The notes under the pieces: model-generated | What the model was told of the DNA's origin: nothing | What the model saw: the letters and a program-made list of their open reading frames with translations, nothing else | The model's database searches: none | Shown here: positions 1-64,000 of the stretch, one piece after another | Position numbering within the stretch: the stretch's first letter is position 1 | Layout of the letters: each line of letters begins with the position of its first letter | From: Escherichia coli | GTDB taxonomy: Bacteria > Pseudomonadota > Gammaproteobacteria > Enterobacterales > Enterobacteriaceae | Assembly (NCBI RefSeq): GCF_003991155.1 | Contig: NZ_CP031293.1 | Direction: 5' to 3' (one strand) | DNA: 64,000 nt | Made by a program: the position numbers and the translations under genes

Positions 1-1272
1 CTTGCCGAGTCCGGAGAACGAAAAACCGCAGTGGACAAATTATTAATGAAGCCCCTGTACCAGCAGGAGATGCAGTTATATTCCAGATACAAAAGTGAAC
101 TGGCTGTCTGGAAAAACAAGGAAGAGCTTTTAAAGGCTCAGAAAAAAGCATTGTTGTCAAAACTGAATAAAGAACTCCGCAAAGGCGCGGATGAGTCAGA
201 AACCCTCAGACAACTGGAAGTACTTCAGAAAAACAGTGCGGAAGAACCTGTGAGGTATAAATTCATTTTTAATGATGCCACGACTGCGGCAATTAAGAAT
301 CAGCTTTGTGGTAAATGGCGTTCAGTGGGTATTATGTCAGATGAAGCCGGTATTATATTTGATGGATATACCCTGTCTGAGTTGCCTTTTATTAACAAAA
401 TGTGGGATGGCTCTGTATTGTCTGTGGACAGAAAGAATGAACCCGAACAGATGATTGAAAATGCCAGAATGACGTTATCCCTCATGGTGCAACCCGGTCT
501 TTTTGACCGATATATGGAGCGAAAAGGTTCTGTTGCCAGGGACAGTGGTTTTCTTGCCCGTTGTCTTATCAGTAAACCTGCAACCACGCAGGGGAAACGC
601 TTTATTAACGGAGCTGTGATTCCGGGAGGATCATTAACGGCATTTCATGAACGATTAATGGAACTGGCCAGAGGCAGTATTGAAAAATCCAGTGAGGATG
701 AACGGTATTGTCTGCATTTTTCGCCTGAAGCGCAAAAAATATTTATTGAGCACTATAATGTTCTGGAGCAGGATTTATCCCCTTCCGGACCCTTAAGCCC
801 GTTTCGGGGACATGTTTCAAAAAAAACAGAAAACATTGCAAGAATTGCAGCGTTATTTCAGTATTTCAGCTATGGTGAAGGGAAAATCTCTGCCGATATC
901 ATGACGTCTGCTGTCGTAATAAGTTCGTGGTACACAGATGAATATAAAAAATTATTTGCGTTACCTGATGAATCTGAACTGCAGCAGAAGGACGCCGAGG
1001 AGCTGTTCGACTGGCTCATTGAGGAGTGCCGCGGAGAATGCCCGCCCCGTGTCAGGAAAAATTATATTCTCCAGTGTGGCCCGGGCCGGTTCAGAAACAG
1101 GAAAAAACTGAACGCATTGCTGAACATTCTTGAATCTCAGTTCAGGCTTTCTGTCGTGCCGGAAGGAAAAACCATGTATGTTCTGCTTCCCCAGATAGCC
1201 AGTTTAAAGTTGTCTGATGTCTCTGGTATTTTTACCTCGGGTTATCACTACAATAAGCTGAGAGCGAAGTAA
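1..1272 (+). CDS. YfjI/DUF3987-like protein of P4-type integrative elements; 5' end lies outside the window
   Basis: Frame 1 is open from base 1 with no stop before the first ATG at 31, so the gene is truncated by the window edge. Conserved blocks SDEAGIIFDG, MVQPGLFDRY and GFLARCL fit the YfjI/DUF3987 family as I recall it. Confidence 0.55.
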   Translation, partial: LAESGERKTAVDKLLMKPLYQQEMQLYSRYKSELAVWKNKEELLKAQKKALLSKLNKELRKGADESETLRQLEVLQKNSAEEPVRYKFIFNDATTAAIKNQLCGKWRSVGIMSDEAGIIFDGYTLSELPFINKMWDGSVLSVDRKNEPEQMIENARMTLSLMVQPGLFDRYMERKGSVARDSGFLARCLISKPATTQGKRFINGAVIPGGSLTAFHERLMELARGSIEKSSEDERYCLHFSPEAQKIFIEHYNVLEQDLSPSGPLSPFRGHVSKKTENIARIAALFQYFSYGEGKISADIMTSAVVISSWYTDEYKKLFALPDESELQQKDAEELFDWLIEECRGECPPRVRKNYILQCGPGRFRNRKKLNALLNILESQFRLSVVPEGKTMYVLLPQIASLKLSDVSGIFTSGYHYNKLRAK

Positions 1273-1331
1273 CCGGTGAGCAGTTTTTCTCCATTATGCT
1301 TCAGACTTAGATGATTGATTATTATTGGGAT

Positions 1332-1371
1332 TTCATCACCGATATTCAGATGTATGAATATCGGTGATGAA
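1332..1371. terminator. Perfect 17-bp inverted repeat (TTCATCACCGATATTCA / TGAATATCGGTGATGAA, 6-nt loop) between convergent genes; possible bidirectional terminator or protein-binding palindrome
   Basis: Read directly from the sequence; it sits between the stop of the + strand gene (1272) and the stop of the - strand gene (1594). The stem is AT-rich, so a terminator role is uncertain. Confidence 0.35.
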
Positions 1372-1593
1372 CTAAAGCTCAGGAGCTGCGTGGTGGTGAT
1401 GAATCAACAGGCATATAACTGATACCCGCCGGTCAGAAGTTCCAGCCTGCGACTTTCCTGTCTGCGTGCCCGCAGTCCGGCGTTCAGGTGCAGCGTGTGA
1501 CAGAACGCACGGAGAGCGAAACGGCAGGCAGACAGGCCGTTCAGTCAGCCCTGGCACCCTGCCCGGATACCAGCTTCCCTGAAACAACTGGCA

Positions 1594-2202
1594 TCAGGTG
1601 CGCTTATCGTCAACCGTTGTGCGGTATGCCAGGAGCACGTACTGATCCATCAGATCCGTCAGTGCTGCGCTCTGCTTCTGACGGTTGATGATCCATTCCT
1701 CCAGCTCTTTTTCTGATTTCCGTTTCAGATTCTCCGTCCAGTCGTCAAGGCAGTTTCCGGTCATTAAATCAAGCCAGCAAAGCCAGACCAGTTTGAGGCG
1801 CAACTCCGTGCCACCAAACTGACGGAAGAGGCTGATCAGTTTATTTGCCAGCGAACGCTGCCTCAGACGTTCACATTCAGACAGGAGAATGCCTTCCAGC
1901 ATCGGATGATGAACCAGCAGATGTTCACTGGTGCATAAATTCACTATCAGATCATCATCCAGGGGCGGCGTGGTCCGTTTGTCCGGACCATAAATCAGCC
2001 GGTGCAGACTCTGGGGTACGATGGCAATCTCCGGTTTTTCACCATTGAATGACACCCACCCGGGCGTCAGATTATGGAAGTAGTAGATATTCGGATGACA
2101 CACGCCCCAGGATACGGCGTGCCGGGTGAAGCCGGTCAGCCATTTCTGGTAGCTTTCGTGGAGCAGCTCGTAACGGGTCTGATACTGTGGTTTCATTTTC
2201 AT
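1594..2202 (-). CDS. Hypothetical protein (202 aa), co-oriented downstream of the alpA-like gene
   Basis: ORF track 1594..2343; I place the start at the internal ATG (MKMKPQYQ...) at 2202, which has a GAGGAA ribosome-binding site upstream. I recognise no family. Confidence 0.5.
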   Translation of the reverse strand: MKMKPQYQTRYELLHESYQKWLTGFTRHAVSWGVCHPNIYYFHNLTPGWVSFNGEKPEIAIVPQSLHRLIYGPDKRTTPPLDDDLIVNLCTSEHLLVHHPMLEGILLSECERLRQRSLANKLISLFRQFGGTELRLKLVWLCWLDLMTGNCLDDWTENLKRKSEKELEEWIINRQKQSAALTDLMDQYVLLAYRTTVDDKRT

Positions 2203-2282
2203 ATTCCTCACGGGGGATAACAGGCAGCAGAACGCCGCCGGCAGGCCGGAGACTGCGTCTGCTGCAGATGAACGGTTAAGAA

Positions 2283-2489
2283 TTACGGACGGGACTGTGC
2301 AATACGCGCCTGCAGCCAGGCTTCCACTTCGCTTTTCAGCCATCGGGAGCTGCGGCCCATTTTGATGGGCGCAGGAAAGTCACCATCCTTGATGAGTTTG
2401 TAAAACCACTTATCGGTCAGGCCGGTCAGTTGAGTGATAAATGCCATGTCGACCATCTGGTCACCCATCAGTGAAACTGGGGTGATCAT
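2283..2489 (-). CDS. alpA: AlpA-family phage regulatory protein (short helix-turn-helix regulator of P4-like elements)
   Basis: C-terminal 68 aa (MITPVSLMGDQMVDMAFITQLTGLTDKWFYKLIKDGDFPAPIKMGRSSRWLKSEVEAWL...) match the AlpA family pattern; ATG at 2489 follows a GGAGG ribosome-binding site. The longer upstream extension in the ORF track is probably not translated. Confidence 0.75.
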   Translation of the reverse strand: MITPVSLMGDQMVDMAFITQLTGLTDKWFYKLIKDGDFPAPIKMGRSSRWLKSEVEAWLQARIAQSRP

Positions 2490-3192
2490 GAGAATGTTCC
2501 TCCGGATGTTGTTAAACCAGCCGGTGTGGTCATGAAAACAACGCACCACCTTCACCGGCATAACAACCGGGGAGAAACGTAAAAAATAATCGGGAATGTG
2601 ACCGCCAGGAGATAAACGGGGAGGTTACGGTGGCTGAGCCGTACCGGTATGCCGGGTGGTTGTTACGAAACGATGCTTCCGCACGCGCGCGCGATAAAGA
2701 AGGGATGATTTTCGTGAGGAAGAGGGGAAAACTGGCGTTCTGATAATTGCAGAGTTATTTACGGGGCGGTTACGATGGGGCAGACCGTGTCCGGTGGGCA
2801 GGCGACAGGTATCACCGATGGGATAAGACTGTCTGATTGGTATTATAAATATATAAGAGAGAGCAAACACATGAGATCAAATACATGAGTTCATATATGT
2901 GAAATAAACACGGTGAGTGTGATCAGTGGGCATGATGAGAACGCAGTAGCAACAGACTGCGCTATCCCTGATAGCTGGCGTATAACCTGCGTATATAAAA
3001 CGTACCAGCAACGCACGTGAACAGAGTGCATTAAGCATCCGTCGTTGACACCGACCTGGTGAGTGACAGTCTGAGAGACCGGTTAAGTGGTGGTACGGGA
3101 GTAATGAGTTTGGGGAGGGTACCAGAATGTCAGTCTGGTACGGTATGCTGACAGTATCACGTTAATTGCAGCATAAAGTGATGAGAGGCTAA

Positions 3193-3390
3193 TGGAAGTT
3201 AAAACCAGAGCAGTTCCGTCGTTGTTCATCCCGGGAGACACTGGAAAAAGTGATTTCCCACACGCGTTATAAGCTTACTCCAGCGGAGATGGAAGCCTTC
3301 AACTCTGCGGTCGATCACCGACTGGCAGAACTGACAATGAACAAGCTTTACGATCGTGTTCCCGCTTCAGTCTGGAAATATGTCATCTGA
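3193..3390 (+). pseudogene. 5'-truncated gene remnant; open frame with no start codon
   Basis: Frame open immediately after a TAA at about 3190, reading ...KLTPAEMEAFNSAVDHRLAELTMNKLYDRVPASVWKYVI*, with no plausible start and no ribosome-binding site. Consistent with a decayed gene of the integrative-element remnant. Confidence 0.3.
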
Positions 3391-3734
3391 GCGTTCGGTA
3401 ATCACAACTGCATCGCGCCAGGTGTTATCCGCTTTGTGATTCTTATTGGCTCTTCTCAGGTTATTAAAAGCTGAATATGTTCCTGTTGTCGGGAACCAGG
3501 ATAATACCGGGAACGTTAAGCGGTATAGCGACAACAAAGAATTCGAAATCAAAAGGGAATGGTGTACGGAGGTGTAGGCGGTAATGGGCCGATTTTCGGG
3601 CATTACCGACCTCTGCTGAGGTTTTCTCGTATTTATCGGGGAGCTGGTGCGTTACTGTCACTGTCTGGCACAGCAAACGCAGAGGTGGCGGGGCGCTCTG
3701 CTCCGCTGACTCCGGCTAATCTCTCCCCTTTTAC

Positions 3735-3932
3735 CTACTGCAACAGTACAAATACACTGACGCCTGAAACGACAGCCAGAATCAGCACAGGCAGTAACGT
3801 CAGTAGACAAAGCAGACGATCGGTATTTCGGTAATAATCGAAGGGATCTGCTGACACGTAGCCCGGGCAACATTCCGTATTATGAGGGATGGCGTTATCA
3901 CAATCCCTGCACACCGTTTTGCGTATCACCAT
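3735..3932 (-). CDS. Small Cys-rich predicted membrane protein (65 aa), hypothetical
   Basis: ATG at 3932 preceded by a strong GAGGAGG ribosome-binding site. The N-terminus has CxxC...CC cysteines, followed by one hydrophobic segment (LLCLLTLLPVLILAVVSGVSVFVLL). Confidence 0.35.
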   Translation of the reverse strand: MVIRKTVCRDCDNAIPHNTECCPGYVSADPFDYYRNTDRLLCLLTLLPVLILAVVSGVSVFVLLQ

Positions 3933-4135
3933 CACGTCCTCCTCACAATCTTATCCGTAACCGGCTTTTTGCATTAAAAAAACAACGCTGAAAATTCAGC
4001 CGTCAGTCCGGAGACGACAGTCGGGTTATCTCAGAGTGCCTGAGATATTGCCTGGTTGGAGATCACTTCAGGGACTCTGCGCATTTTTTACGGCGTGGTT
4101 AATCCGTATGAACGAAACCATACGGAGATTTAACC

Positions 4136-4705
4136 ATGACCTACAAATACAACCCCTTCTGGCAGCAACGTATTCGTGAGACGGTGCGGCACGCACTGGA
4201 TGTTCATCCCCGTCTGACGGCATTGCGGGTTGATCTGCGTCTCCCGGATGTACCGGCAGCAACGGACGCGGCTGTGATATCCCGCTTCATCAATGCCCTG
4301 AAAGCCCGAATCGACGCTTACCAGAAACGTAAGCATCGGGAAGGTAAACGCGTGCATTCCTCGACCCTGCATTACGCCTGGGCCCGGGAGTTCGGGGAGC
4401 TTAAAGGCAAAAAACACTATCACCTGCTGCTGCTGGTCAACCGGGATACCTGGTGTCGTGCCGGCGATTACCGCGCTCCGGGGTCACTGGCCGGAATGAT
4501 TAAACAGGCGTGGTGCAGTGCCCTGGGAGTGGATGTCGGGTGCCATGCCACGCTGGTGCATTTTCCGGCCTGGCCGGCGGTGTGGCTGGAACGCGATGAT
4601 GATGCTGGTTTACGGGATATGCTGAAGCGTGCTGACTATCTCGCGAAAGAGTACACCAAAGTCAACGGTACCGGTGAGCGCAATTTTGGCTGTAGCCGGA
4701 GTTGA
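4136..4705 (+). CDS. YagK/YfjJ (inovirus Gp2-like) family protein
   Basis: GGAGA ribosome-binding site before ATG 4136. Blocks ISRFI, KRKHREGKRV, KHYHLLLLVNRDTWC, GDYR, SLAG, AWCSALG, LVHF, YLAKE and the C-terminal RNFGCSRS match my recollection of the YfjJ/YagK family found in CP4-type and P4-like islands. Confidence 0.55.
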   Translation: MTYKYNPFWQQRIRETVRHALDVHPRLTALRVDLRLPDVPAATDAAVISRFINALKARIDAYQKRKHREGKRVHSSTLHYAWAREFGELKGKKHYHLLLLVNRDTWCRAGDYRAPGSLAGMIKQAWCSALGVDVGCHATLVHFPAWPAVWLERDDDAGLRDMLKRADYLAKEYTKVNGTGERNFGCSRS

Positions 4706-4964
4706 GCACGACTGGCGCGCCAATATCCGGCAAACCAAAAGTATGGGTTGTTGTCTGGCGGCAACGATGTATCCACTCGCCCACTGACTGTTTTTTACGT
4801 CAGTGTTCCATTGTGTGACAACCACAGTGCTGTAACAGCAACCAGCCTGCTTTACCCAAACTCCAGTCCAGATTTTAACTGAACCGCCATTCACACCCTG
4901 ACCACGCTGCCCGTACCGGGACGGCTGTTGCCTGCGTGTCGTCTGACGGTAAGGAACATATACT

Positions 4965-5366
4965 ATGTACGCAAAATCCTTTCTCGCTCTTGATAGCAAC
5001 GGACGTCTGACGGGCGCCCGTACTGCACAGGCCGCACCTTATGCTCACTACACCTGCCACTTGTGTGGCAGTGCACTCAGATACCATCCGCAATACGACA
5101 CTGAACTTCCCTGGTTTGAACACACTGACGACAGGCTGACAGAGCACGGTCAACAGTGCCCTTATGTCAGGCCGGAGCGCAGAGAAATACAGTTGATTAA
5201 ACGTCTGCAGCAATTCGTACCGGATGCCTTACCCGTGGTGCGTAAAGCCAGCTGGCACTGCAGACAATGTCACCACGATTATTATGGGGAGCAGTACTGC
5301 ACAAACTGCCAGACCGGAGGATTCAGTATTCCCCGGACAACTCAGGAGGAAATATGCGAATTCTGA
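4965..5366 (+). CDS. Zinc-ribbon protein with a CoiA-like N-terminal CxxC...PWFEH motif (paralog 1)
   Basis: AAGGAA ribosome-binding site before ATG 4965. Motifs CHLCGSAL...PWFEH and C-terminal CRQCHH...CTNCQTGG indicate two Cys4-type metal sites. Confidence 0.5.
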   Translation: MYAKSFLALDSNGRLTGARTAQAAPYAHYTCHLCGSALRYHPQYDTELPWFEHTDDRLTEHGQQCPYVRPERREIQLIKRLQQFVPDALPVVRKASWHCRQCHHDYYGEQYCTNCQTGGFSIPRTTQEEICEF

Positions 5367-5788
5367 ACTGTTATATGGCGAATGACAGCAAAGGCCATTT
5401 TGTTACGGCGAAAGAAGCTGCGAAGCACAACCGACAGGACGTTTTGTGCTGTGTGTCCTGTGGATGCCCGTTAACACTTCAGCGGGGCAATGACGGACAA
5501 CCACCGTGGTTTGAACATGACCAGATGACTGTCGCTGAAAAAATCCTGCTGCGATGTACCTGGCTTGACCCGGCAGAGAAAGAGGCCCGTCGTTTGCATC
5601 TGCAGGGCATGACGGTTCCGGATTATACGGTGAAGGTGAGAAAGTGGTTTTGTGTGATGTGTGACGAAGATTATGAGGGGGAAAAGTGCTGCCCACGCTG
5701 CGGTACCGGGGTATACAGCAGGGCGTGGGGGCGGCAGGAGGTGCCGTCGGAAGATGCCAGGGCTGATAATCCGTTACAGAGGCTGTAA
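5354..5788 (+). CDS. Zinc-ribbon protein with a CoiA-like N-terminal CxxC...PWFEH motif (paralog 2)
   Basis: I chose the internal ATG at 5354 because of the AGGAGG ribosome-binding site. Same architecture as the upstream gene (CVSCGCPL...PWFEH ... CVMCDEDY...CPRCGTG); overlaps the upstream gene by 13 bp, suggesting translational coupling. Confidence 0.5.
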   Translation: MRILNCYMANDSKGHFVTAKEAAKHNRQDVLCCVSCGCPLTLQRGNDGQPPWFEHDQMTVAEKILLRCTWLDPAEKEARRLHLQGMTVPDYTVKVRKWFCVMCDEDYEGEKCCPRCGTGVYSRAWGRQEVPSEDARADNPLQRL

Positions 5789-6790
5789 TGGTTGCCTCCG
5801 GAGCAGTTTGCGGTAATGCCGTTCCCGGGAATGGATTGCCAGTGCGGGGACTGTGGAGCTTAATTCCGGTGTTGGTGGCCTTTCCGTTGATTTTGAGCCA
5901 ACAGCCCTCCTGTGACTGACAGGCTGCCTCGTCATTCCATTCGTATCTCCAGTAACAGGGGGTTGTATTGTATTTTAATGTGCCGGTTCAGGCGTGCGTT
6001 TCCCGGCGCGTCTGCACCGGCTTAACCAAATTCAACAGGGATAAAATAGTGTAAATAACCGAAGTATTACTTGAAGAATCGGGGGAAGCATCCGGGGTTT
6101 TATTCAACAGGCATGGGAGGCTCCGGCTCTGACAGACATTGTACTGTGGAATGTTGTTACAGGTTGGGGCGGCAACCGTGCCAGGAGACCATGAGCCGTT
6201 CACGGCATTAAAGGCCACACTTCAGTCGTTTACATTCCCTGTGGTGGCAGGCATCTTCCGTTAAGGCGTCAGAGCGTTACCAACGTTATGTTGTCATGGC
6301 TCACCTTTCATAGTCGATGCTTATCTGGTGACTGAAACTAGCCGCAGATAAAGAGTGTGAAGTTGATACCATGGAGTGGAGTGACGTGCAGGCAGGAGAT
6401 TCGCTCTATGCAGGGTTGTGAGATGAATTCAAACCGGCTGTCAGCGCCAGTAATATTTGAAGATTCGTCCGGTTGTTATCCAGTGTGCATTAAAAACCCA
6501 GACATTATGGACAATACAACGGCTTCCATAACAGGGAGGAGCCTGTTTATTATCCGGGCGTAATGACTAACCTTTGTGGGCTTTTTCCCGTCGTGCTTTT
6601 AACGTTGAAGGCATTTTCTGCCTGCCGATTCAGGACAGCGACAAAAGCCATATCAGACTATTGGTCAATGATGACCAGCGTCTGGAGTAGATGATAAGCC
6701 AAATTGATAAACTGGAATATGTGATGAAAGTGCAACGTAATCAGTCCAATCCGACGATGTTTAACAAGAGTACGGTGTTTTTTCAGTAAG

Positions 6791-7573
6791 TCATTCGTCT
6801 TCTGAATCAGGTGTAATGATCTTTACAGAAGCATTCCGGCAGTGCGTAACATAATCTGCCGGTAACGGACGCTCGCTAATCAGAACATCAAATGCAGAGA
6901 GCGGTGCGAGGCTGGCAGAGGCTACTTCATCGAACAAGGCGTGGCGGGCGAGCAAAATTTTCCTTAGTCCACGGGCCATCGCTTTACGCTTAGTGGCAAG
7001 ATCTTCGGGATTAAACCAGCTGACGCCAAAGTGATCATGTACACCGCTGGCGGAAATAAATATTTTTCGCGGATTGAGAGAGTCTAATGGCGAAGAGTTA
7101 CTGGCATCGTAAAAAGCATCACTTCTGGCACGATACGTACCACCACAAAGTATTGCTGTCACATTAGGTTTTTCATTCAACGCAACAAAGACACGATGTG
7201 AGTAACAGATGCCAGTGAAGGTGATTGCATCCGGGATCATGCTTATAACGAGCGGTATCTCCTGGCCATTATCAAAGAAGATCAGATCATTTTCATTAAC
7301 CATTCCGGCGGCCAGAATTGCAATAGGTAAGTCATCACGATGATTTCTCGGAACGTCCTGGATTACTGGCATGGATGGTGCGGGTTTATGCACCATTACA
7401 ATATAGCCACCCAGTAGGGTCAGTGGCAGAGGTTCATCTTCCTGATGGAGATCGCGACGAATAGTCATTACAGAAACTTCCAGCATTCGTGCCGCGTCTT
7501 TCAAATGGATTCTGTCGGTTTTCTTAAGTATTTCAATCAAACGTCGGATACGCTCTTTTTGCTTCGTTTCCAT
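6791..7573 (-). CDS. deoQ: DeoR-family transcriptional repressor of the deoxyribose operon
   Basis: N-terminal helix-turn-helix (ERIRRLIEILKK...LKDAARMLEVSVMTIRRDL) plus DeoR-type sugar-binding domain, divergent from a deoK-deoP-deoX operon. ATG at 7573 has a GGAGAG ribosome-binding site; the ORF-track start at 7576 is a TTG. Confidence 0.8.
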   Translation of the reverse strand: METKQKERIRRLIEILKKTDRIHLKDAARMLEVSVMTIRRDLHQEDEPLPLTLLGGYIVMVHKPAPSMPVIQDVPRNHRDDLPIAILAAGMVNENDLIFFDNGQEIPLVISMIPDAITFTGICYSHRVFVALNEKPNVTAILCGGTYRARSDAFYDASNSSPLDSLNPRKIFISASGVHDHFGVSWFNPEDLATKRKAMARGLRKILLARHALFDEVASASLAPLSAFDVLISERPLPADYVTHCRNASVKIITPDSEDE

Positions 7574-7588
7574 CAACTCTCTCCGTAA

Positions 7589-7608
7589 AATGTTATAAAA
7601 ATAACATT
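7589..7608. promoter_or_regulatory. Inverted repeat AATGTTAT-AAAA-ATAACATT in the deoQ/deoK divergent control region; candidate operator
   Basis: 8-bp arms with a 4-bp spacer read directly from the sequence; TGTTAT-like motifs recur closer to deoK (about 7810-7850). Assigning it to DeoQ is inference. Confidence 0.3.
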
Positions 7609-7875
7609 ATGGCATTAGTAAACATTGTTTTAGTTACCATACTATACGACCGACCCTTTGAAATGAAAAGGGTATAGACTGCTGAATTTTCGGTATTAAT
7701 CCTGTTAGGTTGCTTATGATTAGATAGTGTTAGCCTGAGTGATAAGACTGGAAGTCTATTAAATAAACATCGGGTTGATGTGCTAATCGCGATCTCAGTC
7801 ACAAATGATGCAAAAGTAACATGCTAATGTTATTTAAATACCATTGTTATGCGAAAGTTTATAAGAGGTAGTGAA

Positions 7876-8796
7876 ATGGACATTGCAGTTATTGGTTCCA
7901 ATATGGTGGATCTCATTACTTACACTAATCAGATGCCTAAAGAAGGAGAAACTCTGGAAGCACCTGCCTTCAAAATCGGATGTGGTGGGAAAGGTGCTAA
8001 TCAAGCGGTGGCGGCGGCTAAATTGAATTCAAAAGTCCTGATGCTGACTAAAGTAGGTGATGATATTTTTGCGGATAATACTATTCGTAATCTCGAATCA
8101 TGGGGAATTAATACCACTTATGTTGAGAAAGTCCCCTGTACCAGCAGTGGTGTTGCACCGATCTTTGTTAATGCCAACTCGAGCAATAGTATATTAATAA
8201 TTAAGGGAGCGAATAAATTTCTTTCCCCGGAAGATATCGATCGAGCTGCAGAAGATCTGAAAAAATGCAAATTGATCGTTTTACAACTGGAAGTTCAACT
8301 GGAAACAGTTTACCACGCGATTGAGTTTGGTAAGAAAAATGGTATTGAAGTGTTATTAAATCCGGCTCCGGCATTGCGTGAGTTAGATATGTCTTATGCC
8401 TGCAAATGTGATTTCTTTATCCCGAATGAAACAGAACTGGAAATATTAACCGGTATGTCGGTTGATACTTATGATCATATTCGTTTGGCCGCACGTTCGT
8501 TAGTTGATAAAGGGCTGAACAATATTATTGTTACCATGAGCGAAAAAGGCGCATTATGGATGACCCGCGATCAGGAAGTCCATGTTCCTGCATTCAAAGT
8601 AAATGCTGTTGATACTAGTGGCGCTGGTGACGCATTTATTGGTTGCTTTTCCCATTATTATGTTCAAAGCGGTGATGTTGAAGCCGCTTTGAAAAAAGCC
8701 GCTCTCTTTGCCGCTTTCAGCGTCACAGGGAAAGGTACGCAATCATCTTATCCGAGTATTGAACAATTTAATGAATTTTTAACCTTAAACGAATAA
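7876..8796 (+). CDS. deoK: Deoxyribokinase (ribokinase/PfkB family)
   Basis: PfkB-family motifs (GGKGANQAVAAA; DTSGAGDAF). ATG at 7876 after an AGAGGTAG ribosome-binding site gives the 306-aa length I recall for DeoK; gene order deoQ / deoK-deoP-deoX. Confidence 0.85.
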   Translation: MDIAVIGSNMVDLITYTNQMPKEGETLEAPAFKIGCGGKGANQAVAAAKLNSKVLMLTKVGDDIFADNTIRNLESWGINTTYVEKVPCTSSGVAPIFVNANSSNSILIIKGANKFLSPEDIDRAAEDLKKCKLIVLQLEVQLETVYHAIEFGKKNGIEVLLNPAPALRELDMSYACKCDFFIPNETELEILTGMSVDTYDHIRLAARSLVDKGLNNIIVTMSEKGALWMTRDQEVHVPAFKVNAVDTSGAGDAFIGCFSHYYVQSGDVEAALKKAALFAAFSVTGKGTQSSYPSIEQFNEFLTLNE

Positions 8797-8823
8797 TCAT
8801 CCTGCACAGTTAAAGGTAGCACT

Positions 8824-10140
8824 ATGAACGATAAAAACATCATTCAGATGCCTGATGGGTATCTGAATAAGACTCCCTTGTTCCAGTTTATTTTGTTATC
8901 GTGTTTATTCCCGCTATGGGGATGCGCAGCTGCATTAAATGACATATTAATCACTCAATTCAAAAGTGTATTTTCGCTAAGTAACTTTGCTTCAGCATTG
9001 GTGCAGAGCGCATTTTATGGAGGTTATTTTTTAATTGCAATACCAGCATCCCTTGTGATTAAAAAGACCAGTTATAAGGTGGCAATTTTAATTGGCCTGA
9101 CGCTGTATATTGGTGGTTGTACACTTTTTTTCCCTGCCTCGCATATGGCAACCTACACTATGTTCCTTGCAGCTATTTTTGCGATTGCGATTGGCCTGAG
9201 TTTCCTTGAAACTGCAGCGAACACATACAGTTCAATGATCGGTCCAAAAGCCTATGCCACATTGCGGCTCAATATCAGCCAGACCTTTTATCCGATTGGT
9301 GCTGCGTCTGGTATTTTATTGGGCAAATATCTGGTTTTCTCCGAGGGGGAAAGCCTTGAAAAGCAGATGTCAGGAATGAACGCCGAGCAAATTCACAACT
9401 TTAAGGTGCTGATGTTAGAGAACACCCTTGAACCGTATAAGTATATGATTATGATTCTGGTTGTGGTCATGGTGTTGTTCCTTTTAACCCGCTTCCCAAC
9501 CTGTAAAGTGGCACAGACAAGTCACCATAAACGCCCGTCAGCAATGGATACGCTGCGCTATCTAGCTAGAAATCCGCGCTTTCGTCGCGGTATTGTGGCG
9601 CAGTTCCTTTATGTGGGTATGCAGGTCGCAGTATGGTCATTTACCATCCGTCTGGCGCTGGAGTTGGGCGATATCAACGAACGTGATGCTTCAAACTTCA
9701 TGGTCTATAGCTTTGCCTGCTTCTTTATTGGCAAGTTTATAGCCAATATCCTTATGACGCGTTTTAATCCGGAAAAAGTATTGATTCTCTATTCCGTTAT
9801 AGGGGCGCTGTTCCTGGCATATGTTGCACTGGCTCCAAGTTTCAGCGCGGTCTATGTCGCCGTCCTGGTAAGTGTTTTGTTTGGCCCTTGCTGGGCGACG
9901 ATCTATGCAGGAACACTGGATACAGTTGATAACGAACATACAGAAATGGCAGGAGCAGTCATTGTTATGGCTATTGTCGGTGCCGCGGTGGTTCCGGCAA
10001 TTCAGGGATATATTGCAGATATGTTCCACTCACTACAGCTTTCATTCCTGGTTTCTATGCTCTGCTTTGTCTATGTCGGAGTCTACTTCTGGCGTGAAAG
10101 CAAAGTACGTACCGCACTGGCTGAAGTCACAGCGTCCTGA
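8824..10140 (+). CDS. deoP: Deoxyribose permease (FucP-like MFS transporter)
   Basis: 438-aa polytopic membrane protein with fucose-permease-like features, immediately downstream of deoK. Confidence 0.85.
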   Translation: MNDKNIIQMPDGYLNKTPLFQFILLSCLFPLWGCAAALNDILITQFKSVFSLSNFASALVQSAFYGGYFLIAIPASLVIKKTSYKVAILIGLTLYIGGCTLFFPASHMATYTMFLAAIFAIAIGLSFLETAANTYSSMIGPKAYATLRLNISQTFYPIGAASGILLGKYLVFSEGESLEKQMSGMNAEQIHNFKVLMLENTLEPYKYMIMILVVVMVLFLLTRFPTCKVAQTSHHKRPSAMDTLRYLARNPRFRRGIVAQFLYVGMQVAVWSFTIRLALELGDINERDASNFMVYSFACFFIGKFIANILMTRFNPEKVLILYSVIGALFLAYVALAPSFSAVYVAVLVSVLFGPCWATIYAGTLDTVDNEHTEMAGAVIVMAIVGAAVVPAIQGYIADMFHSLQLSFLVSMLCFVYVGVYFWRESKVRTALAEVTAS

Positions 10141-10151
10141 GGAGAACCGTT

Positions 10152-11165
10152 ATGAGTACGCGTATTAATTTGTGGCGGGCGCTTTTTGGCGAGAAACCTC
10201 GTATCTTGCTGGAAAATAGTGATTTTACTGTCACGTCTTTTCGATATGACAGCGGTGTCGAGGGGCTTAAAATTGCAAACAGTCGTGGACATTTGATTAT
10301 TCTTCCCTGGATGGGGCAGATGATTTGGGATGCGCAATTTGATGGACACGGCCTCACCATGTGCAATATGTTTCGCCAGCCTAAACCGGCGACAGAGGTG
10401 ATAGAGACCTATGGCTGTTTTGCTTTTCATTCAGGTTTGCTGGCTAATGGCTGCCCATCTGCGGAAGATACTCATCTGCTACACGGTGAAATGGCCTGTG
10501 CCGCGATGGATGAAGCATGGCTGGAATTAGACGGAGATATGTTACGCCTTAACGGGCGTTACGAGTATGTAATGGGTTTCGGTCATCATTATCTGGCTCA
10601 GCCAACAGTGGTCCTTCACAAATCCTCTACACTGTTCGATATTAAGATGGCCGTAACCAATCTGGCTTCTGTAGATATGCCACTACAATATATGTGCCAC
10701 ATGAATTATGCATATATACCAAATGCTACATTCAGCCAGAATATCCCGGACGAAATATTAAGATTGCGTGAATCAGTGCCTTCGCATGTTAATCCCACCG
10801 CTCAGTGGCTGGCGTTTAATCAACGGATTATGCAGGGAGAAGCCTCTCTGTCGACGCTGAGTCAACCGGAATTTTATGATCCAGAAATTGTCTTCTTTGC
10901 AGACAAACTGGACGCTTATACAGATCAGCCAGAGTTTCGCATGATCTCTCCCGATGGCACCACGTTTGTTACTCGTTTCTACAGTGCTGAACTAAATTAT
11001 GTGACACGCTGGATCCTTTATAACGGAGAGCAACAGGTAGCCGCCTTTGCATTACCTGCAACCTGTCGGCCTGAGGGGTATCTTGCCGCGCAACGTAATG
11101 GCACGCTGATTCAGGTTGCACCGCAGCAAACGCGCACTTTTACAGTCACCACAGGAATTGAATAA
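10152..11165 (+). CDS. deoX: Aldose-1-epimerase-like protein of the deoxyribose operon
   Basis: 337 aa, GAGGAGAA ribosome-binding site, last gene of the deoK operon. Function inferred from operon context and my recollection of the described deoK operon. Confidence 0.7.
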   Translation: MSTRINLWRALFGEKPRILLENSDFTVTSFRYDSGVEGLKIANSRGHLIILPWMGQMIWDAQFDGHGLTMCNMFRQPKPATEVIETYGCFAFHSGLLANGCPSAEDTHLLHGEMACAAMDEAWLELDGDMLRLNGRYEYVMGFGHHYLAQPTVVLHKSSTLFDIKMAVTNLASVDMPLQYMCHMNYAYIPNATFSQNIPDEILRLRESVPSHVNPTAQWLAFNQRIMQGEASLSTLSQPEFYDPEIVFFADKLDAYTDQPEFRMISPDGTTFVTRFYSAELNYVTRWILYNGEQQVAAFALPATCRPEGYLAAQRNGTLIQVAPQQTRTFTVTTGIE

Positions 11166-11204
11166 CCACTCAAGGCCTGAACAGCGGCGCGCTTATCGTT
11201 AAGG

Positions 11205-11383
11205 TAAGCGCGTTTTTTACCCGCCAGGACAAGACTATGATAGCGTTGCCCTTATAGACGATCACATTATCGTCCACTCCAAATTTGCGCAACTACTGTA
11301 GAGTGGTGTACTCCACAGCTTCTTTGAGGAGCTTAACCTCCATTGTTTTCTTACCGAGCAAGCACTGCAACTCTTTTATTTAT
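11205..11383. repeat. About 180-bp segment, copy A of a direct repeat (second copy at 37163..37348, roughly 90% identity by eye); IS-associated
   Basis: Shared strings include GACAAGACTATGATAGCGTTGCCCTTATAGACGATCACATTATCGTCCACTCC and AACTACTGTAGAGTGGTGTACTCC. Copy B encodes, on the minus strand, the 3' end of an IS3/IS66-type OrfA-like gene. Confidence 0.6.
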
Positions 11384-11585
11384 TTGTAGTGGTCAACAAA
11401 AACTGGTCACAATTTCAGTTTTTTTCCAGTATCTATTTTCCGATTCGTTCGGCGGTAATCCACCGTTATATTCATGAGGCCGGAGTGCACTATAAAAGTG
11501 TATGCGTAAACCGACTGCTGTATGTAGCCATTAAGCCAGTATTGGTAACATAGGTACCCACCTTTTCAACTAGTGGACACCTGTT

Positions 11586-11870
11586 ATGGAACAAAAAACA
11601 TTATCAGCTGAACCCCGCAGGTTATTTTCAAATGAGTTTAAACTTCAAATGGTTAAACTGGCTTTACAACCAAGGGGTTCTGTTGCCCGTATTGCCCGGG
11701 AGCATGATATCAATGATAATCTTCTGTTCAAATGGCTCAGGCTCTCGCTGATCAAAGGGCGTATATCACGGCGTCTTCCGGTAACGAACTCTTCTGGCAT
11801 TGGCGTTGAATTATTACCTGTGGAGATGACGCTGGATGAGCGGCCTTACCCCGTTTTTTACGCGAGGTAA
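11586..11870 (+). mobile_element. IS66-family orf1 (TnpA-like accessory protein) fragment; downstream tnpB and tnpC absent
   Basis: EFKLQMVKLALQPRGSVARIAREHDINDNLLFKW parallels the intact IS66 orf1 later in the window (EFKIALVEQSLQPGACVAQIARENGINDNLLFNW). No tnpB/tnpC follow, so this is a remnant. Confidence 0.55.
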
Positions 11871-12085
11871 TTATGAAGATCAATGACTAGCCGTCGAACC
11901 GCGTGCATGAACTGCTGCACTGAAACTTCTCAGCTGTAAAATAATCCTTACGCTACGTACTTCTCGGAGCGCTTACGATTAATCGGATGCAGTCCTGACT
12001 GGAAGAAAGAAAAATGGAGAAAATAAGAGGAATTAATATCCTCCACGTTCCTGAAATCCTGGAGGATATTAATGTCATCAAAATA

Positions 12086-13342
12086 TTAGCGAACGATAAT
12101 CCCTAACAAAATACCCAGTGCGCCAAAGTCAGCATCACTGAAGGTGGTGTTAGCAAAACCAATATCACCCAGCACCGGCAATAAGAATACTGGCAGGAAG
12201 GTAATAAGCAAGCCCTGAGCGAAGGCACCCAAAATCGCACCACGACGTCCACCCGTTGCATTACCGAATACCCCTGCAGCTGCACCTACGAAGAAGTGCG
12301 GCACCACACCAGGAATAATCACGATCATGTTCAGCAGATACAACGTGAACATACCGATTAAACCTGCAGCAAAGCTACTCAGGAAACCAACCAGTACAGC
12401 GTTAGGTGCGTAAGGGAAGACGACCGGGCAATCGAGAGCAGGTCTGGCATTCGGAACCAGCTTGTCTGAAATACCTTTGAATGCCGGGACAATCTCCGCA
12501 ATCACCATGCGCACACCCTGCAGAATGATGTACACGCCAGCTGCGAAGGTAATGGATTGCATGATAGAGAACATGAACCAGTTTTTACCACCGCTAAGCT
12601 CTTTCACCGCATCTGCACCCGCAAACAGGCACGTCACCAGGAAAATTATGCTCATGGTAAAAGAGATAGCAACCGGCGTGTCGCGCAAGAACAGCAGACT
12701 TTTCGGCACATTCATGTCTTCAGTCGAGTGCTCTTTATTACCAAACTTGCTGCCGATGAAACCGGCCAATACATAAGATAATGTTGAGAAGTGGCCGATG
12801 GCAACGTCATCAGAACCGGTCACTTTCTTCATGTACGGATGCGCAATAGCCGGGAAAAAGACCATTGCCACGCCAACAACCAAAGAGCCAACGGCTATAA
12901 GCGTAACGCCGGTCATGCCTGCTGTTGCCAGAATTACCGCTACCATCATCGACATAAACAACGTGTGATGACCGGTCAGGAAGATAAATTTCCACGGTGT
13001 GAAACGGGCAATCATAATGTTGATAACCATCGCAAAGAACATAATCATCGCCATTTCTTTCCCGAAGCTTTTCTGCGCTACGGAAACAATGGCTTCATTG
13101 TTCGGCACGACACCCTGAATACCAAAGGCATGCTGGAAAATGTTTGCGAAGTCACCCAGTGACGACACAACTAAACCCGCCCCTGCGCCTAAAATCACAA
13201 ACCCCATAATGGTCTTGACGGTACCTTTAATGCATTCGGTTACCGGTTTTTTCTGTGCAATCAGGCCAATCAGGGCGATTAAACCGACCAGCACCGCGGG
13301 TTCGGAAAGTACATCGCTCATCAAAAAACGAAAGAAATCCAT
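12086..13342 (-). CDS. PTS ascorbate-family (SgaT/UlaA-type) transporter subunit IIC
   Basis: 418-aa polytopic membrane protein with SgaT/UlaA-type sequence character; co-oriented with IIB and IIA genes. Confidence 0.85.
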   Translation of the reverse strand: MDFFRFLMSDVLSEPAVLVGLIALIGLIAQKKPVTECIKGTVKTIMGFVILGAGAGLVVSSLGDFANIFQHAFGIQGVVPNNEAIVSVAQKSFGKEMAMIMFFAMVINIMIARFTPWKFIFLTGHHTLFMSMMVAVILATAGMTGVTLIAVGSLVVGVAMVFFPAIAHPYMKKVTGSDDVAIGHFSTLSYVLAGFIGSKFGNKEHSTEDMNVPKSLLFLRDTPVAISFTMSIIFLVTCLFAGADAVKELSGGKNWFMFSIMQSITFAAGVYIILQGVRMVIAEIVPAFKGISDKLVPNARPALDCPVVFPYAPNAVLVGFLSSFAAGLIGMFTLYLLNMIVIIPGVVPHFFVGAAAGVFGNATGGRRGAILGAFAQGLLITFLPVFLLPVLGDIGFANTTFSDADFGALGILLGIIVR

Positions 13343-13354
13343 ATCGCCCCCAGC

Positions 13355-13642
13355 TTACAGTGCGCCTAATTCGGTTAATGCCACGGACAAACGTTCTCTC
13401 ATGGCTTTCTTATCAATCATATTTTCCAGGGCGACGATTTTGCCTGCGACAGACTGCGCGACTAACTGCTCGGCAATATCTTTGGTGCCGACATAGATAT
13501 CACTCGGCGTCCCTTTCGCGGAGCCCAGGTCGACATGATCAACATCAGCGCTGATGGACAAATCCTTCAAAATGCTTTTAATGCTCATTTCCATCATCAG
13601 GCTGGTGCCTAAGCCGTTACCGCAAACCACTGTAATTTTCAT
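13355..13642 (-). CDS. PTS ascorbate-family subunit IIB
   Basis: 95 aa with N-terminal MKITVVCGNGLGTS (catalytic Cys motif of L-ascorbate-family IIB); GAGGAA ribosome-binding site. Confidence 0.8.
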   Translation of the reverse strand: MKITVVCGNGLGTSLMMEMSIKSILKDLSISADVDHVDLGSAKGTPSDIYVGTKDIAEQLVAQSVAGKIVALENMIDKKAMRERLSVALTELGAL

Positions 13643-13657
13643 AAATGTTCCTCAGAA

Positions 13658-14101
13658 TTAATAGCGCGCAATAACAGACAAAATGTCCTGCGTCGTTTTG
13701 GCCGTCAAAATAGCCTGTATGTCTTTTTCGTTATCGAATAACTTGGCGAGTTGAGAAATCGCTTCAATGTGGCTGGTACTGTCGGTTGCAGCCAGCACAA
13801 TCAGTAATTTCACTGGATCGTTTTCATCGGCATCAAAATTCACACCTGAAGGGATCAGGGTCAGTGCTAATGACAGCTTGTTAGCCCCCTCTTCCGGGCG
13901 CGCATGAGGCATCGCAATACCAGGGCCAACCACATAGTACGGACCGATAGTGTCGTGCGAGTGATAGATCGCATCAACATAACGCGGTTCGATAGAACCG
14001 TTTTCAATCAACGGTCGGCATGAAATCGCCACGGCTTCCCGCCAGTCTTTGACCTGTTCCACGACCTGAACGACCTCTGTATTTAATAGATTTTTTAACA
14101 T
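13658..14101 (-). CDS. PTS subunit IIA (mannitol/fructose-type IIA fold, as in UlaC/SgaA)
   Basis: 147 aa with the conserved histidine region (GIAMPHAR); GGGAG ribosome-binding site; first gene of the IIA-IIB-IIC operon. Confidence 0.8.
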   Translation of the reverse strand: MLKNLLNTEVVQVVEQVKDWREAVAISCRPLIENGSIEPRYVDAIYHSHDTIGPYYVVGPGIAMPHARPEEGANKLSLALTLIPSGVNFDADENDPVKLLIVLAATDSTSHIEAISQLAKLFDNEKDIQAILTAKTTQDILSVIARY

Positions 14102-14371
14102 ACGACTGATAACTCCCGATGATAATTAACAGGAGAGTAGATATTTTACGCATTAATTAATGTGATGATTGTCGCATTTGATAGCGCTATCTGATAACGC
14201 TACCAATCTTTGTGATAGCGCTATCATTTCTCTGCCGCCATGCTTTGGCTATATTCGGTTCCTGCATATACAATGCAACAGGATATTTGCTACCGTGGGC
14301 AAAAACTGGAAAGAGTAATGGTGAAATAAAAGTAATGAAAACAGCTGGTTGTAATTATCCATGGAGTCGAA

Positions 14372-15403
14372 ATGGAAAAAACACGTAAGCGCCGTGGTAC
14401 CGGACGGGTGACGCTGCAGGAGGTCGCTAACTTTGCAGGTGTCGGAACCATGACCGTTTCCCGCGCGCTGAGAACACCGGAACAGGTTTCTGACAAGCTG
14501 AGGGAAAAGATAGAACAGGCCGTAGAAGAGTTGGGTTATATTCCCAACAGAACTGCTGGCGCCCTTGCATCTGGTCACAGTCATACAGTCGCCGTACTGG
14601 TTCCTTCCCTGACAGATAAAGCCAGCTCCCGCTTTATGCAGTCATTACAGCAGGTGCTTAATAAAAATGAATTCCAGCTACTGCTTGGGTGTCATGAGTA
14701 TAATCAGCTCAAAGAAGCTGAAATTCTGATGACGCTTCTTCAAGGCAACCCGGCGGCGTTAGTTATTTTTGGTTCTCAGTTGGCTGATAAAACTCACCAG
14801 ATACTCGAGAAAACAAATATACCTACCATTAACGTTATCGGTTCCCCTTTCAGTCCGGCTCAAATTACCATCGAAACAGCATTTTTTGAAGCATCACATA
14901 AACTGACCGAACATCTGCTGGAGCAGGGTTATAAGAATATCGGATTTATCGGTGCGCATATGGACAACCGCCTGCAACGTCAGCAACTGAACGGCTGGCA
15001 TAAAGCAATGCTGAGCCATTACCAGAACACTGATCTTGTTATCACCATGCCGGATGCCGCAAGTCTGCAATTGGGGCGTTACGCATTAAACGAGATATTA
15101 CTGCGACAACCAGAGCTGGATGCTGTGATTTGCAGCCACGAAGAGATTGCGCTGGGTATAATGTTTGAGTGCCAGCGGCGTTTGTTAAAAATCCCTGGAA
15201 ATATCGCTGTAGCTTGTCTTGACGGTTCAGACAATTGCGATCAAACACACCCAACTTTGACATCCATCCGTATTGACTACAAAAAAATGGGGATAGAGAC
15301 AGGTAAGTTACTGATTGGACTATTGAATAATAATCATGATGAATCAGAAGAGTCGCGTATCGTGCAATTCAACTACCAGATAGAATTACGTCAGAGTACA
15401 TGA
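14372..15403 (+). CDS. LacI-family transcriptional regulator, divergent from the PTS operon
   Basis: N-terminal helix-turn-helix (VTLQEVANFAGVGTMTVSRALR) plus periplasmic-binding-protein-like sugar-binding domain. The true start may be the GTG at about 14410. Confidence 0.8.
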   Translation: MEKTRKRRGTGRVTLQEVANFAGVGTMTVSRALRTPEQVSDKLREKIEQAVEELGYIPNRTAGALASGHSHTVAVLVPSLTDKASSRFMQSLQQVLNKNEFQLLLGCHEYNQLKEAEILMTLLQGNPAALVIFGSQLADKTHQILEKTNIPTINVIGSPFSPAQITIETAFFEASHKLTEHLLEQGYKNIGFIGAHMDNRLQRQQLNGWHKAMLSHYQNTDLVITMPDAASLQLGRYALNEILLRQPELDAVICSHEEIALGIMFECQRRLLKIPGNIAVACLDGSDNCDQTHPTLTSIRIDYKKMGIETGKLLIGLLNNNHDESEESRIVQFNYQIELRQST

Positions 15404-16145
15404 GCCTAAAAGAGCGCTATTACAAAGTTAGCTATTGTGGTAGGGATAGCCGTTTCCGGCTATTCCCCGCGCAGTTCCGGATGTATGCTGCTAACGCATC
15501 CATTCCTACTTCAGGTATTTGGCGTAGAAGCGGATGCTAAAAACTTGTCGCAAAACCGCAATATCAGCCTGCAGTATCGCTCTCCAGATTATCCATTCCT
15601 ATATTGATGACAACGACAGGTAAGACTGTGACTCACCAAACTTGGATGTTTTTCTGAGCTTAAAGCTCGTTGCGTGAATAAGGCGAGAGTCAGCGAATCT
15701 CATTGAGGCCCGCAGCACCGGCTGCAATAAGGATATAGAGCAGCAATCTACCGTCAACGTCAAAAACACGGAAGCCTTGCAAACGGGATGCGTTCATATA
15801 AACAACATGGAGCAGCAACAGTACGATGCCTGTTGTTGCTCAGTCAGGACCTTTTCTGCCATGCGCGAGCCAGCGTCACGATTGATAAATAATGTTCGCA
15901 ACTGATTACTTTACTGCAACAGACGTGGCTGGTAATAAGCGCTGGCGGACAATGCAGGGTGAAAGGCTGTTTTCGGGTTGTCCGGCCTGATACATCAGAG
16001 CAATACGTTGCGTTAAAAACGGCTGTTCAGTCTCTGATGCCACGGGGTATTGCAACAATCATCCGGTGATGGACGGGAGAAATATCGACTCTTCCGTTAG
16101 TTTTTACAGACTGATAAAGTTTTGCCAGCTGAATCTTTATACGGA

Positions 16146-16781
16146 ATGCTCTTCAGTATGCATATACGAATTGACTATCTGGCGGATAAAAACTGCTTTA
16201 CAGAACTGAATGAATCTCCACGCCTTCGCCGGCAGTGGCAGGATGTTCTGGAGGAGTGCCGGCAGACAGAGGCCGGGCCAGAAGAACGGCTGCGTATTGC
16301 TCTGCTGAATGTGGATTACGTCACCAGTTTTGAACTGCCTTTTCGCTTGTTGCTTACTCGTACACCACAACTGATTGCCGCGCTGCGTGAAGAATGGGAC
16401 ATCAGCCAGAAAAATGTGGTGTTCAACGATAAACGCTTTGGCTGCGTGTACAACCTGAAGGCCAGCCTTTCGGGTGGGCCGGATACATTCCGGTATCATC
16501 TGTCTCACCGTATTCGGCGGGTGGTTGCGAATGAAAACACATCATCGCCATACCAACTGATTGCCCGGGAAGTGAAAGCGCCCCGTCAACGGCTGAAGTA
16601 TGCGCTGGAGACAGGATTGCAGGTGAGCGCACTGGACGGCCTGTTCTGGTTCGGCAGCCAGCGCATTGCGGCAGATATCCTGAGGCTGAGAAAGTACGGG
16701 ATGCGGATTGCGACGGCTTCTGTGGACGTGTATGACAACATAACCGGAACAACTCGTCATATCCCTGTATATTACTCCTGA
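16146..16781 (+). CDS. Hypothetical protein upstream of cdiB, possible C-terminal DNA-binding region
   Basis: The ORF-track start at 16122 is a TTG; the first ATG is at 16146, with weak ribosome-binding-site support. I recognise no family; a possible helix-turn-helix-like stretch is at the C-terminus (GSQRIAADILRLRKYGMRIAT). Confidence 0.4.
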   Translation: MLFSMHIRIDYLADKNCFTELNESPRLRRQWQDVLEECRQTEAGPEERLRIALLNVDYVTSFELPFRLLLTRTPQLIAALREEWDISQKNVVFNDKRFGCVYNLKASLSGGPDTFRYHLSHRIRRVVANENTSSPYQLIAREVKAPRQRLKYALETGLQVSALDGLFWFGSQRIAADILRLRKYGMRIATASVDVYDNITGTTRHIPVYYS

Positions 16782-17002
16782 CGCAAAATAGTCTGTGGGG
16801 GCCGGAGCATGACCGGTAACCGGAACAGGGTTTTGCCCTCGTCACAGCCAAAAATACGTCCTTTATCACATTTCTTCGATTTTTCCTGATATTTTACCGG
16901 GTTACTGTTCAAAAATGCTTCTCTTCTGATGTAAATTTCTTTACTGACACTTTTTGACATGAATTTACACTGGCATCACACAGGCCAGAATACGGGGAGA
17001 AC

Positions 17003-18775
17003 ATGCAGCACCGGCAGAAAAACATTCTGACGAAAACGTCCCTTTTATCCCGTGCGTTGTCTGTCCCCTGTTGTGATATGTTCCGGCGCGGCTCTCCGTG
17101 GATATGCTATCTCTCCCTCTCCGTTTTTTCTGGTTGTTTCATCCCCGCATTTTCGTCTCCGGCAGCCATGCTGTCTCCGGGTGACCGCAGTGCAATTCAG
17201 CAGCAACAGCAGCAGTTGCTGGATGAAAACCAGCGTCAGCGTGATGCGCTGGAGCGCAGTGCGCCGCTGACCATCACGCCGTCTCCGGAAACGTCTGCCG
17301 GTACTGAAGGTCCCTGCTTTACGGTGTCAAGCATTGTTGTCAGTGGGGCCACCCGACTGACGTCTGCAGAAACCGACAGACTGGTGGCACCGTGGGTGAA
17401 TCAGTGTCTGAATATCACGGGGCTGACCGCGGTCACGGATGCCGTGACGGACGGCTATATACGCCGGGGATATATCACCAGCCGGGCCTTTCTGACAGAG
17501 CAGGACCTTTCAGGGGGCGTACTGCACATAACGGTCATGGAAGGCAGGCTGCAGCAAATCCGGGCGGAAGGCGCTGACCTTCCTGCCCGCACCCTGAAGA
17601 TGGTTTTCCCGGGAATGGAGGGGAAGGTTCTGAACCTGCGGGATATTGAGCAGGGGATGGAGCAGATTAATCGTCTGCGTACGGAGCCGGTACAGATTGA
17701 AATATCGCCCGGTGACCGTGAGGGATGGTCGGTGGTGACACTGACGGCATTGCCGGAATGGCCTGTCACAGGGAGCGTGGGCATCGACAACAGCGGGCAG
17801 AAGAATACCGGTACGGGGCAGTTAAATGGTGTCCTTTCCTTTAATAATCCTCTGGGGCTGGCTGACAACTGGTTTGTCAGCGGGGGACGGAGCAGTGACT
17901 TTTCGGTGTCACATGATGCGAGGAATTTTGCCGCCGGTGTCAGTCTGCCGTATGGCTATACCCTGGTGGATTACACGTATTCATGGAGTGACTACCTCAG
18001 CACCATTGATAACCGGGGCTGGCGGTGGCGTTCCACGGGAGACCTGCAGACTCACCGGCTGGGACTGTCGCATGTCCTGTTCCGTAACGGGGACATGAAG
18101 ACAGCACTGACCGGAGGTCTGCAGCACCGCATTATTCACAATTATCTGGATGATGTTCTGCTTCAGGGCAGCAGCCGTAAACTCACTTCATTTTCTGTCG
18201 GGCTGAATCACACACACAAGTTTCTGGGTGGTGTCGGAACACTGAATCCGGTATTCACACGGGGGATGCCCTGGTTCGGCGCAGAAAGCGACCACGGGAA
18301 AAGGGGAGACCTGCCCGTAAATCAGTTCCGGAAATGGTCGGTGAGTGCCAGTTTTCAGCGCCCCGTCACGGACAGGGTGTGGTGGCTGACCAGCGCTTAT
18401 GCCCAGTGGTCACCGGACCGTCTTCATGGTGTGGAACAACTGAGCCTCGGGGGTGAGAGTTCAGTGCGTGGCTTTAAGGAGCAGTATATCTCCGGTAATA
18501 ACGGCGGTTATCTGCGGAATGAGCTGTCCTGGTCTCTGTTCTCCCTGCCATATGTGGGGACAGTCCGTGCAGTGACTGCACTGGACGGCGGCTGGCTGCA
18601 CTCTGACAGAGATGACCCGTACTCGTCCGGCACGCTGTGGGGTGCTGCTGCCGGGCTCAGCACCACCAGTGGTCATGTTTCCGGTTCGTTCACTGCCGGA
18701 CTGCCTCTGGTTTACCCGGACTGGCTTGCCCCTGACCATCTCACGGTTTACTGGCGCGTTGCCGTCGCGTTTTAA
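17003..18775 (+). CDS. cdiB: Two-partner secretion outer-membrane transporter (TpsB; ShlB/FhaC/HecB family)
   Basis: 590 aa with POTRA-containing TpsB character, GGGGAG ribosome-binding site, immediately upstream of a 3288-aa TpsA-type exoprotein with a VENN motif. Confidence 0.9.
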   Translation: MQHRQKNILTKTSLLSRALSVPCCDMFRRGSPWICYLSLSVFSGCFIPAFSSPAAMLSPGDRSAIQQQQQQLLDENQRQRDALERSAPLTITPSPETSAGTEGPCFTVSSIVVSGATRLTSAETDRLVAPWVNQCLNITGLTAVTDAVTDGYIRRGYITSRAFLTEQDLSGGVLHITVMEGRLQQIRAEGADLPARTLKMVFPGMEGKVLNLRDIEQGMEQINRLRTEPVQIEISPGDREGWSVVTLTALPEWPVTGSVGIDNSGQKNTGTGQLNGVLSFNNPLGLADNWFVSGGRSSDFSVSHDARNFAAGVSLPYGYTLVDYTYSWSDYLSTIDNRGWRWRSTGDLQTHRLGLSHVLFRNGDMKTALTGGLQHRIIHNYLDDVLLQGSSRKLTSFSVGLNHTHKFLGGVGTLNPVFTRGMPWFGAESDHGKRGDLPVNQFRKWSVSASFQRPVTDRVWWLTSAYAQWSPDRLHGVEQLSLGGESSVRGFKEQYISGNNGGYLRNELSWSLFSLPYVGTVRAVTALDGGWLHSDRDDPYSSGTLWGAAAGLSTTSGHVSGSFTAGLPLVYPDWLAPDHLTVYWRVAVAF

Positions 18776-18787
18776 GGGATTATTACC

Positions 18788-21700
18788 ATGCATCAGCCTC
18801 CCGTTCGCTTCACTTACCGCCTGCTGAGTTACCTTATCAGTACGATTATCGCCGGGCAGCCGTTGTTACCGGCTGTGGGGGCCGTCATCACCCCACAAAA
18901 CGGGGCTGGAATGGATAAAGCGGCAAATGGTGTGCCGGTCGTGAACATTGCCACGCCGAACGGGGCCGGGATTTCGCATAACCGGTTTACGGATTACAAC
19001 GTCGGGAAGGAAGGGCTGATTCTCAATAATGCCACCGGTAAGCTTAATCCGACGCAGCTTGGTGGACTGATACAGAATAACCCGAACCTGAAAGCGGGCG
19101 GGGAAGCGAAGGGTATCATCAACGAAGTGACCGGCGGTAAGCGCTCACTGCTGCAGGGCTATACGGAAGTGGCCGGCAAAGCGGCGAATGTGATGGTTGC
19201 CAACCCGTATGGTATCACCTGTGACGGCTGTGGTTTTATCAACACGCCGCACGCGACGCTCACCACAGGCAAACCTGTGATGAATGCCGACGGCAGCCTG
19301 CAGGCGCTGGAGGTGACTGAAGGCAGTATCACCATCAATGGCGCGGGCCTGGACGGCACCCGGAGCGATGCCGTATCCATTATTGCCCGTGCAACGGAAG
19401 TGAATGCCGCGCTTCATGCGAAGGATTTAACTGTCACTGCAGGCGCTAACCGGATAACTGCAGATGGTCGCGTCAGTGCCCTGAAGGGCGAAGGTGATGT
19501 GCCGAAAGTTGCCGTTGATACCGGCGCGCTCGGTGGAATGTACGCCAGGCGTATTCATCTGACCTCCACTGAAAGTGGTGTCGGGGTTAATCTGGGTAAC
19601 CTTTATGCCCGCGAGGGCGATATCACCCTGGATGCCAGCGGCAGACTGACTGTCAACAACAGTCTCGCCACGGGGGCCGTCACTGCAAAAGGTCAGGGCG
19701 TCACCTTAACCGGCGACCATAAAGCGGGAGGTAACCTGAGCGTCAGCAGCCGGAGCGATATCGTTCTCAGCAATGGAACGCTTAACAGCGACAAGGACCT
19801 CAGCCTGACCGCCGGCGGCAGAATCACTCAACAGAATGAAAAACTGACTGCCGGCCGGGATGTAACGCTTGCCGCGAAAAACATCACACAGGATACCGCC
19901 AGCCAGATTAACGCGGCCCGCGATATCGTGACTGTCGCCAGTGACACGCTGACAACACAGGGACAGATAACCGCCGGGCAGAATCTCACGGCCAGCGCCA
20001 CCACGCTGACACAGGACGGAATATTGCTGGCGAAAGGTCATGCGGGACTCGATGCCGGCACGCTGAATAACAGTGGTGCTGTTCAGGGGGCTTCCCTGAC
20101 GCTCGGCAGTACAACGCTCAGCAACAGTGGCTCCCTGCTCAGTGGCGGTCCCCTGACCGTGAATACCCGCGACTTTACCCAGAGCGGCCGCACTGGCGCG
20201 AAGGGCAAAGTGGATATCACGGCCAGTGGGAAACTGACCAGTACAGGTTCGCTGGTGAGCGATGATGTACTGGTGCTGAAGGCGCAGGATGTGACACAGA
20301 ACGGTGTGCTGTCCGGCGGCAAAGGGCTGACGGTCAGTGCGCAGGCGCTGAGCTCCGGTAAAAAATCGGTCACCCACAGCGATGCTGCGATGACGCTGAA
20401 TGTGACAACAGTGGCGCTGGACGGGGAAAACAGTGCCGGTGACACCCTCCGGGTTCAGGCAGACAAACTGAGTACCGCAGCGGGCGCACAGCTTCAGAGC
20501 GGTAAAAATCTCAGCATCAACGCCAGAGATGCACGTCTTGCAGGTACGCAGGCAGCACAACAGACCATGGCGGTGAACGCCAGTGAAAAGCTCACCCACA
20601 GCGGGAAAAGCAGCGCCCCGTCGCTCAGCCTCAGTGCGCCGGAACTGACCAGCAGCGGTGTGCTTGTTGGTTCCGCCCTGAATACACAGTCACAGACCCT
20701 GACCAACAGTGGTCTGTTGCAGGGGGAGGCCTCACTCACCGTTAACACACAGAGGCTTGATAATCAGCAGAACGGCACGCTGTACAGTGCTGCAGACCTG
20801 ACGCTGGATATACCGGACATCCGCAACAGCGGGCTTATCACCGGTGATAATGGTTTAACGTTAAACACTGCCTCCCTCAGCAATCCGGGAAAAATCATCG
20901 CTGACACGCTGAACGTCAGGGCGACCACGCTGGATGGTGATGGTCTGTTGCAGGGCGCCGGTGCACTGGCGCTTGCAGGCGACACCCTCTCACAGGGCCG
21001 TAACGGACGCTGGCTGACGGCGGGCGACCTCTCCCTCCGGGGTAAAACACTGCATACCGCAGGGACCACGCAGGGACAGAATCTCACCGTGCAGGCGGAC
21101 AGATGGGCGAACAGTGGTTCCGTGCTGGCAACCGGTAACCTTACTGCTTCGGCAACCGGTCAGTTGACCAGTACCGGCGATATCATGAGCCAGGGTGACA
21201 CCACGCTGAAAGCAGCCACCATGGACAACCGGGGCAGTCTGCTTTCGGCCGGCACGCTCTCCCTTGATGGAAACTCACTGGATAACAGCGGCACTGTCCA
21301 GGGTAACCATGTCACGATTCGCCAGAACAGTGTCACCAACAGTGGCACGCTCACCGGGATAGCCGCGCTGACGCTTGCCGCCCGTATGGCATCCCCTCAA
21401 CCTGCGCTGATGAATAACGGAGGTTCATTGCTGACCAGCGGCGATCTGACAATCACCGCAGGCAGTATTACCAGTTCCGGACACTGGCAGGGCAAACGGG
21501 TGCTGATCACCGCAGACAGTCTGGCAAACAGCGGGGCGATCCAGGCGGCTGACAGCCTGACTGCACGTCTGACGGGTGAGCTCGTCAGCACAGCGGGCAG
21601 CAAAGTCACCTCGAACGGTGAAATGGCGCTCAGTGCACTGAATTTAAGCAACAGCGGACAATGGATTGCAAAAAATCTGACCCTGAAGGCGAACTCACTG

Positions 21701-24700
21701 ACCAGTGCGGGTGACATCACCGGTGTGGATACTCTCACGCTCACGGTGAATCAGACGCTGAACAATCAGGCGAACGGAAAACTGCTCAGTGCAGGTGTGC
21801 TGACGCTGAAGGCAGACAGTGTCACAAACGACGGGCAATTACAGGGAAATGCCACCACCATCACGGCAGGACAACTCACAAACGGCGGGCATCTGCAGGG
21901 CGAAACGCTGACGCTGGCCGCCTCCGGTGGCGTGAACAACCGTTCCGGTGGTGTTCTGATGAGCCGGAATGCACTGAATGTCAGTACTGCGACCCTGAGT
22001 AACCAGGGCACGATACAGGGTGGTGGCGGGGTTTCCCTGAACGCCACAGACCGTCTGCAGAACGACGGCAAAATCCTTTCCGGCAGTAACCTCACGCTGA
22101 CGGCGCAGTTGCTGGCGAACACCGGCAGCGGACTGGTACAGGCTGCCACCCTGCTGCTGGATGTGGTGAATACTGTCAACGGCGGACGCGTACTTGCCAC
22201 CGGCAGTGCCGACGTTAAAGGAACCACGCTGAATAATACCGGTACGCTTCAGGGGGCGGACCTGCTGGTGAATTACCACACATTCAGCAACAGCGGTACC
22301 CTGCTGGGAACCTCCGGGCTTGGCGTCAAGGGCAGTTCACTGCTGCAAAATGGTACAGGGCGGCTGTACAGTGCAGGCAACCTGCTGCTTGACGCTCAGG
22401 ACTTCAGTGGTCAGGGGCAGGTGGTGGCCACCGGTGATGTCACACTGAAACTGATTGCTGCCCTCACGAATCATGGTACCCTGGCCGCAGGGAAAACCCT
22501 TTCCGTCACGTCGCAAAATGCCATCACCAACGGCGGTGTGATGCAGGGTGATGCCATGGTGCTCGGTGCCGGAGAGGCATTCACCAACAATGGAATGCTG
22601 ACTGCCGGTAAAGGCAACAGTGTTTTCAGCGCACAGCGTCTTTTCCTTAACGCACCGGGTTCACTTCAGGCCGGTGGCGATGTGAGTCTGAACAGCCGGA
22701 GTGATATCACCATCAGTGGTTTTACCGGCACGGCAGGCCGTCTGACAATGAATGTGGCCGGTACCCTGCTGAACAGTGCGCTGATTTATGCGGGGAATAA
22801 CCTGAAGCTGTTTACAGACCGTCTGCATAACCAGCATGGTGATATCCTGGCCGGCAACAGTCTGTGGGTACAGAAGGATGCTTCCGGCGGTGCAAACACA
22901 GAGATTATCAATACCTCCGGGAATATTGAGACGCATCAGGGCGATATTGTTGTAAGGACCGGGCATCTTCTGAACCAGCGGGAGGGATTTTCTGCCACAA
23001 CAACAACCCGGACTAACCCCTCATCCATTCAGGGAATGGGAAATGCTCTGGTTGATATTCCCCTTTCCCTTCTTCCTGACGGCAGCTATGGCTATTTCAC
23101 CCGTGAAGTTGAAAATCAGCACGGTACGCCCTGCAACGGGCACGGGGCATGCAATATCACAATGGATACGCTTTATTATTACGCTCCGTTTGCTGACAGT
23201 GCCACACAGCGCTTTCTCAGCAGCCAGAACATCACAACAGTAACCGGTGCTGATAATCCGGCAGGCCGCATTGCGTCAGGGCGTAATCTTTCTGCTGAGG
23301 CTGAACGACTGGAAAACCGGGCGTCATTTATCCTGGCGAATGGGGATATCGCACTTTCGGGCAGAGAGTTAAGCAATCAGAGCTGGCAGACGGGGACAGA
23401 GAATGAATATCTGGTATACCGCTACGACCCGAAAACGTTTTACGGTAGCTATGCCACAGGCTCTCTGGATAAACTGCCCCTGCTGTCACCGGAATTTGAA
23501 AACAATACCATCAGATTTTCACTGGATGGCCGGGAAAAAGATTACACGCCCGGTAAGACGTATTATTCCGTTATTCAGGCGGGCGGGGATGTTAAGACCC
23601 GTTTTACCAGCAGTATCAATAACGGAACAACCACTGCACATGCAGGTAGTGTCAGTCCGGTGGTCTCTGCACCGGTACTGAATACGTTAAGTCAGCAGAC
23701 CGGCGGAGACAGTCTGACACAGACAGCGCTGCAGCAGTATGAGCCGGTGGTGGTTGGCTCTCCGCAATGGCACGATGAACTGGCAGGTGCCCTGAAAAAT
23801 ATTGCCGGAGGTTCGCCACTGACCGGTCAGACCGGTATCAGTGATGACTGGCCACTGCCTTCCGGCAACAATGGATACCTGGTTCCGTCCACGGACCCGG
23901 ACAGTCCGTATCTGATTACGGTGAACCCGAAACTGGATGGTCTCGGACAGGTGGACAGCCATTTGTTTGCCGGACTGTATGAGCTTCTTGGAGCGAAACC
24001 GGGTCAGGCGCCACGTGAAACGGCTCCGTCGTATACCGATGAAAAACAGTTTCTGGGCTCATCGTATTTTCTTGACCGCCTCGGGCTGAAACCGGAAAAA
24101 GATTATCGTTTCCTGGGGGATGCGGTCTTTGATACCCGGTATGTCAGTAACGCGGTGCTGAGCCGGACGGGTTCACGTTATCTCAACGGACTGGGTTCAG
24201 ACACGGAACAGATGCGGTATCTGATGGATAACGCGGCCAGACAACAGAAAGGACTGGGATTAGAGTTTGGTGTGGCGCTGACAGCTGAACAGATTGCTCA
24301 GCTTGACGGCAGCATACTGTGGTGGGAGTCAGCCACCATCAACGGACAGACAGTCATGGTCCCGAAACTGTATCTGTCGCCGGAAGATATCACCCTGCAT
24401 AACGGCAGCGTTATCAGCGGGAACAACGTGCAACTTGCGGGCGGCAATATCACCAACAGCGGCGGCAGCATCAACGCACAGAACGACCTCTCGCTCGACA
24501 GTTCCGGCTATATCGACAACCTGAATGCGGGGCTGATAAGCGCGGGCGGTAGCCTGGACCTGAGCGCCATCGGGGATATCAGCAATATCAGCTCAGTCAT
24601 CAGCGGTAAAACCGTACAACTGGAAAGCGTGAGTGGCAACATCAGCAATATCACCCGGCGTCAGCAATGGAATGCGGGCAGTGACAGCCAATATGGTGGT

Positions 24701-27700
24701 GTGCATCTCAGCGGTACGGACACCGGTCCGGTTGCGACCATTAAAGGCACTGATTCACTTTCGCTGGATGCAGGGAAAAACATTGATATTACCGGGGCAA
24801 CGGTCTCGTCCGGTGGAGACCTTGGAATGTCTGCGGGTAATGATATCAACATTGCCGCAAACCTGATAAGTGGGAGCAAAAGTCAGTCCGGTTTCTGGCA
24901 CACTGATGACAACAGTTCATCATCCACCACCTCACAGGGCAGCAGCATCAGCGCCGGCGGTAACCTGGCGATGGCTGCAGGCCATAATCTGGATGTCACG
25001 GCATCCTCTGTTTCTGCCGGGCACAGCGCCCTGCTTTCTGCAGGTAACGACCTGAGTCTGAATGCAGTCAGGGAAAGCAAAAACAGTCGCAACGGCAGGT
25101 CAGAAAGTCATGAAAGCCACGCAGCTGTGTCCACGGTGACAGCGGGCGATAACTTCCTCCTTGTTGCCGGTCGTGATATTGCCAGTCAGGCTGCCGGTAT
25201 GGCTGCGGAAAATAACGTGGTCATCCGGGGCGGACGTGATGTGAACCTGGTGGCAGAGTCTGCCGGCGCAGGCGACAGCTATACGTCGAAGAAAAAGAAA
25301 GAGATTAACGAGACAGTCCGTCAGCAGGGAACGGAAATCGCCAGCGGTGGTGACACCACCGTCAACGCAGGACGGGATATCACCGCTGTTGCGTCATCCG
25401 TTACCGCAACCGGCAATATCAGCGTGAATGCCGGTCGTGATGTTGCCCTGACCACGGCGACAGAAAGTGACTATCACTATCTGGAAACGAAGAAAAAAAG
25501 CGGAGGTTTTCTCAGTAAGAAAACCACCCGCACCATCAGTGAGGACAGTGCCACCCGTGAAGCAGGCTCCCTGCTGTCGGGGAACCGCGTGACCGTTAAC
25601 GCCGGTGATAACCTGACGGTAGAGGGTTCGGATGTGGTGGCTGACCGGGATGTGTCACTGGCGGCGGGTAACCATGTTGATGTTCTTGCTGCCACCAGTA
25701 CAGATACGTCCTGGCGCTTTAAGGAAACGAAGAAATCCGGTCTGATGGGTACCGGCGGTATTGGTTTCACCATTGGCAGCAGTAAGACAACGCACGACCG
25801 GCGCGAGGCCGGGACAACGCAGAGTCAGAGTGCCAGCACCATCGGCTCCACTGCCGGTAATGTCAGTATTACCGCGGGCAAACAGGCTCATATCAGCGGT
25901 TCGGATGTGATTGCGAACCGGGATATCAGCATTACCGGTGACAGTGTGGTGGTTGACCCGGGGCATGACCGTCGTACTGTGGACGAAAAATTTGAGCAGA
26001 AGAAAAGCGGGCTGACGGTTGCCCTTTCCGGCACGGTGGGCAGTGCCATCAATAATGCGGTTACCAGTGCACAGGAGACGAAGGAGAGCAGTGACAGCCG
26101 TCTGAAAGCCCTGCAGGCCACAAAGACAGCGCTGTCTGGTGTGCAGGCCGGACAGGCTGCGACAATGGCCTCCGCAACCGGTGACCCGAATGCGATGGGA
26201 GTCAGCCTGTCGCTCACCACCCAGAAATCGAAATCACAACAACATTCTGAAAGTAACACAGTATCCGGCAGTACGCTGAATGCCGGGAATAATCTGTCTG
26301 TTGTCGCAACCGGTAAAAACAGGGGCGATAACCGCGGAGATATTGTGATTGCCGGAAGCCAGCTTAAGGCCGGTGGTAACACAAGCCTGGATGCCGCGAA
26401 TGATATTCTGTTGAGTGGCGCCGCAAACACACAAAAAACAACGGGCAGGAACAGCAGCAGTGGCGGTGGCGTGGGTGTCAGTATCGGTGCCGGTGGTAAC
26501 GGTGCCGGTATCAGCGTCTTTGCCGGCGTTAATGCGGCAAAAGGCAGCGAGAAAGGTAACGGTACTGAGTGGACTGAAACCACAACAGACAGCGGTAAAA
26601 CCGTCACCATCAACAGTGGTCGGGATACGGTACTGAACGGTGCTCAGGTCAACGGCAACAGGATTATCGCCGATGTGGGCCACGACCTGCTGATAAGCAG
26701 CCAGCAGGACACCAGTAAGTACGACAGTAAACAGACCAGCGTGGCTGCCGGCGGCAGTTTTACCTTTGGCTCCATGACCGGCTCAGGTTACATCGCTGCC
26801 TCCCGGGATAAGATGAAGAGCCGCTTTGACTCCGTTGCTGAACAAACCGGAATGTTTGCCGGTGATGGTGGCTTCGACATTACAGTGGGCAGACATACCC
26901 AACTGGATGGTGCGGTGATTGCCTCCACTGCCACACCGGATAAAAACCACCTGGATACCGGAACGCTGGGGTTCAGTGACCTTCACAACGAAGCGGATTA
27001 TAAAGTCAGTCACAGTGGAATCAGTCTGAGCGGTGGTGGCAGCTTCGGGGATAAATTTCAGGGTAACATGCCGGGTGGCATGATATCCGCCGGAGGTCAC
27101 AGCGGACATGCGGAAGGAACGACTCAGGCCGCAGTGGCAGAAGGCACTATCACCATCCGGGACAGGGACAATCAGAAGCAGAATCTGGCGAACCTGAGCC
27201 GTGACCCTGCGCACGCTAATGACAGTATCAGCCCGATATTTGACAAGGAGAAAGAGCAGAGGCGTCTGCAGACAGTGGGGCTTATCAGTGACATAGGCAG
27301 TCAGGTGGCGGATATTGCGCGTACACAGGGAGAACTGAATGCGTTGAAGGCCGCGAAGGAAGCAACCGGCGAAACACTTCCTGCTAATGCAACAGAGAAA
27401 CAACGTCAGGAATATCTTGCGAAACTGCGTGACACGCAGGCTTACAGGAATGAAATGGCGAAGTATGGTACCGGCAGTGAAATTCAGCGGGGTATCCAGG
27501 CCGCGACAGCCGCGCTTCAGGGACTGGCGGGTGGTAATTTAGCGGGTGCTCTGGCCGGAGCTTCTGCACCGGAACTGGCGCATCTGCTGAAATCAACAGA
27601 AAAAGACCCGGCAGTAAACGCCATTGCTCACGCCATTCTGGGCGGTACAGTAGCGGCAATGCAGGGTAATAATGTTGCTGCTGGTGCAGCAGGCGCAGCA

Positions 27701-28654
27701 ACGGGAGAGCTGGCAGCCAGAGCGATTGCCGGAATGCTGTATCCGGGAGTGAAGCAGTCAGACCTCAGTGAAGAGCAGAAGCAGACGATAAGTACGCTGG
27801 CAACTGTGTCAGCAGGGCTGGCCGGCGGTCTAACCGGAAACAGCACCGCATCAGCAGCAGTGGGAGCACAGAGCGGGAAGAATGCTGTTGAGAATAACTA
27901 CCTGAGCGTGTCTGAAAAGACAGAACTTGAGATAGCAAAACAGACGCTTAAAAACAGTAAAGATCCGGCAGAGCGTGAAAAGGCACAGCAGAAATATGAT
28001 GCATTGCTTGAAAAAGATATTGCCAGTGATAAGGAGGTTATTGCTGCCTGTAGTAATGGTAATGCGAGTAGTTCAGCGTGTGCCAGCGCAAGACTGAAAG
28101 TTATTGCGTCGAAAGAAGGGTACGAAGATGGCCCTTATAACTCGAAATACAGCCAGCAATACGCTGATGCGTATGGTCAGATAGTCAATCTCCTCGATAT
28201 CACCAGTGTTGATGCACAGAATCAGCAGCAGGTGAAAAACGCCATGATTAACTATTTCATGGTCACCAAAGGGGTGGATCGTCAGACCGCAGAAAGCTAC
28301 ACCGAAACAACGCAGGGCTTGGAGATCATTGCGGCTTCGGTAACGCCTCTTATAGGGCAAGCTGCATCAAATAAATTAAGCTACCTTGGTATTGGGAAAA
28401 AGATATCCTTTGATGGTGATTTTTATACTGTAGATGGAATGAAATTCAGCAAAAGTTATTATGAGAAATTATGGGAGCAAGGCAGACCTGCGCCATTCGT
28501 GCAAGCAAGAGAAGTGTTGAATAGCAATCCAAAAATTGAGCCGGATCCTAGAGGCGCACCTGGCTACTTAAGATATGAAGGTGCAGGTCTTGAAATGATC
28601 TATAACCCGAAAACGGGACAAGTTGGTCATATTCAACCAGTCAAGGTTAAATAA
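18788..28654 (+). CDS. cdiA: Contact-dependent growth inhibition exoprotein CdiA (3288 aa)
   Basis: N-terminal two-partner-secretion transport domain ([27 protein letters not shown]), long filamentous-haemagglutinin-type repeat tract, glycine-rich pre-toxin region and the VENN motif ([15 protein letters not shown]) about 255 aa from the C-terminus. Confidence 0.9.
27887..28654 (+). other. CdiA-CT toxin region (VENN to stop); enzymatic class unassigned
   Basis: VENN codons at 27887..27898, in frame with cdiA. The final domain (...[33 protein letters not shown]...GHIQPVKVK) matches no toxin I can name and does not end in GYGI. Confidence 0.7.
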
Positions 28655-28667
28655 AAAGAGGAAGTAA

Positions 28668-28988
28668 ATGGATATTTGGCCTGAATTTCAACGAGATCTT
28701 GAGATGTATCGAGATGTTGTTTTATCAATAAAACGTAACCTTCGGTTGTATGAGGAGTGTATTGAATCGTTAGTTCATCAGATCGGAAGCACCAATTTTG
28801 ATAATGCGCAGCCTCTATTTGATGACCTCTTTCGTATGCAATCTGAACTTGCTACTATGTTATACAAATATGAATATAAGCCAGGAAAAAGGATACAAGA
28901 TTTAATATATCATCTGGACAGGGATGATTTTTACTCAAGAAAATATTGGCATAAAAAATTCAGTGATGGATTGGCATGGCCTGAATAA
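28668..28988 (+). CDS. cdiI: Putative CdiI immunity protein cognate to the CdiA-CT
   Basis: 106-aa ORF starting 13 bp after the cdiA stop with an AGAGGAAG ribosome-binding site; visibly more AT-rich than cdiA, as expected for an exchangeable toxin/immunity cassette. The assignment is positional. Confidence 0.7.
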   Translation: MDIWPEFQRDLEMYRDVVLSIKRNLRLYEECIESLVHQIGSTNFDNAQPLFDDLFRMQSELATMLYKYEYKPGKRIQDLIYHLDRDDFYSRKYWHKKFSDGLAWPE

Positions 28989-29081
28989 TAGAAGTAGAAA
29001 TCCCGCCCTCAGTTAGCGCTGAGGAATCCCTAGTAATGGGCGGGTAAAAAAGACAGGCATAGAGTTTTGTGATCTACTGAT

Positions 29082-29642
29082 TTGTGCAACCAATTCAATG
29101 AGATCGCTTCTATGCCTGCTCGACAAGTATGTCAGAATTTTTTCCACGATGCGTTAGCACCGTTTCACAAATACCGACAAAATGCTTTGCTGGATGCCAC
29201 CATCGCTCTCATCAATGGCGCATCACTGACGTTGACCAGCATCGGGCGTTATTTACCCGGCTTGGCTCGGGTCAAAAATAAAATCAAACGCGTTGACCGA
29301 CTGCTCGGTAATGAATCTCTTCACCGCGATATCCCACTGATTTTCAATAATATTATTGCCATGCTGACTAGCCAGCTATCTCTTTGTGTCATCGCCGTTG
29401 ACTGGAGTGGATATTCATCTCAGGAGCATCATGTGCTCCGCGCCAGCCTGCTCTGCGATGGATGCTCGCTTCCCCTGTTAAGCTGGGTAGTCCCGTCAGA
29501 AAAACAGCAGAACTCGCAGATACAAAAAAACTTCCCAGATGCCCTTGCCGAGGCTGTAAACCCTGTGGCCAGAGTCATAATAGTTACCGATGCGGGTGTT
29601 CTTACCCCCTTATTTCCAGACAGGGGCTGTATCTTAAGTTAA
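29082..29642 (+). pseudogene. IS4-family (IS10-like) transposase, N-terminal fragment only
   Basis: RVKNKIKRVDRLLGNESLH ... VIAVDWSG ... VLRASLLCDG ... IIVTDAGV parallels the IS10 transposase N-terminus (KHNIKRIDRLLGN ... IVLVDWSD ... LRASVALHGR ... IVSDAGF). The frame ends after 186 aa where an IS3-family fragment begins. Confidence 0.6.
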
Positions 29643-29760
29643 CATTACCCGCTGACGTCGATATTCTCGCGGAGAGCGATAACCCAACGCACTATGCGGA
29701 TGGTTTTCATTGTAATGCTCGATCGCCACTGCAAGGTTTATATTGCCTGTTCATCGATCA
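29637..29760 (-). mobile_element. IS3-family transposase (OrfB) C-terminal fragment
   Basis: The minus strand encodes ...[35 protein letters not shown], the conserved C-terminal signature of IS3-family integrase-core transposases. Upstream frames are broken by stops. Confidence 0.55.
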
Positions 29761-30219
29761 TCAATCTCGTGAACTGTGAGACGAAACAGCGTACACTGTT
29801 TGAACGTATCTACTTTTCCCAATACTGGGCGAAGGGAGATGTTATTGCGAAGCGCGCTCCAATTAGTCAGTGGGAACCTTATTCGGAAGAGTCACTGCTT
29901 GTCATCATCGTCACCAGCGTCTGTCGTATTAAAGTCGCGATGCTAAAACCTGAACCTCCCAGAGATCCCCATATCCCGCTAATGGGGGATTTTAACTAAA
30001 ACTTAGCGCTATCGCTGCATATTGTAACTATCCCGCATCACGTATGCATAAATTATGACGCCATACGGGGAACAAATACACAGAGGAAGAAAAAGATTAG
30101 ATTGGTTTTAAGGGATTTTTTATCATAAATGGCGCTGCTAAAATTATGAGATTATCGAAGATAAAATTCTTGATCATACATAAAAGGCCTCCTGAATTAA
30201 ATCAAGAGGCGTATAGTTT

Positions 30220-31338
30220 TTATATTACTGATGTATGTTTAATGATCTCACTGATTTTCACTTTCCTGTCCTGCGATCTTGAAAGAGTGGCAGCATCAGC
30301 AGTAGCAATCGCCGACATGGCCGCCTCACCATTGAGAAGGTCAATATAATCTTCTTCAGGTTTTGCACCACTGAGGATATTATGGAGGAATAACGTCTCC
30401 TTTCTTATTAAACTGGCAAGCCATAATGGTGTTTTTTTTCCAGGATGACCATATGCTATAGCGCCATCCATTTCTGAGGTCATATTGCCTTTCCGACGAT
30501 CATCATCTTCTTCTTGTGTTTCATGGACCAAAAAATGCTTTGTCTGACCGCCAATCCTAAGTGACCCTGCTGTTTCTTGCATATCAATTTTAATAGAGCC
30601 TTTAGTTCCATTGATGATGACATAATGTTCTGGCCAGTTAAATGCACTCCCCCACTCTAAGGTTGCTAGTTTTCCTGACGGGAATTCCAAGGTCATAAAT
30701 AACATATCATCTTCATTGCCAAACCCTAGACCAGAATGAGCTAAATTTCCACCAATCATAGTAACCGTCTCTGGTATTTCTCCAAGTAAATGCTGAACAC
30801 AATCTAACTCATGTATATGATGATATAGATGTCCACCAGATTGTTCTTTCATCTTTTTCCAGGAAAGTCTCTCCTGTTTGTTTTCCCAGCCATTTCTCTT
30901 GGTATGACATGATAATATTTCGCCGATAACACCTTCTTTAATTAACTTCCGTGCATATTGAACTCCATTGAAAAAATTCATAATATGCCCAGCCATAAAG
31001 GTCACACCAGCTTCTTTACACGCTTTGACCATATCCACACAATCTTCATAACTTAATGCAATTGGTTTTTCACAAAAAACATGCTTCTTATTCTTTGCTG
31101 CTTTAATTACTGGATCTTTATGCAGATAATTTGGGGTGGCTACGATCACACAATCGACTAATTTACTTGAAACTAAAGCATCCAAGCTTGACATATTGAT
31201 ACATTGCAATTCACGGGCAATAGTTTCTCCATTTTCAGGATCGTATACACATGTAATTTTTGCATTATCATGCATATTCATAAAACGAGCTAATTCAGCG
31301 CCAAAGTATCCAACACCAACAACGCCATAATTAATCAT
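30220..31338 (-). CDS. yjhC: Gfo/Idh/MocA-family NAD(P)-dependent oxidoreductase, YjhC (NanY)-like
   Basis: 372 aa with N-terminal Rossmann motif (GVVGVGYFG); GGAGG ribosome-binding site; immediately downstream of a 405-aa NanT-like MFS gene. Both lengths match my recollection of YjhB/YjhC. Confidence 0.7.
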   Translation of the reverse strand: MINYGVVGVGYFGAELARFMNMHDNAKITCVYDPENGETIARELQCINMSSLDALVSSKLVDCVIVATPNYLHKDPVIKAAKNKKHVFCEKPIALSYEDCVDMVKACKEAGVTFMAGHIMNFFNGVQYARKLIKEGVIGEILSCHTKRNGWENKQERLSWKKMKEQSGGHLYHHIHELDCVQHLLGEIPETVTMIGGNLAHSGLGFGNEDDMLFMTLEFPSGKLATLEWGSAFNWPEHYVIINGTKGSIKIDMQETAGSLRIGGQTKHFLVHETQEEDDDRRKGNMTSEMDGAIAYGHPGKKTPLWLASLIRKETLFLHNILSGAKPEEDYIDLLNGEAAMSAIATADAATLSRSQDRKVKISEIIKHTSVI

Positions 31339-31349
31339 AAAGCCTCCAA

Positions 31350-32567
31350 TTATTTAGCCACGGATAGTTTATAAATTTTACCTGGAATATCAAAACCAAC
31401 TAACAAAATTAATAAGGCAGAGAATGCAACCGTAACAATGAATAATGAAACACCTAAGCCATAATATCTAGAAATGTATGTAGCTAATACAGGTGCGGCC
31501 ATTCCTCCAGTTGCCCCTAAGTTATAAATAAGACCGGTCCCTAATCCTCTTAATTTTGTTGGAAAGTAATCATATATAAATTTTGGAACCAACCCTGCAA
31601 TACCTAAATTTGTAAACATTAATCCAAAGAGACATAATCCTATAAGAAAAGAGTTTTTCACAGAAATAAAAAAAAGAGGACAAAGGAAAATAAATGAAGT
31701 TATTAGACCAACTACAAATGTTTTTTTTACACCAATCTTATCACCAACAAAACCAAAAAATATTGTACCTGTCAGTGTACCTAAACCTGCTATTGTCATC
31801 AGAGTTGAAATAACCACTGTATTAACTCCATTATCTGCTAGGTAGGAAGGAAGTAGTCCGTTTATCGGCCAGTTTGCACCAAATAGACAAAAACAGACGA
31901 GGAAAACGATCATAGAGATTGAAAGATGTGGTTTTCTGAAGACAGACAAAAATGTTGATTTATCCTTATATTTATCTTCAATCCACTCCTGACTTTCTGG
32001 AGCACTTTTTCTGATCCAAAGAACTAGTAAAACTGGTAACAGGCCTATAAAAAAAGAGTTTCTCCATCCATATACTTCAGCAAACTGAGGGATTATTTGT
32101 GCCGCAATAATATTTCCAACAGAAAAACCACTTACCAAAAAAGCACTAGCTTTAGATTGAAGATTTTTAGGCCAACTTTCTACTGCATAAGTTGAAGCAC
32201 ATGCATATTCACCAGACATCCCTAAGCCAACAATAAAACGGCAAACTGCGAGCATATATAAGTTTGTAGCAATACCGCTAAGGCCTGTTCCGACTGAGTA
32301 AATGATAATTGCCCACATCATCATTGGCTTACGCCCATATTTATCAGCCATGGCACCAAAAAAACCGCCCCCAATAGGTCTGGCTATGAAGGCCACTGTC
32401 CCTATTAAAGTGGCCTGAATATCCGTAATGCCAAGATCTGCTTTTATAATATGAAGAATGTAAAATATCATCATAAAATCAAAGCCATCAAATACATATC
32501 CAAGCCATGCAGAAAAAAGAGCTTTCCGTTGTGGTGGATTAACTTGTTTATACCATACTGTTGCCAT
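31350..32567 (-). CDS. yjhB: MFS transporter of the sialic acid (NanT) family, YjhB (NanX)-like
   Basis: Start placed at ATG 32567 (MATVWYKQ...) with an AGGAAA ribosome-binding site, giving 405 aa. Major-facilitator-superfamily signature; a NanR-type operator lies upstream. Confidence 0.7.
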   Translation of the reverse strand: MATVWYKQVNPPQRKALFSAWLGYVFDGFDFMMIFYILHIIKADLGITDIQATLIGTVAFIARPIGGGFFGAMADKYGRKPMMMWAIIIYSVGTGLSGIATNLYMLAVCRFIVGLGMSGEYACASTYAVESWPKNLQSKASAFLVSGFSVGNIIAAQIIPQFAEVYGWRNSFFIGLLPVLLVLWIRKSAPESQEWIEDKYKDKSTFLSVFRKPHLSISMIVFLVCFCLFGANWPINGLLPSYLADNGVNTVVISTLMTIAGLGTLTGTIFFGFVGDKIGVKKTFVVGLITSFIFLCPLFFISVKNSFLIGLCLFGLMFTNLGIAGLVPKFIYDYFPTKLRGLGTGLIYNLGATGGMAAPVLATYISRYYGLGVSLFIVTVAFSALLILLVGFDIPGKIYKLSVAK

Positions 32568-32976
32568 ATTTGTTTCCTGTGTTATTCTAATACAGCCCTT
32601 AAAGTAAATATTAGGGAGCCTCAACAATATCCAGCAATAATTATATTGTCTTCAAATACGCCAGTACTATTAATTGTTATCAATACCTAATCAGTACAAT
32701 CTTTTTCTCCATTTCTTCTTAACATATTTCACGCTATGAAAGATAAAACTGATACCCACCTTCAGTTTTGGGTCACCATCAAAAAAAATGTTCGCCAGAT
32801 ATTCCACCACTGGCACAGTTCAACCCTGCTTCAAAAATTGACTTATTCATTGTGCTCATTTTCGTAGTCCGTTCAGGTTGAATAAAACTCCCTTAGTCAA
32901 ATGAGGAAAGACTGAGAGGTTATTACTTTAGCTTACGTTATAGCTGTTTTCCTTTGCAGTATTTCTTTGCTTTTCT

Positions 32977-33000
32977 GTATACCTTTATACCTGTTATACC
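32977..33000. promoter_or_regulatory. NanR-type operator: three GGTATA hexamers (minus strand reads GGTATAACAGGTATAAAGGTATAC)
   Basis: Read directly from the sequence, about 410 bp upstream of the yjhB-like start. The tri-repeat GGTATA arrangement is the known NanR binding architecture. Confidence 0.5.
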
Positions 33001-33597
33001 AGATCAAAAAACAAGCAATCCACATAACAAAACGCGTTTTGTTACTGATGTCACAAATTGAGCATATTTTTGTATCTGATAGTTTGTTACAAACACCACA
33101 ACCAAGATGCCTATTTCGTTTCAGCATCAACTGTTAAATTATCTGGTTGCCAACGAGAATACTGAGCTTTTTTGTCCCTAAGACTGACCGTCAACGCAAC
33201 AATCTTTGACTGTTTGACATTGTCATGCCCGCAGGCCAGCGGATCTAAAGACATCAGACTGCTTGCATCAGCCAGTTGCGTATCTGGCTATGTCCCTTAA
33301 TTGGTAAGGGTTCGAGGAACTCAACATTAACGCATTTTTCAGCGCATCACCGACAGTGTATATGAACGATTGCACTCTGACGATGGTTGATTTATTTGGT
33401 TGCATAGGGGCTAGCTAGTCTGGTACCGGAGGCTGGATCTGAAGTACTGACCCTAGGAATAACGCCGGGCTGACTCATATTCTGACCCATTGTCAGCCCG
33501 CGTGTTTACTGCTCTAGCTCATTTCCTGTTGTCAGGCATTCAATTCCCAACTGCAGGTTATGGCCCGGTGAGCGAACACCTGACGGCAGGTATCACT

Positions 33598-33775
33598 CAC
33601 CCGGAGAAGGTAAATCCCTCAAGGGGCAGCAACTCTGCCAGTCGCTCCTCCGGCCACTCCGGCAGACGTGTCAGGACGTCTGTCAGCCAGGCATGTGGCT
33701 CCAGACCGTTGCGTTTCGCGGTTTCCAGCAAGCTCATTATTTGCGCAGCGCGTTCTCCCGCCATACGACAGCCGT
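33598..33775 (-). mobile_element. IS66-family transposase (TnpC) C-terminal fragment
   Basis: The minus strand encodes ...GERAAQIMSLLETAKRNGLEPHAWLTDVLTRLPEWPEERLAELLPLEGFTFSG*, paralleling the C-terminus of the intact IS66 TnpC in this window (...[40 protein letters not shown]...). Confidence 0.5.
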
Positions 33776-33797
33776 CAGAGCAGTGCGTCAGCGGGCG

Positions 33798-35642
33798 GCA
33801 GTTTTACCTGGGGTGCTGGCAGAGGTGGTTATGGCAGCGCCAGCCGCGATAATATCCACAGCAACTATGATTCCGTTAATGAGCAGAGCGGTATTTTCGC
33901 AGGCCGGGGTTATTTTGATATCACTGTGGGGAATCACACTCAGCTCGATGGTGCGGTGATTGCTTCGACAGCACCTGCCGACAGGAACTCGCTGGACACC
34001 GGTACTCTGGGCTGGTCGGATATCCATAACCAGGCAGACTATAAAGCCAGCTATACCGGAATCAGTTTATCGGGTGGCTCAGGGATGTCAGCCAGCCAGA
34101 TGGTGGCCTCAAATGCAATAGCCGGTGCGGCGAACGCACTTACCGGTATGTCCGGCAGCAGTGGACATGCTGAAGGTACCACGTCATCCGCCATCAGCGG
34201 CGGAAATCTCATTATCCGTGATAAGGAGAGTCAGAAGCAGGATATTGCCGGGCTCAGCCGGGACCCGGAAAACGCCAACGGCAGCATTGCACCGATATTT
34301 GACAAGGAGAAAGAACAGAAGCGTCTGCAGGAAGCGCAGGTTATCAGCCAGATTAGCGGTCAGATGAGTAATATCGTAATGACGTATGGCGAAACTGAAG
34401 CGATGAAAGCAGCCTGGAAAGAGCATCCTGGCATGAGCGATGCACAGTTGCGGGAGACTCCGGAATACAGAGAGGTCATGAAAGGCTACGGTACGGGCAG
34501 TTCGCCGCAGATGGTGGTACAGGCCATCACGGGCGTGCTGGGCGGACTGAATGCAGGGAACCCGGGGCAGGTATTGGCGGGCGGTCTGAATCCGGCAGTG
34601 GCACAGCTTATAAAACAGTCCACCGGCGATAACCGGGAAGCAAACCTGATGGCTCACGCAGTCTGGGGTGCACTTGCCGCACAACTGGGCGGAAACAATG
34701 CGGCTTCCGGTGCTGCTGGGGCATTCAGTGGTGAACTTGCAGCCTGGTATATCATTGATAACTACTACGGTGGTCGTACCGATAACCTGAGTGAACAGGA
34801 ACGTCAGCAAATCAGCATGCTGGCCACCATTGCCTCTGGTATTGCGGGGGGACTTGCAGGCAACAGTACGGCGTCTGCCGGTACGGGTGCACAGGCAGGA
34901 ACTCGGCTGAAAACAATATGCTGAACGTGATAGCCACTGAAACAGCAGCTAATACGGCAGCAGCAATAGCTGGTGCTACAGGTAATGCCAGTAAGGATAC
35001 CGGGAATGATAATAGCTGGGATACCGGTGGTGTTACGCTGGCTACGGGAACAGTGTGCTGTACGTGATCCGAGTCGCGATGGCACCCGAGGACCGGGGCA
35101 TGTGCTGAATGGCGACAATACAGACGGAAACAAACAGCCGAATCTGGGCAAAGACGTAGCGAGCGCAACGGATAAGGATAAAGCTGAGCTTGGTGGTGCA
35201 GGTGCTGGAATACCGGGGGGGATGGGGACCGGATAATGAAGAAAAAGCCCGTCATCAGGAGGTTCAGCAACAACGATTTGATGAACTGAGTAAAATATAT
35301 GATAAAAGTCACCCGGCCGGAGAGTTAACGGTGGATGGGCAGACTATCAGGCAGAGTTCGGTAAGTAACCGTTATGGTACGACGAAAGTGTTTGAAAGCC
35401 AGACTTTGACGGATAAACAGATCCACAATTACGCACAGCAACTGGCAGGCGATACACCGCTGAAAGAGGTAAAATCGGGAATCTACACGTCTAAACTATC
35501 AGATGGTTCGGTAATAACACTTAGAAACATATCTACATCAGAAGGTCAGACAGGCGCTCGTTGGACTATAGATATTCGTAATAACCAAAAGCTTACTGAA
35601 CTGGGGAATAAATATTCACGTGTGGAGATTAAGTTCAAATGA
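33798..35642 (+). pseudogene. Orphan cdiA-CT module 1: displaced 3' fragment of a cdiA gene with frameshifts
   Basis: DNA and protein homology to the pre-toxin region of the main cdiA begins at about 33798 ([51 protein letters not shown]). The VENN-equivalent (AENN, 34906..34917) lies in a different frame from the upstream ORF, and the toxin part is split over at least three frames. Confidence 0.6.
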
Positions 35643-35995
35643 TTACTGAGTTAAGTGAAAGAGAATACAAGGAGTTGACAGACGCTGCAGAGGGACAGAC
35701 TCTTGATGCTATTTTGTGTTATTCAGTTCCTGATATTCACCCTGCAGAGTTTAGTTTTGCAGATAGAAGAGAAATCTTTTTTTGGGCATTAACCCGTCTT
35801 CTGAAAGAAGGGCGTATCAAACTCGCCAAGCACGGTAAGTTTTTGGAAGGAAGTGTTGACGAGCAGGTTGAGCGTTTTCGACAGGCATTTCCGAAAACAG
35901 AAGAAGAGATGGAAGACGGTATCTGGTTTTTTGATGAGAGTTGTCCGGGGGGGGCTGTTTGGGTGCTTGAAGATGGCTCTCTCGAATGGACCTGA
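35639..35995 (+). CDS. Putative orphan CdiI immunity protein (module 1)
   Basis: Intact 118-aa ORF whose ATG overlaps the stop of the orphan toxin frame (ATGA overlap), the arrangement typical of toxin/immunity pairs. Acidic small protein; no family recognised. Confidence 0.55.
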
Positions 35996-37112
35996 TAACC
36001 CCTTCACAGCGCAGGATGCGGCGCAGCGAGCGTATAACAACGATATGGCGGCCTCAGTTTTTGGTACCGGAGGGAACGATACAGGCTACAACGGCAGCGG
36101 TACAGGGACTGGCCGGCGGTAATCTGAGTGCAGCCCTGGCAGGTGGTGCAGCACCGTATCTGGCCGAAGTGGTGAAAACCATGACCACAGACCCGGTTAC
36201 CGGTGAGGTGAATAAGGCTGCAAATGTGGCTGCTCATGCCGTGGTGAATGCCGCACTGGCTGTGGCACAGGGAAATAACGCTCTTGCCGGTGCTGTAGGT
36301 GCAGCCACCGGCGAGGTGGTGGGAATGATAGCCACACAGATGTACGGTAAGCCGGTGAGTGAACTGAGCGAGACAGAGAAGCAGACGGTCTCGACACTGG
36401 CAACGGTTGCTGCTGGCCTGGCCGGTGGTCTGGTGGGCGACTCGGGGCTTCAGCGGTAGCCGGCGCACAGTCAGGTAAGACGACTGTTGAGAATAATTTA
36501 CTTGGCGGTAGTGAAGATGCTCAGGCTGCGTGGATACGCCAGCATGGTATCGACATGGCAACATGTGCAGAAAACCCTTCTGGTGCCGCCTGCCAGAAAG
36601 CAATGAATGAGAGGGATGCTGTAGGGCTGGCTCTGGCAACAGGTACAGTGGCACTACTCCCCGGTAGTGCTCAGGCTGTGTGGGGACTGGGAGCAAGTGC
36701 GAATGCTGGTATCAGTTATCTGGCTGATGGTACTGTAGATCCGACAAACGCAGCCATTGCAGGCTGGGTGAATGTGTTCAGCATGGGTAATGGCCTGGCG
36801 GGGACTGTGGGCTGGAATGCGGCAGGTGGTGCGCTGGGTAACTGGATTGACAACAAAGATCCTCTGTCTGGTGCAATTTCAAATGGTATCGGTTCTGCTG
36901 CCGGGTATGGTATCGGTAAAGGTATTACTTGGGGGACAGATAATATTACGAATGCTGTAGGAAAATGGGTGACAAATGGCTGGGATCCTAAGTACGATCC
37001 AACATGGATAAAATATGCTGAAGTAAATCGTAACGATATCATTCGAGAAGGCATGAAACCGAGCAATGTTCTTGGAACTGCTGGAGATATTGGCGGTTCT
37101 ATAGGATCCTAG
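35996..37112 (+). pseudogene. Orphan cdiA-CT module 2: cdiA 3' fragment with a frameshift; glycine-rich predicted membrane-active C-terminal domain; no immunity gene follows
   Basis: Homology to the main cdiA pre-toxin region ([28 protein letters not shown] ... [20 protein letters not shown]) runs up to a VENN motif (TTVENNLLGG) reached only after a frameshift near 36455. The C-terminal roughly 185 aa are Gly/Ala-rich with GxxxG-like spacing. Confidence 0.5.
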
Positions 37113-37162
37113 CTAGGTGGAAAAGTAACTTAGTCTGCAAGGATCAGGAGTTACAGACGGCA

Positions 37163-37348
37163 TTGGCTTTACGCTTACCGTTTTTTTACGCGCCAGAACA
37201 AGACTATGATAGCGTTGCCCTTATAGACGATCACATTATCGTCCACTCCGACTTTGCGCAACTACTGTAGAGTGGTGTACTCCGCGGCTTCTTTGAGGAT
37301 CTCAACTTCCATGTTTTTTTACCCAGCAAGGGCTGTAACTCTTTTATT
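37163..37348. repeat. About 180-bp segment, copy B of the direct repeat (copy A at 11205..11383)
   Basis: See copy A. Here it overlaps the 3' end of the minus-strand OrfA-like gene 37231..37644. Confidence 0.6.
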
Positions 37349-37644
37349 TTTATAGCGGCAGCCAGTTCTGAGGCAGGAACAACATCCTCTCCGGTAGTAA
37401 CAGCAGCGAGACTTCCTTCCAGGTATTGTTTTTTCCACTTAAACAACAGACTGGGCTGAATACCATGCAAATGCGCCACATGGGACACCCTCATGCCAGG
37501 CTCCGTTGTCTGCTGAATAATGGCAATTTTTTCCTGAGGAGTTTTACGTTTACGAAGCTCCTGCCCCAGCAAAGTTCCAGTTATCTCAAAATTAGAACTA
37601 GTGTTAGACATATATCCAAGCCTATCTCTTATTTTAAGATACAT
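37231..37644 (-). mobile_element. IS3/IS66-type helix-turn-helix transposase accessory gene (OrfA-like), probably remnant
   Basis: HTH_Tnp-type region ([44 protein letters not shown]). A run of seven A (GGTAAAAAAACATGG) near the 3' end resembles a -1 frameshift slippery site, but the -1 frame ([16 protein letters not shown]) stops after 16 codons, so no transposase catalytic ORF follows. Confidence 0.5.
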
Positions 37645-37671
37645 CCACTGTCTGGCGTTTCAAGGGGCGCT

Positions 37672-38037
37672 TCAAGTTTTTTCAGACAGTTGAACTAGTA
37701 TACCAATACATTCTTGTTCAGCATCAATGATACATGCTTGGTATGTCGGGAAAAAAACAGAGGTTTCTTTTACAATATATCCACAATCATAACATTGATA
37801 CCATTTCCAGCCTTTTTCCTGAATATAGGAAATATGTAGAAAAAGTGGCAAGACCGATTCGTCTGAGTATCCCTGTTTTTTAGCATTTTCAATGCATAAC
37901 AATTGCGAATTATATGCGTTATCTGATTGAGACAAAAGATATCCATTTTTCTCATGACAATACCATCTCCATTTATTGTCATCAGTCTTATAAAATTTCC
38001 ATATTAATCTCTGATTTCCAGATATCTTATAAATCAT
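37672..38037 (-). CDS. YegP/DUF1508-like small protein (tandem repeat fold), hypothetical function
   Basis: ATG at 38037; the ORF-track start at 38049 is a GTG. Two repeats of the pattern W(K/R)W...NG...(S/A)...Y (RLIWKFYKTDDNKWRWYCHEKNGYLLSQSDNAY and KGWKWYQCYDCGYIVKETSVFFPTY). AT-rich gene. Confidence 0.45.
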   Translation of the reverse strand: MIYKISGNQRLIWKFYKTDDNKWRWYCHEKNGYLLSQSDNAYNSQLLCIENAKKQGYSDESVLPLFLHISYIQEKGWKWYQCYDCGYIVKETSVFFPTYQACIIDAEQECIGILVQLSEKT

Positions 38038-38079
38038 AATATACTCCACTCCCCAAGGAGACGGCCCTGGGGAAGGTAA

Positions 38080-39444
38080 TCAGTGTTCTTTTATATATGC
38101 GGCTCTGTGACGTTCAAGTTCAATTGCACCACGATGTGATAACCAGCAGAAAATGATGCAACAAATAATACCGCAGCCAAGAAGATAAAATCCGCCATGC
38201 CAGCCAATATGATCGACCATAATACCAAACAGGCTGGTGCCCAGAGACGCACCGAAGATATAGCTCATAAAACCGCGTAAGCCTACTGCAGAACCAACAG
38301 CAAAGCTGGGAACGATCTCCATAGTCTGAACGGAAGCCAGAAATTGTGGAACGTAAATCAGGCAACCAACAATGGCAGCAAAAATTGTCACCATAAACAG
38401 CGATTCACTTTTCCAGTAGCCAATCAGGCAAATGAAAATCAGCGCCATACAAATCATCGCCAATGGCATACGACGCCCTTTAAACAGTTTGTCTGACAAC
38501 CAACCGGCAAGTAGCGTGGAAGGGATTGCGGCCCATTCAAAAAATAAAAACGCGACGCTCATTTGTTCTTTAGAAAAATGTTTCACCGTCAGCAGATAAA
38601 TAGGCAACCAGCTAATCATCCCGAAGCGTACCATGTATACAAATACGTCAACCAGTGAGACATACCAGGCATTTTTATTGCGTAATACATAAGTGCAGAA
38701 AATCTGAAAGGCACTCATGTTTTCTGGTGCTTTTACCGTCTGTCGGGTATTCAGGACGACTTTTTCTTCCGGCATCATCTCTTCCAGAGAGGGTAGACCT
38801 TCCTGACGTGGGGAACCTTTACCGAGAATCAGCACAATTACCGCAAAAACGATGGCCACGCAGGCCGGAACGATATAGCTCGCACTTTGCCAGTGCTCGC
38901 TGCCGAGTAGGGCAAAAGCGGCACCAACAATGGGTGCAACAATACCACCACCGACGTTATGAGAGATATTCCAGAAAGCACCAACCCGACCACGCTCCCG
39001 GCGAGGGAACCAGTTAGCAATAGTGATGAAAGAAGGACCAACGCCCATTCCCTGGAAAAGACCATTCAGAATAACCAATACCGCAAAAATCCAGAATGCG
39101 GTGCTGAATCCCAGGCCAACGTTAACGATGGCACATAACACCAGCCCACACGCCATAAAGACTTTCGGACTGGCTTTATCGGCAAGGCTACTCATCACTC
39201 CTTTGCTGATACCATAGGCGATAAGCATACAGCTACTCAGTACGCCAATTTGTGTGGCGCTGAGATCTAATTGCTCTTTAAGATAAGGCGTCGATAAGGT
39301 GAAATTATTACGCACGATATAGTATGCAAGATACCCCAGAAATACACTAAGTAACGCCTGCATACGATAGCGACGATATGTCACCTGAATTTTCTCCGCC
39401 GGAACACTATCCGCCGCTTGCCCCGTTTTAAATATTGATAACAT
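38080..39444 (-). CDS. pgtP: Phosphoglycerate transporter (organophosphate:phosphate antiporter, UhpT/GlpT family)
   Basis: 454-aa MFS of the UhpT/GlpT type, divergent from a pgtC-pgtB-pgtA-like three-gene regulatory operon; AGGTGA ribosome-binding site. Confidence 0.85.
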   Translation of the reverse strand: MLSIFKTGQAADSVPAEKIQVTYRRYRMQALLSVFLGYLAYYIVRNNFTLSTPYLKEQLDLSATQIGVLSSCMLIAYGISKGVMSSLADKASPKVFMACGLVLCAIVNVGLGFSTAFWIFAVLVILNGLFQGMGVGPSFITIANWFPRRERGRVGAFWNISHNVGGGIVAPIVGAAFALLGSEHWQSASYIVPACVAIVFAVIVLILGKGSPRQEGLPSLEEMMPEEKVVLNTRQTVKAPENMSAFQIFCTYVLRNKNAWYVSLVDVFVYMVRFGMISWLPIYLLTVKHFSKEQMSVAFLFFEWAAIPSTLLAGWLSDKLFKGRRMPLAMICMALIFICLIGYWKSESLFMVTIFAAIVGCLIYVPQFLASVQTMEIVPSFAVGSAVGLRGFMSYIFGASLGTSLFGIMVDHIGWHGGFYLLGCGIICCIIFCWLSHRGAIELERHRAAYIKEH

Positions 39445-39788
39445 GTCTTCACCTGTATTTTATATTGATATGAACACTTGGAGTATTCTGACAATGAGAG
39501 TTATATAATTGAGATGAAACATCAAACTGAAAAAATGTGTCACAATTGACACAAATTAATAAAATCAAAGCCTGTTTTTGACCCATTTTATTGATGCATA
39601 GACAGGGTAGATTTATGCTTTATCTGTTTTATTGTTAGCATGTGCGGATATTAACAAATCTCATGCTGATTATCGGGTAATCACTGATTAATATATTAAC
39701 GCTCTCTTTGAGCAGATGTGTTATCAGACGAAGTGTCTGAAACGGGTAATTTTTGTCTCAATGCGATTTTTGCGGTGTATTAATATTT

Positions 39789-41060
39789 ATGACCTGGATC
39801 ACAAACCGATTTTTTAGCTGGTGCGAAATCGGCATCAAAACCATGATTCTTTTACTGTTGTTGATGGATACCGGGGCCGTCAGGGCTCAACGAAATGAAC
39901 TGGTGATGGCCACCACATTCTCACCCGGAGCTACCGCGTGGATAATACAGCGCTGGCAAACAGAGCCTGAGTCGGTAATGATCCGTACGCTTAACCGCAC
40001 CAGTGCCTCACTGGAACAGTTGCTTGATACGGCCAACGTAGAAAACGTCGATCTGATCCTGACTTCATCACCAATGCTGCTCCAGCACCTTCAGGAGCAC
40101 CAGAAACTTGCCCCGTTTGATGATGCACCCGCAGAAAGCCAAAATCTGGTGCCGGAGTCGATCCGTGCAACCTCCGTTGCAGTAGCAATATCAGGTTTTG
40201 GTCTGCTCATTAATCGTCCGGCGCTTTCTGTAAAACACCTTCCTGCCCCTGCTGACTGGGACGATCTTGCTTTGCCGATCTATCAGGACGCTTTATTGAT
40301 GAGTAGTCCGTCGCGTTCAGATACTAACCATTTAATGGTTGAGTCATTACTACAGCAAAAAGGCTGGGTGAAAGGATGGGAAACGTTGCTGACAAGTGCA
40401 GGAAACCTGGTGACAATCTCCTCCCGCAGTTTTGGCGTAGCCGATAAAATAAAAAGCGGACTCGGCGTTGCCGGCCCCGTTATCGATAACTATGCTAATT
40501 TACTGTTAAATGACCCCCATCTCTCTTTTACCTATTTCCCCCGGTCTGCGGTATCTCCCACCTACGTTGCAATTCTCAAGAAAAGCCCACACGCCGATGC
40601 AGCCCGTCGCTTTATTCACTACCTGTTAAGTCCGAAAGGACAGCGTATTCTGGCCGATGCCAATACAGGAAAATATCCGGTGACACCACTTGCCGCAGAC
40701 AACCCGCGGGCAACGCAACAACAGCTCCTGATGAATCAACCCCCGCTGAATTATCACCTTATCCTGAAACGTCAGCGTCTGGTGCAGCGCTTGTTTGATA
40801 CGGCAATTAGCTTTCGGTTAGCACAGCTAAAAGATGCCTGGCGAGCGCTGCACAGTACCGAGGCACGCCTGAAGAAACCATTACCAGAAATACGTGCACT
40901 GTTAACACAAGTGCCCGTTGCAGCGGCCAGCAGTGAAGATCCCTTCTGGCTGGCACAGTTCGATAACAAAAGCTTTGCCGAGCAGCAAATGATGGAATGG
41001 CAACTCTGGTTTCTGAATAACCAGCGCCTGGCGATAAAAAAACTGGAAGAGCTGAAATGA
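39789..41060 (+). CDS. pgtC: PgtC-like periplasmic modulator of the phosphoglycerate transport regulatory system
   Basis: Position and size (first of three co-oriented genes; stop overlaps the pgtB start) match pgtC. Start is uncertain: the ORF-track start at 39753 is a TTG; ATG 39789 gives a plausible signal peptide, and ATG 39843 is the alternative. Confidence 0.65.
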   Translation: MTWITNRFFSWCEIGIKTMILLLLLMDTGAVRAQRNELVMATTFSPGATAWIIQRWQTEPESVMIRTLNRTSASLEQLLDTANVENVDLILTSSPMLLQHLQEHQKLAPFDDAPAESQNLVPESIRATSVAVAISGFGLLINRPALSVKHLPAPADWDDLALPIYQDALLMSSPSRSDTNHLMVESLLQQKGWVKGWETLLTSAGNLVTISSRSFGVADKIKSGLGVAGPVIDNYANLLLNDPHLSFTYFPRSAVSPTYVAILKKSPHADAARRFIHYLLSPKGQRILADANTGKYPVTPLAADNPRATQQQLLMNQPPLNYHLILKRQRLVQRLFDTAISFRLAQLKDAWRALHSTEARLKKPLPEIRALLTQVPVAAASSEDPFWLAQFDNKSFAEQQMMEWQLWFLNNQRLAIKKLEELK

Positions 41061-43066
41061 AAAACATAACGCTGTGGCAGCGTTTAAGACAGGTCAGTAT
41101 CAGTACCAGCTTACGTTGCGCATTTCTGATGGGGGCACTACTGACCCTGATTGTCAGTAGTGTCAGTCTGTATTCATGGCATGAACAAAGCTCACAAATT
41201 CGTTACTCGCTGGATGAGTATTTTCCCCGTATTCACTCTGCTTTCCTTATTGAAGGGAACCTGAATCTGGTGGTAGACCAGCTAAATGAATTTTTGCAGG
41301 CTCCCAACACCACGGTGCGATTGCAACTTCGTACCCAGATTATTCAGCATCTCGACACCATAGAACGGCTTAGTCGGGGGCTGTCATCCCGGGAACGCCA
41401 ACAACTGACGGTCATTTTGCAGGACAGTCGATCACTGTTATCCGAGTTGGATCGTGCGCTTTACAACATGTTTTTACTACGGGAAAAGGTGAGTGAGCTA
41501 TCAGCGAGGATTGACTGGTTACACGATGATTTTACTACCGAGCTTAATTCTTTAGTGCAGGATTTCACCTGGCAGCAGGGAACGCTGCTGGATCAAATCG
41601 CCTCCCGACAGGGCGATACGGCGCAATACCTGAAGCGATCTCGTGAAGTGCAAAATGAACAGCAGCAGGTTTATACCCTGGCACGCATTGAAAATCAGAT
41701 TGTTGACGATCTGCGTGACAGACTCAATGAACTCAAATCAGGACGTGATGACGACACACAGGTGGAAACTCATCTCCGTTATTTTGAAAATCTGAAAAAA
41801 ACGGCAGATGAAAATATACGTATGCTGGATGACTGGCCTGGCACCATTACCCTGAGGCAGACTATCGATGAATTGCTGGATATGGGAATCGTAAAAAACA
41901 AAATGCCGGATACGATGCGTGAATATGTCGCCGCCCAAAAAGCCTTAGAGGATGCCAGTCGCACCAGGGAAGCGACACTGGGTCTCTTCAGAACGTTACT
42001 GGAAGCGCAGCTTGGCAGTACTCATCAACAAATGCAGATGTTTAATCAACGAATGGAACAAATTGTTCGCGTTAGCGGTGGGCTGATCCTAGTGGCGACA
42101 GCACTGGCGTTACTGCTGGCATGGGTATTCAACCATTATTTTATCCGCTCACGGTTGGTGAAACGCTTTACCCTACTGAATCAGGCCGTTGTGCAAATTG
42201 GTCTGGGAGGCACGGAAACGACTATTCCTGTTTATGGGAATGATGAACTGGGGAGAATTGCAGGATTATTACGCCATACTCTCGGGCAGCTCAATGTGCA
42301 AAAACAGCAACTTGAACAAGAAATTACCGATCGAAAGGTGATAGAAGCCGATCTGCGTGCCGCCCAGGACGAACTGATTCAGACAGCGAAGTTGGCGGTA
42401 GTCGGGCAAACGATGACCACGCTGGCCCACGAGATCAATCAGCCGCTAAATGCGCTGTCGATGTATCTGTTTACAGCCCGCAGGGCCATTGAACAGACCC
42501 AGATAGAACAGGCCTGCATGATGCTTGGTAAAGCCGAAGGGGTGATTAGTCGCATTGACGCCATTATCCGTTCACTACGGCAGTTTACCCGGCGCGCCGA
42601 ACTGGAAATATCACTCCATGCCATTGATTTAGCAAAGATGTTCAGTGCGGCCTGGGAACTTCTGGCCATGCGTCATCGCCCTTTGCAAGCTACGCTTGTT
42701 CTGCCACAAGGTACAGCCACAGTTTCAGGCGATGAGGTCAGAACCCAGCAGGTACTGGTTAACGTACTGGCGAATGCGCTTGATGTTTGTGGGCAAGGCG
42801 CTGTCATTACCGTTAACTGGCAAATGCAGGGTAAAACGCTGAACGTATTCATTGGCGATAATGGCCCGGGCTGGCCTGAGGCATTGTTGCCTTCGTTATT
42901 GAAGCCGTTTACCACCAGTAAAGAAATAGGACTGGGTATTGGTCTTTCAATTTGTGTGTCGTTAATGGAGCAAATGAAAGGGGAATTACGGCTGGCATCA
43001 ACGATGACCAGGAATGCCTGTGTGGTACTGCAATTCAGACTAACGGATGTGGAAGATGCTAAGTAG
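41057..43066 (+). CDS. pgtB: Sensor histidine kinase of the phosphoglycerate transport system
   Basis: 669 aa with N-terminal membrane/periplasmic sensor region, H-box (TMTTLAHEINQPLNAL) and C-terminal ATPase domain; 4-bp start overlap with pgtC. Confidence 0.85.
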   Translation: MKNITLWQRLRQVSISTSLRCAFLMGALLTLIVSSVSLYSWHEQSSQIRYSLDEYFPRIHSAFLIEGNLNLVVDQLNEFLQAPNTTVRLQLRTQIIQHLDTIERLSRGLSSRERQQLTVILQDSRSLLSELDRALYNMFLLREKVSELSARIDWLHDDFTTELNSLVQDFTWQQGTLLDQIASRQGDTAQYLKRSREVQNEQQQVYTLARIENQIVDDLRDRLNELKSGRDDDTQVETHLRYFENLKKTADENIRMLDDWPGTITLRQTIDELLDMGIVKNKMPDTMREYVAAQKALEDASRTREATLGLFRTLLEAQLGSTHQQMQMFNQRMEQIVRVSGGLILVATALALLLAWVFNHYFIRSRLVKRFTLLNQAVVQIGLGGTETTIPVYGNDELGRIAGLLRHTLGQLNVQKQQLEQEITDRKVIEADLRAAQDELIQTAKLAVVGQTMTTLAHEINQPLNALSMYLFTARRAIEQTQIEQACMMLGKAEGVISRIDAIIRSLRQFTRRAELEISLHAIDLAKMFSAAWELLAMRHRPLQATLVLPQGTATVSGDEVRTQQVLVNVLANALDVCGQGAVITVNWQMQGKTLNVFIGDNGPGWPEALLPSLLKPFTTSKEIGLGIGLSICVSLMEQMKGELRLASTMTRNACVVLQFRLTDVEDAK

Positions 43067-44303
43067 TGAATATTCGATTCTGCTGATTGATGATGATGCA
43101 GATGTGCTGGACGCCTACACACAGTTACTTGAACAGTCAGGCTATCGGGTTTTTGCCTGTAACAATCCTTTTGAGGCGCAGGCGTGGATACAACCAGACT
43201 GGCCAGGCATTGTGCTAAGTGATGTGTGTATGCCTGGCTGCTCTGGTATCGATTTGATGATGTTATTCCACCAGGATGATCAACAGATCCCCATTCTGCT
43301 TATCACCGGGCACGGCGACGTGCCAATGGCAGTTGATGCGGTAAAAAAAGGCGCGTGGGATTTTTTGCAAAAACCGGTTGATCCCGGCAAATTGCTTTCT
43401 CTGGTTGAAGAGGCGCTACGCCAGCGTCAATCAATCATTGCGCGTCGTCAGTATTGCCAACAGACATTGCAGGTGGAGTTGATAGGGAGAAGTGAATGGA
43501 TAAATCAGTATCGGCGACGTTTACAGCAGTTGTCTGAGACAGATATTGCCGTCTGGCTCTACGGTGCCCCTGGCACAGGACGGATGACCGGTGCACGTTA
43601 TCTGCACCAATTTGGACGTAATGCACAAGGCGAATTTGTCTACCGCGAGCTGACACCAGACAATGCACCACAGCTTAATGATTTCATTGCGCTGGCTCAG
43701 GGGGGAACATTAGTGCTCAGCCATCCTGAACACCTGACGCGTGAACAGCAGTACCATCTGGTTCAGTTACAAAGCCAGGAACACAGACCTTTTCGCCTGA
43801 TTGGTATTGGAGACACCTCGCTGGTCGAGCTGGCCGCCAGCAACCATATCATCGCGGAGCTCTATTACTGCTTTGCAATGACACAAATCGCTTGCCTGCC
43901 ATTAACTCAACGCCCCGACGATATTGAACCACTGTTTCGCCACTACCTTTGTAAGGCATGTCAACGGCTTAACCATCCTGTTCCGGAAGTGGGAAAAGAG
44001 ATGCTCAAAGAGATGATGCGCCGCATGTGGCCAAATAATGTGCGAGAGCTGGCCAATGCAGCAGAACTGTTTACTGTAGGAATATTACCGCTGGCAGAAA
44101 CAGCAAACCCGTTGATGCACGTCGGAACCCCGGCACCGCTTGACAGGCGAGTGGAGGACGCTGAGCGACAGATAATCACAGAGGCGCTTAATATCCATCA
44201 GGGGCGTATCAATGAGGTTGCTGAATATTTACAAATCCCACGGAAAAAACTCTATCTCAGAATGAAAAAATACGGTCTTAGTAAGGAGCATTATAAAATT
44301 TAA
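43056..44303 (+). CDS. pgtA: NtrC-family (sigma-54-dependent) response regulator of the phosphoglycerate transport system
   Basis: Receiver domain (ILLIDDDADVLDAY ... VLSDVCMPGCSGIDL), AAA+ sigma-54 activator core (GAPGTGR) and C-terminal helix-turn-helix. ATG 43056 gives 415 aa, matching my recollection of Salmonella PgtA; the ORF-track start 43047 is also an ATG. Confidence 0.85.
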   Translation: MLSSEYSILLIDDDADVLDAYTQLLEQSGYRVFACNNPFEAQAWIQPDWPGIVLSDVCMPGCSGIDLMMLFHQDDQQIPILLITGHGDVPMAVDAVKKGAWDFLQKPVDPGKLLSLVEEALRQRQSIIARRQYCQQTLQVELIGRSEWINQYRRRLQQLSETDIAVWLYGAPGTGRMTGARYLHQFGRNAQGEFVYRELTPDNAPQLNDFIALAQGGTLVLSHPEHLTREQQYHLVQLQSQEHRPFRLIGIGDTSLVELAASNHIIAELYYCFAMTQIACLPLTQRPDDIEPLFRHYLCKACQRLNHPVPEVGKEMLKEMMRRMWPNNVRELANAAELFTVGILPLAETANPLMHVGTPAPLDRRVEDAERQIITEALNIHQGRINEVAEYLQIPRKKLYLRMKKYGLSKEHYKI

Positions 44304-44324
44304 CCATCAGACTTGTGAGCTTGT

Positions 44325-44552
44325 TCATAATGTTATGTCATTTGTGTGATTCATAGACATCGTTTCAATTTTCTCAGCAAGTTCAAAGTAGTGTTCCATC
44401 GGAGTTTTACCGTTGTGAGCGCTATGAGGACGTTCCCAGTTATAGTAATGCTGCCATTCTGCCAGCAGTTCCTTCAGGTCATCAGCAGAAAGATCTACGG
44501 TAGCGTAAAACTCAGCTTTGTTCACGATCACCAACATCGTAAATGGCTCCAC
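44325..44552 (-). mobile_element. IS3-family transposase C-terminal fragment
   Basis: ...LAEWQHYYNWERPHSAHNGKTPMEHY... is the conserved integrase-core C-terminal signature (YN-x-ERPHS) of IS3-family transposases; only about 75 codons remain. Confidence 0.6.
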
Positions 44553-44854
44553 CTCGATACCTGCCAGTTCATGAGATTAGTCGAATCCGATGTTCCCCGC
44601 GTTATGTGCCCGAAGCGTTGTTGCCAGCCCCTGCCTGTAGCATGGACTGGTCCGGCAGCCGGTACTCGCTGCTGTTCGAATTGTTCGTGCTCTCATGGCT
44701 AAAAATCAGCACCGTTGATGCCGTCAGGAAACAACTTAAAATTAGCTGGAATGCCGTTGACGGCATTATGACTCGTGTGGTTAAGCGCGGTCTGTCCCGG
44801 ATGAAAAAGCCTTTATTAGCACGTCATATGAATGTAGACGAAGTCGCCTTTAAA
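44543..44854 (+). pseudogene. ISL3-like transposase N-terminal remnant, interrupted by the IS66 insertion
   Basis: ...LKISWNAVDGIMTRVVKRGLSR...ARHMNVDEVAFK, continuing after the IS66 element (47554 onward) as ...YRYITVISDRNGRTLELTDD in another frame. This resembles the ISL3-family pattern (GIDEFAFRKGH-Y-TVV-D) as I recall it. Confidence 0.4.
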
Positions 44855-44907
44855 GTAAGCGCCTCATCTGAACCGTCTGGTCTGTTTCCTCCGGCTCCAC
44901 AAAAATA

Positions 44908-45585
44908 ATGTCCATCATTTTTAATGGACACTATCGTATGGAATACCGGACCTGGATCACCGAAGCTTTACGTCTTCACTTTGAAGAACATTTACCACGG
45001 ATTGTGGCCGGACGTCGCCTGGGCGTACCAAAATCAACAGTTTGTGGTATGTTCGTGCGCTTCCGCAAAGCTGGCCTTTCATGGCCTCTGCCCGCAGGTA
45101 TGTCGGAGCGGGAACTTGATGCCCGTCTTTACGGGAGTGCCTCCACAGTACCTGTCGTACTTACTGAAAACACCGTTATGTCCGAAGTCCCGGTGGTAAA
45201 AAAACGTCCCCGGCGGCCTAATTTTCCTTATGAGTTTAAAATCGCCTTAGTGGAGCAGTCACTGCAGCCCGGAGCCTGTGTGGCGCAGATCGCCCGTGAA
45301 AACGGAATCAACGATAACCTGCTCTTCAACTGGCGCCATCAATACCGGAAAGGTGGCCTGCTGCCTTCCGGAAAAAATATGCCTGCACTGCTTCCCGTGA
45401 CGTTAACGCCGGAGCCGGATAATAAAATCCCGGCTCCGGCACAGGAACCAGAGCAGATAAATACACCGTCCGACAGTCTGTGCTGTGAGCTGGTTCTGCC
45501 GGCCGGAACTCTCAGGCTGAAAGGTGAACTGACACCGGCGTTATTACAGACACTTATCCGCGAAATGAAAGGGAGCAGCCACTGA
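44908..45585 (+). CDS. IS66-family orf1 (TnpA-like accessory protein)
   Basis: First ORF of the IS66 element; helix-turn-helix region ...FKIALVEQSLQPGACVAQIARENGINDNLLFNWRHQYRKGG. Confidence 0.8.
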   Translation: MSIIFNGHYRMEYRTWITEALRLHFEEHLPRIVAGRRLGVPKSTVCGMFVRFRKAGLSWPLPAGMSERELDARLYGSASTVPVVLTENTVMSEVPVVKKRPRRPNFPYEFKIALVEQSLQPGACVAQIARENGINDNLLFNWRHQYRKGGLLPSGKNMPALLPVTLTPEPDNKIPAPAQEPEQINTPSDSLCCELVLPAGTLRLKGELTPALLQTLIREMKGSSH

Positions 45586-45932
45586 TGATATCTCTCCCTG
45601 CAGGTTCGCGTATCTGGCTGGTTGCCGGTATCACCGACATGCGAAATGGCTTTAACGGCCTGGCCTCAAAAGTTCAGAACGTCCTGAAGGATGACCCGTT
45701 CTCCGGACACCTGTTCATCTTCCGCGGACGCCGGGGTGACCAGATAAAAGTGTTGTGGGCTGACAGCGACGGACTGTGCCTCTTCACCAAACGCCTGGAG
45801 CGGGGCCGCTTCGTCTGGCCGGTCACCCGTGACGGCAAGGTGCACCTTACTCCGGCCCAGTTATCCATGCTTCTTGAGGGCATCGACTGGAAACATCCAA
45901 AACGAACGGAACGCACTGGCATCCGCATATAA
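45585..45932 (+). CDS. IS66-family TnpB (orf2)
   Basis: 115 aa; MISLPAGSRIWLVAGITDMRNGFNGLA...HLFIFRGRRGDQIKVLWADSDGLCLFTKRLERGRFVWP matches the conserved IS66 orf2 as I recall it; ATGA start overlap with orf1. Confidence 0.85.
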   Translation: MISLPAGSRIWLVAGITDMRNGFNGLASKVQNVLKDDPFSGHLFIFRGRRGDQIKVLWADSDGLCLFTKRLERGRFVWPVTRDGKVHLTPAQLSMLLEGIDWKHPKRTERTGIRI

Positions 45933-45951
45933 CCCGTTGTAAAGTGAGGAT

Positions 45952-47523
45952 ATGGACACCTCACTTGCTCATGAGAACGCCCGCCTGCGGGCACTGTTGC
46001 AGGCGCAACAGGACACCATCCGCCAGATGGCCGAATACAATTGCCTGCTCTCACAGCGGGTGGCGGCTTATGCTTCTGAAATCAACCGGCTGAAGGCGCT
46101 GGTTGCAAAACTGCAGCGCATGCAGTTCGGTAAAAGCTCAGAAAAACTTCGCGCAAAAACCGAACGACAGATACAGGAAGCACAGGAGCGAATCAGCGCA
46201 CTTCAGGAAGAAATGGCGGAAACACTGGGTGAGCAATATGACCCGGCACTGCCATCTTCCCTGCGCCAGTCTTCAGCCCGTAAACCGTTACCGGCTGCAC
46301 TTCCCCGTGAATCCCGGGTTATCCGGCCGGAAGAGGAATGCTGCCCGGCTTGTGGTGGCGAACTCAGTTCTCTGGGATGTGATGTGTCAGAGCAACTGGA
46401 GCTTATCAGCAGCGCCTTTAAGGTTATCGAAACACAACGTCCGAAACTGGCCTGTTGCCGGTGCGACCATATCGTGCAGGCACCAGTACCTTCAAAACCC
46501 ATTGCACGCAGTTATGCCGGAGCGGGGCTTCTGGCTCATATCGTCACCGGGAAGTATGCAGACCATCTGCCGTTATACCGCCAGTCAGAAATATACCGTC
46601 GTCAGGGCGTGGAACTGAGCCGCGCCACGCTGGGGCGCTGGACCAGTGCCGTTGCTGAACTGCTGGAGCCGCTGTATGACGTGCTGCGCCAGTATGTGCT
46701 GATGCCCGGTAAAGTCCATGCGGATGATATCCCCGTTCCGGTCCAGGAGCCGGGCAGTGGTAAAACAAGAACTGCCCGGCTGTGGGTTTACGTCCGTGAT
46801 GACCGTAACGCCGGTTCACAGATGCCCCCGGCGGTCTGGTTCGCGTACAGCCCGGACCGGAAAGGTATCCATCCACAGAATCACCTGGCCGGTTACAGCG
46901 GTGTGCTTCAGGCCGATGCTTACGGTGGTTACCGGGCGTTATACGAATCCGGCAGAATAACGGAAGCCGCGTGTATGGCCCATGCCCGGAGAAAAATCCA
47001 CGATGTGCATGCAAGAGCGCCTACCGATATCACCACGGAAGCCCTGCAGCGTATCGGTGAACTGTATGCAATCGAGGCAGAGGTCCGGGGATGTTCAGCA
47101 GAACAGCGTCTGGCGGCAAGAAAAGCCAGAGCTGCGCCACTGATGCAGTCGTTGTACGACTGGATACAGACTCAGATGAAAACACTGTCGCGTCACTCGG
47201 ATACGGCAAAAGCGTTCGCATACCTGCTGAAACAGTGGGGTGGCCTGAACGTGTACTGCAGTAATGGCTGGGTGGAAATCGACAACAACATCGCAGAGAA
47301 CGCCTTACGGGGAGTAGCCGTAGGCCGGAAAAACTGGCTGTTCGCAGGTTCCGACAGCGGTGGTGAACATGCGGCGGTGTTGTACTCGCTGATCGGCACA
47401 TGTCGTCTGAACAATGTGGAGCTAGAAAAGTGGCTGCGCTACGTCATTGAGCATATCCAGGACTGGCCGGCAAACCGGGTACGCGATCTGTTGCCCTGGA
47501 AAGTTGATCTGAGCTCTCAGTAA
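45952..47523 (+). CDS. IS66-family transposase TnpC
   Basis: 523 aa with N-terminal coiled-coil/leucine-zipper region, CxxC...CxxC zinc motif (CPACGG...CCRCDH) and DDE core; conserved C-terminal ...[23 protein letters not shown]... Confidence 0.85.
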
Positions 47524-48101
47524 ATATCAATACGGTTCTGACGAGCCGCTTACCCTTTAAAAAGGTATAGGTATATAACAGTAATATCTGATCGTAACGG
47601 ACGGACGCTGGAATTAACCGATGACCGCAGCACAGAGAGTAGGGGATGCGGACGGTCAAAGATCGCGGCGTTGGATTTTATAAATCTGTCTCCAGTAGTA
47701 GATGAACTGAATACAAAGTTGCCAGAGAGTGGTCTGTCAGGCAGGGAATCAGAAACTGGATATTATTGACTGGTACATTGTGTCGGGCTGTGTACGTTCT
47801 CCCCGGACAGACAGTCTCAGTTCGTAGAATCTATAAATTACTGCTACTGATGCTGCCGGGGAAAGGCGTAACGAAAAAACAGCCTCCGTTACCGGACAGC
47901 AAGGAGGCTGAATGGAGTTTACAGGATTTGCTTTTTTATAATGTCTGGCCATGCAGTAAAACCGGACAGGTTTTATTATCATGTGAGGTATTCTGACATA
48001 AAATGCTGGATTTTTATTTTGTGACGAATGCTGCAAAATTGAATCTGCACTCTGATGTAACTTTTATCTGTTTCAGTGAAGCATGCCCACAAATTGAGTT
48101 A

Positions 48102-48335
48102 TTAAGTTGTGGAAGAACAGTTTTGTCCCGCCTGCATCTCTCCTTTCAAAAACCAGTATGTTGCCATGCCTCGCCTTAATGGAGAGCGCTGAACCACACC
48201 TTCTTTTTCCAGTAATAACAGGTAATAGCGTGCCTGATAATCCGTTACCGCCAGCGCCTCCGCAATTTCTGCGGTTTTCCCTCCATTATGCCTGTTCAGA
48301 AATTCCAGTATTTCATTCTTCATATATTCACTCAT
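48102..48335 (-). CDS. papI: P-fimbrial phase-variation regulator PapI
   Basis: 77-aa protein [66 protein letters not shown]... matches PapI as I recall it; divergent from papB across the regulatory region. Confidence 0.9.
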
Positions 48336-48528
48336 CTCACTGTAACAAAGTTTCTTCGAATAATAAAAATCATGCTCTCTGTTATCAACGGAAAGGTATT
48401 TTTATTCTCTATGTTTGCTTTATTTGTGAAATTTAGTGAATTTGCTTTTTGTTGGCTTTATTTGATGTGTATCACATTTTGTGTGTTATTTTTCTGTGAA
48501 AAGAAAGTCCGTAAAAATGCATTTAGAC

Positions 48529-48634
48529 GATCTTTTATGCTGTAAATTCAATTCACCATGATGTTTTTATCTGAGTGTATTCTTGTTGTTGGTGTTTTAT
48601 TCTGGTTTGATTTTGTTTTGTGGGTTAAAAGATC
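48529..48634. promoter_or_regulatory. pap phase-variation control region: two Dam GATC sites 102 bp apart (Lrp/PapI switch)
   Basis: GATC at 48529..48532 (ACGATCTTTTA) and 48631..48634 (AAGATCGTTTAAA), centre-to-centre 102 bp, in the 404-bp papI-papB intergenic region. A CRP-like TGTG...CACA element at about 48461..48485 is only tentative. Confidence 0.7.
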
Positions 48635-48739
48635 GTTTAAATCAATATTTACAACATAAAAAACTAAATTTAACTTATTGCGTGAAGAGTATTTCAGGGC
48701 CGGAAGCATATATCCAGGGGCCCGACAGAAGGGGGAAAC

Positions 48740-49054
48740 ATGGCGCATCATGAAGTCATCAGTCGGTCAGGAAATGCGTTTTTGCTGAATATACGCGAGA
48801 GCGTACTGTTGCCCGGCTCTATGTCTGAAATGCATTTTTTTTTACTGATAGGTATTTCTTCTATTCACAGTGACAGGGTCATTCTGGCTATGAAGGACTA
48901 TCTGGTAGGTGGGCACTCCCGTAAGGAGGTCTGCGAGAAATACCAGATGAATAATGGGTATTTCAGTACAACACTGGGGAGACTTATACGGCTGAATGCT
49001 CTTGCAGCAAGGCTTGCACCTTATTATACAGATGAGTCGTCGGCATTTGACTAA
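48740..49054 (+). CDS. papB: P-fimbrial transcriptional regulator PapB
   Basis: 104-aa protein MAHHEVISRSGNAFLLNIRESVLLPGSMSEMHFFLLIGISSIHSDRVILAMKDYLVGGHSRKEVCEKYQMNNGYF... matches PapB-family regulators as I recall them. Confidence 0.9.
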   Translation: MAHHEVISRSGNAFLLNIRESVLLPGSMSEMHFFLLIGISSIHSDRVILAMKDYLVGGHSRKEVCEKYQMNNGYFSTTLGRLIRLNALAARLAPYYTDESSAFD

Positions 49055-49261
49055 ATTATGGCATTCCGGAGTTTCTGGAAGATAAAAAAAGAAGTCCTTA
49101 TCAGAAAGCAGACAGGTTATATCAGTATTCTGTCGATAAATAACCTGCCCTGAAAATACGAGAATATTATTTGTATTGATCTGGTTATTAAAGGTAATCG
49201 GGTCATTTTAAATTGCCAGATATCTCTGGTGTGTTCAGTAATGAAAAAGAGGTTGTTATTT

Positions 49262-49810
49262 ATGATTAAGTCGGTTATTGCCGGTGCGGTAGCTATGGCA
49301 GTGGTGTCTTTTGGTGTAAATGCTGCTCCAACTACTCCACAGGGGCAGGGTAGAGTAACCTTTAACGGAACTGTTGTTGATGCTCCATGCAGCATTTCTC
49401 AGAAATCAGCTGATCAGTCTATTGATTTTGGACAGCTTTCAAAAAGCTTCCTTGAGGCAGGAGGTACATCCAAGCCAATGGATTTAGATATTGAGTTAGT
49501 AAATTGCGATATTACAGCTTTTAAACAAGGTCAACCAGCTAAAAACGGTAAGGTTCAATTATCTTTTACTGGGCCACAAGTAACGGGGCAGACTGAAGAA
49601 TTAGCAACTAACGGCGGTACGGGCACAGCTATTGTAGTTCAGGCTGCAGGCAAAAACGTTTCTTTCGATGGGACTGCAGGTGACGCTTATCCCCTGAAAG
49701 ATGGTGATAATGTTCTTCATTATACAGCTCTTGTGAAAAAAGCGAATGGCGGTACTGTTTCTGAAGGTGCTTTTTCTGCAGTTGCAACCTTTAATTTAAG
49801 TTACCAGTAA
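49262..49810 (+). CDS. papA: P-fimbrial major pilin PapA
   Basis: Start placed at ATG 49262 (MIKSVIAGAVAMAVVSFGVNA signal peptide) after an AAGAGG ribosome-binding site; pilin with conserved Cys pair and C-terminal ...ATFNLSYQ beta-strand motif. Confidence 0.85.
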   Translation: MIKSVIAGAVAMAVVSFGVNAAPTTPQGQGRVTFNGTVVDAPCSISQKSADQSIDFGQLSKSFLEAGGTSKPMDLDIELVNCDITAFKQGQPAKNGKVQLSFTGPQVTGQTEELATNGGTGTAIVVQAAGKNVSFDGTAGDAYPLKDGDNVLHYTALVKKANGGTVSEGAFSAVATFNLSYQ

Positions 49811-49872
49811 TTCATCTGATTTTTACAGGGTGAGGCAAGACCCACCCTGTGTCTGACAACGACATTTAAGGT

Positions 49873-50460
49873 ATGAAGAATTTTTGTGTTCTGTTTGTGA
49901 TGTATTTCTGGAGTACATTACTTCATGCTGTATCTTCAGAGCCATTTCCTCCGCCCGGCATGTCCCTTCCTGAATACTGGGGAGAAGAACACGTATGGTG
50001 GGATGGCAGGGCTACTTTTCATGGTGAGGTTGTCAGACCTGCCTGTACTCTGGCGATGGAAGACGCCTGGCAGATTATTGATATGGGGGAAACCCCGGTA
50101 CGGGATTTACAGAATGGTTTCTCCGGACCTGAAAGAAAATTCAGCCTCCGGCTCAGGAATTGTGAATTTAACAGTCAGGGTGGGAACCTTTTCTCTGATT
50201 CCCGGATAAGGGTGACTTTCGATGGCGTCCGGGGTGAAACGCCGGATAAGTTTAATTTATCCGGTCAGGCAAAAGGAATTAATCTGCAGATAGCTGATGC
50301 CAGGGGAAATATTGCCCGGGCAGGGAAAGTAATGCCTGCAATACCATTGACGGGTAATGAAGAAGCGCTGGATTACACCCTCAGAATTGTGAGAAACGGA
50401 AAAAAACTTGAAGCCGGAAATTATTTTGCTGTGCTGGGATTCCGGGTCGATTATGAGTGA
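49873..50460 (+). CDS. papH: P-fimbrial minor subunit PapH (pilus terminator/anchor)
   Basis: 195 aa, position after papA and before the usher gene; pilin-like C-terminus (...LGFRVDYE). Confidence 0.85.
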   Translation: MKNFCVLFVMYFWSTLLHAVSSEPFPPPGMSLPEYWGEEHVWWDGRATFHGEVVRPACTLAMEDAWQIIDMGETPVRDLQNGFSGPERKFSLRLRNCEFNSQGGNLFSDSRIRVTFDGVRGETPDKFNLSGQAKGINLQIADARGNIARAGKVMPAIPLTGNEEALDYTLRIVRNGKKLEAGNYFAVLGFRVDYE

Positions 50461-50518
50461 GTCACTCCGGTGAGATGTCCGGTTATTTATCTTTTTTGTG
50501 AATCTGGTGATGCGTGGA

Positions 50519-64000: not shown

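Follow-up and report, generated by a model that had tools for sequence, protein, structure and literature searches.

The toxin carried by CdiA of Escherichia coli NC101 has been described as a BECR-fold tRNase whose activity requires EF-Tu and EF-Ts and whose cut in the acceptor 3' end falls 5' of a guanine discriminator (PMC5737660). The complex of NC101 CdiA-CT, its immunity protein CdiI and EF-Tu is available as PDB 5I4Q and 5I4R, and catalytic roles were described for Arg200 and His248 of the toxin (PMC5737660). Delivery of the related C-terminal regions of strains NC101, 3006 and STEC_O31 depends on PtsG through their entry domains (PMC5371414, PMC9424206, PMC11630599). The boundaries of the receptor-binding region and of the downstream "covarying" region, together with OmpC/OmpF as the class II receptor, were defined in PMC5371414, where pairwise identity of the receptor-binding region across classes I to III was only 24-27%. 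Published competition assays for CT(NC101) were carried out with a chimeric cdiA(EC93)-CT(NC101) construct and not with a class II full-length effector (PMC5737660); no test of a full-length effector that joins a class II receptor region, a PtsG entry domain and an EF-Tu tRNase was found in the publications consulted.

Here a stretch of E. coli DNA of 64,000 nucleotides (the window) was analysed. The region described below almost certainly holds a contact-dependent growth inhibition (CDI) locus, cdiBAI, that is intact, belongs to class II, carries the toxin type of E. coli NC101 and lies on a pathogenicity island associated with tRNA-Phe in a human E. coli strain of extraintestinal type. There is no evidence against the cdiBAI assignment. 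The system is already known at the genetic, biochemical and structural level, in that the toxin, immunity protein, entry pathway and receptor class are each covered by published work, and the locus therefore has little discovery value; the practical gain is a precise annotation.

Organization of the cdiBAI locus

Three co-directional open reading frames on the plus strand, each with an ATG start, were listed at 17003-18775 (590 aa), 18788-28654 (3288 aa) and 28668-28988 (106 aa). The gap from cdiB to cdiA is 12 bp, and cdiI begins 13 bp past cdiA. The features of the locus are as follows, with amino acid positions given for the respective protein.

16944-16991, plus strand: candidate promoters, two overlapping weak sigma-70-like matches 12-59 bp 5' of cdiB, 9/12 each
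17003-18775, plus strand: cdiB, Omp85/TpsB outer-membrane transporter, 590 aa; Pfam domains POTRA_2 at aa 106-181 (E=1e-22), POTRA_3 at aa 184-236 (E=1.5e-18) and ShlB at aa 241-553 (E=2e-90)
18788-28654, plus strand: cdiA, 3288-aa CDI effector, uninterrupted full-length ORF
18893-19651, plus strand: TPS secretion domain, aa 36-288, preceded by a signal peptide (Pfam TPS, E=1.2e-49)
19652-22879, plus strand: FHA-1 repeat region, aa 289-1364 (Pfam Fil_haemagg and DUF5649, mostly weak; TIGR01731)
22880-23851, plus strand: receptor-binding region, class II, aa 1365-1688
23852-25777, plus strand: "covarying" region, aa 1689-2330, equivalent to EC536 Pro1669-Gly2310 and 97-100% identical to EC536
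24908-26740, plus strand: FHA-2 repeat region, aa ~2041-2651 (Pfam Fil_haemagg_2, best E=1.1e-44)
27758-27907, plus strand: PT-VENN pre-toxin domain, aa 2991-3040 (Pfam, E=5e-20)
27899-28375, plus strand: putative PtsG-type entry domain (PDB 6VEK aligns to aa 3034-3207, E=1.5e-71; Pfam DUF6862)
28376-28654, plus strand: toxin domain, aa 3197-3288, 92/92 identical to PDB 5I4Q/5I4R chain A
28668-28988, plus strand: cdiI, 106 aa, 106/106 identical to PDB 5I4Q/5I4R chain B

The locus holds the sequence elements by which CDI systems are recognized: a TpsB/Omp85 gene, a TPS/FHA effector, a PT-VENN domain with a variable C-terminal region, and an adjacent cognate immunity gene. A first-pass annotation, made by a reader from the raw letters, had recognized a CDI locus, and most of its description was borne out. 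The ORF listing reproduced exactly the coordinates it gave for a complete cdiB-cdiA-cdiI and the CdiA length of 3288 residues. The TpsB-type CdiB that it had proposed was matched by POTRA_2, POTRA_3 and ShlB in Pfam, and the giant CdiA with TPS domain, FHA repeats and VENN-delimited C-terminus was likewise recovered in Pfam matches, with VENN at aa 3034. Its small AT-rich downstream gene has a GC content of 0.349 and was identified as the cognate immunity gene by its identity to the crystallized NC101 CdiI. The IS-riddled surroundings were also seen, as IS and integrase remnants in the RefSeq annotation of an identical genome, while the ORFs of the locus itself are intact. The cdiA reading frame runs for 9.9 kb without interruption, far more than would be expected by chance.

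In CdiB, an in-frame Met26 is followed by a signal-peptide-like stretch and may be the true start of the protein. The family to which CdiB was assigned bears the name "ShlB/FhaC/HecB hemolysin secretion/activation protein". In CdiA, the TPS domain also matched NCBIfam TIGR01901 as well as the FHA and HpmA TPS structures in PDB (E=1e-35 to 1e-28); scores for both TIGR01901 and TIGR01731 exceeded their curated cut-offs. The N-terminal part of the "covarying" region is a Tyr/Pro-rich stretch, and the published primer UPEC2310G matched at 41/41 positions. No cdiC acyltransferase gene was found between cdiB and cdiA, where the 12-bp gap contains no additional ORF. Assignment to class IV (cdiBCAI, with a lipidated, LPS-binding CdiA) was considered and rejected, given the lack of cdiC and a receptor-binding region of class II.

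Two further modules at ~33.7-37.1 kb had been described in the first-pass annotation as orphans which, with the main locus, make up a toxin/immunity repertoire. Both are present. A usable repertoire was overstated, because both modules are frameshifted and the second lacks an immunity gene.

Receptor class, toxin and proposed mechanism

Comparison with references for the receptor classes, which the first-pass annotation had suggested as a way to predict the receptor, gave an unambiguous result. The receptor-binding region (aa 1365-1688) is identical at 324/324 positions to CdiA(EC536) Ala1345-Trp1668; the primers published for its boundaries in EC536 match the window at 38/39 and 36/39 positions. 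Because of this identity to the class II region of EC536, OmpC/OmpF is the predicted receptor on target cells.

Past the VENN motif (aa 3034-3037, nt 27887-27898), which delimits the variable C-terminal region, identity to EC536 drops from 97-100% to 12-18% and GC content from 0.56 to 0.40. By segment, GC content falls from 0.564 in cdiA before VENN to 0.398 in the toxin tip and 0.349 in cdiI. The structure aligned to aa 3034-3207, PDB 6VEK, is the CdiA-CT of E. coli 3006, and on this alignment these residues are assigned to the PtsG-dependent cytoplasm-entry family. Both catalytic residues are present: Arg200 is R3233 and His248 is H3281 in full-length CdiA, the lower numbers being counted from the Val of VENN. 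The toxin is identified as an EF-Tu/EF-Ts-dependent tRNase, with its activity taken from the published identical protein. The immunity protein has the same RefSeq accession as in NC101 (WP_000355946.1).

Taken with the published work, these features suggest the following mechanism. CdiB, an Omp85/TpsB beta-barrel in which two POTRA domains were observed, would export CdiA by way of the N-terminal TPS domain, as expected for its family. The FHA-1 region would form a beta-helical filament that displays the central receptor-binding region to OmpC/OmpF on target cells, the receptor being that established for strain 536. Following receptor binding, the C-terminal half would be exported, and CdiA-CT would reach the target periplasm and be cut at VENN, as in published relatives. 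To cross the inner membrane, the N-terminal entry domain of CdiA-CT would then rely on PtsG, the PTS permease for glucose, and on the proton gradient, as published for the NC101/3006/STEC_O31 family. In the cytoplasm, the 92-residue C-terminal BECR-fold RNase would bind domain 2 of EF-Tu and, with EF-Tu and EF-Ts, strip the last four nucleotides from guanine-discriminator tRNAs, such as tRNA-Glu and tRNA-Asp, so that translation stops; both steps have been published for the identical protein. For the strain carrying the locus, the predictions are that its targets are E. coli with a compatible OmpC/OmpF, that these targets must possess PtsG, and that tRNAs with a guanine discriminator are inactivated. 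Target mutants in ompC, ptsG or tsf/tuf are predicted to be resistant.

Distribution and alternative readings

The cdiBAI DNA is 100% identical in at least 10 complete E. coli genomes, and human isolates such as Rb-3, MS 200-1, 85.0412 and FDAARGOS_1284 are among the strains with an identical locus. In identical genomes the RefSeq product name is "contact-dependent inhibition effector tRNA nuclease". The module of toxin tip plus cdiI was found in 73 of 5426 complete E. coli genomes, and 305 genomes have one place that covers at least 80% of the locus query.

Whether the locus is used is the point on which an alternative has most weight. The first-pass annotation had called the locus probably functional, and this holds for the protein modules; it does not extend to a native promoter, where the scan upstream of cdiB returned no more sites than expected from shuffled sequence and both 9/12 sigma-70-like matches are candidates only. 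The locus could accordingly be intact yet mostly silent, with little competitive role, so that only the immunity provided by cdiI or occasional induction would count. E. coli cdi loci other than that of EC93 are mostly poorly expressed in laboratory media. Homology to NC101 reaches only 79 bp 5' of cdiB, the upstream context varies between strains, and the toxin activity data in the publications consulted all come from plasmid or chimeric constructs (PMC5737660). Against silence, no stop or frameshift interrupts the 9.9-kb cdiA frame, whereas decay has reached the orphan modules and IS elements nearby, and the same intact locus is kept across many lineages, as the 305 genomes indicate. Preservation of the frame amid decayed neighbours points to continuing purifying selection and hence to a locus in use. 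A largely silent locus is considered a real possibility, but a somewhat doubtful one.

A role mainly as an adhesin, biofilm factor or kin-recognition factor, in which CdiA-receptor and CdiA-CdiA contacts outweigh killing, appears unlikely. An identical receptor-binding region does mediate receptor-dependent cell-cell adhesion in flow cytometry (PMC5371414), and the locus lies on the pathogenicity island beside the pap fimbriae. The toxin tip and the immunity gene are, however, 100% conserved with the catalytic residues intact, and adhesion alone would be insufficient to maintain both. Adhesion and killing are in any case mutually compatible.

The FHA-1 region contains a divergent patch of ~950 bp (nt 19625-20574, aa ~280-595) which, by windowed identity, is ~40% identical to EC536 between flanks of 97-100%. 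With identity this low, the segment is presumed to be functionally equivalent to that of EC536 because it occurs in NC101 and numerous other strains. The patch could serve, for example, to vary a surface antigen, to evade phages or the immune system, or in self-recognition between filaments, as opposed to neutral repeat drift. That it is a second exchangeable module with its own function is judged very improbable. A host-directed two-partner-secretion haemagglutinin or haemolysin of the FHA, ShlA or HpmA type, without an interbacterial toxin, would be in line with the TPS structure matches and with the hemolysin wording of the CdiB family name, but the PT-VENN domain, PtsG-type entry domain, tRNase and adjacent immunity gene match a proven antibacterial pair, and the C-terminal identity to PDB 5I4Q refutes this reading, which retains almost no credence.

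Comparison with known CDI systems

As a class II cdiBAI locus of the NC101 toxin type, the locus can be compared with four described groups. The EC869 CdiA-CT employs the same strategy, cleavage of tRNA acceptor stems with the aid of EF-Tu and EF-Ts (PMC5737660, PMC9071432). It was absent from the matches of CdiA in the PDB sequence search, and its toxin, an EF-Tu/EF-Ts/GTP-dependent tRNase, is called unrelated to the NC101 toxin in the literature (PMC5737660). The CdiA-CT regions of E. coli 3006 and STEC_O31 belong with the present one through ~70% pairwise identity and a common dependence on PtsG reported in the literature (PMC9424206). Their cargoes are both unlike the toxin here, that of 3006 being a nuclease for the acceptor stem of tRNA-Ile and that of STEC_O31 an anticodon nuclease of the EndoU type, and the receptor-binding region of STEC_O31 is of class III (Tsx) whereas that of the window is of class II.

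E. coli 536 shares the receptor-binding region in full, as noted above. Identity is 89-100% in the TPS domain, in most of FHA-1, in the "covarying" region and in FHA-2, and CdiA aa 600-2800 likewise show 89-100% identity to the EC536 effector that has been used in experiments. CdiB is 93% identical, and a gene of the ECs1377 family lies upstream of cdiB in both. Apart from the FHA-1 patch, which diverges between the two, the CdiA proteins differ from about aa 2900 on, where 536 carries an anticodon nuclease that depends on CysK, paired with an immunity protein unrelated to the one here.

The closest system is that of NC101, in which the order cdiB-cdiA-cdiI is shared and both CdiA-CT, from VENN to the C-terminus, and CdiI are identical. 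At the DNA level the two share 99.0% identity over a segment that opens 79 bp 5' of cdiB and extends at least 10 kb downstream; in both, the locus is followed by the decayed orphan modules and by nanXY and pgt genes. The shared segment begins at 16924 and includes the candidate promoters. NC101 CdiA has 3289 residues compared with 3288 here, with 60 differing positions that include one 2-aa and one 1-aa indel and all lie before aa 2892; CdiB matches at 578 of 590 positions and differs at 12. Upstream of 16924 the DNA is unrelated to that of NC101, and the window is not from NC101 itself.

Gene order, composition and domain content

The first-pass annotation had described a complete contact-dependent inhibition (CDI) locus at 17003-28988, and the ORF listing and translations placed three co-directional ORFs on the plus strand at exactly these coordinates. 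The gap between cdiB and cdiA is 12 bp and that between cdiA and cdiI is 13 bp.

Genes of the locus, from the ORF listing
17003-18775, plus strand, cdiB, 590 aa
18788-28654, plus strand, cdiA, 3288 aa
28668-28988, plus strand, cdiI (the small ORF), 106 aa

Pfam searches of CdiB returned POTRA_2, POTRA_3 and the ShlB barrel (E=2e-90). CdiA contains a TPS domain (aa 36-288, E=1e-49), Fil_haemagg repeats of the FHA-1 type, Fil_haemagg_2 repeats of the FHA-2 type (best E=1e-44) and a PT-VENN domain (aa 2991-3040, E=5e-20). The VENN motif itself, which starts the C-terminal toxin region (CdiA-CT), was located by translation at aa 3034, and DUF6862 follows directly after it. An NCBIfam scan of all three proteins added nothing to the Pfam and PDB results: only weak BamA-like POTRA matches were obtained for CdiB, generic FHA repeats for CdiA (TIGR01901 and TIGR01731 exceeded their cut-offs), and no match for CdiI. 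GC content is 0.57 in cdiB and 0.56 in cdiA up to VENN, then falls to 0.45 in the entry domain, 0.40 in the toxin tip and 0.35 in cdiI, a drop past VENN that fits a polymorphic toxin module. As is general in the family, CdiB would export CdiA, the FHA-1 region of CdiA would form a filament, and toxin delivery would be triggered by the receptor.

At the 5' end of cdiB (17003-17080), an in-frame Met at codon 26 precedes a typical signal-peptide-like hydrophobic stretch (MFRRGSPWICYLSLSVFSGCFIPAFS), and the real start of the gene may lie 25 codons downstream of the ATG annotated at 17003. A promoter scan gave weak matches upstream of cdiB (16944-16991), at a frequency not above that in shuffled sequence, and a terminator scan found none after cdiI.

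Receptor class, entry domain and toxin

Alignment of the central CdiA region against class references had been proposed as a route to the receptor. The cdiBAI sequence of E. coli 536 (EC536), the class II reference, was fetched and its CdiA aligned with that of the window.

Identity of the window CdiA to EC536 CdiA
aa 1-200, 98-100%
aa 201-300, 87%
aa 301-600, approximately 40%
aa 601-2800, 89-100%
beyond approximately aa 2900, a drop to 12-18%

The receptor-binding region of EC536 spans Ala1345-Trp1668 (PMC5371414). It corresponds to aa 1365-1688 of the window CdiA, and all 324 of 324 residues are identical; the EC536 primers of the same study match the window at 38/39, 36/39 and 41/41 positions. 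Classes I to III share a mere 24-27% identity across this region, and OmpC/OmpF is the class II receptor (PMC5371414). Taken with these class data, the 324/324 identity assigns the window CdiA by sequence to class II, with OmpC/OmpF as the predicted receptor. The same 100% identity rules out a class I or class III receptor region. Class IV was likewise excluded, as there is no cdiC, the gap from cdiB to cdiA is just 12 bp, and the class II region is fully identical.

Within the FHA-1 region, a patch of approximately 950 bp (19625-20574, CdiA aa ~280-595) shows approximately 40% protein identity to EC536 between flanks of 97-100%. E. coli NC101, which carries the closest known cdiBAI, has the same patch as the window, unlike EC536. 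In sequence terms the patch looks like a recombination mosaic inside the filament.

The entry domain (CdiA aa 3034-3207) matched PDB 6VEK, the CdiA-CT of E. coli 3006 from the PtsG-dependent family, with E=1.5e-71, and the NC101 CT is known to pass in through PtsG (PMC5371414, PMC9424206, PMC11630599). The toxin tip (CdiA aa 3197-3288) is identical at 92 of 92 residues to chain A of PDB 5I4Q/5I4R, and the 106-aa ORF is identical to chain B throughout (106/106). These entries represent the NC101 CdiA-CT/CdiI/EF-Tu ternary complex (PMC5737660), in which the toxin has a BECR fold and its partner is domain 2 of EF-Tu. The NC101 toxin requires both EF-Tu and EF-Ts in vitro; it prefers tRNAs with a guanine discriminator and cuts tRNA-Glu after C72 so that the four 3' nucleotides are lost. 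It cannot act without Arg200 and His248, and it is neutralised by CdiI (PMC5737660). The two essential residues correspond to R3233 and H3281 of the window CdiA, and both are present.

Genomic setting and the downstream cdiA fragments

The 12-kb region occurs at 100% identity in the chromosomes of several E. coli isolates from humans, among them Rb-3, FDAARGOS_1284, 85.0412, MS 200-1 and TUM13754, where the large gene is annotated by RefSeq as "cdiA: contact-dependent inhibition effector tRNA nuclease". Among 5426 complete E. coli genomes, at least 80% of the locus was found in 305, and the toxin tip together with cdiI in 73. In the annotation of Rb-3 the locus lies on an island with tRNA-Phe and an integrase at its end, carrying pap (papG-III), pgtABCP, nanXY, a PTS operon and many IS and integrase fragments, so the earlier description of the surroundings as IS-riddled was fair. 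The surrounding island belongs to the pheV-type pathogenicity islands found in extraintestinal E. coli. The 9.9-kb cdiA ORF is intact beside decayed neighbours and occurs in many lineages, which argues for selection on the locus.

Several flanking genes can be described. Close upstream of cdiB, 16158-16781 encodes a 207-aa protein that NCBIfam assigns to its "ECs1377 family" of unknown function (E=2e-95); E. coli 536 has an 85% identical homologue likewise upstream of cdiB, and this gene may move together with cdi loci of class II. The approximately 5 kb between cdiI and the downstream fragments (29112-33773) hold fragments of an IS4 transposase, an integrase core and a further transposase, together with a small "surface-adhesin E family" ORF, ythA in frameshifted form, and nanY and nanX, sialic-acid genes on the minus strand with a GC content of approximately 0.35. 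From approximately 38080 to 64000 there are pgtP, pgtCBA, a gene for a phosphoethanolamine transferase and the pap operon, which is complete and includes papG-III and papX; at the right end a tyrosine integrase adjoins tRNA-Phe and yqgA.

Two cdiA 3' fragments (orphan modules 1 and 2) lie downstream and, given the intervening 5 kb, are not contiguous with the main locus.

Features of the orphan modules
33668-34924, orphan 1 cdiA fragment, 50% identical to CdiA aa 2610-3030
35639-35995, orphan 1 immunity-like ORF, 118 aa, intact, RefSeq DUF596
35986-36459, orphan 2 pre-toxin part, frameshifted
37231-37644, minus strand, IS remnant after orphan 2

In orphan 1 the reading frame breaks off immediately ahead of an AENN motif, and the toxin part is divided between two ORFs, at 34973-35236 and 35190-35642. 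In orphan 2, VENN and a Gly-rich 185-aa CT ending at 37112 lie in another frame, and no immunity ORF was visible. Apart from the PT-VENN tail, the orphan CT fragments had no significant match in PDB, Pfam or NCBIfam; from its Gly-zipper-like composition, the orphan 2 CT may be a membrane-active toxin. At the protein level the orphans are 50-56% identical to CdiA. A search of the rest of the window for cdiBAI DNA repeats that could serve as recombination substrates for the orphans gave a single 120-bp match at 77.5%, and from this the orphans derive from a different cdiA lineage. Both are remnants with at most one intact spare immunity gene, and to count them in a toxin/immunity repertoire goes too far.

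Relation to the NC101 system

NC101 DNA is 99.0% identical to the window from 16924, 79 bp upstream of cdiB, to at least 39000. This homology begins abruptly; further upstream, a methyltransferase gene and a hypothetical gene stand in NC101 in place of the genes of the window. The cdi module therefore occupies different left-hand contexts, with the breakpoint within the presumptive promoter region. The window strain is not NC101 itself, as the CdiA proteins are 60 positions apart and the upstream flank is another. All 60 differences precede aa 2892 and include a cluster at aa 2857-2891. In this cluster (27356-27460) dense substitutions and a 1-aa indel contrast with approximately 98% identity in the rest, a pattern suggestive of recombination over a short stretch upstream of the PT-VENN domain. 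NC101 CdiA has 3289 aa against 3288 in the window, so Val3035-Lys3289 in the published numbering (PMC5737660) is V3034-K3288 here. The two CdiB proteins differ in 12 of 590 residues, and the protein accession of CdiI is the same in both.

Every cdiBAI module is present and uninterrupted, and is identical or nearly so to experimentally used counterparts. The published competition assays used a plasmid with a chimeric cdiA(EC93)-CT(NC101), not this class II full-length protein (PMC5737660); by analogy, the functional properties would be those published for identical proteins. On all points that sequence can address, the locus is a CDI system with a class II CdiA, a PtsG-type entry domain and an NC101-type tRNase/immunity pair. 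The assignment was settled by exact identity with proteins of solved structure and with loci in annotated genomes: the locus is a correctly annotated, already known system.

Follow-up and report, generated by a model that had tools for sequence, protein, structure and literature searches.

The toxin/immunity cassette described here is, at a probability that we put at about 97%, the already known NC101-type CdiA-CT/CdiI pair (toxin type 5, an EF-Tu/EF-Ts-dependent tRNA acceptor-stem nuclease), carried in a cdiBAI locus. The DNA analysed, referred to as the window, is a stretch of 64,000 nucleotides from Escherichia coli. The assignment is made because of identity to solved protein chains and the literature on them, and not on profile libraries. 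In a PDB sequence search, residues 164-255 of the C-terminal region of CdiA (CdiA-CT) match chain A of 5I4Q and 5I4R ('Contact-dependent inhibitor A') at 100% over all 92 residues, and the 106-aa protein encoded downstream matches chain B of both structures ('Contact-dependent inhibitor I') at 100% over residues 1-106. In the two structures, the CdiA-CT and CdiI of E. coli NC101 are bound to EF-Tu in a ternary complex (Michalska et al. 2017, PMC5737660). The initial annotation, which worked from the sequence without database searches, had suggested that the two proteins may form an undescribed toxin/immunity family. Given that both are identical to the characterised NC101 pair, this suggestion is refuted; a confident match to a CdiA-CT that is already characterised together with its immunity partner had been named beforehand as one observation that would end it, and the NC101 pair is such a match. 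The NC101 pair is among the best characterised CDI toxin/immunity modules and the sequence itself adds nothing new. It does expose a gap in the profile libraries, and a search of solved structures resolves the identity of the pair at once.

The cdiBAI locus and its match to NC101

The organisation of the locus can be read directly from the DNA. The genes cdiB, cdiA and cdiI follow each other on the plus strand, and each is an uninterrupted open reading frame. The first, cdiB (17003-18775), encodes the 590-aa outer-membrane two-partner-secretion transporter for CdiA, and its counterpart in the 100% identical locus of strain MS 200-1 is annotated as a ShlB/FhaC/HecB family hemolysin secretion/activation protein. 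The full-length CDI effector of 3288 aa is encoded by cdiA (18788-28654, with the stop codon at 28652-28654), which RefSeq calls a 'contact-dependent inhibition effector tRNA nuclease'. The VENN motif (27887-27898, GTT GAG AAT AAC) marks the point at which the conserved body of CdiA gives way to the polymorphic CdiA-CT, which is 255 aa long when counted from Val1 of VENN (251 aa past VENN) and ends in ...GHIQPVKVK, with no GYGI tail. The NC101-type cdiI gene (28668-28988, plus strand) encodes 106 aa and starts 13 nt past the cdiA stop; a putative Shine-Dalgarno sequence, GAGGA, lies at 28658-28662, 5 nt ahead of the ATG. The VENN at 27887, the CT of roughly 255 aa without GYGI and the cognate immunity gene directly downstream had all been described in the initial annotation, and all three are confirmed. 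Overall, the locus is an ordinary E. coli cdiBAI of predicted class II, of the type of NC101 and related E. coli strains.

As the comparison locus we used cdiBAI from the NC101 genome CP072787. In protein sequence, 255 of 255 CT residues and the whole of CdiI are the same in the two genomes, and CdiI is the same protein as WP_000355946.1 of NC101. Between the two CdiA proteins, 60 of 3290 aligned positions differ, every one of them upstream of VENN. The CT-cdiI DNA gives no exact string match to NC101; given that the proteins are identical, any DNA differences there are silent. The key residues can likewise be observed directly, in that the published positions are all occupied in the toxin (Tyr192, Gln198, Arg200, Asp220, Glu236, His248 and Gln250, numbered from Val1 of VENN), with Tyr192 encoded at 28460-28462, Arg200 at 28484-28486 and His248 at 28628-28630, and CdiI has Arg15, Asp84 and Arg85 at the published positions.

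The two loci have in common the cdiB-cdiA-cdiI order and, downstream, an IS4 remnant, the nanYX genes and orphan fragments. They differ in the region upstream of cdiB, where the present lineage carries an IS21 element and an ECs1377-family gene. The latter is found at 16122-16781, a short way upstream of cdiB (NCBIfam NF052300, E 1.9e-95), and in the MS 200-1 locus the IS21 element (istA frameshifted, istB) lies farther upstream. The DNA match to NC101 starts no earlier than query position 931, and the genes next to cdiB in NC101 form a cluster for acyl-carrier, ketosynthase and ApeI-family dehydratase proteins; hence, the left flank differs between the lineages.

The pair looked unassigned because Pfam and NCBIfam are without a model for the NC101-type nuclease or its CdiI. 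On the CT, Pfam places DUF6862 at residues 10-80 only, in the N-terminal part of the entry domain. The Pfam-A scan gave no match on the nuclease domain and none on the 106-aa protein, and the NCBIfam scan gave none on the CT and none on the 106-aa protein. The earlier statement that neither protein belongs to a nameable family is thus reproduced with Pfam and NCBIfam for the nuclease domain and CdiI, but it does not survive the PDB search, which names both. According to the authors of the NC101 structures, computational surveys of toxin domains had overlooked the nuclease domain and its homologues (PMC5737660), and the annotation of the NC101 toxin domain is given as 'none' in PMC11630599. For the same lack of a Pfam-A or NCBIfam model, annotation by profiles only leaves CdiI a 'hypothetical protein' in most RefSeq genomes, although it is sometimes called 'CdiI-like immunity protein'. 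The empty scans and the overlooked domain are what speak for an undescribed family of unknown activity, but the proteins are 100% identical to ones that have been crystallised and biochemically characterised, and the literature on these covers the fold, substrate, cofactors and immunity mechanism, which leaves that explanation a negligible probability. Taken alone, the Pfam and NCBIfam blanks are misleading as support for novelty, and they are overturned by the 100% PDB identity. A different known type could also be considered, either the CysK-activated anticodon nuclease of UPEC 536 or the EC3006/STEC_O31 type that shares the entry domain, given an entry domain that is approximately 75% identical to that of EC3006 and a class II CdiA body like that of UPEC 536 CdiA. 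However, the CT ends in VKVK, not GYGI, and matched none of the chains of the UPEC 536 toxin complex in the PDB search at E values up to 1, in line with the initial annotation, which had already set the 536 type aside. The similarity to the EC3006 structure 6VEK ends at approximately residue 174, the point from which the nuclease domains differ. The C-terminal sequence and the PDB matches at the level of domains refute both types, and an assignment to either is extremely improbable.

Delivery, tRNA cleavage and immunity

The fold, activity, cofactors, immunity and PtsG dependence given in this section are carried over from publications on identical proteins, and on that basis would apply to the present pair. 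In the NC101 toxin, a trypsin boundary splits the 'translocation' domain Val1-Lys163 from a nuclease domain of approximately 9.9 kDa (PMC5737660). With this published boundary, the entry (translocation) domain of the present CT occupies 27887-28375 (plus strand). A phmmer search aligns CT residues 1-174 with 6VEK (CdiA-CT EC3006) at an E value of 1.6e-73, and the identity to EC3006 is 75% over residues 1-163 (86% over 1-80 and 64% over 81-163). The only cysteines in the CT are at positions 55 (28049-28051) and 65 (28079-28081), both within the entry domain, and Tyr5 is the residue directly past VENN. The features of a PtsG-type entry domain are therefore present, namely EC3006 homology, the Cys55-Cys65 pair and the aromatic Tyr5 after VENN. 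For the EC3006-type entry domain, nine helices and a Cys55-Cys65 disulfide that promotes translocation have been described, and exact removal of VENN was shown to be required for this homologous domain (PMC9424206). Resistance to the NC101 toxin through ptsG null alleles is reported in those passages of PMC5371414 and PMC9424206 that cite Willett et al. 2015.

For the receptor-binding part of the effector, the assignment can be taken from an identical protein. At window positions 16000-30200, the DNA matches MS 200-1 with 100% identity. In MS 200-1, cdiA encodes WP_001531945.1, and because of this identity the CdiA described here is that protein. Table S2 of PMC5371414 lists WP_001531945.1 as predicted class II, with toxin type '5 - NC101 (tRNase)'. 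Class II effectors have a receptor-binding region of the CdiA-EC536 type, which recognises OmpC/OmpF (PMC5371414), and the present CdiA is likewise predicted to be a class II, OmpC/OmpF-binding effector.

The nuclease domain (Leu164-Lys255) is encoded at 28376-28651, or to 28654 with the stop codon, on the plus strand. The NC101 nuclease domain has a BECR fold, with BrnT, colicin D and colicin E5 as its nearest structural neighbours (PMC5737660), and the present domain falls under this fold by its 100% identity to the solved chain A of 5I4Q/5I4R. The initial annotation had mentioned nuclease activity as speculation, and this guess proved correct, given that the domain is identical to the published BECR tRNase. 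The NC101 nuclease binds domain 2 of EF-Tu, and its activity in vitro requires EF-Tu and EF-Ts in GTP-supplemented buffer (PMC5737660). It cuts after C72, 5' of a guanine discriminator, with the loss of four nucleotides from the tRNA 3' end, and an exchange of the discriminator base flips the susceptibility of a tRNA (PMC5737660). The substrates are tRNA-Glu and tRNA-Asp in vitro and, in vivo, also tRNA-Asn, tRNA-Ser and tRNA-Arg(UCU) (PMC5737660). Activity is lost in Arg200Ala and His248Ala, and the Tyr192Arg exchange abolishes both EF-Tu binding and activity (PMC5737660). CdiI is a four-helix protein in which Asp84 touches Arg200 and His248 of the toxin, Arg85 pairs with toxin Asp220 and Arg15 stacks on Arg289 of EF-Tu (PMC5737660).

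Put in sequence, CdiB would export CdiA to the cell surface, where the class II effector would bind OmpC/OmpF, its predicted receptor, on neighbouring E. coli. The CT would then pass into the periplasm of the target cell, where cleavage after VENN would expose Tyr5, and the entry domain (residues 1-163), to which the Cys55-Cys65 disulfide lends stability, would take the toxin through the inner membrane by a route that depends on PtsG. In the cytosol, the 92-residue nuclease (164-255) would bind EF-Tu domain 2 and, with EF-Ts and GTP, cut the single-stranded 3' tail after C72 of tRNAs whose discriminator base is guanine. The target cell would be inhibited in its growth, presumably through stalled translation if the tRNA damage is taken as a guide to the cause. 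The producer would be protected by CdiI, which would cover the active site and also contact EF-Tu. For the NC101 pair, CdiI has been published to make the complex of EF-Tu and toxin stable, and for that reason one could think of a second role of CdiA-CT/CdiI in the producing cell, such as sequestering or modulating EF-Tu. Relatedly, the contribution of EF-Ts could hide a remodelling step. We regard either as very unlikely.

Distribution, activity and surroundings of the cassette

The distribution of the cassette across complete genomes is a direct observation, and it is modular. The 1102-bp cassette is present, with at least 80% of its length covered, in 72 of 5426 complete E. coli genomes, and the identity is 99.7-100% among the matches listed. 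Another 611 of the 5426 genomes match it only in part. In an evenly spread sample of these partial matches, they start at the VENN codons and cover the first 254-604 bases, that is, the entry domain; the one exception is the weakest, a 36-base match. The confinement of partial matches to the entry domain supports the view of a swapped cassette. The same view had been taken in the initial annotation from a compositional drop at VENN, which is borne out by a GC content that falls from 56.4% in cdiA upstream of VENN to 43.2% in the CT and 34.9% in cdiI. Inside the CT, the GC content is 45.2% in the entry domain and 39.8% in the nuclease domain. On this view, recombination joins the entry domain to different toxins, and what is specific to the type is the nuclease-cdiI segment, where the GC content is lowest.

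Matches to the cassette also occur outside chromosomal loci, in that 321 of the 813 places matching it are on plasmids. The 255 bases at window positions 27887-28141, which comprise VENN and the start of the entry domain, are found on many E. coli plasmids at approximately 98% identity, beside repA. The plasmid copies are annotated as 'VENN motif pre-toxin domain-containing protein' (for example, NZ_CP025708.1, 88068-88320), and they look like a widespread cdiA-CT remnant.

We infer that the strain expresses and deploys the locus. Alternatively, the module could be intact but silent or non-functional here, for example as an unexpressed cdiBAI kept as an immunity gene. This would fit the IS remnants and decayed orphan cdiA-CT fragments nearby, and in the published competition assays the constructs were carried on cosmids in laboratory E. 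coli (PMC5737660). However, cdiB, cdiA and cdiI are uninterrupted, and an open reading frame as long as that of cdiA would be expected to be broken in a decaying locus, so that its 3288 intact codons argue against decay. The 14.2-kb locus is, in addition, kept at 99.6-100% identity in 20 complete genomes among the matches listed, and its DNA is 100% identical in several human isolates, including MS 200-1 and Rb-3. Given this conservation, a silent locus is unlikely, and an expressed cdiBAI is the reading that we prefer.

A consensus scan of 28300-29300 found no terminator after cdiI. Just past the cdiI stop, at 29002-29044, there is an inverted repeat CCCGCCC/GGGCGGG with 7-nt arms and a 29-nt loop, which is followed on the plus strand by an A run, not a T run. 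The region between cdiBAI and the orphan modules (29112-32627) holds an IS4 transposase remnant, an integrase-core fragment, a frameshifted ythA, a small 'surface-adhesin E family' ORF at 29694-29999 and the sialic-acid genes nanY (30220-31338) and nanX (31350-32627), both on the minus strand. This arrangement is common to NC101 and MS 200-1.

Two orphan modules follow. Module 1 (33926-35995) lies approximately 5 kb downstream of cdiI and begins with a pre-toxin fragment (33926-34924) in which the frame is broken at the VENN position, the other frame reading ...SAENNMLNV.... Its 150-aa ORF (35190-35642) had no significant PDB, Pfam or NCBIfam match. It is overlapped by a 118-aa ORF (35639-35995) that is assigned to DUF596 in RefSeq and has a weak PDB match to 2o5h (E 6e-4). 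Module 1 is probably a decayed orphan toxin and immunity pair of an uncharacterised type. Module 2 (35986-37112) consists of a frameshifted pre-toxin fragment (35986-36459), a VENN at 36486 in another frame and a glycine-rich CT that runs to 37112 (ORF 36555-37112, 185 aa). This CT had no Pfam or NCBIfam match, and there is no obvious immunity gene before the transposase remnant at 37231-37644 (minus strand). Its glycine-rich, hydrophobic composition suggests a putative membrane-active, ionophore-like toxin.

Comparison with known CDI and tRNase systems

The CdiA of UPEC 536 resembles the present one in its body, as both are placed in class II by their receptor-binding region, and both toxins require a host protein. 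They differ in that the cofactor is CysK for the UPEC 536 toxin and EF-Tu/EF-Ts for the NC101 type, and in the GYGI tail, which is not present here. The entry route of the UPEC 536 toxin is FtsH. A review includes FtsH among the CDI inner-membrane receptors, with the toxin not named.

Against BrnT, colicin D and colicin E5, the nearest neighbours of the nuclease domain in structure, no sequence similarity was detected in the PDB search with the CT. In contrast to these domains, the NC101 toxin cuts the 3' acceptor tail, not the anticodon loop, and it requires EF-Tu, and its immunity protein is unrelated to theirs (PMC5737660).

The EC3006 toxin (PDB 6VEK and 6CP8) has a homologous entry domain, with Cys55-Cys65 and Tyr5 kept. 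Both toxins are also tRNases of the BECR type, which have the acceptor stem of tRNA as their target and depend on EF-Tu, EF-Ts and GTP (PMC11630599). In contrast, there is no sequence relationship between their nuclease domains or between their immunity proteins, with the alignment ending near residue 174, and the substrate of EC3006 is tRNA-Ile, whereas the NC101 type acts on tRNA-Glu and tRNA-Asp.

Follow-up and report, generated by a model that had tools for sequence, protein, structure and literature searches.

Insertion sequence remnants and their junctions downstream of an NC101-type cdiI gene in Escherichia coli

In Escherichia coli, cdi loci are found on mosaic genomic islands, and their orphan regions typically carry transposase or integrase genes (PMC4927057); transposases are not mentioned in Poole et al. 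(2011; PMC3150448). One and the same toxin/immunity module can be the primary one in one strain and an orphan in another (Ruhe et al., 2016; PMC4927057). The locus analyzed here lies in a stretch of 64,000 nt from E. coli contig NZ_CP031293.1 (assembly GCF_003991155.1), in the following termed the window. It is an ordinary instance of the already known, IS-rich orphan pattern, and its transposase fragments have already been annotated as pseudogenes. Its practical value lies in exact junction markers for how a mosaic island was assembled. These markers show the NC101 module with a fixed 3' tag, being primary in some lineages and the terminal orphan in others, and the apparently secondary attachment of a distal array corrects the natural view of neighboring orphans as ends displaced from the cdiA next to them.

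NC101-type toxin module and adjoining insertion sequence remnants

From the window, the following features can be deduced around the 3' end of the cdi locus.

27887-28654, plus strand: cdiA-CT, NC101-type toxin, reaching from VENN to the stop codon; its left edge is that of the module shared with genomes having it as an orphan
28668-28988, plus strand: cdiI, NC101-type immunity gene (ORF; match to PDB 5I4Q chain B over residues 1-106, E 9.6e-72)
28989-29018: spacer of 30 nt between cdiI and the first IS, from comparison of flanks across independent insertion sites
29019-29596, plus strand: 5' 578 bp (44%) of an IS10-group, IS4-family IS (NF033591 match; alignment to L003, L007, L011 and L019; RefSeq pseudogene)
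29597-29738, minus strand: ISEc48-type right end of 142 bp, comprising the whole terminal inverted repeat TGTTCTTACCCCCTTATTTCCAGACAG plus the final 35 codons of orfB (stop at 29634-29636)
29739-29750: filler of 12 nt of unassigned origin, between the end of ISEc48 homology at 29735-29738 and the start of K-12 homology at 29751

The junctions are designated J1 (29018/29019), J2 (29596/29597), J3 (29738-29751) and J5 (33764/33765). Both CdiI and the CdiA C terminus match PDB entries 5I4Q and 5I4R, with cdiA-CT corresponding to chain A of 5I4Q and also matching 6VEK in the PDB search; 5I4Q is the CdiA-CT/CdiI/EF-Tu complex of E. coli NC101 (PMC5737660). An identity with the UPEC 536-type toxin was considered as well and dropped, the PDB search indicating the NC101 type instead. 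The VENN motif is at residue 3034 of CdiA, equivalent to nucleotide 27887, and homology of the module to strains SMBL and JNEC-KY175 and to metagenome loci L023/L024 begins at 27883-27887, exactly at the VENN codons.

The IS10-like element starts at C29019, 30 nt past the cdiI stop (28988), with an intact left inverted repeat (CTGAGGAATCCCTAGTAATGG, 29019-29041). For comparison, intact or near-intact copies were available from loci L003/L004, L007, L011 and the metagenome locus L019 (1314 bp), from which a full length of about 1313 bp with repeats at both ends can be deduced; nucleotide identity to the window stub is 87% for L003/L004 and 95-97% for L007 and L011. No right end is present anywhere in the window, which leaves a remnant without a complete inverted-repeat pair, and a search for the missing 3' half gave no second match in the window. 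A pseudogene annotated as 'IS4 family, missing N-terminus' downstream in strain PSUO2 was likewise considered as this half and rejected, as it shows no homology. A 9-bp target duplication is found in the relatives, complete in L007 (GCCGTAGCG on both sides) and at 7 of 9 positions in L003; the window copy has no right end. Because of the flank comparison and the duplication in L007, the 3' end of the spacer is read as a target copy, presumed to be its last 9 nt (CAGTTAGCG, 29010-29018). The terminal repeat of the IS10-like element, CTGAGGAATCCCC, resembles the IS10 end, CTGATGAATCCCC.

The L003/L004 copy (4005-5317, between rtT and narI) encodes an intact 399-aa IS10-like transposase, WP_001111618.1. 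About 314 genomes, that of strain 536 included, have a copy of it with 80-90% identity, and the two copies examined share one chromosomal site. With its target duplication degenerate (7/9), the insertion looks old, though its ORF is intact.

The preliminary description placed an IS10-like transposase gene 94 bp after cdiI and had it cut off after 186 codons by an oppositely oriented IS3-family OrfB tail. A 186-aa ORF with TTG start is indeed present at 29082-29642 on the plus strand, and its product matches NCBIfam NF033591 (IS4-family transposase) over profile positions 1-127 of 340 (E 2.6e-34). The element itself, however, begins only 30 nt after the cdiI stop, and the transposase likely starts at ATG 29112, since the intact 399-aa relative and RefSeq use the equivalent codon. 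Transposase homology ends at G29596, 161 codons from this ATG, at TDAG (second catalytic Asp), and the last 15 codons of the ORF are read-through into the IS3-type inverted repeat. The DDE triad is thus incomplete in the stub, the Glu-carrying region and most of the DDE domain being missing. Owing to this truncation, the score against NF033591 is only 118.9 bits, below the full-length cutoff of 152 bits, while the intact relative (87% identical) reaches 336.6 bits and matches PF01609 in addition. In RefSeq annotation of identical genomes, the transposase at 29019-29596 is a pseudogene ('IS4 family transposase, missing C-terminus'). The label IS10-like is backed by the match to the IS4-family model, but the nearest named elements are, by protein identity of the intact relative, IS10A with 37.7% and ISVsa5 with 35.6%; judged by these values, the name holds only loosely, at the subgroup level, and the element is a distinct one.

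As for the interrupting IS3-family piece, its opposite orientation and a true IS end were borne out, but it comprises the complete terminal repeat as well (29597-29738) and not just an orfB tail. The minus-strand peptide (29634-29738) matches Pfam rve_3 (PF13683) with 30.6 bits (cutoff 26.5) and positions 257-289 of 301 of NF006918 (NCBIfam IS2 TnpB; E 4.4e-13); in RefSeq, identical genomes carry here an opposite-strand pseudogene, 'integrase core domain-containing protein, missing N-terminus'. The presence of IS4- and IS3-family fragments downstream of cdiI is hence confirmed by NF033591, by rve_3 and IS2 TnpB, and by the RefSeq pseudogenes. The stub is 97% identical to an intact copy (L009, 2501-2639). 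Position 29597 is a true IS end because both the end of the L009 copy and the end of the curated 'ISEc48 partial' feature of O157 Sakai coincide with it. The programmed -1 frameshift between orfA and orfB, annotated as such in the intact L009 copy, is absent from the window fragment. Homology to ISEc48 ceases at 29735-29738, and the filler joining the ISEc48 interior to the K-12-like block is, as judged from these alignments, an illegitimate junction.

It might be argued that the truncated transposase ORF (29112-29642) has been retained as a functional gene, encoding a DNA-binding regulator or a module-linked accessory factor, as it is open in every examined copy, always linked to cdiI, and predicted by gene callers to give a 176-aa product. 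However, such linkage is expected anyway for DNA 30 nt away, the fragment does not match any Pfam domain, and the source of the C-terminal 15 residues differs by lineage (IS3 inverted repeat versus IS66 sequence). Moreover, comparison of window-type with SMBL-type copies gives the stub a pN/pS of about 0.74, estimated from only 14 substitutions (nucleotide identity 98%, with 10 amino acids altered over 161 codons), as against 0.16 versus the intact relative, which fits relaxed constraint since truncation. A retained function is accordingly regarded as highly improbable. The IS fragments are, with a good deal of confidence in the nested-scar explanation as a whole, non-functional scars, and nothing points to a role in CDI. 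Neither tRNA genes nor Rfam families were found in the region, and a promoter and terminator scan of the region revealed only the own terminator of nanY.

Arrangement types and the breakpoint at 29596

The segment 28990-30220 recurs with 100% identity in 66 complete RefSeq genomes, strain NC101 included. In all of the complete genomes with this cdiI (73/73), terminal-orphan cases included, the IS10-like stub directly follows it, and each of 10 further assembled exact-CdiI contexts shows the order cdiI, stub, Adhesin_E fragment, nanY, nanX and PT-VENN with identical junctions. J1 to J3 are identical throughout the 66 complete genomes, 7 metagenome contigs and the 10 further assemblies. An empty site after cdiI or a complete IS10-like element at this position was found neither in the 5426 complete genomes nor in the 10 exact-CdiI contexts. 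The same gene order free of IS sequences, by which the arrangement would be ancestral according to the preliminary description, was sought, and IS debris was present in 73/73 complete genomes and 10/10 CdiI contexts. Three arrangement types can be distinguished.

Type W (window), 66 complete genomes: NC101 module fused to the main cdiA
Type S, strains SMBL and JNEC-KY175 and metagenome L021: main cdiA with another toxin, NC101 module as last orphan
Type W', metagenome L023/L024: NC101 module an orphan as in type S, followed by the ISEc48 stub and the nanXY block as in type W

Strain C10 is of type W with an additional ISEc12 insertion. In type S, the stub end abuts internal sequence of an IS66-family tnpC, CGGG microhomology being seen at the junction, and a TolC/T1SS cluster is found about 4 kb beyond this junction; in PSUO2, which is of type W, the cluster is about 31 kb away. 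In type W' (L024), the nanXY block is followed on its right by a complete ISEc49 and then by unrelated genes without orphans, and because of this arrangement J1 to J3 are considered older than the junction between ISEc49 and the distal cdiA (cdiA'). A complete ISEc48 nested at 29597 was not found in the complete genomes or metagenome contigs.

Some further observations concern the surroundings. In L023, a 201-nt left-end stub of ISEc49 (1759-1959) abuts a 5'-truncated cdiA at the equivalent of window position 27705; the whole array therefore appears to be orphaned in the L023 lineage. In the right part of the window, a 523-aa ORF (45952-47523) shows 78% nucleotide identity to the SMBL IS66-family tnpC fragment and probably represents an IS66-family element that is intact. 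The window diverges from PSUO2 at positions below about 14781 and above about 44342.

Both in W/W' and in S, G29596 is the last base of the stub (to within 1 nt), the partners being unrelated, namely the tip of ISEc48 and the interior of an IS66-family element, respectively. The S-type junction (L005 6587; L016 10350; L021) reads GCGGG/AAGCGCTCC, the intact IS66 sequence AACGGGAG/AAGCGCTCC. Two independent breaks at one base of a 1.3-kb element would be a coincidence of about 0.2% by rough estimate. A third type of partner at 29596 was not detected in the complete genomes or in 13 metagenome contigs; the position is uninterrupted in 5 of 13 metagenome contigs as well as in L007 and L011. The 8-mer TTTCCAGA is the only one common to the intact IS10-like element (L007, L011, L019) and the ISEc48 inverted repeats, and it starts at the first base right of the ISEc48 insertion point (window 29597-29624 compared). 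In a post hoc test, 0.5% of shuffles placed an 8-mer match at a distance of 2 nt or less from the breakpoint. The targeting geometry of IS911 does not match the site at 29597. A targeting of this style via the TTTCCAGA match was consequently rejected, the insertion being at the edge of the 8-mer and not at the position of the pseudo-repeat tip; for IS911 itself, an IS3-family element, targeted insertion is documented (reviewed in PMC7986276).

With regard to the sequence of breaks, the SMBL-type junction between the IS10-like stub and IS66 could be the ancestral one, ISEc48 having later landed exactly on it in the window lineage. As the NC101 module is an orphan in SMBL-type genomes, parsimony suggests that this is possibly the older state, and the CGGG microhomology is typical of spontaneous illegitimate joining. 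On the other hand, insertion at one particular base would be required for no known reason, IS66 sequence does not flank the other side of the ISEc48-derived material in window-type genomes, and the presence of TTTCCAGA both right of the break in the intact IS10-like element, the 3' half of which reads TTTCCAGAGTGC..., and in the ISEc48 repeat hints at an uninterrupted target. An ancestral SMBL-type junction is hence considered unlikely.

Rather, J2 can be attributed to an ISEc48-type transposase, either by simple insertion or by an IS-end-mediated rearrangement, because the break is occupied by an intact ISEc48-type tip. Insertion of ISEc48 followed by decay does not alone explain the S-type break with an IS66 partner at the same base. 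Possibly, ISEc48 came first and a transposase-made break at its tip then seeded the deletion in the S lineage. Rather improbable, though deserving mention, are the proposals that the shared end is the footprint of a break made by transposase at the IS3 tip, leading to a tip-precise deletion with microhomology repair, or that it represents the fixed 3' edge of a portable cassette, from VENN to the stub, moving between cdi arrays.

The K-12-like nanXY block and the distal orphan array

Beyond J3, the window continues with a block also known from K-12, an array of orphan modules and a second IS3-family stub.

29751-29999, plus strand: 5'-truncated protein-E-like (Adhesin_E) gene fragment, covering only positions 53-109 of 109 of PF16747, collinear with K-12
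30053-30177, minus strand: ythA, small ORF (RefSeq annotation of identical genomes and K-12)
30220-31338, minus strand: nanY, from the 2,7-anhydro-Neu5Ac hydratase/MFS transporter operon (ORF, RefSeq name)
31350-32567, minus strand: nanX, from the nanY-nanX operon at 30220-32567 (ORF, RefSeq name, 98% K-12 identity)
33097-33108: empty target site of the K-12 IS4 (insG), the K-12 alignments overlapping by 12 nt either side of insG
33385-33764, minus strand: right-end stub of an ISEc49-type element (IS66 family), 90-97% identical to ISEc49 copies; K-12 shares the stub and retains more of it
33765-37129, plus strand: distal orphan array with 5'-truncated cdiA' and fragmented CT/immunity modules in cdiBAI orientation
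37278-37674, minus strand: second IS3-family stub, left end (IRL and orfA side) with an outward-facing tip at 37674

Segments 29751-33108 and 33097-33706 are collinear with K-12 at 96-98% identity; the K-12 counterpart is the KpLE2 segment, with yjhD, yjhC and yjhB as gene names. The annotated ORF 29694/29715-29999 takes its start from ISEc48 antisense sequence. The protein-E-like fragment is cut at the same base (29751; position 6001 of K-12 locus L002) in more than 2000 K-12-type genomes, its left partner being an MFS fragment plus IS30/IS3 debris in K-12 and the ISEc48 stub in window-type genomes. At 33097-33108, K-12 carries a 1.4-kb IS4 flanked by a 12-bp duplication, and the site is uninterrupted in the window. 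The complete ISEc49 (2.56 kb) of metagenome locus L024 is at 6527-9088.

At 33764/33765, the ISEc49 interior is joined to the 5'-truncated cdiA' heading the distal array. This array shows the hallmarks of orphan regions: downstream of cdiBAI and oriented like it, a 5'-truncated cdiA with VENN precedes ORFs for CT and immunity, with RefSeq annotating VENN pre-toxin pseudogenes over 33926-36515; pieces of the array also occur within full-length cdiA genes of other strains. The earlier statement that IS scars and a nanXY operon lie between the primary locus and the array at 33.8 kb is supported by both the RefSeq annotation and the K-12 alignment. By contrast, the proposed eroded 3' boundary of the cdi locus held only insofar as, in all arrangements found, a contiguous cdi array has the stub at its 3' end; the distal orphans do not belong to the same cdiA, as cdiA' has only about 52% protein identity (52-55% by tblastn) to residues 2636-3030 of the main CdiA and, at the nucleotide level, only one match of 120 nt (77%) to the main cdiA.

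One original cdi locus could nevertheless have been split, the 33.8-kb array once having directly followed cdiI and the nanXY block having been inserted later via IS elements. The orphans are downstream and in the same orientation, the module at 36485-37129 is 96% identical to the one directly upstream of the NC101-type orphan in SMBL and JNEC-KY175 (L005 3949-4593; L016 7714-8358), and outward-facing IS3-type tips (29597 and 37674) bracket the 8 kb consisting of the nanXY block and the orphan array. The low similarity of cdiA' to the adjacent cdiA is at odds with a split locus, as is the L024 unit, in which cdiI, the IS10-like and ISEc48 stubs and nanXY are followed by the complete ISEc49 and unrelated genes, not by orphans; furthermore, the block with its ISEc49 stub is already present in K-12. 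The bracketing ends themselves have different best relatives (97% to ISEc48 versus 93.5% to another IS), are not accompanied by a target duplication and leave IS coordinates 140-934 unaccounted for, so that their reading as a composite transposon or as a split single IS was rejected as well. A split of one ancestral locus thus has little probability. Instead, the distal array appears, on the sequence comparisons, to come from a different cdiA lineage and not to be an eroded continuation of the adjacent cdiA. It would have joined later, by a deletion inside ISEc49, because L024 has the block and a complete ISEc49 without orphans. Since 36485-37129 occupies another position in SMBL-type arrays, module order is evidently permuted between lineages. 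As an orphan, in SMBL, JNEC-KY175 and L023, the NC101 module has kept nucleotide homology to the upstream cdiA that would permit recombination (27705-27899); the distal array has not.

The second IS3-family stub (37278-37674) has the same orientation as the one at 29597 and an intact terminal repeat; it is 93.5% identical to an IS in L014 and 85% to ISEc48 coordinates 935-1329. In addition, a direct repeat of 91% identity is found at 11213-11381 and 37182-37349, about 95 nt of non-IS flank leading in each copy, via the same junction, into the interior of an IS3-type element. The left copy is located past the 3' side of an aldose-1-epimerase gene, at a site that many E. coli have conserved (e.g., EC2 and L015), and the two copies flank about 26 kb including PTS, LacI, cdiBAI, nanXY and the orphans.

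Proposed order of events and comparison with known systems

Overall, the region is in all probability best explained by nested scars of IS activity, which accompany the NC101 toxin/immunity module passively as its 3' tag. The following order of events can be put forward from the handful of arrangement types. An IS10-like element would have inserted after cdiI before the module-carrying lineages diverged, and ISEc48 would then have arrived at 29596/29597. Subsequently, a deletion may have fused the ISEc48 tail to a nanXY block already bearing ISEc49. In the window lineage only, a further deletion from inside ISEc49 would have joined the block to the 3' remnant of another cdiA. Finally, the NC101 module might have become the primary toxin via recombination at the VENN region, or have been displaced to an orphan position in other lineages. 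By this order, the stub would travel with the module as a passive 3' tag.

In common with IS10 and IS10A, the IS4-family element has a DDE transposase falling under the NCBIfam IS4 model and a full length of about 1.3 kb; a 9-bp target duplication with AGC in the target is a further resemblance, seen in relative L007. Unlike IS10A, what is left in the window is a dead 5' stub, its right end and the larger part of the catalytic domain having been lost. ISEc48, an IS3-family element with IS2 TnpB as the nearest NCBIfam subfamily model, matches the IS3-family stub at 97-98.6% nucleotide identity across the terminal 139-142 bp, in which the TG-initiated repeat and the 3' end of orfB are contained, but the window keeps only 142 of about 1330 bp, without orfA, frameshift site or left end. 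Moreover, one repeat base is A in the window versus the canonical G, which L023/L024 retain. The nanXY block corresponds to the K-12 segment yjhD-ythA-nanY(yjhC)-nanX(yjhB) in being collinear and in showing the same protein-E-like truncation and the same ISEc49 stub, whereas K-12 carries insG, another left partner and no cdi genes.

As in described orphan cdiA-CT/cdiI regions (PMC3150448; PMC4927057), a variable region extends past cdiI, with fragmented pairs in the same orientation and interspersed IS remnants, and strains differ in whether they have the NC101 module as the primary one or as an orphan. In contrast to the known orphan regions, a 4-kb block for utilization of sialic acid derivatives is placed between cdiI and the distal array, and this array, belonging to another cdiA lineage, does not provide the upstream homology needed by the recombination model.

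Follow-up and report, generated by a model that had tools for sequence, protein, structure and literature searches.

Sequence evidence for a nanXY operon of the sialoregulon between cdi genes in a pheV island of Escherichia coli

Gene content and layout of the locus

The window, meaning the whole 64,000-nucleotide stretch of Escherichia coli DNA analyzed here, includes a pheV pathogenicity island that ends at an integrase and tRNA-Phe next to yqgA. Within this island lie two adjacent genes and a putative terminator:

31350..32567, minus strand: nanX (yjhB), MFS transporter for 2,7-anhydro-Neu5Ac, 405 aa (by homology; RefSeq nanX)
30220..31338, minus strand: nanY (yjhC), NAD-dependent 2,7-anhydro-N-acetylneuraminate hydratase, 372 aa (by homology)
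30187..30210, minus strand: hairpin resembling an intrinsic terminator, 9 pairs and then CTTTTATGT, 10 nt past the nanY stop codon

Both genes are read from the minus strand in the order nanX to nanY, with an 11-nt spacer and a GGAGG just 5′ of the nanY ATG; the tightly spaced pair has a single promoter region and is closed by the hairpin. The nanX ATG is at 32567; a mechanical list of open reading frames extends the gene to a TTG start, giving 425 aa. An initial annotation of this DNA had placed a 405-aa MFS transporter and a 372-aa Gfo/Idh/MocA enzyme downstream of a NanR operator, and all three elements were found, on the minus strand. The 3.2 kb of nanXY DNA is 100% identical in at least 19 RefSeq genomes among the matches listed, and nearly all of these copies are annotated nanX, nanY, and ythA; RefSeq uses the names nanX and nanY for the same DNA in many genomes. 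The pair is almost certainly a true nanXY (yjhBC) operon, a member of the E. coli sialoregulon that retains its native promoter and operator. Such an operon is already known: the K-12 counterpart has been characterized, and this copy is ordinary.

The NanX transporter and the NanY enzyme

NanX is identical to K-12 NanX (YjhB) at 400 of 405 positions, matches Pfam MFS_1, and scores 783.7 bits against the NCBIfam equivalog NF008963 (cut-off 637). A natural comparison is with NanT, the E. coli Neu5Ac:H+ symporter, which belongs to the same MFS sialate-symporter lineage (ST1). However, NanT has 496 aa, a central insertion that brings it to 14 helices, and Neu5Ac as its substrate, whereas NanX has 405 aa and 12 helices (PMC8461474) and is specific for 2,7-anhydro-Neu5Ac (PMC8461474, PMC10955332). 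When the window's NanX is aligned with K-12 NanT, identity is 35% with 57 gap positions, mostly in one central block, and the insertion that distinguishes NanT is missing. The NanT models are likewise missed (NF003024, 381.8 bits vs a cut-off of 604; TIGR00891, 263 bits vs 552.9), so NanX is a relative of NanT and not NanT proper.

NanY shares 367 of 372 residues with K-12 NanY (YjhC), matches the YjhC crystal structure PDB 6O15 at E = 4.9e-255, and carries the Pfam domains GFO_IDH_MocA and GFO_IDH_MocA_C. Its best NCBIfam match is inositol 2-dehydrogenase (IolG, TIGR04380), an identity that can be rejected at 120.3 bits against a cut-off of 355. Residues of NanY were equated with K93, K163, H175, and H178 of RgNanOx (PMC7535918) through a constant two-residue offset, and the corresponding K91, K161, H173, and H176, comprising the catalytic lysine, the HxxH motif, and a fourth lysine, are intact. 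The chemistry of NanY is shared by NanOx of Ruminococcus gnavus, which converts 2,7-anhydro-Neu5Ac to Neu5Ac in a reversible reaction that depends on NAD (PMC7535918); NanY matches the NanOx-type structures 6Z3B/6Z3C with E of about 1e-159. Organism and regulation differ in the R. gnavus system, and NanOx is paired there with an ABC transporter, SAT2, in place of an MFS protein.

The K-12 proteins have been demonstrated to import 2,7-anhydro-Neu5Ac and turn it into Neu5Ac (PMC7535918, PMC7315737, PMC10955332), and at 99% identity the proteins encoded here are predicted to do the same. Overall, NanY hydrates 2,7-anhydro-Neu5Ac, and in vitro Neu5Ac2en as well, in a redox-neutral reaction; the bound NAD+ is used transiently, leaving no net oxidoreduction (PMC7535918, PMC7315737). 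The proposal that the pair converts a sialic acid derivative thus stands, but its description as oxidoreductive does not.

Could the pair be a diverged paralog acting on another substrate, for example a different sialic acid derivative? The initial annotation had called it only nanXY-like, each protein differs from its K-12 counterpart at five residues, and NanY passes no NCBIfam equivalog model, its best, inositol 2-dehydrogenase, reaching 120 bits against 355. Against this, both proteins are 99% identical to those of K-12, the catalytic Lys and His residues are unchanged (PMC7535918), NanX lies above its equivalog cut-off, and RefSeq names the genes nanX and nanY. The non-coding flanks are conserved with K-12 as well, which indicates orthology. 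The chance of a paralog with another substrate is therefore negligible. The operon reading was correct and mere likeness understated it: these are 99% identical orthologs whose operator and promoter core are identical to those of K-12.

Operator, promoter, and leader

Upstream of nanX, the regulatory region contains the following elements:

32977..33000, minus strand: NanR operator GGTATAACAGGTATAAAGGTATAC, three GGTATA repeats (exact motif match)
33002..33005, unstranded: Dam site GATC, 1 bp from the operator on its upstream side (K-12 nanA and nanC have it too)
33040..33055, minus strand: CRP-like site TGTGACATCAGTAACA (read from sequence)
32568..32986, minus strand: predicted 5′ leader of about 419 nt, its start placed by -10/CRP geometry

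The three operator repeats are at 33000-32995, 32991-32986, and 32983-32978, with spacers of 3 nt and 2 nt. The window contains the motif GGTATAACAGGTATAAAGGTATAC a single time, and 100 dinucleotide-preserving shuffles did not produce it even when up to 2 mismatches were allowed; the whole 64 kb holds no other two-repeat GGTATA or NanR-like site. The three-hexamer operator named in the initial annotation is thus an exact motif where none is expected by chance. It is identical to the K-12 nanX operator, and the upstream region equals that of K-12 except for a few substitutions, with operator, GATC, and CRP-like site unchanged. At nanA, nanC, and yjhB, the GATC sites next to the NanR operator are reported to change in methylation with time (PMC5155068).

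Comparison with the other two NanR-controlled operons gives insight into the promoter itself. The stretch of GATC plus operator is identical at 30 of 30 positions to that of nanA (nanATEK-yhcH), and the CRP-like site lies inside a 77-nt block that is 84% identical (65/77) to the K-12 nanC (nanCMS) promoter and also aligns with the nanA upstream region. Both operons differ from nanXY in their downstream genes; in K-12 nanC the third repeat is GGTGCA. NanR-controlled promoters were reportedly mapped by Kalivoda 2003 and Kalivoda 2013. From this homology, we infer that the operator overlaps a CRP-dependent promoter. A candidate -10 hexamer, TATAAC (32998-32993), overlaps the first GGTATA repeat, and transcription would start at about 32986, as judged from the -10 and CRP geometry and from paralogy. 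The CRP-like site is centered about 61.5 bp upstream of that position, and CRP dependence of the promoter is likewise suggested by sequence. A simple sigma-70 consensus scan of the minus strand from 32568 to 33110 found no promoter, neither a second one nearer the ATG nor the putative CRP-dependent one. That the scan misses the latter is expected of an activator-dependent promoter with a weak -35, so its result weighs neither for nor against either promoter.

From the 3′ end of the operator to the nanX ATG the distance is 409 bp, and the possibility had been raised that the operator is too far from the true promoter. Since the nanA and nanC counterparts suggest that operator and promoter overlap, the 409 bp can be read as leader rather than as the sign of a misplaced operator. 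A long leader with the operator several hundred bp upstream of the ATG is shared with nanC, whereas in nanA the operator is only about 35 nt from the ATG. Relative to K-12, the leader has a few substitutions and, in a T-run, a single indel. An Rfam search of 29900-33800 with E up to 1 returned no match, and the fold of the leader (z-score +1.08) is no more stable than that of shuffled sequences; a structured RNA can thus be set aside. A MAFFT alignment hinted that homology between the nanX and nanC leaders continues past the operator; this was not significant by BLAST, which supports only the 77-nt core. Two small open reading frames, of 26 and 41 aa, are present in the leader.

A 4-kb cassette shared with K-12

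The operon is part of a larger block that K-12 carries near leuX:

29751..33706, unstranded: 4-kb cassette common with the K-12 leuX region (BLAST; GC 33-39%)
29694..29999, plus strand: yjhD-like ORF, surface-adhesin E family (Pfam Adhesin_E, E = 5.1e-9)
30053..30177, minus strand: ythA, a small gene, frameshifted in this allele (RefSeq annotation in strains Rb-3 and NGF-1)
33097..33108, unstranded: unoccupied IS4 target site (K-12 alignments overlap by 12 bp)
33597..33773, minus strand: IS66-family transposase C-terminal fragment, homolog of K-12 yjgZ (Pfam DDE_Tnp_IS66_C, E = 1.2e-18)
29112..29615, plus strand: IS4-family transposase fragment on the cassette's other side (RefSeq annotation)
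29634..29738, minus strand: IS3-type integrase-core fragment on the cassette's other side (RefSeq annotation)

The calls for ythA and the IS debris were transferred, with coordinates converted, from RefSeq annotation of DNA that is 99.997% identical over window positions 10100-44854. The cassette comprises a yjhD fragment, ythA, nanY, nanX, the promoter, and the IS66 fragment, which forms the promoter-side boundary and is called an incomplete transposase domain-containing protein by RefSeq. By BLAST, it is 98% identical to K-12 over 29751-33108 and 96% over 33097-33706, and the yjhD-like ORF is homologous to the K-12 yjhD pseudogene region. K-12 nanXY (b4279-b4280), the third operon of the NanR sialoregulon, has the same gene order and protein lengths, the same (GGTATA)3 operator, GATC, and CRP-like site, a corresponding leader and terminator, and corresponding downstream (ythA, yjhD) and upstream (IS66 fragment, yjgZ) neighbors. 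The differences are few: five residues in each protein; a ythA that is intact in K-12 but frameshifted here; the location, near leuX in K-12 but in the pheV island beside cdi genes here; and an IS4 element. The window thus adds the observation that the nanXY cassette is mobile between islands.

Its second addition is a view of the nanXY upstream region free of the IS4 insertion. The two K-12 alignments overlap at 33097-33108 and an IS4 (insG) is annotated between them, so the element inserted there in K-12 with duplication of 12 bp. In K-12 it lies 97 bp upstream of the operator and 42 bp upstream of the CRP-like site; here the site is empty. There is a slim chance that this uninterrupted upstream region makes regulation of nanXY differ from that in K-12. 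For instance, without the IS4 expression might rise or its switching might be tighter, in keeping with the performance of the NGF-1 promoter, the best of eight NanR reporters. Studies disagree on whether wild-type K-12 can use 2,7-anhydro-Neu5Ac for growth when it is neither induced beforehand nor deleted for nanR (PMC7535918 vs PMC7315737), and these conflicting reports might in part reflect the IS4 allele.

Regulation and proposed mechanism

A working model can be drawn from the published biochemistry, transport specificity, and NanR repression of nanXY together with the sequence and promoter identities computed here; NanR, NanATEK, and CRP are encoded outside the window. Function and NanR repression have been established in K-12 (PMC7535918, PMC7315737, PMC10955332), as has the NanR operator mechanism (PMC8012715), and NanR repression and Neu5Ac induction of K-12 nanXY are given in PMC7315737, citing Kalivoda 2013. 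In the absence of sialic acid, NanR dimers would bind the three GGTATA repeats cooperatively, and because the repeats overlap the -10 hexamer and start site of the CRP-dependent promoter, transcription would be blocked. Neu5Ac (and Neu5Gc in the reporter study) would weaken NanR–DNA binding, and the derepressed transcript would carry the leader of about 419 nt and end at the hairpin just past nanY. NanX, as a 12-helix MFS proton symporter related to NanT, would then import 2,7-anhydro-Neu5Ac, which is cut from mucins by intramolecular trans-sialidases of other gut bacteria such as Ruminococcus gnavus. NanY, with tightly bound NAD+ and a transient 4-keto intermediate, would hydrate it to Neu5Ac, which would enter the chromosomal NanATEK pathway.

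Support for sialic acid responsiveness, as put forward in the initial annotation, comes from strain NGF-1. Between 28600 and 39300 the window differs from NGF-1 at 19 positions, none of them within 31470-34427. A reporter built on the NGF-1 nanXY promoter, and thus on upstream DNA identical to the window, gave little background signal and, of eight reporters, was proportionally the most strongly activated by Neu5Ac (bioRxiv 10.1101/2024.10.23.619804).

This result also bears on whether the operon might be present yet effectively silent, or uncoupled from NanR, in its island. Possible causes include silencing of the AT-rich DNA by H-NS, disturbance by the IS fragments on either side, or a defect of the long leader. 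A GC content of 33-39%, that of the cassette, is typical of H-NS targets; IS debris lies on both sides, ythA is frameshifted, and the leader is long and without recognized function. However, the NGF-1 promoter with identical upstream DNA is inducible by Neu5Ac, albeit in a reporter inserted near glmS and not in the island (bioRxiv 10.1101/2024.10.23.619804), both reading frames are intact, and 100% identity is maintained in many genomes. A silent operon is highly improbable, and a working, NanR-regulated nanXY is preferred.

Distribution and significance

In E. coli, nanXY is an accessory trait of about 15 to 21% of strains; a genome-wide association study placed it in about 15% of isolates and found no host association (PMC10088187). 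With this operon, E. coli can cross-feed on 2,7-anhydro-Neu5Ac freed from mucins by other gut bacteria, and a role in mucosal fitness is plausible. The function, structure, regulator, and operator mechanism of nanXY are all published. The operon in the window matters little beyond correct annotation. A promoter taken from a strain that matches the window exactly in this upstream DNA already serves as an in vivo sialic acid biosensor.

The CDI neighborhood

On both sides of the cassette are genes or remnants of CDI systems:

18788..28988, plus strand: resident cdiA (3288 aa) and cdiI, flanking context (ORF list, RefSeq)
33764..34924, plus strand: cdiA fragment, 5′-truncated, ending in a VENN motif (PT-VENN, E = 6.9e-12)

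The pair does lie between a cdi locus and an orphan array, as was first described: cdiA (18788-28654) and cdiI (28668-28988) are on one side and VENN-containing cdiA fragments, beginning at about 33764 with the one listed, are on the other. This first downstream fragment has 64% DNA identity to the resident cdiA but about 92-95% to full-length cdiA of other strains, including that on the EC93 plasmid. The “orphan” derives from a different cdiA lineage, as a truncated remnant that ends at the IS66 fragment.

Other cdi-bearing E. coli islands (leuX, pheV, selC, aspV) are similarly mosaic and located at tRNA genes; in these, cdiBAI precedes a series of cdiA-CT fragments with transposase genes scattered among them (PMC4927057). 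The present island differs in having a metabolic operon between cdiI and the cdiA fragments, with no functional link to CDI shown. Such a link could take several forms: nanXY may have been recruited as cargo, may be co-regulated with cdi genes, or may be kept through CDI-mediated stabilization of the island. The position of the cassette between cdiI and cdiA remnants invites this reading, as does the occurrence of the full 7-kb arrangement in 63 complete genomes. A concatenated query representing an ancestral direct join of this cdiI to this orphan was found in 0 of 5,426 genomes, and CDI systems have been reported to stabilize islands that carry them (PMC4927057).

However, the same IS-bounded cassette, with the same IS66-fragment boundary, sits in the leuX region of K-12, whose annotation shows no cdi genes for about 10 kb on the upstream side or 5 kb on the downstream side. 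The cdi-flanked 7-kb form is limited to 63 genomes, compared with 1,131 that have at least 80% of the 3.2-kb query. The operon runs opposite to cdiBAI and has a promoter and a terminator of its own, and the downstream cdiA fragment is of another lineage and ends at IS debris, IS genes being common within orphan regions (PMC4927057). A tie between nanXY and CDI is accordingly very unlikely, and the earlier suggestion that CDI-linked DNA was assembled around metabolic cargo is not borne out. Given the same cassette in a region of K-12 with no cdi genes annotated nearby, the linkage is best read as island mosaicism. A weaker possibility is that a place inside a CDI-stabilized island keeps the otherwise patchy nanXY in B2 lineages.

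The two genes are not themselves CDI components: they have only MFS and Gfo/Idh/MocA matches and lie on the strand opposite to cdiBAI. VENN motifs are confined to the ORFs that start at 33668 and 35986.

Identity of the operon

The two genes are read from the minus strand, as are the operator and terminator around them, and the coordinates given in the initial annotation are accurate:

32567-31350, minus strand: nanX (yjhB), first ORF, 405 aa, ATG at 32567, Pfam MFS_1
31338-30220, minus strand: nanY (yjhC), second ORF, 372 aa, both Gfo/Idh/MocA domains by Pfam
30210-30187, minus strand: terminator-like hairpin 3' of nanY

Only 11 nt separate the genes, with GGAGG directly 5' of the nanY ATG. 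On sequence grounds the pair is nanX and nanY themselves, and the locus is an operon already known and fully characterised. The initial annotation recognised it correctly as nanXY-like, a reading that can be refined by comparison with K-12 MG1655, where 400/405 residues of NanX (b4279) and 367/372 of NanY (b4280) are identical. NanX passes the cut-off of the NCBIfam equivalog NF008963 (783.7 bits against 637) and scores under the NCBIfam cut-offs for the NanT subfamilies; E. coli NanT is 35% identical to it and has a central insertion that NanX lacks. The best structural match of NanY is 6O15, the crystal structure of YjhC (E = 4.9e-255); R. gnavus NanOx-type structures follow at ~1e-159. NanY retains K91, K161, H173 and H176, which are equated with the catalytic residues of NanOx (PMC7535918) on the assumption that the numbering differs by two throughout. 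Among the matches listed, at least 19 complete RefSeq E. coli genomes are 100% identical over positions 30100-33300 (3.2 kb), and nearly all of them are labelled nanX (MFS transporter), nanY (2,7-anhydro-N-acetylneuraminate hydratase) and ythA.

The function of the operon has been established in K-12, where yjhBC is one of three operons under NanR and both genes are needed for growth on 2,7-anhydro-Neu5Ac or Neu5Ac2en (PMC7535918; PMC7315737). YjhC converts 2,7-anhydro-Neu5Ac, and in vitro also Neu5Ac2en, to Neu5Ac; the reaction passes through a keto intermediate with the help of bound NAD+ and amounts to a net hydration (PMC7535918; PMC7315737). On its own, NanX takes up 2,7-anhydro-Neu5Ac, whereas Neu5Ac and Neu5Ac2en are not transported (PMC10955332).

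Operator and promoter

The NanR operator proposed upstream of the pair is confirmed: the window has a single copy of GGTATAACAGGTATAAAGGTATAC in its 64 kb, on the minus strand at 32977-33000. Dinucleotide-preserving shuffles gave zero matches to it, even at two mismatches. No further site with two GGTATA repeats was found in the window. From the ATG to ~110 bp past the operator, the region differs from K-12 by a few substitutions and one T-run indel only, none of which falls within the operator, the GATC beside it or the CRP-like site. In K-12, NanR controls two further operons, nanA and nanC, and both have the operator core: nanA shares TTGATCTGGTATAACAGGTATAAAGGTATA in full (30/30), and nanC shares 65 of the 77 nt (84%) that extend from the CRP-like site across the operator. 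One module (CRP-like site, GATC, operator; 32977-33055 in the window) is thus common to the three NanR-controlled promoters. In the window the coding cassette under its control is low in GC and apparently foreign, which suggests that the module was copied between loci.

The -10 hexamer is probably TATAAC, inside the first repeat (32998-32993), a placement that would put the transcription start near 32986. The CRP-like site, TGTGACATCAGTAACA (33055-33040), would then have its centre at -61.5, where class I CRP sites classically lie. This geometry fits the published account, in which the operator forms part of the promoter region and prevents transcription (PMC8012715), and under it the 409 bp between operator and ATG represent a long leader and not a misplaced operator. 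The leader of nanC is similarly long. That of nanX has no match in Rfam, and its predicted fold is no more stable than those of shuffled sequences (z = +1.08).

The reporter fusion that could assess the predicted sialic-acid response has essentially been done already. E. coli NGF-1 has the same cdi-flanked nanXY locus, with zero base differences from the window between 31470 and 34427, and its nanXY promoter was amplified and integrated in single copy near glmS (preprint, bioRxiv 10.1101/2024.10.23.619804). Among eight NanR reporters, its background was the lowest and its proportional activation by Neu5Ac the highest; Neu5Gc also induced it, whereas ManNAc and Neu5Ac2en did not (bioRxiv 10.1101/2024.10.23.619804). 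As the preprint has no nanR-mutant control, NanR dependence of nanXY rests on the K-12 work. In K-12, IS4 (insG) occupies a target upstream of nanX that is uninterrupted in the window, so the promoter of the published regulation studies is interrupted 42 bp 5' of the CRP-like site:

33097-33108: unoccupied IS4 target site, 12 bp, by comparison with K-12

The island and the cassette

E. coli Rb-3 is 99.997% identical to the window over 10100-44854. Its gene order runs yghD, kps capsule genes, CP4-type genes with Ag43, sugar-utilisation genes, cdiB, cdiA, cdiI, IS fragments, nanY, nanX, an IS66 fragment, cdiA-CT fragments, pgtPCBA, the pap operon with papG-III, an integrase, tRNA-Phe and yqgA. 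Judged by this order, the setting of nanXY is the pheV pathogenicity island, and the description of the operon as island-borne was correct. Within it lies a unit that the window has in common with K-12, and the IS4 insertion is the sole rearrangement between the two copies:

29751-33706: yjhD fragment, ythA, nanY, nanX, promoter and IS66 fragment (yjgZ homologue)

IS debris bounds this cassette on both sides, and its GC content of 33-39% compares with ~55% for the adjoining cdiA. Of 5,426 complete genomes, ~1,131 contain 80% or more of the 3.2-kb query, consistent with the ~15% of isolates reported to carry nanXY (PMC10088187), whereas the full 7-kb cdi-flanked arrangement occurs in 63 genomes only.

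Within the cassette, ythA (30053-30177, 3' of nanY) carries a frameshift, as RefSeq annotates it in near-identical DNA, and is intact in K-12. A yjhD-like ORF (29694-29999), a pseudogene in K-12, matches Pfam Adhesin_E, the surface-adhesin E family (E = 5.1e-9).

Relation to the CDI genes

The initial annotation placed nanXY between the cdi locus and the orphan cdiA fragments, which is correct, and inferred that CDI-linked DNA had been assembled around metabolic cargo, which is weak. The operon runs in the opposite direction to cdiBAI, with a promoter and a terminator of its own, and around the same cassette in the K-12 leuX region no annotated cdi gene lies within the stretch examined. The first orphan fragment (33764-34924) shares only 64% identity with the resident cdiA but ~92-95% with full-length cdiA genes of other strains, including the EC93 plasmid copy. 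Given these identities and its direct junction with the IS66 fragment, it looks like the truncated stump of a second cdi lineage, not a displaced module of the resident cdiA. Further CDI remnants follow:

34973-37112: whole stretch, with small ORFs, the two features below and a 185-aa ORF that has no Pfam match
35639-35995: DUF596 protein
35986-36459: second VENN fragment, annotated as frameshifted

IS-rich mosaic regions 3' of cdiI have already been described for islands with cdi (PMC4927057). A direct junction of this cdiI with this orphan was found in 0 of 5,426 genomes, and these genomes do not reveal in which order the parts came together. The simplest account is that nanXY is a passenger in a mosaic built by IS elements; it is possible that CDI stabilises its host island.

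Other features of the island

A complete pgtP/pgtCBA phosphoglycerate transport system (38080-44303), known mainly from Salmonella, follows the CDI remnants and precedes the pap operon. Relative to Rb-3, the window carries a 2.7-kb insertion at 44854-47554, whose ORFs (44908-45585 and 45952-47523) look like a putative IS66-type element. Finally, 61376-62549 has 91% identity with yjgX, a pseudogene of the K-12 leuX region, so that this region and the pheV island have more than the nanXY cassette in common; the Rb-3 counterpart is an intact phosphoethanolamine transferase gene.

Follow-up and report, generated by a model that had tools for sequence, protein, structure and literature searches.

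In the Escherichia coli DNA analysed here (a single stretch of 64,000 nucleotides, hereafter the window), an array of orphan cdiA-CT/cdiI modules begins directly at a remnant of an IS66-family transposase gene, which raises the question of whether the IS was the agent that brought the modules to this position. A sequence-only reading of the locus had taken the coincidence as a sign of IS-mediated rearrangement, by which the modules would have been displaced from a full-length cdiA. Based on alignments to both partners of the joint and on comparison with other genomes, we consider it probable that the contact is instead a passive scar, left by a single non-homologous joining of a resident ISEc49-like element to a second cdiA. 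The flagged feature is real, slightly mis-measured and over-interpreted; it is also ordinary, and already known in kind.

Orphan cdiA-CT modules that are interrupted by or associated with IS or transposase genes, and that keep varying lengths of upstream cdiA, have been described previously (Poole et al. 2011, PMC3150448; Ruhe et al. 2016, PMC4927057). The array in the window resembles such systems in consisting of 5′-truncated PT-VENN cdiA fragments followed by a variable toxin region and a small immunity ORF (a cognate one is predicted for module 1), arranged in tandem in the orientation of cdiBAI and with IS debris alongside. Its cdiA 3′ fragment has no start codon, signal peptide or TPS domain and has an IS directly upstream, PT-VENN matches (PF04829) occur in both modules, and the array lies downstream of cdiBAI on the same strand, 5.1 kb past the stop of the resident cdiA. 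It differs from the known systems in being non-contiguous with the resident locus, since 5 kb with an IS4 fragment, nanY, nanX and the IS66 fragment on the opposite strand lie between them, and in the unusually long piece of cdiA (1.1 kb, of another cdiA class) retained by the first module, orphan-1. A further difference is that the orphan-1 toxin is frameshifted and that recombination with the resident cdiA is unlikely to reactivate it, because the cdiA piece comes from another class (longest exact match, 23 nt).

The setting is a mosaic pathogenicity island beside the kps capsule genes. Over positions 33000-34600 of the window, a number of complete E. coli chromosomes (Rb-3, MS 200-1 and ECONIH2 among them) are 100% identical, and NC101 is 99.9% identical. 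The gene order below is taken from the PGAP annotation of the identical Rb-3 region.

Left part: DeoR-rbsK-fucP-aldose epimerase, then a transposase remnant, PTS and LacI genes
17003-18775: cdiB
18788..28654, plus strand: resident full-length cdiA encoding 3288 aa, from which the orphan fragment does not derive (PGAP; alignments)
After cdiA: cdiI, IS4 fragment, integrase-core fragment, ythA
30220-31338, minus strand: nanY
31350-32627, minus strand: nanX
30220..32627, minus strand: nanY-nanX module to which the IS66 copy appears to belong (PGAP; the order nanY-nanX-IS66 is the same in M9 and K-12)
After the IS66 fragment: two VENN-type cdiA fragments with small ORFs, a transposase fragment, pgtP/CBA, pap operon

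Identity and extent of the IS66-family remnant

The IS-derived sequence at the left edge of the array comprises the following features.

33304..33764, minus strand: ISEc49-like IS66-family remnant, the 3′ 461 bp of the element (tnpC end, 3′ non-coding region, right inverted repeat), from the DNA match to the M9 element
33597..33764, minus strand: tnpC 3′ coding fragment, codons 467-521 plus stop, without the DDE catalytic domain (PF13817; M9 alignment)
33304..33322, minus strand: right terminal inverted repeat (IRR), plus strand GTAAGGGTTCGAGGAACTC reading inward

The minus-strand ORF at 33597-33764 has 55 codons followed by TGA and translates as MAGERAAQIMSLLETAKRNGLEPHAWLTDVLTRLPEWPEERLAELLPLEGFTFSG. 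It matches DDE_Tnp_IS66_C (PF13817) in Pfam with E=1.2e-18 and 67 bits (cutoff 30), and 54 of its 55 residues are those of TnpC residues 467-521 (of 521 aa) from E. coli M9, a protein encoded by an intact tnpA-tnpB-tnpC element and containing PF13007, PF13005, PF03050 and PF13817. Alignment to IS66-family references thus returned significant similarity, the match is far beyond chance, and the earlier assignment of a minus-strand IS66-type TnpC C-terminus is borne out. The window has neither the PF03050 DDE domain (residues 187-470 in the complete TnpC) nor the tnpA-tnpB-tnpC organisation that the orthologous M9 copy shares with plasmid ISEc49. By these features the window appears to hold a fragment of an IS66-family member and no functional member.

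The homology continues beyond the tnpC stop codon through approximately 290 bp of 3′ non-coding sequence and a terminal inverted repeat, as far as 33304. Over 33304-33764, the DNA is 98.8-99% identical to the intact element adjoining nanX in M9. Since an inverted-repeat search in the M9 element was uninformative as to its terminal repeats, the IS ends were defined from an ISEc49 copy cleanly inserted into an F plasmid, between traF and trbE; this copy has the 8-bp duplication CTTCATTC on both sides and the ends GTGTCGTTACGGGGAAGTC (IRL) and GTAAGCTTCCGGGGAACTC (IRR, reverse complement). The window IRR, read from 33304, agrees with the latter at 14 of 19 positions. Similarity of independent plasmid ISEc49-family copies ends at window positions 33299-33317, and the GC content steps from 0.39 to 0.53 at 33300. 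The extent claimed earlier, 33598..33775, therefore captured the coding part (33597-33764) and missed the rest of the remnant, while its last bases, 33765-33775, belong to cdiA.

The remnant matches chromosomal and F-plasmid ISEc49-like copies in the TnpC C-terminus, the 3′ non-coding region and the GTAAG... repeat, and differs from them in keeping the last 461 bp only, with a single end and without the DDE domain, tnpA or tnpB. A GTAA(G)-type terminal inverted repeat is present at the one surviving end, 33304; the left end is deleted, which leaves no paired 8-bp target-site duplication to compare in the window. With one inverted repeat and no catalytic domain, the stub is unable to move. In the identical RefSeq genomes, PGAP already annotates 33597-33773 on the minus strand as 'transposase domain-containing protein, missing N-terminus', that is, as an anonymous transposase pseudogene.

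As a separate observation, the remnants in the window, M9 and K-12 lack, at approximately 33450 (33450/33451), a 65-bp 3′ non-coding stretch that is found in ISEc49 and in an O157 copy and that holds repeated GTCAGTAC(T/A)TC-like motifs.

The joint with cdiA and the parentage of the array

The joint and the first cdiA fragment are placed as follows.

33764..33765, no strand: novel IS66/cdiA joint with a 1-bp overlap, the T at 33764 being common to both parents (alignments to both parents)
33764..34924, plus strand: orphan-1 cdiA fragment, 373 aa up to the pre-toxin/VENN region, the frame breaking just before A/VENN (PF04829 PT-VENN, E=6.9e-12)

Within the IS, the match to the intact element extends as far as ...CCCGCCAT (33757-33764), beyond which the parent IS continues with CTGCGAACC and the window with ACGACAGCC. 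Toward the array, the alignments with cdiA genes start at TAC GAC AGC (Y-D-S), whose T is that at 33764. In a sensitive search with 33765-34015 as query, the longest-matching full-length cdiA genes, from many genomes, align from the first base of the query. Bases 33765-33775 are thus derived from cdiA and the IS-derived sequence ends at 33764, with no room for the spacer of about 20 bp that had been placed before a cdiA homology beginning at 33798. That start was probably suggested by 33794-33809, a stretch of 16 nt that recurs unchanged in the resident cdiA.

The breakpoint is internal to both partners. The IS is interrupted at TnpC codon 467, 461 bp inside the element, and the cdiA breakpoint lies approximately 373 codons upstream of VENN, corresponding to CdiA residue 2540 in A19, 2522 in M9 and 2645 in the resident protein. 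Of 5,426 complete genomes, exactly 57 contain an identical junction; its context does not vary, and the breakpoint is the same in every junction-bearing genome among those listed. A junction made by the transposase, or an adjacent deletion promoted by the IS, would carry an IS terminus, and none is found at this joint; we therefore interpret it as the probable scar of an illegitimate (non-homologous) deletion or recombination and not as a product of transposition. In the best-supported reading, the IS was a substrate of the joining event, not its agent. The view that the array junction coincides with an IS scar holds in that the left edge of the array lies exactly at the IS66 scar, whereas the step from there to an IS-mediated rearrangement does not follow from a breakpoint internal to the IS.

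The parentage of the fragment also departs from what had been proposed. The 373 aa encoded at 33764-34882 are 52% identical to resident CdiA (residues 2645-3023; 64% at the nucleotide level), compared with 90.6% to A19 CdiA (2540-2913) and 91% to M9 CdiA (2522-2895), the latter being the resident CdiA of M9 at the equivalent island position. Given 52% aa and 64% nt to the cdiA upstream against about 91% aa to the A19/M9 class, the array is best described as the apparent stump of a second, different cdiA lineage, and the idea that its modules were displaced from the full-length cdiA of this locus is abandoned. The fragment is itself a mosaic: 33764-34010 is only 56-86% identical to A19-class cdiA, and 34011-34960 is 90-100% identical. 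For the first ~250 bp, no full-length parent above ~72% identity was found among the 5,426 complete E. coli genomes, so the stump may include sequence of an unsampled cdiA lineage.

The IS66 copy beside nanX and the origin of the joint

Among other genomes, the same IS insertion, with the same flank beyond the IRR and with nanX-nanY-ythA as neighbours, occurs in three states. First, six mouse isolates (M6, M9, M11, M15, M18 and M19) have a complete IS next to nanX; in these, unrelated genes follow the IS and no array occupies that position. Second, it is cut at the equivalent of 33764 and fused to cdiA in the 57 genomes mentioned above. Third, in K-12 and many other genomes it is cut farther upstream, at approximately codon 430, with a 10-bp internal deletion and no adjoining cdiA. 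The comparison of carriers and non-carriers recommended earlier thus gave 57 carriers, and showed the IS without the array in M9-type genomes and K-12. Because the same insertion stands beside nanX in these array-less genomes, the IS66 copy appears to belong to the nanXY module and to predate its association with the array.

The leuX-associated island of K-12, known as KpLE2, in which the integrase adjoins tRNA-Leu, shares with the window the orthologous IS66 insertion by nanX (yjhB), the flank on the IRR side and the nanX-nanY-ythA module. It differs in retaining ~110-130 bp more of tnpC, in the 10-bp internal deletion, in an IS4 before nanX and in the other left-hand neighbour to which the remnant is joined, which is not cdiA. 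In full alignment the K-12 remnant is longer but more diverged than that of the window, and the two truncations were probably independent events. The intact M9 copy (locus L002, ~1766 to ~4460) has non-matching 8-bp flanks, ...ACAACAGC on the left and CAATTAAG on the right; therefore, the left neighbourhood of this copy is not its original target site, which shows that the M9 IS took part in rearrangements elsewhere.

In the reading that we regard as probable, an ISEc49-like element would have inserted beside nanX long ago, the insertion being common to K-12 and M9. One event in an ancestor of the 57 carriers would then have fused the IS, at TnpC codon 467, with a site inside a second cdiA, either as a deletion in situ or as the illegitimate end of an imported DNA segment. 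The losses would comprise the IS 5′ end (~2 kb, with tnpA, tnpB and most of tnpC) and any intervening DNA, together with cdiB and ~7.6 kb of the second cdiA, of which the 3′ 1.1 kb remains. We infer the order of these events, and an origin of the joint in place or by import, from the anatomy, breakpoints, parentage and distribution shown here. The pre-deletion state, an intact IS66 element followed by a full second cdi locus, occurs in no genome of the complete-genome set, so the joining event is reconstructed and not observed.

An earlier IS-dependent step, for example recombination between two ISEc49 copies, is conceivable. In such a two-step course, a second ISEc49 copy in or near the second cdiA would have recombined homologously with the copy beside nanX, and a small deletion would then have removed the IS 5′ part and the IS/cdiA border. 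ISEc49-like elements do land in cdi orphan regions, as an IRL+tnpA′ stub on a cdiA VENN fragment in M9 illustrates, the intact M9 copy is without a target duplication, and IS66-family debris is abundant in the island. Against this, two events are needed where one suffices and the joint retains no trace of the end of a second copy, which makes this course unlikely.

The sequence-only reading, that IS66 activity displaced toxin/immunity modules from the full-length cdiA of the locus, fares worse. It could draw on the exact position of the remnant at the 5′ edge of the array, on the known ties of orphan arrays to transposases (PMC4927057, PMC3150448) and on the unmatched flanks of the intact M9 copy as a sign of past IS-associated rearrangement. 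Yet 461 bp separate the joint from the IRR, and ~2 kb separate it from the IRL, with no end made by a transposase, the IS already stands beside nanX in array-less genomes, and the orphan fragment has the low similarity to the resident cdiA given above. The internal breakpoint and the parentage largely refute this explanation, which we hold to be quite improbable.

The right end of the array bears on two further possibilities. Its features are:

36000..36517, plus strand: orphan-2 cdiA fragment with PT-VENN, frameshifted (PF04829, E=7.4e-11; PGAP pseudogene)
36555..37112, plus strand: orphan-2 toxin-region ORF, 185 aa, Gly-rich (ORF list)
37126..37178, minus strand: unannotated 53-bp IRL stub of a second IS66-family element, GTAAGCGTAAAGCC facing away from the array (UMNK88 match)
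37182..37349, plus strand: second copy of the aldose-1-epimerase 3′ flank, a 91% direct repeat of 11213-11381
37278..37674, minus strand: IS3-family 5′ fragment (IRL and orfA, frameshifted), 92.8% to annotated IS3-family transposase genes (PGAP pseudogene)

The orphan-2 cdiA fragment shows weak nucleotide similarity to the resident cdiA, and no immunity ORF lies between the orphan-2 toxin ORF and the IS66 stub. The stretch homologous to orphan-2 in the orphan regions of Nissle 1917 and 83972 ends at 37129. The minus strand of 37126-37178 reads GTAAGCGTAAAGCCAATGCC..., and its 53 bp recur, at 94-100% and often unannotated, on numerous E. coli chromosomes and plasmids. In UMNK88 this sequence immediately precedes tnpA-tnpB-tnpC and forms the left terminus of an IS66-family element of another kind. 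A search for the stub in locus L004, where both ISEc49 and ISCro1 have copies, gave no match.

Two ways of uniting the ends of the array in a single element were considered and rejected. The stub and the tnpC remnant are not parts of one element, as their ends differ and the left end of the M9 element is unrelated to the stub. An array lying inside one IS66 element, with 37231-37644 on the minus strand as its tnpA, was also discarded when BLAST identified that segment as IS3-family.

The IS66-family stubs at both ends of the array, together with the ISEc49/cdiA stub in M9, hint at a non-random association. Because the array has two outward IS66-family ends and the unrelated M9 genome has a fusion of an ISEc49 left end to cdiA, one may imagine that IS66-family elements are recurrent and specific partners of cdiA-CT cassette turnover, although we give this idea very little credence. 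If it were true, toxin/immunity cassettes could be freed, and moved between cdi loci, preferentially through IS66 ends or through insertion followed by imprecise deletion. Least probable, with practically no chance of being right, is that 33304-37178 (3.9 kb) forms a cargo-carrying pseudo-element mobilisable in trans by its genuine, outward IS66-family termini of one orientation (IRR at 33304, IRL at 37178): such a composite unit is very unlikely because the ends belong to different IS66 subgroups (GTAAGGGTTCGAGG vs GTAAGCGTAAAGCC), no 8-bp duplication is common to the flanks (CTTAATTG on the left, CGTTTTTT on the right) and the left end with its flank occurs without the array in M9 and K-12, and the array itself is found in one genomic context only among the 5,426 complete E. 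coli genomes.

For the passive scar favored here, the island offers ample company. In addition to the seven transposase or integrase pseudogenes or fragments that PGAP annotates in the window, our analysis identified at least three more remnants. Since IS debris lies at virtually every module boundary, an IS scar at such a boundary is the rule in this island and no specific clue. On a larger scale, direct repeats of 169 bp (11213-11381 and 37182-37349, 91% identical) surround a 25.8-kb block containing PTS, LacI, cdiBAI, nanYX, the IS66 fragment and the orphan array. In strain 23CRST001, the epimerase gene is joined directly to the right-hand copy and the whole 25.8-kb block is missing, which points either to a fusion of two related islands or to loss of the block through recombination of one repeat with the other.

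The region next to the left-hand repeat also contains an IS911-like terminal repeat, TGTAGTGGTCAACAAAAACTGGTCACA (11384-11410), followed by a third IS66-family remnant at 11500-11870. This remnant has an IRL-like GTATGCGTAAACCGACTGC and a 94-aa TnpA-like ORF, 53% identical to the IS66-family TnpA of UMNK88.

State and significance of the orphan array

The coding capacity of the first module, apart from the cdiA fragment itself, is made up of three features.

33668..34924, plus strand: mechanical chimeric ORF with a GTG start, 418 aa, 32 antisense-IS66 codons fused in frame to cdiA (ORF list)
34900..35642, plus strand: orphan-1 toxin (CT-o1) region, spread over three reading frames (three-frame translation)
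35639..35995, plus strand: orphan-1 immunity gene cdiI-o1, intact, DUF596, 118 aa (PF04591, E=1.9e-17)

PGAP places the protein start of the chimeric ORF at 33926 instead and treats the orphan-1 toxin as separate 'hypothetical' CDSs. In the region where the toxin is broken (34880-35642), the VENN motif reads AENN and stands in a shifted frame. The start of cdiI-o1 overlaps the stop of the toxin ORF. Orphan-1 thus appears to have a decayed toxin and a retained immunity gene. No Pfam match was obtained for the CT-o1 ORF, the CT-o2 ORF or the resident cdiI. An intact homologue of CT-o1 is present in strain C11, in a cdiA locus labelled 'polymorphic toxin type 25'.

A promoter scan for an IS-derived outward promoter into the array detected no sigma-70-like site above background upstream, and the genes flanking the array lie on the opposite strand, so that expression of the array seems doubtful. 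The cdiA fragment is presumably not deployable, because it has no signal or TPS secretion domain and its toxin is frameshifted. The DUF596 immunity gene of module 1, the sole intact part, could still protect the cell if transcribed. RecA-dependent recombination has minimal homology requirements, and the longest exact match of the whole array to the resident cdiA being 23 nt, re-fusion with that gene is improbable. Considering this limited identity and the frameshifted toxin, it is less likely that the array is a reserve arsenal than that it is a fossil or, at most, a reservoir of immunity.

Beyond a refined RefSeq pseudogene, now with the full length of its IS remnant, a joint placed to the base and a further IS66 stub that had no annotation, the gain from this analysis is small. 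What had been called an orphan array is the apparent stump of a second cdiA lineage beyond nanXY, which calls for caution when toxin-switching potential is inferred from such arrays.

Two observations on locus L008 of M9 may be added. At 14030-14440, an ISEc49-like IRL with the first ~43 tnpA codons is fused to a cdiA VENN fragment of like orientation, forming a second, independent joint of internal IS to internal cdiA. At 15759-16859, the last orphan immunity protein, WP_000355946.1, is identical to that of the resident cdiI of the window (28668-28985), and its gene in M9 lies just before the same IS4 fragment; M9 thus shows the classical downstream displacement of a toxin/immunity pair that, in the window, still occupies the active position.

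Follow-up and report, generated by a model that had tools for sequence, protein, structure and literature searches.

Layout of the locus

The window (the whole stretch of Escherichia coli DNA that we analyzed, 64,000 nucleotides) contains a complete cdiBAI cluster and, 4.8 kb downstream and not contiguous with it, a cdiA-CT/cdiI module of the orphan type (Table 1). Two opposite-strand genes and IS remnants lie between them. Homology to cdiA begins at about 33761-33764 (from alignment and BLAST against the cdiA of E. coli strain M3), where it abuts a minus-strand transposase remnant; the first-pass annotation of this DNA had placed the start of the fragment at 33798, which is slightly too far downstream. 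The pre-toxin part of the fragment is open for about 1.1 kb (about 380 codons, which start at positions that are 2 mod 3). Its frame is open from upstream without a plausible start, and we found no start codon, secretion part, or FHA part in the cdiA fragment. Once the indels described below are repaired, the translation matches PT-VENN (PF04829, E = 7e-16). In RefSeq, the ECONIH2 counterpart of 33764-35642 is a single frameshifted VENN pre-toxin pseudogene.

The toxin domain is contained in an open ORF of 150 codons (35190-35642), which PGAP calls as a gene (WP_000250900.1). The immunity gene (RefSeq WP_000627272.1) overlaps the toxin's stop codon as ATGA. As described earlier, this gene is intact: its 118 codons are uninterrupted, and the product matches DUF596 (PF04591, E = 2.8e-17, with the full model 1-69 covered) as well as PDB 2O5H (E = 6e-4 over residues 37-117). 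The adjacent module, orphan 2, has kept its toxin ORF and is without a cdiI.

Table 1. Features of the main cdiBAI cluster and of the orphan module, with the lesions in the orphan (window coordinates).
Feature	Position	Strand	Basis or remark
cdiB	17003-18775		Main cdiBAI cluster of the window
cdiA (main)	18788-28654		cdiBAI cluster
cdiI (main)	28668-28988		CdiI-NC101 (PDB 5I4Q, E = 1e-71)
Transposase-domain pseudogene remnant	33597-33773	-	Annotated by RefSeq in the identical region of NC101; bounds the orphan on its 5' side
5'-truncated cdiA fragment (pre-toxin region)	33764-34904	+	BLAST collinearity and alignment with M3 cdiA
Lesion 1	34888-34899	+	One CAGG unit lost (4-nt deletion after 34891); frame 2 to 1
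VENN-equivalent motif AENN	34906-34917	+	Translation; start of the variable CdiA-CT
Remnant of the N-terminal (putative cytoplasm-entry) part of CdiA-CT	34918-35221	+	Carries lesions 2 and 3
Lesion 2		+	1-nt deletions after 35031 and after 35043, flanking four substitutions at 35035/36/38/39
Lesion 3	35215-35221	+	One extra G in run (G6 to G7)
C-terminal toxin domain	35222-35642	+	tblastn against M3 and translations
Orphan cdiI, 118 codons, DUF596 / Imm-NMB0513	35639-35995	+	Pfam, PDB 2O5H, M3 match
Start of next orphan fragment	35996-36336	+	Collinear with the sequence after M3 cdiI

The module is probably the displaced tail of a resident cdiA

The first-pass annotation had proposed a search for a full-length cdiA that ends in the matching CT, and strain M3 has one. 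The M3 cdiA (9510 nt, 3169 aa) ends in the orphan's CT and is followed by a cdiI with the identical ATGA overlap. The toxin domain is open in the window and identical to residues 107-247 of the M3 CT (141/141, tblastn), and the two cdiI products are identical at 117 of 118 residues, the sole change being A14T. From about 34005 on, the orphan is about 98% identical to the M3 cdiA. Five more genomes have a near-identical CT under a cdiA annotation.

A single BLAST alignment joins 33764-36336 of the window to 11882-14456 of M3 (93.5% identity). As this segment is collinear with the tail of the M3 cdiA, its cdiI, and the next orphan, it is the tail of the resident gene, displaced by an NC101-type cdiA/cdiI. 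This bears out the earlier view that the fragment came from a full-length gene. Also, 35996-36336 is still collinear with M3, which shows that the block as a whole was inherited as a unit. At the main cluster, 16924-22932 is 98% identical to the M3 cdiB and the 5' part of the M3 cdiA, and 25005-27307 is only 73% identical to M3. The fragment had also been described as homologous to the pre-toxin region of the window's own cdiA. That homology is real but remote: nucleotide identity is 64% across some 600 nt, and for the last ~530 nt before the VENN motif a match could not be detected.

The comparison with M3 shows a displaced tail: the module is the 3' end of an M3-type cdiA that was resident here, and it includes the DUF596 cdiI cognate to that gene. 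We think it probable that this tail combines a decayed delivery end with putative cross-immunity. In the history that we propose, the cdiBAI locus of the ancestor was M3-like, and recombination in the 5' part of cdiA, which is shared, would have brought in a foreign block made up of an NC101-type cdiA (its middle and 3' part) with the cdiI of that gene, as well as IS fragments and nanXY. This would have stranded the previous cdiA tail and cdiI about 5 kb downstream, without secretion signals or a start codon. In this lineage, the stranded tail has since gained four indels and a small cluster of substitutions, with the toxin domain and cdiI remaining unchanged or nearly so. If cdiI is transcribed, its product would bind and neutralize the M3-type toxin domain when it is delivered by neighboring E. 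coli, and the NC101-like lineage would thereby gain cross-immunity. This is the role that is usually proposed for immunity genes of the orphan type. Models for both orphan immunity and displacement have been published (PMC3150448, PMC9086364).

The delivery end of the toxin is broken

Alignment to the intact M3 allele reveals four indels at three sites in the toxin arm, consistent with the earlier count of at least three frame changes. The reading frame runs 2>1>0>2>0, and stop codons fall at 34922-34924, 35065-35067, and 35234-35236. The first lesion is just upstream of the VENN-equivalent motif: M3 reads GRNSAENNML in a single frame, and in the orphan AENN no longer shares the frame of the pre-toxin part. 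The second lesion removes the first Cys of GGCEGSREQC (a conserved CxxxxxxC pair). Every lesion lies around the VENN motif and entry domain, and together they span no more than 325 bp (P = 0.01-0.06 for clustering at least this tight). Our "entry domain" label for 34918-35221 is an inference from the CDI literature (PMC9424206). When the four indels are repaired in silico, 33761-35642 reads as a single open frame of 628 codons with zero nonsense codons.

The toxin had been called decayed. This is correct for the toxin arm, which cannot be read through, but not for the toxin domain proper, which is unchanged and in an open frame, so the damage is limited to the VENN junction and the entry domain. 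In the pre-toxin region, the changes on the window's branch comprise 13 synonymous and 5 non-synonymous substitutions. Thus, most of the divergence is older than the orphanization, and the decay is shallow.

Errors of sequencing or assembly in a toxin that is really intact might also produce such frameshifts, and one of the four lesions does lie in a G homopolymer (35215-35221). However, the other three are outside homopolymers, and one of these is accompanied by four adjacent substitutions. Also, among the matches listed, 19 complete genomes share a region of 2301 nt at 100% identity and 55 genomes, from many laboratories, share it at 99% or more, and all four indels are common to the five sampled carriers that we aligned (5/5). 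We give artifacts practically no weight: the lesions recur in about 55 independent complete E. coli genomes. (The ~55 carriers share one ancestral allele and count as one observation.) Five of five other alleles (M3, BH100, ZYB62, OkiPb01692, and O157) have the uninterrupted state at every indel site, and by this comparison of sequences the indel state of the orphan is derived.

A second possibility is that the module is a reserve weapon, a stored cassette that can recombine onto the main cdiA to switch the toxin type. This model has been proposed for orphan modules, and in EC93 an engineered fusion showed that such a switch is possible (PMC3150448). The perfect state of the toxin domain itself would also fit. 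Nevertheless, a stored weapon at this locus seems highly implausible. Four frame breaks separate the VENN motif from the toxin domain, one Cys of the conserved pair is gone, and the homology arm is so diverged from the main cdiA (and undetectable just before the VENN motif) that RecA-mediated swapping is implausible. As a displaced tail that is both diverged from the main cdiA and frame-broken, the module is not re-armable by homologous recombination and is a dead weapon.

The toxin domain

The toxin domain has no sequence match in Pfam, NCBIfam, or PDB. Its AF2 model (pLDDT 89) has about 8 strands plus helices, and comparison of the model with solved structures gave no fold match. It has 98 matches in AFDB50, all of them C-termini of CdiA or hemagglutinin proteins or uncharacterized proteins, and S. 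maltophilia proteins are among the fold matches. Across 19 homologs, R102 and R114 are invariant. The domain belongs to a widespread family of CDI toxins that has neither a Pfam model nor a fold match among solved structures. Members are common in Enterobacterales, Xylella, and Stenotrophomonas, and characterization could be worthwhile.

Most of the characterized CdiA-CTs of E. coli are RNase toxins with the BECR fold. The toxin domain does not show the structural similarity to barnase/EndoU/colicin E5-D/RelE folds that would place it among them. Going by its description only, Ntox20 (Zhang et al., 2012) is a mostly-beta domain with a conserved Arg, is linked to T5SS/FilH, and has Imm-NMB0513 as its partner. 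The domain in the window, with its strands and helices, its two invariant arginines, its T5SS context, and its DUF596 partner, is consistent with that description, but it has no Pfam match.

Is the immunity gene retained for protection?

The first-pass annotation saw in this locus the pattern expected if immunity is retained as protection against neighbors with the toxin. The locus on its own does not demonstrate selection. If three to four indels fall at random in the 2232-bp module, then cdiI escapes with P = 0.5-0.6, and if their placement is restricted to the CT and cdiI, then it escapes with P = 0.2-0.3; that is, cdiI would be untouched by chance 20-60% of the time. Furthermore, the pre-toxin fragment, which has no function, is no less intact than cdiI, nor is the toxin domain, so at this locus an open frame does not point to selection.

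One alternative is that the whole module, including cdiI, is an unexpressed relic that is drifting neutrally, and that cdiI is intact because it is a small target and was orphaned recently. The escape probabilities above are what a neutral relic would give. The long open frame of the useless pre-toxin part and the lack of nonsense codons in the repaired module fit as well, and the excess of synonymous changes implies little time since inactivation. A promoter search over the module found 5 promoter-like sites versus 5.4 expected, which is the chance level. Finally, polymorphisms within the carrier lineage are few and evenly spread, and they include a frameshift in the cdiI of PSUO2 (G8 to G7), although this may be genuine or may stem from a homopolymer error in the assembly.

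Three observations lead us to consider neutral drift somewhat unlikely. First, slippage-prone runs are densest in cdiI within the module (T7, T6, and a G6 that became G8), yet the other sampled carriers have an intact cdiI, whereas the entry domain has one G6 run and that run was hit. Second, in sister modules the toxin has been lost by different routes in four independent lineages that keep an intact DUF596 gene: C311 carries two nonsense codons where the toxin domain starts, NS-NP030 has the toxin split by IS3, UTME-9 has a 5'-truncated toxin, and ECL27829 has only the last ~39 toxin residues left. In a fifth sister module, that of ZYB62, cdiI was lost entirely. These sequences lend modest support to the view that immunity outlives the weapon (intact cdiI in four lineages, lost in one). 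Third, this exact toxin arms other strains of the same species from the same type of host. Among E. coli from the mouse gut, M1, M3, M8, RSHH22, and SK6988 are armed with it, and NC101, NGF-1, and PG20180057 have the antidote only, which makes for a directly testable pairing. An intact cdiI does not by itself discriminate between the two readings. Besides the chance-level promoter count and the PSUO2 frameshift, several observations weigh against a protective cdiI: the A14T change relative to the cdiI of the armed M3, the loss of cdiI in ZYB62, the opposite-strand genes and IS remnants between the module and cdiBAI, and the toxin ORF of orphan 2, which has no cdiI beside it.

Another explanation resembles a toxin-antitoxin system: 35190-35642 might be translated from an internal TTG or GTG, so that cdiI is kept by addiction, or the DNA of the toxin domain might bear signals for the expression of cdiI. 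The clustered indels spare both the toxin domain (0/141 amino acid changes) and cdiI, PGAP calls the 150-aa ORF as a gene, and sister modules usually retain the end of the toxin domain that adjoins cdiI. If the ORF is translated internally, then the toxin/cdiI pair would be an addiction module that stabilizes the island. However, the ORF has no ATG, and its TTG is preceded only by a weak AAGGA at a distance of about 11 nt. Also, cdiI is kept in C311, despite the two nonsense codons, and in ECL27829, where almost no toxin is left. The sparing can also be explained by truncation or displacement from the 5' side. We regard this explanation of the retention of cdiI as very improbable, and the broader idea that toxin domain and cdiI persist jointly as a functional pair of genes, whether by addiction or by cdiI-expression signals, and not as a live antidote next to a dead toxin, as only slightly less so. 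Our preferred reading remains that of a displaced tail whose cdiI may confer cross-immunity.

Relationship to known orphan modules

Orphan CDI modules are a known and ordinary kind of locus (Poole, 2011), and this one is already annotated in RefSeq. It does not change the current understanding of CDI. Instead, it is a clean natural example of CDI turnover, in which an incoming toxin displaces the tail of the resident gene, the delivery end decays first, and the antidote persists.

The closest precedents are the orphan cdiA-CT/cdiI modules of EC93 (o1) and EC869 (o1-o11), for which it was proposed that orphan cdiI genes form an immunity repertoire (PMC3150448). As in those modules, a small immunity gene comes after a 5'-truncated cdiA that has a VENN-type motif but lacks a start codon, the module is downstream of cdiBAI beside IS remnants, and another strain has this CT/cdiI pair at the end of a full-length cdiA. 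There are also differences. Those EC93 and EC869 orphans that were tested were functional, whereas the toxin arm here is frame-broken at four places. The module here is separated from cdiBAI by about 4.8 kb and two opposite-strand genes, and its arm, at 64%, is too diverged for swapping. Also, the EC93 orphan is cotranscribed with cdiBAI (PMC3150448), whereas here the opposite-strand genes and IS remnants intervene.

Orphan immunity has also been described for T6SS, both as sequential displacement in Vibrio cholerae (PMC5361080) and as the AID clusters of Bacteroides (bioRxiv 10.1101/471110). In these arrays, as we propose for the window, an incoming effector/immunity pair displaces the resident pair, and the old immunity gene is kept and guards against strains in which the old effector is still in use. 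In contrast to the module here, they belong to another secretion system and other protein families, and the protection by orphans was demonstrated experimentally.

The immunity gene fits what is known of the Imm-NMB0513/DUF596 proteins (PMC3482391; 2O5H), in that it directly follows a polymorphic toxin delivered by a T5SS. For beta- and gamma-proteobacteria, Zhang et al. (2012, PMC3482391) list Imm-NMB0513 with the partners Ntox20 and Ntox7; the toxin here matches no Pfam family. Finally, Stenotrophomonas maltophilia Sm6 has non-cognate DUF596 cdiI genes, for CdiA-CTs with no assigned function, and its genome contains no full-length toxin to match them (PMC11893273). This is the same arrangement as in the window but in another genus, and we liken the two by gene arrangement only.

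Structure of the orphan and its lesions

Reading all three plus-strand frames of this E. coli DNA gave the layout in the table. The displaced cdiA fragment, the broken toxin frame, and the 118-codon ORF with an ATGA overlap that the first-pass annotation described are all present, but the fragment begins at about 33764, not 33798, and the toxin arm, which does need several frames to be read, requires four frame changes, where the first-pass annotation gave at least three. RefSeq annotates these pieces as a frameshifted VENN pre-toxin pseudogene and a DUF596 gene.

Features of the orphan, its lesions relative to strain M3, and the upstream CDI locus (window coordinates)
Feature	Position	Strand	Remarks
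cdiB	17003-18775		part of complete CDI locus
cdiA	18788-28654		3288 codons; part of complete CDI locus
cdiI of main locus	28668-28988		NC101 immunity protein (PDB 5I4Q chain B, E = 1e-71)
IS4 and integrase fragments; small "surface-adhesin E family" ORF	within 29000-33773
nanY and nanX	30220-32627	minus (opposite to orphan)	sialic-acid derivative hydratase and transporter
About 1 kb unannotated DNA	between nanY/nanX and the transposase remnant
Transposase remnant	33597-33773	minus	borders open cdiA fragment
Pre-toxin fragment	~33764 to stop 34922-34924	plus	codons start at 2 mod 3; no start codon
NSAENNML and ~55 more codons	to stop 35065-35067	plus	frame differs from pre-toxin fragment
~60 codons	to stop 35234-35236	plus	back in first frame
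141-residue stretch	ends at 35642	plus	third frame
cdiI (118 codons)	35639-35995	plus	ATG overlaps toxin stop as ATGA
Lesion	after 34891		one CAGG unit missing
Compound lesion	after 35031 and after 35043		1-nt deletions around substitutions 35035, 35036, 35038, 35039
Lesion	35215-35221		additional G in run

The lesions were defined by alignment to E. coli M3, whose full-length cdiA ends in the same CT (the variable C-terminal part of CdiA after the VENN-type motif). The window's state is derived, because five other alleles (the M3 gene and the orphans of OkiPb01692, BH100, ZYB62, and an O157:H7 strain) are uninterrupted at every site. Nor are the frameshifts sequencing artefacts, as the first-pass annotation had thought worth checking: all four are common to the five further carriers of this allele that we aligned (NC101, ECONIH2, 317, A24, and PSUO2), and 19 listed complete E. 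coli genomes share the 2301-nt orphan region without a single difference. Of 5426 genomes, 55 match the region at 99% identity or better and 61 contain 80% or more of it; human, mouse, dog, poultry, and marsupial isolates are among the carriers, as are isolates from other sources. Correcting five missing or extra bases in silico yields one open 628-codon frame (33761-35642) with a PT-VENN match (E = 7e-16). Decay is thus shallow, as not one nonsense mutation has accumulated.

The compound lesion (35031-35044) combines deletions 12 nt apart with four substitutions in five bases, so that GGCEGS reads GGYAGS after repair. Neither a donor copy within the window nor an inverted repeat that would account for it was found. 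Where the entry part meets the toxin domain, a G6 tract has become G7 in the window lineage and, in a separate event, G5 in ZYB62 (near position 3340 of that locus); it is G6 in M3, OkiPb01692, BH100, and the O157:H7 orphan. This tract appears to be a spot where frameshifts recur and cut the toxin domain off from the delivery part.

The orphan toxin arm cannot be made or delivered, because it lacks both a start codon and a secretion domain, its frame is broken four times, and one conserved cysteine is lost. Yet the description "decayed toxin" fits only in part: every lesion falls within 34891-35215, around the VENN junction and the CT's N-terminal part, while the toxin domain is identical to the M3 protein at 141 of 141 residues. 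In other CdiA-CTs, the N-terminal part mediates entry into the cytoplasm.

The armed counterpart and the origin of the orphan

A search with the CT plus cdiI found the uninterrupted version that the first-pass annotation had proposed to look for, at the end of the 9510-nt cdiA of M3, where a DUF596 gene follows directly with the same ATGA overlap. Sequence at least 99.9% identical is annotated as cdiA in M1, M8, SMBL, RSHH22, and SK6988 (only the M3 gene was inspected in full; the other five are classed by annotation). Two bovine strains carry the CT/cdiI as an intact orphan. Five of the six armed genomes are mouse isolates (M1, M3, M8, RSHH22, and SK6988, of which M1 and M3 are possibly near-clones), and several carriers with only the antidote also come from mouse gut (NC101, NGF1, and PG20180057). 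Such overlap would make cross-immunity ecologically relevant.

In a locus-wide comparison of the window with M3, identity is 98% across cdiB and the initial ~4.1 kb of cdiA but drops to 73-86% in the middle and 3' part of cdiA. Window 33764-36336, in turn, is a single collinear match to the M3 cdiA tail, cdiI, and the start of the next M3 orphan. Against the window's own cdiA, the pre-toxin part of the displaced orphan has 64% identity, and against M3 about 98% from 34005 onward. A displacement model for CDI loci has been published (PMC3150448, PMC9086364), and from this collinearity we infer displacement as the simplest history. A resident M3-type locus would have acquired the 3' portion of an NC101-type cdiA, together with the associated cdiI and some mobile DNA, and the old cdiA tail and immunity gene would have been left stranded downstream, now about 4.8 kb from the main locus. 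The block at 29000-33773 appears to have come in along with the NC101-type tail. Pre-toxin substitutions on the window branch (13 synonymous, 5 non-synonymous) imply that most divergence predates orphaning, when the gene was under selection, and that little time has passed since orphaning. With a homology arm only 64% identical, the orphan CT probably cannot be swapped onto the present cdiA.

The M3 locus itself holds orphan fragments (15249-15454 and 16382-16632 of that locus) matching the VENN/CT region of the window's NC101-type cdiA (27693-28126) at 94.7% and 84.9%, so each locus type retains toxin relics of the other. The M3 stretch examined showed no copy of the NC101 cdiI.

Toxin and immunity families

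The immunity protein matches Pfam DUF596 (E = 2.8e-17) and the Neisseria protein of PDB 2O5H; it belongs to the Imm-NMB0513 family, which was listed with the T5SS-delivered toxins Ntox20 and Ntox7 (Zhang et al., 2012, PMC3482391). The toxin domain (35222-35642) is a candidate "Ntox20" domain. It had no matches in Pfam, NCBIfam, or PDB sequences, and we found neither a Pfam model nor a relative of solved structure for its family. Homologues are CdiA tails or short fragments in Escherichia, Salmonella, Yersinia, Photorhabdus, Klebsiella, Xylella, and other genera, and 20 residues, including R102, R114, and W115, are invariant in 19 sequences. Members of the family are frequent at the C-termini of CdiA/hemagglutinin proteins in Enterobacterales, Xylella, Cupriavidus, and Stenotrophomonas, with mostly short, orphan-like database matches. 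We rejected "tRNA nuclease", the PGAP product name of the M3 gene, as the identity of the CT, as this name reflects the CdiA backbone model.

Is the immunity gene retained by selection?

The orphan has every structural feature that we tested for the orphan cdiA-CT/cdiI class, which was described together with the idea of an immunity repertoire (Poole et al., 2011, PMC3150448). This orphan stands out for its frame breaks in the delivery part, a toxin domain that is still perfect, clear signs of displacement from an M3-type gene, and membership of a toxin family with no assigned activity. If transcribed, its cdiI (117 of 118 residues identical to M3) would produce a protein that binds and blocks the identical toxin domain from M3-type neighbours, which would give the carrier cross-immunity. 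For work on CDI in the mouse gut, the orphan provides a tidy experimental pairing. We found no promoter signals above chance for the module and, unlike the EC93 orphan, which is co-transcribed with cdiBAI (PMC3150448), it is not contiguous with cdiBAI.

That the immunity gene is kept for protection, as first proposed, is plausible and agrees with the literature, but our data do not demonstrate it. First, open frames are uninformative here, because the 1.1-kb pre-toxin fragment, which is incapable of function, is also uninterrupted. Second, if 3-4 indel events fell at random in the 2232-bp module, cdiI would escape with probability 0.5-0.6, or 0.2-0.3 if they were confined to the CT plus cdiI. 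Third, the ~55 carriers are one observation because they share one inherited allele. Polymorphisms within the lineage are evenly spread (pre-toxin 3, entry part 3, toxin domain 1, cdiI 1). The cdiI polymorphism, a frameshift, occurs in PSUO2 (G8 to G7 at window 35947-35954, near 2556 of the PSUO2 locus, and annotated as frameshifted); it may reflect a true loss or an assembly error in the homopolymer. The G8 run arose in the window lineage by a synonymous A-to-G change that extended G6.

Other observations point the other way. The module's most slippage-prone runs (T7, T6, and the G6 that is now G8) sit in cdiI, yet almost every carrier has an intact copy of this gene; other E. coli deploy the matching weapon, with several armed strains and several carriers from mouse gut; and sister modules (cdiI 72-77% identical) have lost the toxin and kept an intact DUF596 gene by independent routes. 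These are two nonsense codons in the toxin (C311), an IS3 between the entry and toxin domains (NS-NP030), absence of the 5' part (UTME-9), and reduction to the last ~39 toxin residues (ECL27829). The sole counter-example sampled is ZYB62, with a G-run frameshift, a nonsense codon, and cdiI removed by IS256, though this sample is biased towards loci that keep cdiI, which was part of the query.

Less probably, the toxin domain and cdiI are kept together as one unit. In favour of this, the indels form a cluster whose small span has P = 0.01-0.06, and PGAP calls a 150-codon frame (35190-35642) a gene, but this frame lacks an ATG, its ribosome-binding motif is weak, and in two sister loci cdiI persists where no toxin domain can be read.

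In the next orphan (35996-37112), the pattern is reversed. The frame changes twice within its pre-toxin fragment, VENN lies at 36486-36497, and its glycine-rich CT, which has no Pfam match, is open to 37112. It is followed (37113-37600) by a minus-strand transposase remnant instead of an immunity ORF, so a toxin ORF can outlast cdiI within the same locus.

Follow-up and report, generated by a model that had tools for sequence, protein, structure and literature searches.

NC101-type Escherichia coli strains of phylogroup B2 carry, downstream of cdiBAI(NC101), an orphan cdiA-CT module in which a glycine-rich domain follows a VENN motif and no immunity gene follows that domain. This locus raises the question of what kind of toxin the module encodes and why it stands without immunity. 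An initial annotation of the 64,000-nucleotide stretch of chromosome analyzed here (the window) had proposed a pore-forming or ionophore-type effector and an immunity gene that was deleted or located elsewhere. We conclude with high confidence that positions 35996-37129 of the window are a decayed orphan module of a group 6, type 10 ionophore toxin in the array after cdiBAI(NC101).

The second orphan module and its decay

In the annotated NC101 genome, cdiA (encoding the NC101 tRNase) and cdiI are followed by IS remnants, nanY and nanX, a transposase remnant, a first orphan consisting of a PT-VENN fragment, a small CT and a DUF596 immunity gene, the second orphan, a partial transposase, and pgtP. 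The module at 35996-37129 is the second orphan, which the NC101 RefSeq record describes as a "frameshifted; incomplete" VENN pre-toxin pseudogene and a 185-aa hypothetical protein. Like all orphans, it lacks both a start and the N-terminal part of CdiA. The features of the module are as follows, in window coordinates.

35996..36485 (+): cdiA-derived pre-toxin (PT-VENN) fragment, 5'-truncated; matches CdiA pre-toxin regions of homologues
36444..36447 (+): G-run with a 1-nt deletion (GGGG versus GGGGG), from DNA alignment with the in-frame homologue L025
36486..36497 (+): VENN motif, the start of the CdiA-CT, from the translation; ENN is invariant in family alignments
36486..36659 (+): predicted group 6 entry domain, CT residues 1-58, helix-loop-helix; 57% identity to the CT-M15-type entry domain and AlphaFold model
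36564-36566 and 36591-36593 (+): entry-domain Cys27 and Cys36, both conserved
36660..37109 (+): predicted ionophore domain, CT residues 59-208, truncated inside the last helix; homology to CT-M15/o10-type domains and AlphaFold model
36891..36917 (+): glycine zipper G136-SAA-G140-YGI-G144, a GxxxGxxxG motif
37110..37112 (+): premature TAG; TCC TAG here versus TCT GAG (Ser-Glu) in intact copies, from alignment with the intact L002 module
37113..37129 (+): final stretch homologous to intact cdiA-CT (codons for LGGKVT), from DNA alignment with L002
37130..37349 (strand not assigned): fragments resembling both ends of IS66-family elements, from DNA matches; they stand in place of the module's 3' end
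37231..37644 (−): IS3-family transposase orfA remnant, an ORF with 85-92% DNA matches to IS3-family transposases

The pre-toxin fragment begins directly after the stop of the immunity gene of the first orphan, retains ~490 bp of pre-toxin homology upstream of VENN, and changes frame along its length. The deletion at 36444-36447 throws VENN and the CT out of the pre-toxin frame and creates a stop at 36457-36459, and the ORFs at 35853..36122 and 35986..36459 point to a second frame change near 36070-36077. A metagenome copy (L005) reads in frame through the pre-toxin region; either the frameshift state varies or the L005 assembly contains a homopolymer error.

At the 3' end, identity to the intact L002 module extends up to a breakpoint after 37129, with none beyond. 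Together, the nonsense codon and the breakpoint leave the CT short of its last 16 residues, while the last nine codons and the entire cdiI are gone 3' of 37129. IS-derived DNA starts at 37129, i.e., 17 bp past the stop and not ~70 bp as initially described: window positions 37126-37178 match DNA flanking IS66 tnpA in ECCRA-119, positions 37179-37349 match DNA adjoining the end of ISEc23 in WP3-S18-ESBL-08, and the IS3 orfA remnant is labelled as a frameshifted, partial transposase in NC101. Because IS66-end and IS3 remnants follow 37129, we conclude that the last nine CT codons and cdiI were removed by an IS-associated rearrangement. The plus strand contains no ORF of ≥40 aa between 37113 and 37425, and the cognate 85-aa CdiI of intact relatives (see below) had no tblastn match in the 64-kb window, in agreement with the earlier statement that no immunity ORF follows the CT. 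Judged by the concept of a functional orphan cdiA-CT/cdiI module (Poole 2011), this copy is not intact: it has the TAG at 37110-37112, the breakpoint at 37129, no cdiI, and a VENN motif split from the pre-toxin frame. The initial annotation had overlooked the pre-VENN frameshifts, the premature stop, and the 3' truncation.

A 1405-bp query across the second orphan was 100% identical in at least 30 records (30 listed), including NC101, NGF1, M-17, and Combat2C1, and the query was covered to 80% or more in 55 genomes. Thus, at least 30 complete genomes share the exact decayed state of the window module.

Sequence, family, and predicted structure of the toxin domain

CdiA pre-toxin sequence precedes VENN in the window, and PF04829 is recorded on homologues. 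Counting VENN, the CT comprises 208 residues, and the frame from VENN runs to the TAG at 37110-37112. The length of roughly 185 aa given earlier is not that of the CT; rather, it matches an ORF of 185 aa that begins at an internal ATG (36555..37112, plus strand; RefSeq CDS WP_001335046.1, hypothetical protein). Translated in the frame of this ORF, the region reads "AGAQSGKTT-VENN-LLGGSEDAQAAWIRQHGIDMATCAENPSGAACQKAMNERDAVGLALATGTVALLPGSAQAVWGLGASANAGISYLADG...NGIGSAAGYGIGKGITWG...GDIGGSIGS*". The description of a VENN motif (36486-36497) followed by a Gly/Ala-rich C-terminal domain with GxxxG-like spacing is borne out, and the peptides quoted for it are present in the sequence. Gly and Ala account for 32% of the CT overall and 41% of residues 46-146 (~17% in typical E. 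coli proteins), charged residues make up only 6% of residues 46-146, and there are seven GxxxG units, among them G136-x3-G140-x3-G144. In an alignment of 92 diverse homologues, invariant columns are limited to G140, Y141, and G144.

Halvorsen et al. (2024, PLoS Genet; PMC11630599) unified the EC93-type toxins as "type 10" α-helical CDI ionophores, which have an N-terminal entry domain, a predicted five-helix ionophore domain, and a CdiI of 72-100 aa with two transmembrane segments. In that scheme, the GxxxGxxxG zipper is the sole element common to all groups, identity between groups is only ~20-39%, and six entry-domain groups each have a defined inner-membrane receptor. Two group 6 toxins were tested, CT-M15 and, as the second, CT-O91:H8; both caused target depolarization in the DiBAC4(3) assay, were blocked by their cognate CdiI, and required dtpA/dtpB in the target. 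CT-O91:H8 was more DtpA-biased, and entry variants inside group 6 are reported to shift receptor preference (PMC11630599).

We identified the M15 CT via the primers in S4 Table of PMC11630599, which encode VENNLLG, VLGGSEW, ATGSVALL(58), ...EAGK*, and the CdiI start MKRLLI; all of these strings were found in the 3' end of E. coli M15 cdiA and the downstream 77-aa ORF. Primer M15-L58-EC93-P88-rev puts the M15 entry-domain boundary at L58 within "ATGSVALL" (PMC11630599). Across all 208 residues, the window CT shares 51% identity with CT-M15 (E 3e-66). For the entry domain, the identity is 57% to residues 1-58 of a CT whose DNA is 97% identical to that of CT-M15. The window entry domain reads "VENNLLGGSE...C-x8-C...ALATGTVALL(58)PG" and has the same ATG(T/S)VALL end as M15. 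In addition, the O91:H21-cdiI primer encodes MKCQSL, with which the ORF downstream of family member P0118 begins. Based on the identity to CT-M15, the shared end of the entry domain, and the MKCQSL/P0118 match, we assign the window CT by homology to group 6 of the α-helical CDI ionophore family. The ionophore function and the DtpA/DtpB dependence of the window CT are inferred from the ~51% identity to CT-M15. The cognate two-transmembrane CdiI of 72-100 aa expected directly downstream is absent in the window copy and has 85 aa in intact homologues; it is missing here because it was deleted and not because the toxin is of a different kind. The family is already known, and the feature in the window is a pseudogenised copy of a characterized toxin family.

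CT-M15/CdiI(M15) is the closest characterized pair. CT-M15 is likewise a VENN-delimited CT of ~220 aa with a 58-residue entry domain containing a Cys-x8-Cys hairpin, it has the same ionophore-domain architecture and glycine zipper, and, as in the M15 pair, a small hydrophobic immunity ORF overlaps the stop codon in intact relatives of the window CT. The window entry domain is a sequence variant (57% identical; "SEDAQAAWIRQHGIDMATC" against "SEWLQTEKTREHGADVLSC"), and the last third of CT-M15 is only ~43% identical to the window CT. Moreover, the window copy, unlike the M15 pair, is a pseudogene without cdiI.

CdiA-CTo10(EC869) is a group 2, SecY-dependent ionophore (Jones et al. 2021, PMC7858069). 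We identified the o10-type module by its cdiI primer (MKLINPLKINK) and by its location in FRIK944, directly before the gene annotated as CdiA-o11. Using hhalign, the window-family profile matched the o10-type ionophore domain with a probability of 96.6% (E 6e-10), the alignment spanning the zipper and the last-helix motif "G(D/N)IGGSI..E". The two ionophore domains are 31% identical over 122 columns, including the "DP..G.I..G.GS..G.GIGK" zipper; however, the segment from the zipper helix to the last helix is ~30 residues longer in the window family, and the o10 entry domain is unrelated (~125 aa, no Cys, receptor SecY). CdiA-CT(EC93), the founding CDI ionophore (group 1, AcrB-dependent), is of the same toxin type according to the PSI-BLAST and AlphaFold analyses in PMC11630599 and has a small two-transmembrane immunity protein, while its entry domain and receptor differ from those of the window CT.

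Other group assignments were also considered. A group 2 (SecY)/CTo10(EC869) assignment had been suspected on the grounds that the module precedes another orphan in M15 and EC93 and that its first ~58 residues also occur on the EndoU protein P0318; it was ruled out by the real o10-type module in FRIK944 with its unrelated entry domain. A group 4 (YciB) assignment had been based on elimination among three Edwardsiella ictaluri ionophore orphans and on the Cys pair; it was dropped in view of the published Eict entry domain of 142 residues and its cdiI, which starts MRLNSTNK. Among the remaining groups, the 1473e cdiI primer (group 3, AcrB) encodes MKQLYSYV, the start of the ORF after a "SWNQYA.NNLTPEQ"-type CT, and TMC005 (group 5) begins VENNSLA, as does the N-terminal variant P0106. 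In hhalign comparisons, the window family had no match to the o11/TA271-type entry domain and matched a group 3 CT (the L009 main CdiA) in the last-helix motif only, with a probability of 2%.

An AlphaFold model of the repaired CT together with 92 diverse homologues, of the kind that had been called for initially, is all-helical with ~7-8 helices in total. Its mean pLDDT is 63, with values of 70-85 over residues 10-140; an earlier run with a shallow alignment of 36 sequences had reached a pLDDT of 46. The entry domain is modelled as a hairpin of helices 10-25 and 34-52 (pLDDT 76-85) flanking the Cys27/Cys36 loop, followed by four long helices, 60-81, 86-99, 104-121, and 126-162 (with the zipper inside), a short helix 172-180, and a fifth long helix, the last one, 199-223, with a pLDDT below 50. 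The model agrees with the published five-helix description, without firmly establishing how the bundle would pack.

Intact relatives and the cognate immunity gene

Homologues of the window CT extend 16 residues past the window stop ("...GSIGS-ELGGKVTDKVSEELKK"). Over the 208 residues that they have in common, the intact E. coli CT and the window CT are 97.6% identical (five substitutions). In intact copies, the CT is followed by an 85-aa hydrophobic CdiI ORF (L002:6933-7190) with a 4-nt overlap with the CT stop. This cognate CdiI (WP_000877779.1) has 85 aa and two hydrophobic stretches ("MKYSSRVVIGKFIICSSILLLCFIGMILAAIITKLTFVALAWFQSGIFEVLWSDIVYAAQLGGLGGGILGFCWVLLYLFRAKGFS"). Of the two explanations initially offered for the missing immunity gene, deletion is supported by the overlapping 85-aa cdiI in the 98%-identical intact copies, whereas a location elsewhere received no support within the window. 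The immunity gene adjacent to the CT in close relatives indicates that the window copy is simply truncated; the initial annotation had listed this outcome among those that would refute its reading.

The CT with cdiI occurs in three settings. It forms the end of cdiA-sized genes in 2014C-4587, PS2Canimalfeces12, and ST130; the cdiB-cdiC-cdiA locus of ST130, the one cdiA-sized locus examined in this respect, is disrupted. In O157:H7 FRIK944, it forms the sixth orphan of an EC869-like locus. In the third setting, a fragmented CT and an intact cdiI lie downstream of an Ntox25-type cdiA on the EC93 plasmid pCP127 and in M15. Based on annotation, CFT073, Nissle 1917, and ATCC 25922 have the same cdiI and the same flanking annotation. 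The intact E. coli modules (ST130, 2014C-4587, and FRIK944; CT end ELGGKVTDKVSEELKK) have the same pre-toxin type as the window; however, they are in frame, 16 residues longer, and accompanied by cdiI, whereas the window copy has frameshifts, the TAG, and the IS-mediated 3' deletion.

A search of 5.8 billion proteins identified 232 CT homologues in Enterobacterales and Aeromonas. The best 120 of these 232 are all short (up to 362 aa), and many have PF04829; therefore, these 120 are orphans or fragments from contig ends. Of the 231 relatives found by a profile search of 1.84 billion representatives, some have the domain as the C-terminal part of a protein of 600-2500 aa. Of 5426 complete E. coli genomes, about 261-273 contain the cognate cdiI. 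The 30 named genomes with the window junction are all absent from a sample of 60 evenly spaced records out of 262 cdiI carriers, while ~7 would be expected there if all of them carried cdiI. Substitution by another immunity protein is unlikely because CdiI-M15 (77 aa) and the 85-aa CdiI have no significant similarity and because members of the group are reported to form distinct cognate pairs.

Function of the ancestral module and alternative explanations

By homology to experimentally studied relatives, the ancestral module would have encoded a group 6, type 10 α-helical CDI ionophore toxin. As part of a full-length CdiA, the CT would have been delivered into the periplasm of a neighbor, where the 58-residue entry hairpin, probably disulfide-stapled, is predicted to use the di/tripeptide permeases DtpA/DtpB. 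The C-terminal glycine-zipper helical bundle would then insert into the inner membrane and dissipate the membrane potential, while the 85-aa CdiI encoded directly downstream would block the toxin in the producer. Because the window copy has no start, frameshifts, a premature stop, and a truncated final helix, we infer that it is not translated as a toxin. It likely makes no toxin and confers no immunity, and probably represents neutral debris that became fixed in the B2 lineage. Since the copy is a pseudogene remnant, a "toxin without immunity" is no puzzle.

It could be argued that the 185-aa ORF at 36555..37112 (WP_001335046.1) is a live, stand-alone membrane-active protein made from its own ATG, given that this ORF is uninterrupted, is an annotated CDS in RefSeq genomes, and is 100% conserved in the at least 30 records listed. 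However, the ATG sits within the entry domain, causing the loss of helix 1, and has no obvious Shine-Dalgarno sequence before it; at its other end, the ORF stops 16 residues short of the end of the final helix. Moreover, CT-M15 is reported to be toxic in the cytosol only after precise processing of its N-terminus, a working ionophore would be expected to poison its own cell in the absence of immunity, and 100% identity among clonal B2 genomes reflects recent ancestry and not selection. We therefore consider a live protein very unlikely, although, given the RefSeq CDS, a fragment may conceivably be expressed. A role of the module as a recombination cassette is likewise very unlikely. According to this idea, the CT would be swapped into the upstream cdiA(NC101) via shared pre-toxin sequence to switch the toxin, in line with the proposal that orphans are reservoirs of toxin/immunity diversity that keep cdiA homology upstream of VENN (Poole 2011), and the ~490 bp of such homology is still present here. 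Yet a recombination event upstream of the frameshifts would carry these along, the incoming CT would be truncated and contain a stop, and no cognate cdiI would accompany it, making the recombinant inactive or suicidal.

The decayed ionophore module also has to be weighed against a CT that is a nuclease or another soluble enzyme in which the Gly-richness is incidental. Nucleases make up most E. coli CdiA-CTs (Table 2 of PMC11630599), and on P0318 the same entry-type N-terminus is joined to an EndoU nuclease. Against this, Pfam, NCBIfam, and PDB sequence searches with the CT gave no match, and Foldseek searches of the PDB with the all-helical model gave no hit at E ≤ 0.001 and no enzyme fold; thus, no nuclease or soluble-enzyme fold of the kind that would have contradicted the initial ionophore proposal was found. 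The only matches in the PDB sequence search were chance ones to AmtB transmembrane helices. With 6% charged residues across residues 46-146, a cognate immunity protein that is hydrophobic (85 aa, two hydrophobic stretches) instead of a soluble inhibitor, and direct homology of the CT to toxins that depolarize cells experimentally, an enzymatic function has almost no remaining probability, and the initial proposal of an ionophore-type effector agrees with the assignment of the CT to group 6. Pore-forming colicins (A, B, E1, Ia, K, and N) and Ntox25 also depolarize the inner membrane and are countered by membrane immunity proteins. However, the pore domains of colicins are cation channels of 10 helices that need no receptor, and Ntox25 forms a β-barrel, whereas the CT model is all-helical with ~7-8 helices; neither the colicin pore-forming Pfam family nor Ntox25 (PF15530) matched the window CT even at E ≤ 10.

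With the module read as a decayed group 6 ionophore orphan, the feature in the window is an ordinary, already known one, and the value of the analysis lies mainly in annotation. The pieces are now "hypothetical protein" and "VENN motif pre-toxin domain-containing protein" in RefSeq; a better label would be a pseudogenised group 6 CDI ionophore orphan lacking cdiI. We speculate, while regarding it as improbable, that the entry variant "SEDAQAAWIRQHGIDMATCAENPSGAAC" has a receptor preference different from that of CT-M15 (DtpA-only, another POT-family permease, or an unrelated permease), in which case the persistence of the immunity-less remnant throughout the lineage would show that loss of the last 16 residues of the final helix disarms the ionophore. 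The locus is a clear case of IS activity eroding orphan toxin/immunity arrays. Within B2, NC101-type strains keep the dead toxin and have lost the immunity gene; in contrast, the EC93 pCP127 and M15 loci have a fragmented CT and an intact cdiI, and CFT073, Nissle 1917, and ATCC 25922 have that cdiI as well. This difference may affect which neighbors inhibit which strains.

Decay of the orphan modules

At the breakpoint of orphan module 2, the decayed cdiA-CT downstream of cdiBAI(NC101), two short pieces abut directly (window 37126-37349), without a transposase in between. The first matches sequence that flanks an IS66-family element on its tnpA side, and the second corresponds to the far end of ISEc23-like elements. 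The segment resembles an IS66 derivative, either miniature or with an internal deletion.

In NC101-type strains, the CT remnant is kept and cdiI is gone. The reverse decay state is found on the EC93 plasmid pCP127 (L030 13407-14274) and in M15 (L012 5407-6266), where the CT is split into ORFs of 125 and 63 aa, but its cognate 85-aa cdiI has stayed intact, at 98-99% identity. Further cdiI matches were found in CFT073, Nissle 1917, and ATCC 25922; the broken CT was read at the EC93 and M15 loci.

In a metagenome contig carrying the same truncated locus (L005 1515-2564; protein P0001), the pre-toxin/VENN junction is in frame, and the state of the homopolymer frameshift is, therefore, not uniform across assemblies; this reflects either real variation or assembly error.

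Erosion is also evident in orphan module 1 (window 33668-35995), which contains the following features:

33668..34924, pre-toxin ORF that stops at ...AGTGAQAGTRLKTIC and does not reach VENN
35190..35642, separate CT-like ORF of 150 aa
35639..35995, intact DUF596-type immunity gene, following the CT-like ORF

Complete orphan ORFs and the group 6 entry domain

Some orphan copies of the module 2 CT family are complete ORFs, as in Mixta calida (L032-L034 6001-7100; P0014) and in the proteins P0004 and P0319. In place of CdiA sequence, these ORFs have a short N-terminus before VENN, similar to a lipoprotein signal peptide (MKRIRKALTWMLCAVMLSGAVAC...), and a 77-aa CdiI comes after the complete ORF. 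The complete modules sit within a CDI locus, adjoining an integrase and a gene for a ParE-family toxin.

The first ~58 residues of the group 6 entry domain also occur fused to other toxin domains (P0318, P0326, and P0336), one of which is a bacterial EndoU nuclease (PF14436). The shared entry-domain pattern is LxGG.E..Q....HG.D..SC..(N/D)P....C, and the connector to the other toxin domains is a longer, hydrophobic, Gly-rich segment. These fusions fit the modular entry domains known from the literature.

Orphan array of O157:H7 FRIK944

In the EC869-like orphan array of O157:H7 FRIK944 (L014 and L015), a small hydrophobic ORF lies downstream of each of at least five modules:

Positions 5, 6, 8, 9, and 10 (our count), modules with a small hydrophobic downstream ORF

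Using such an ORF as the criterion for a putative membrane-active orphan toxin, approximately half of the FRIK944 orphans are putative toxins of this type. The SSuT resistance element interrupts the orphan at position 9, the same as published for EC869.
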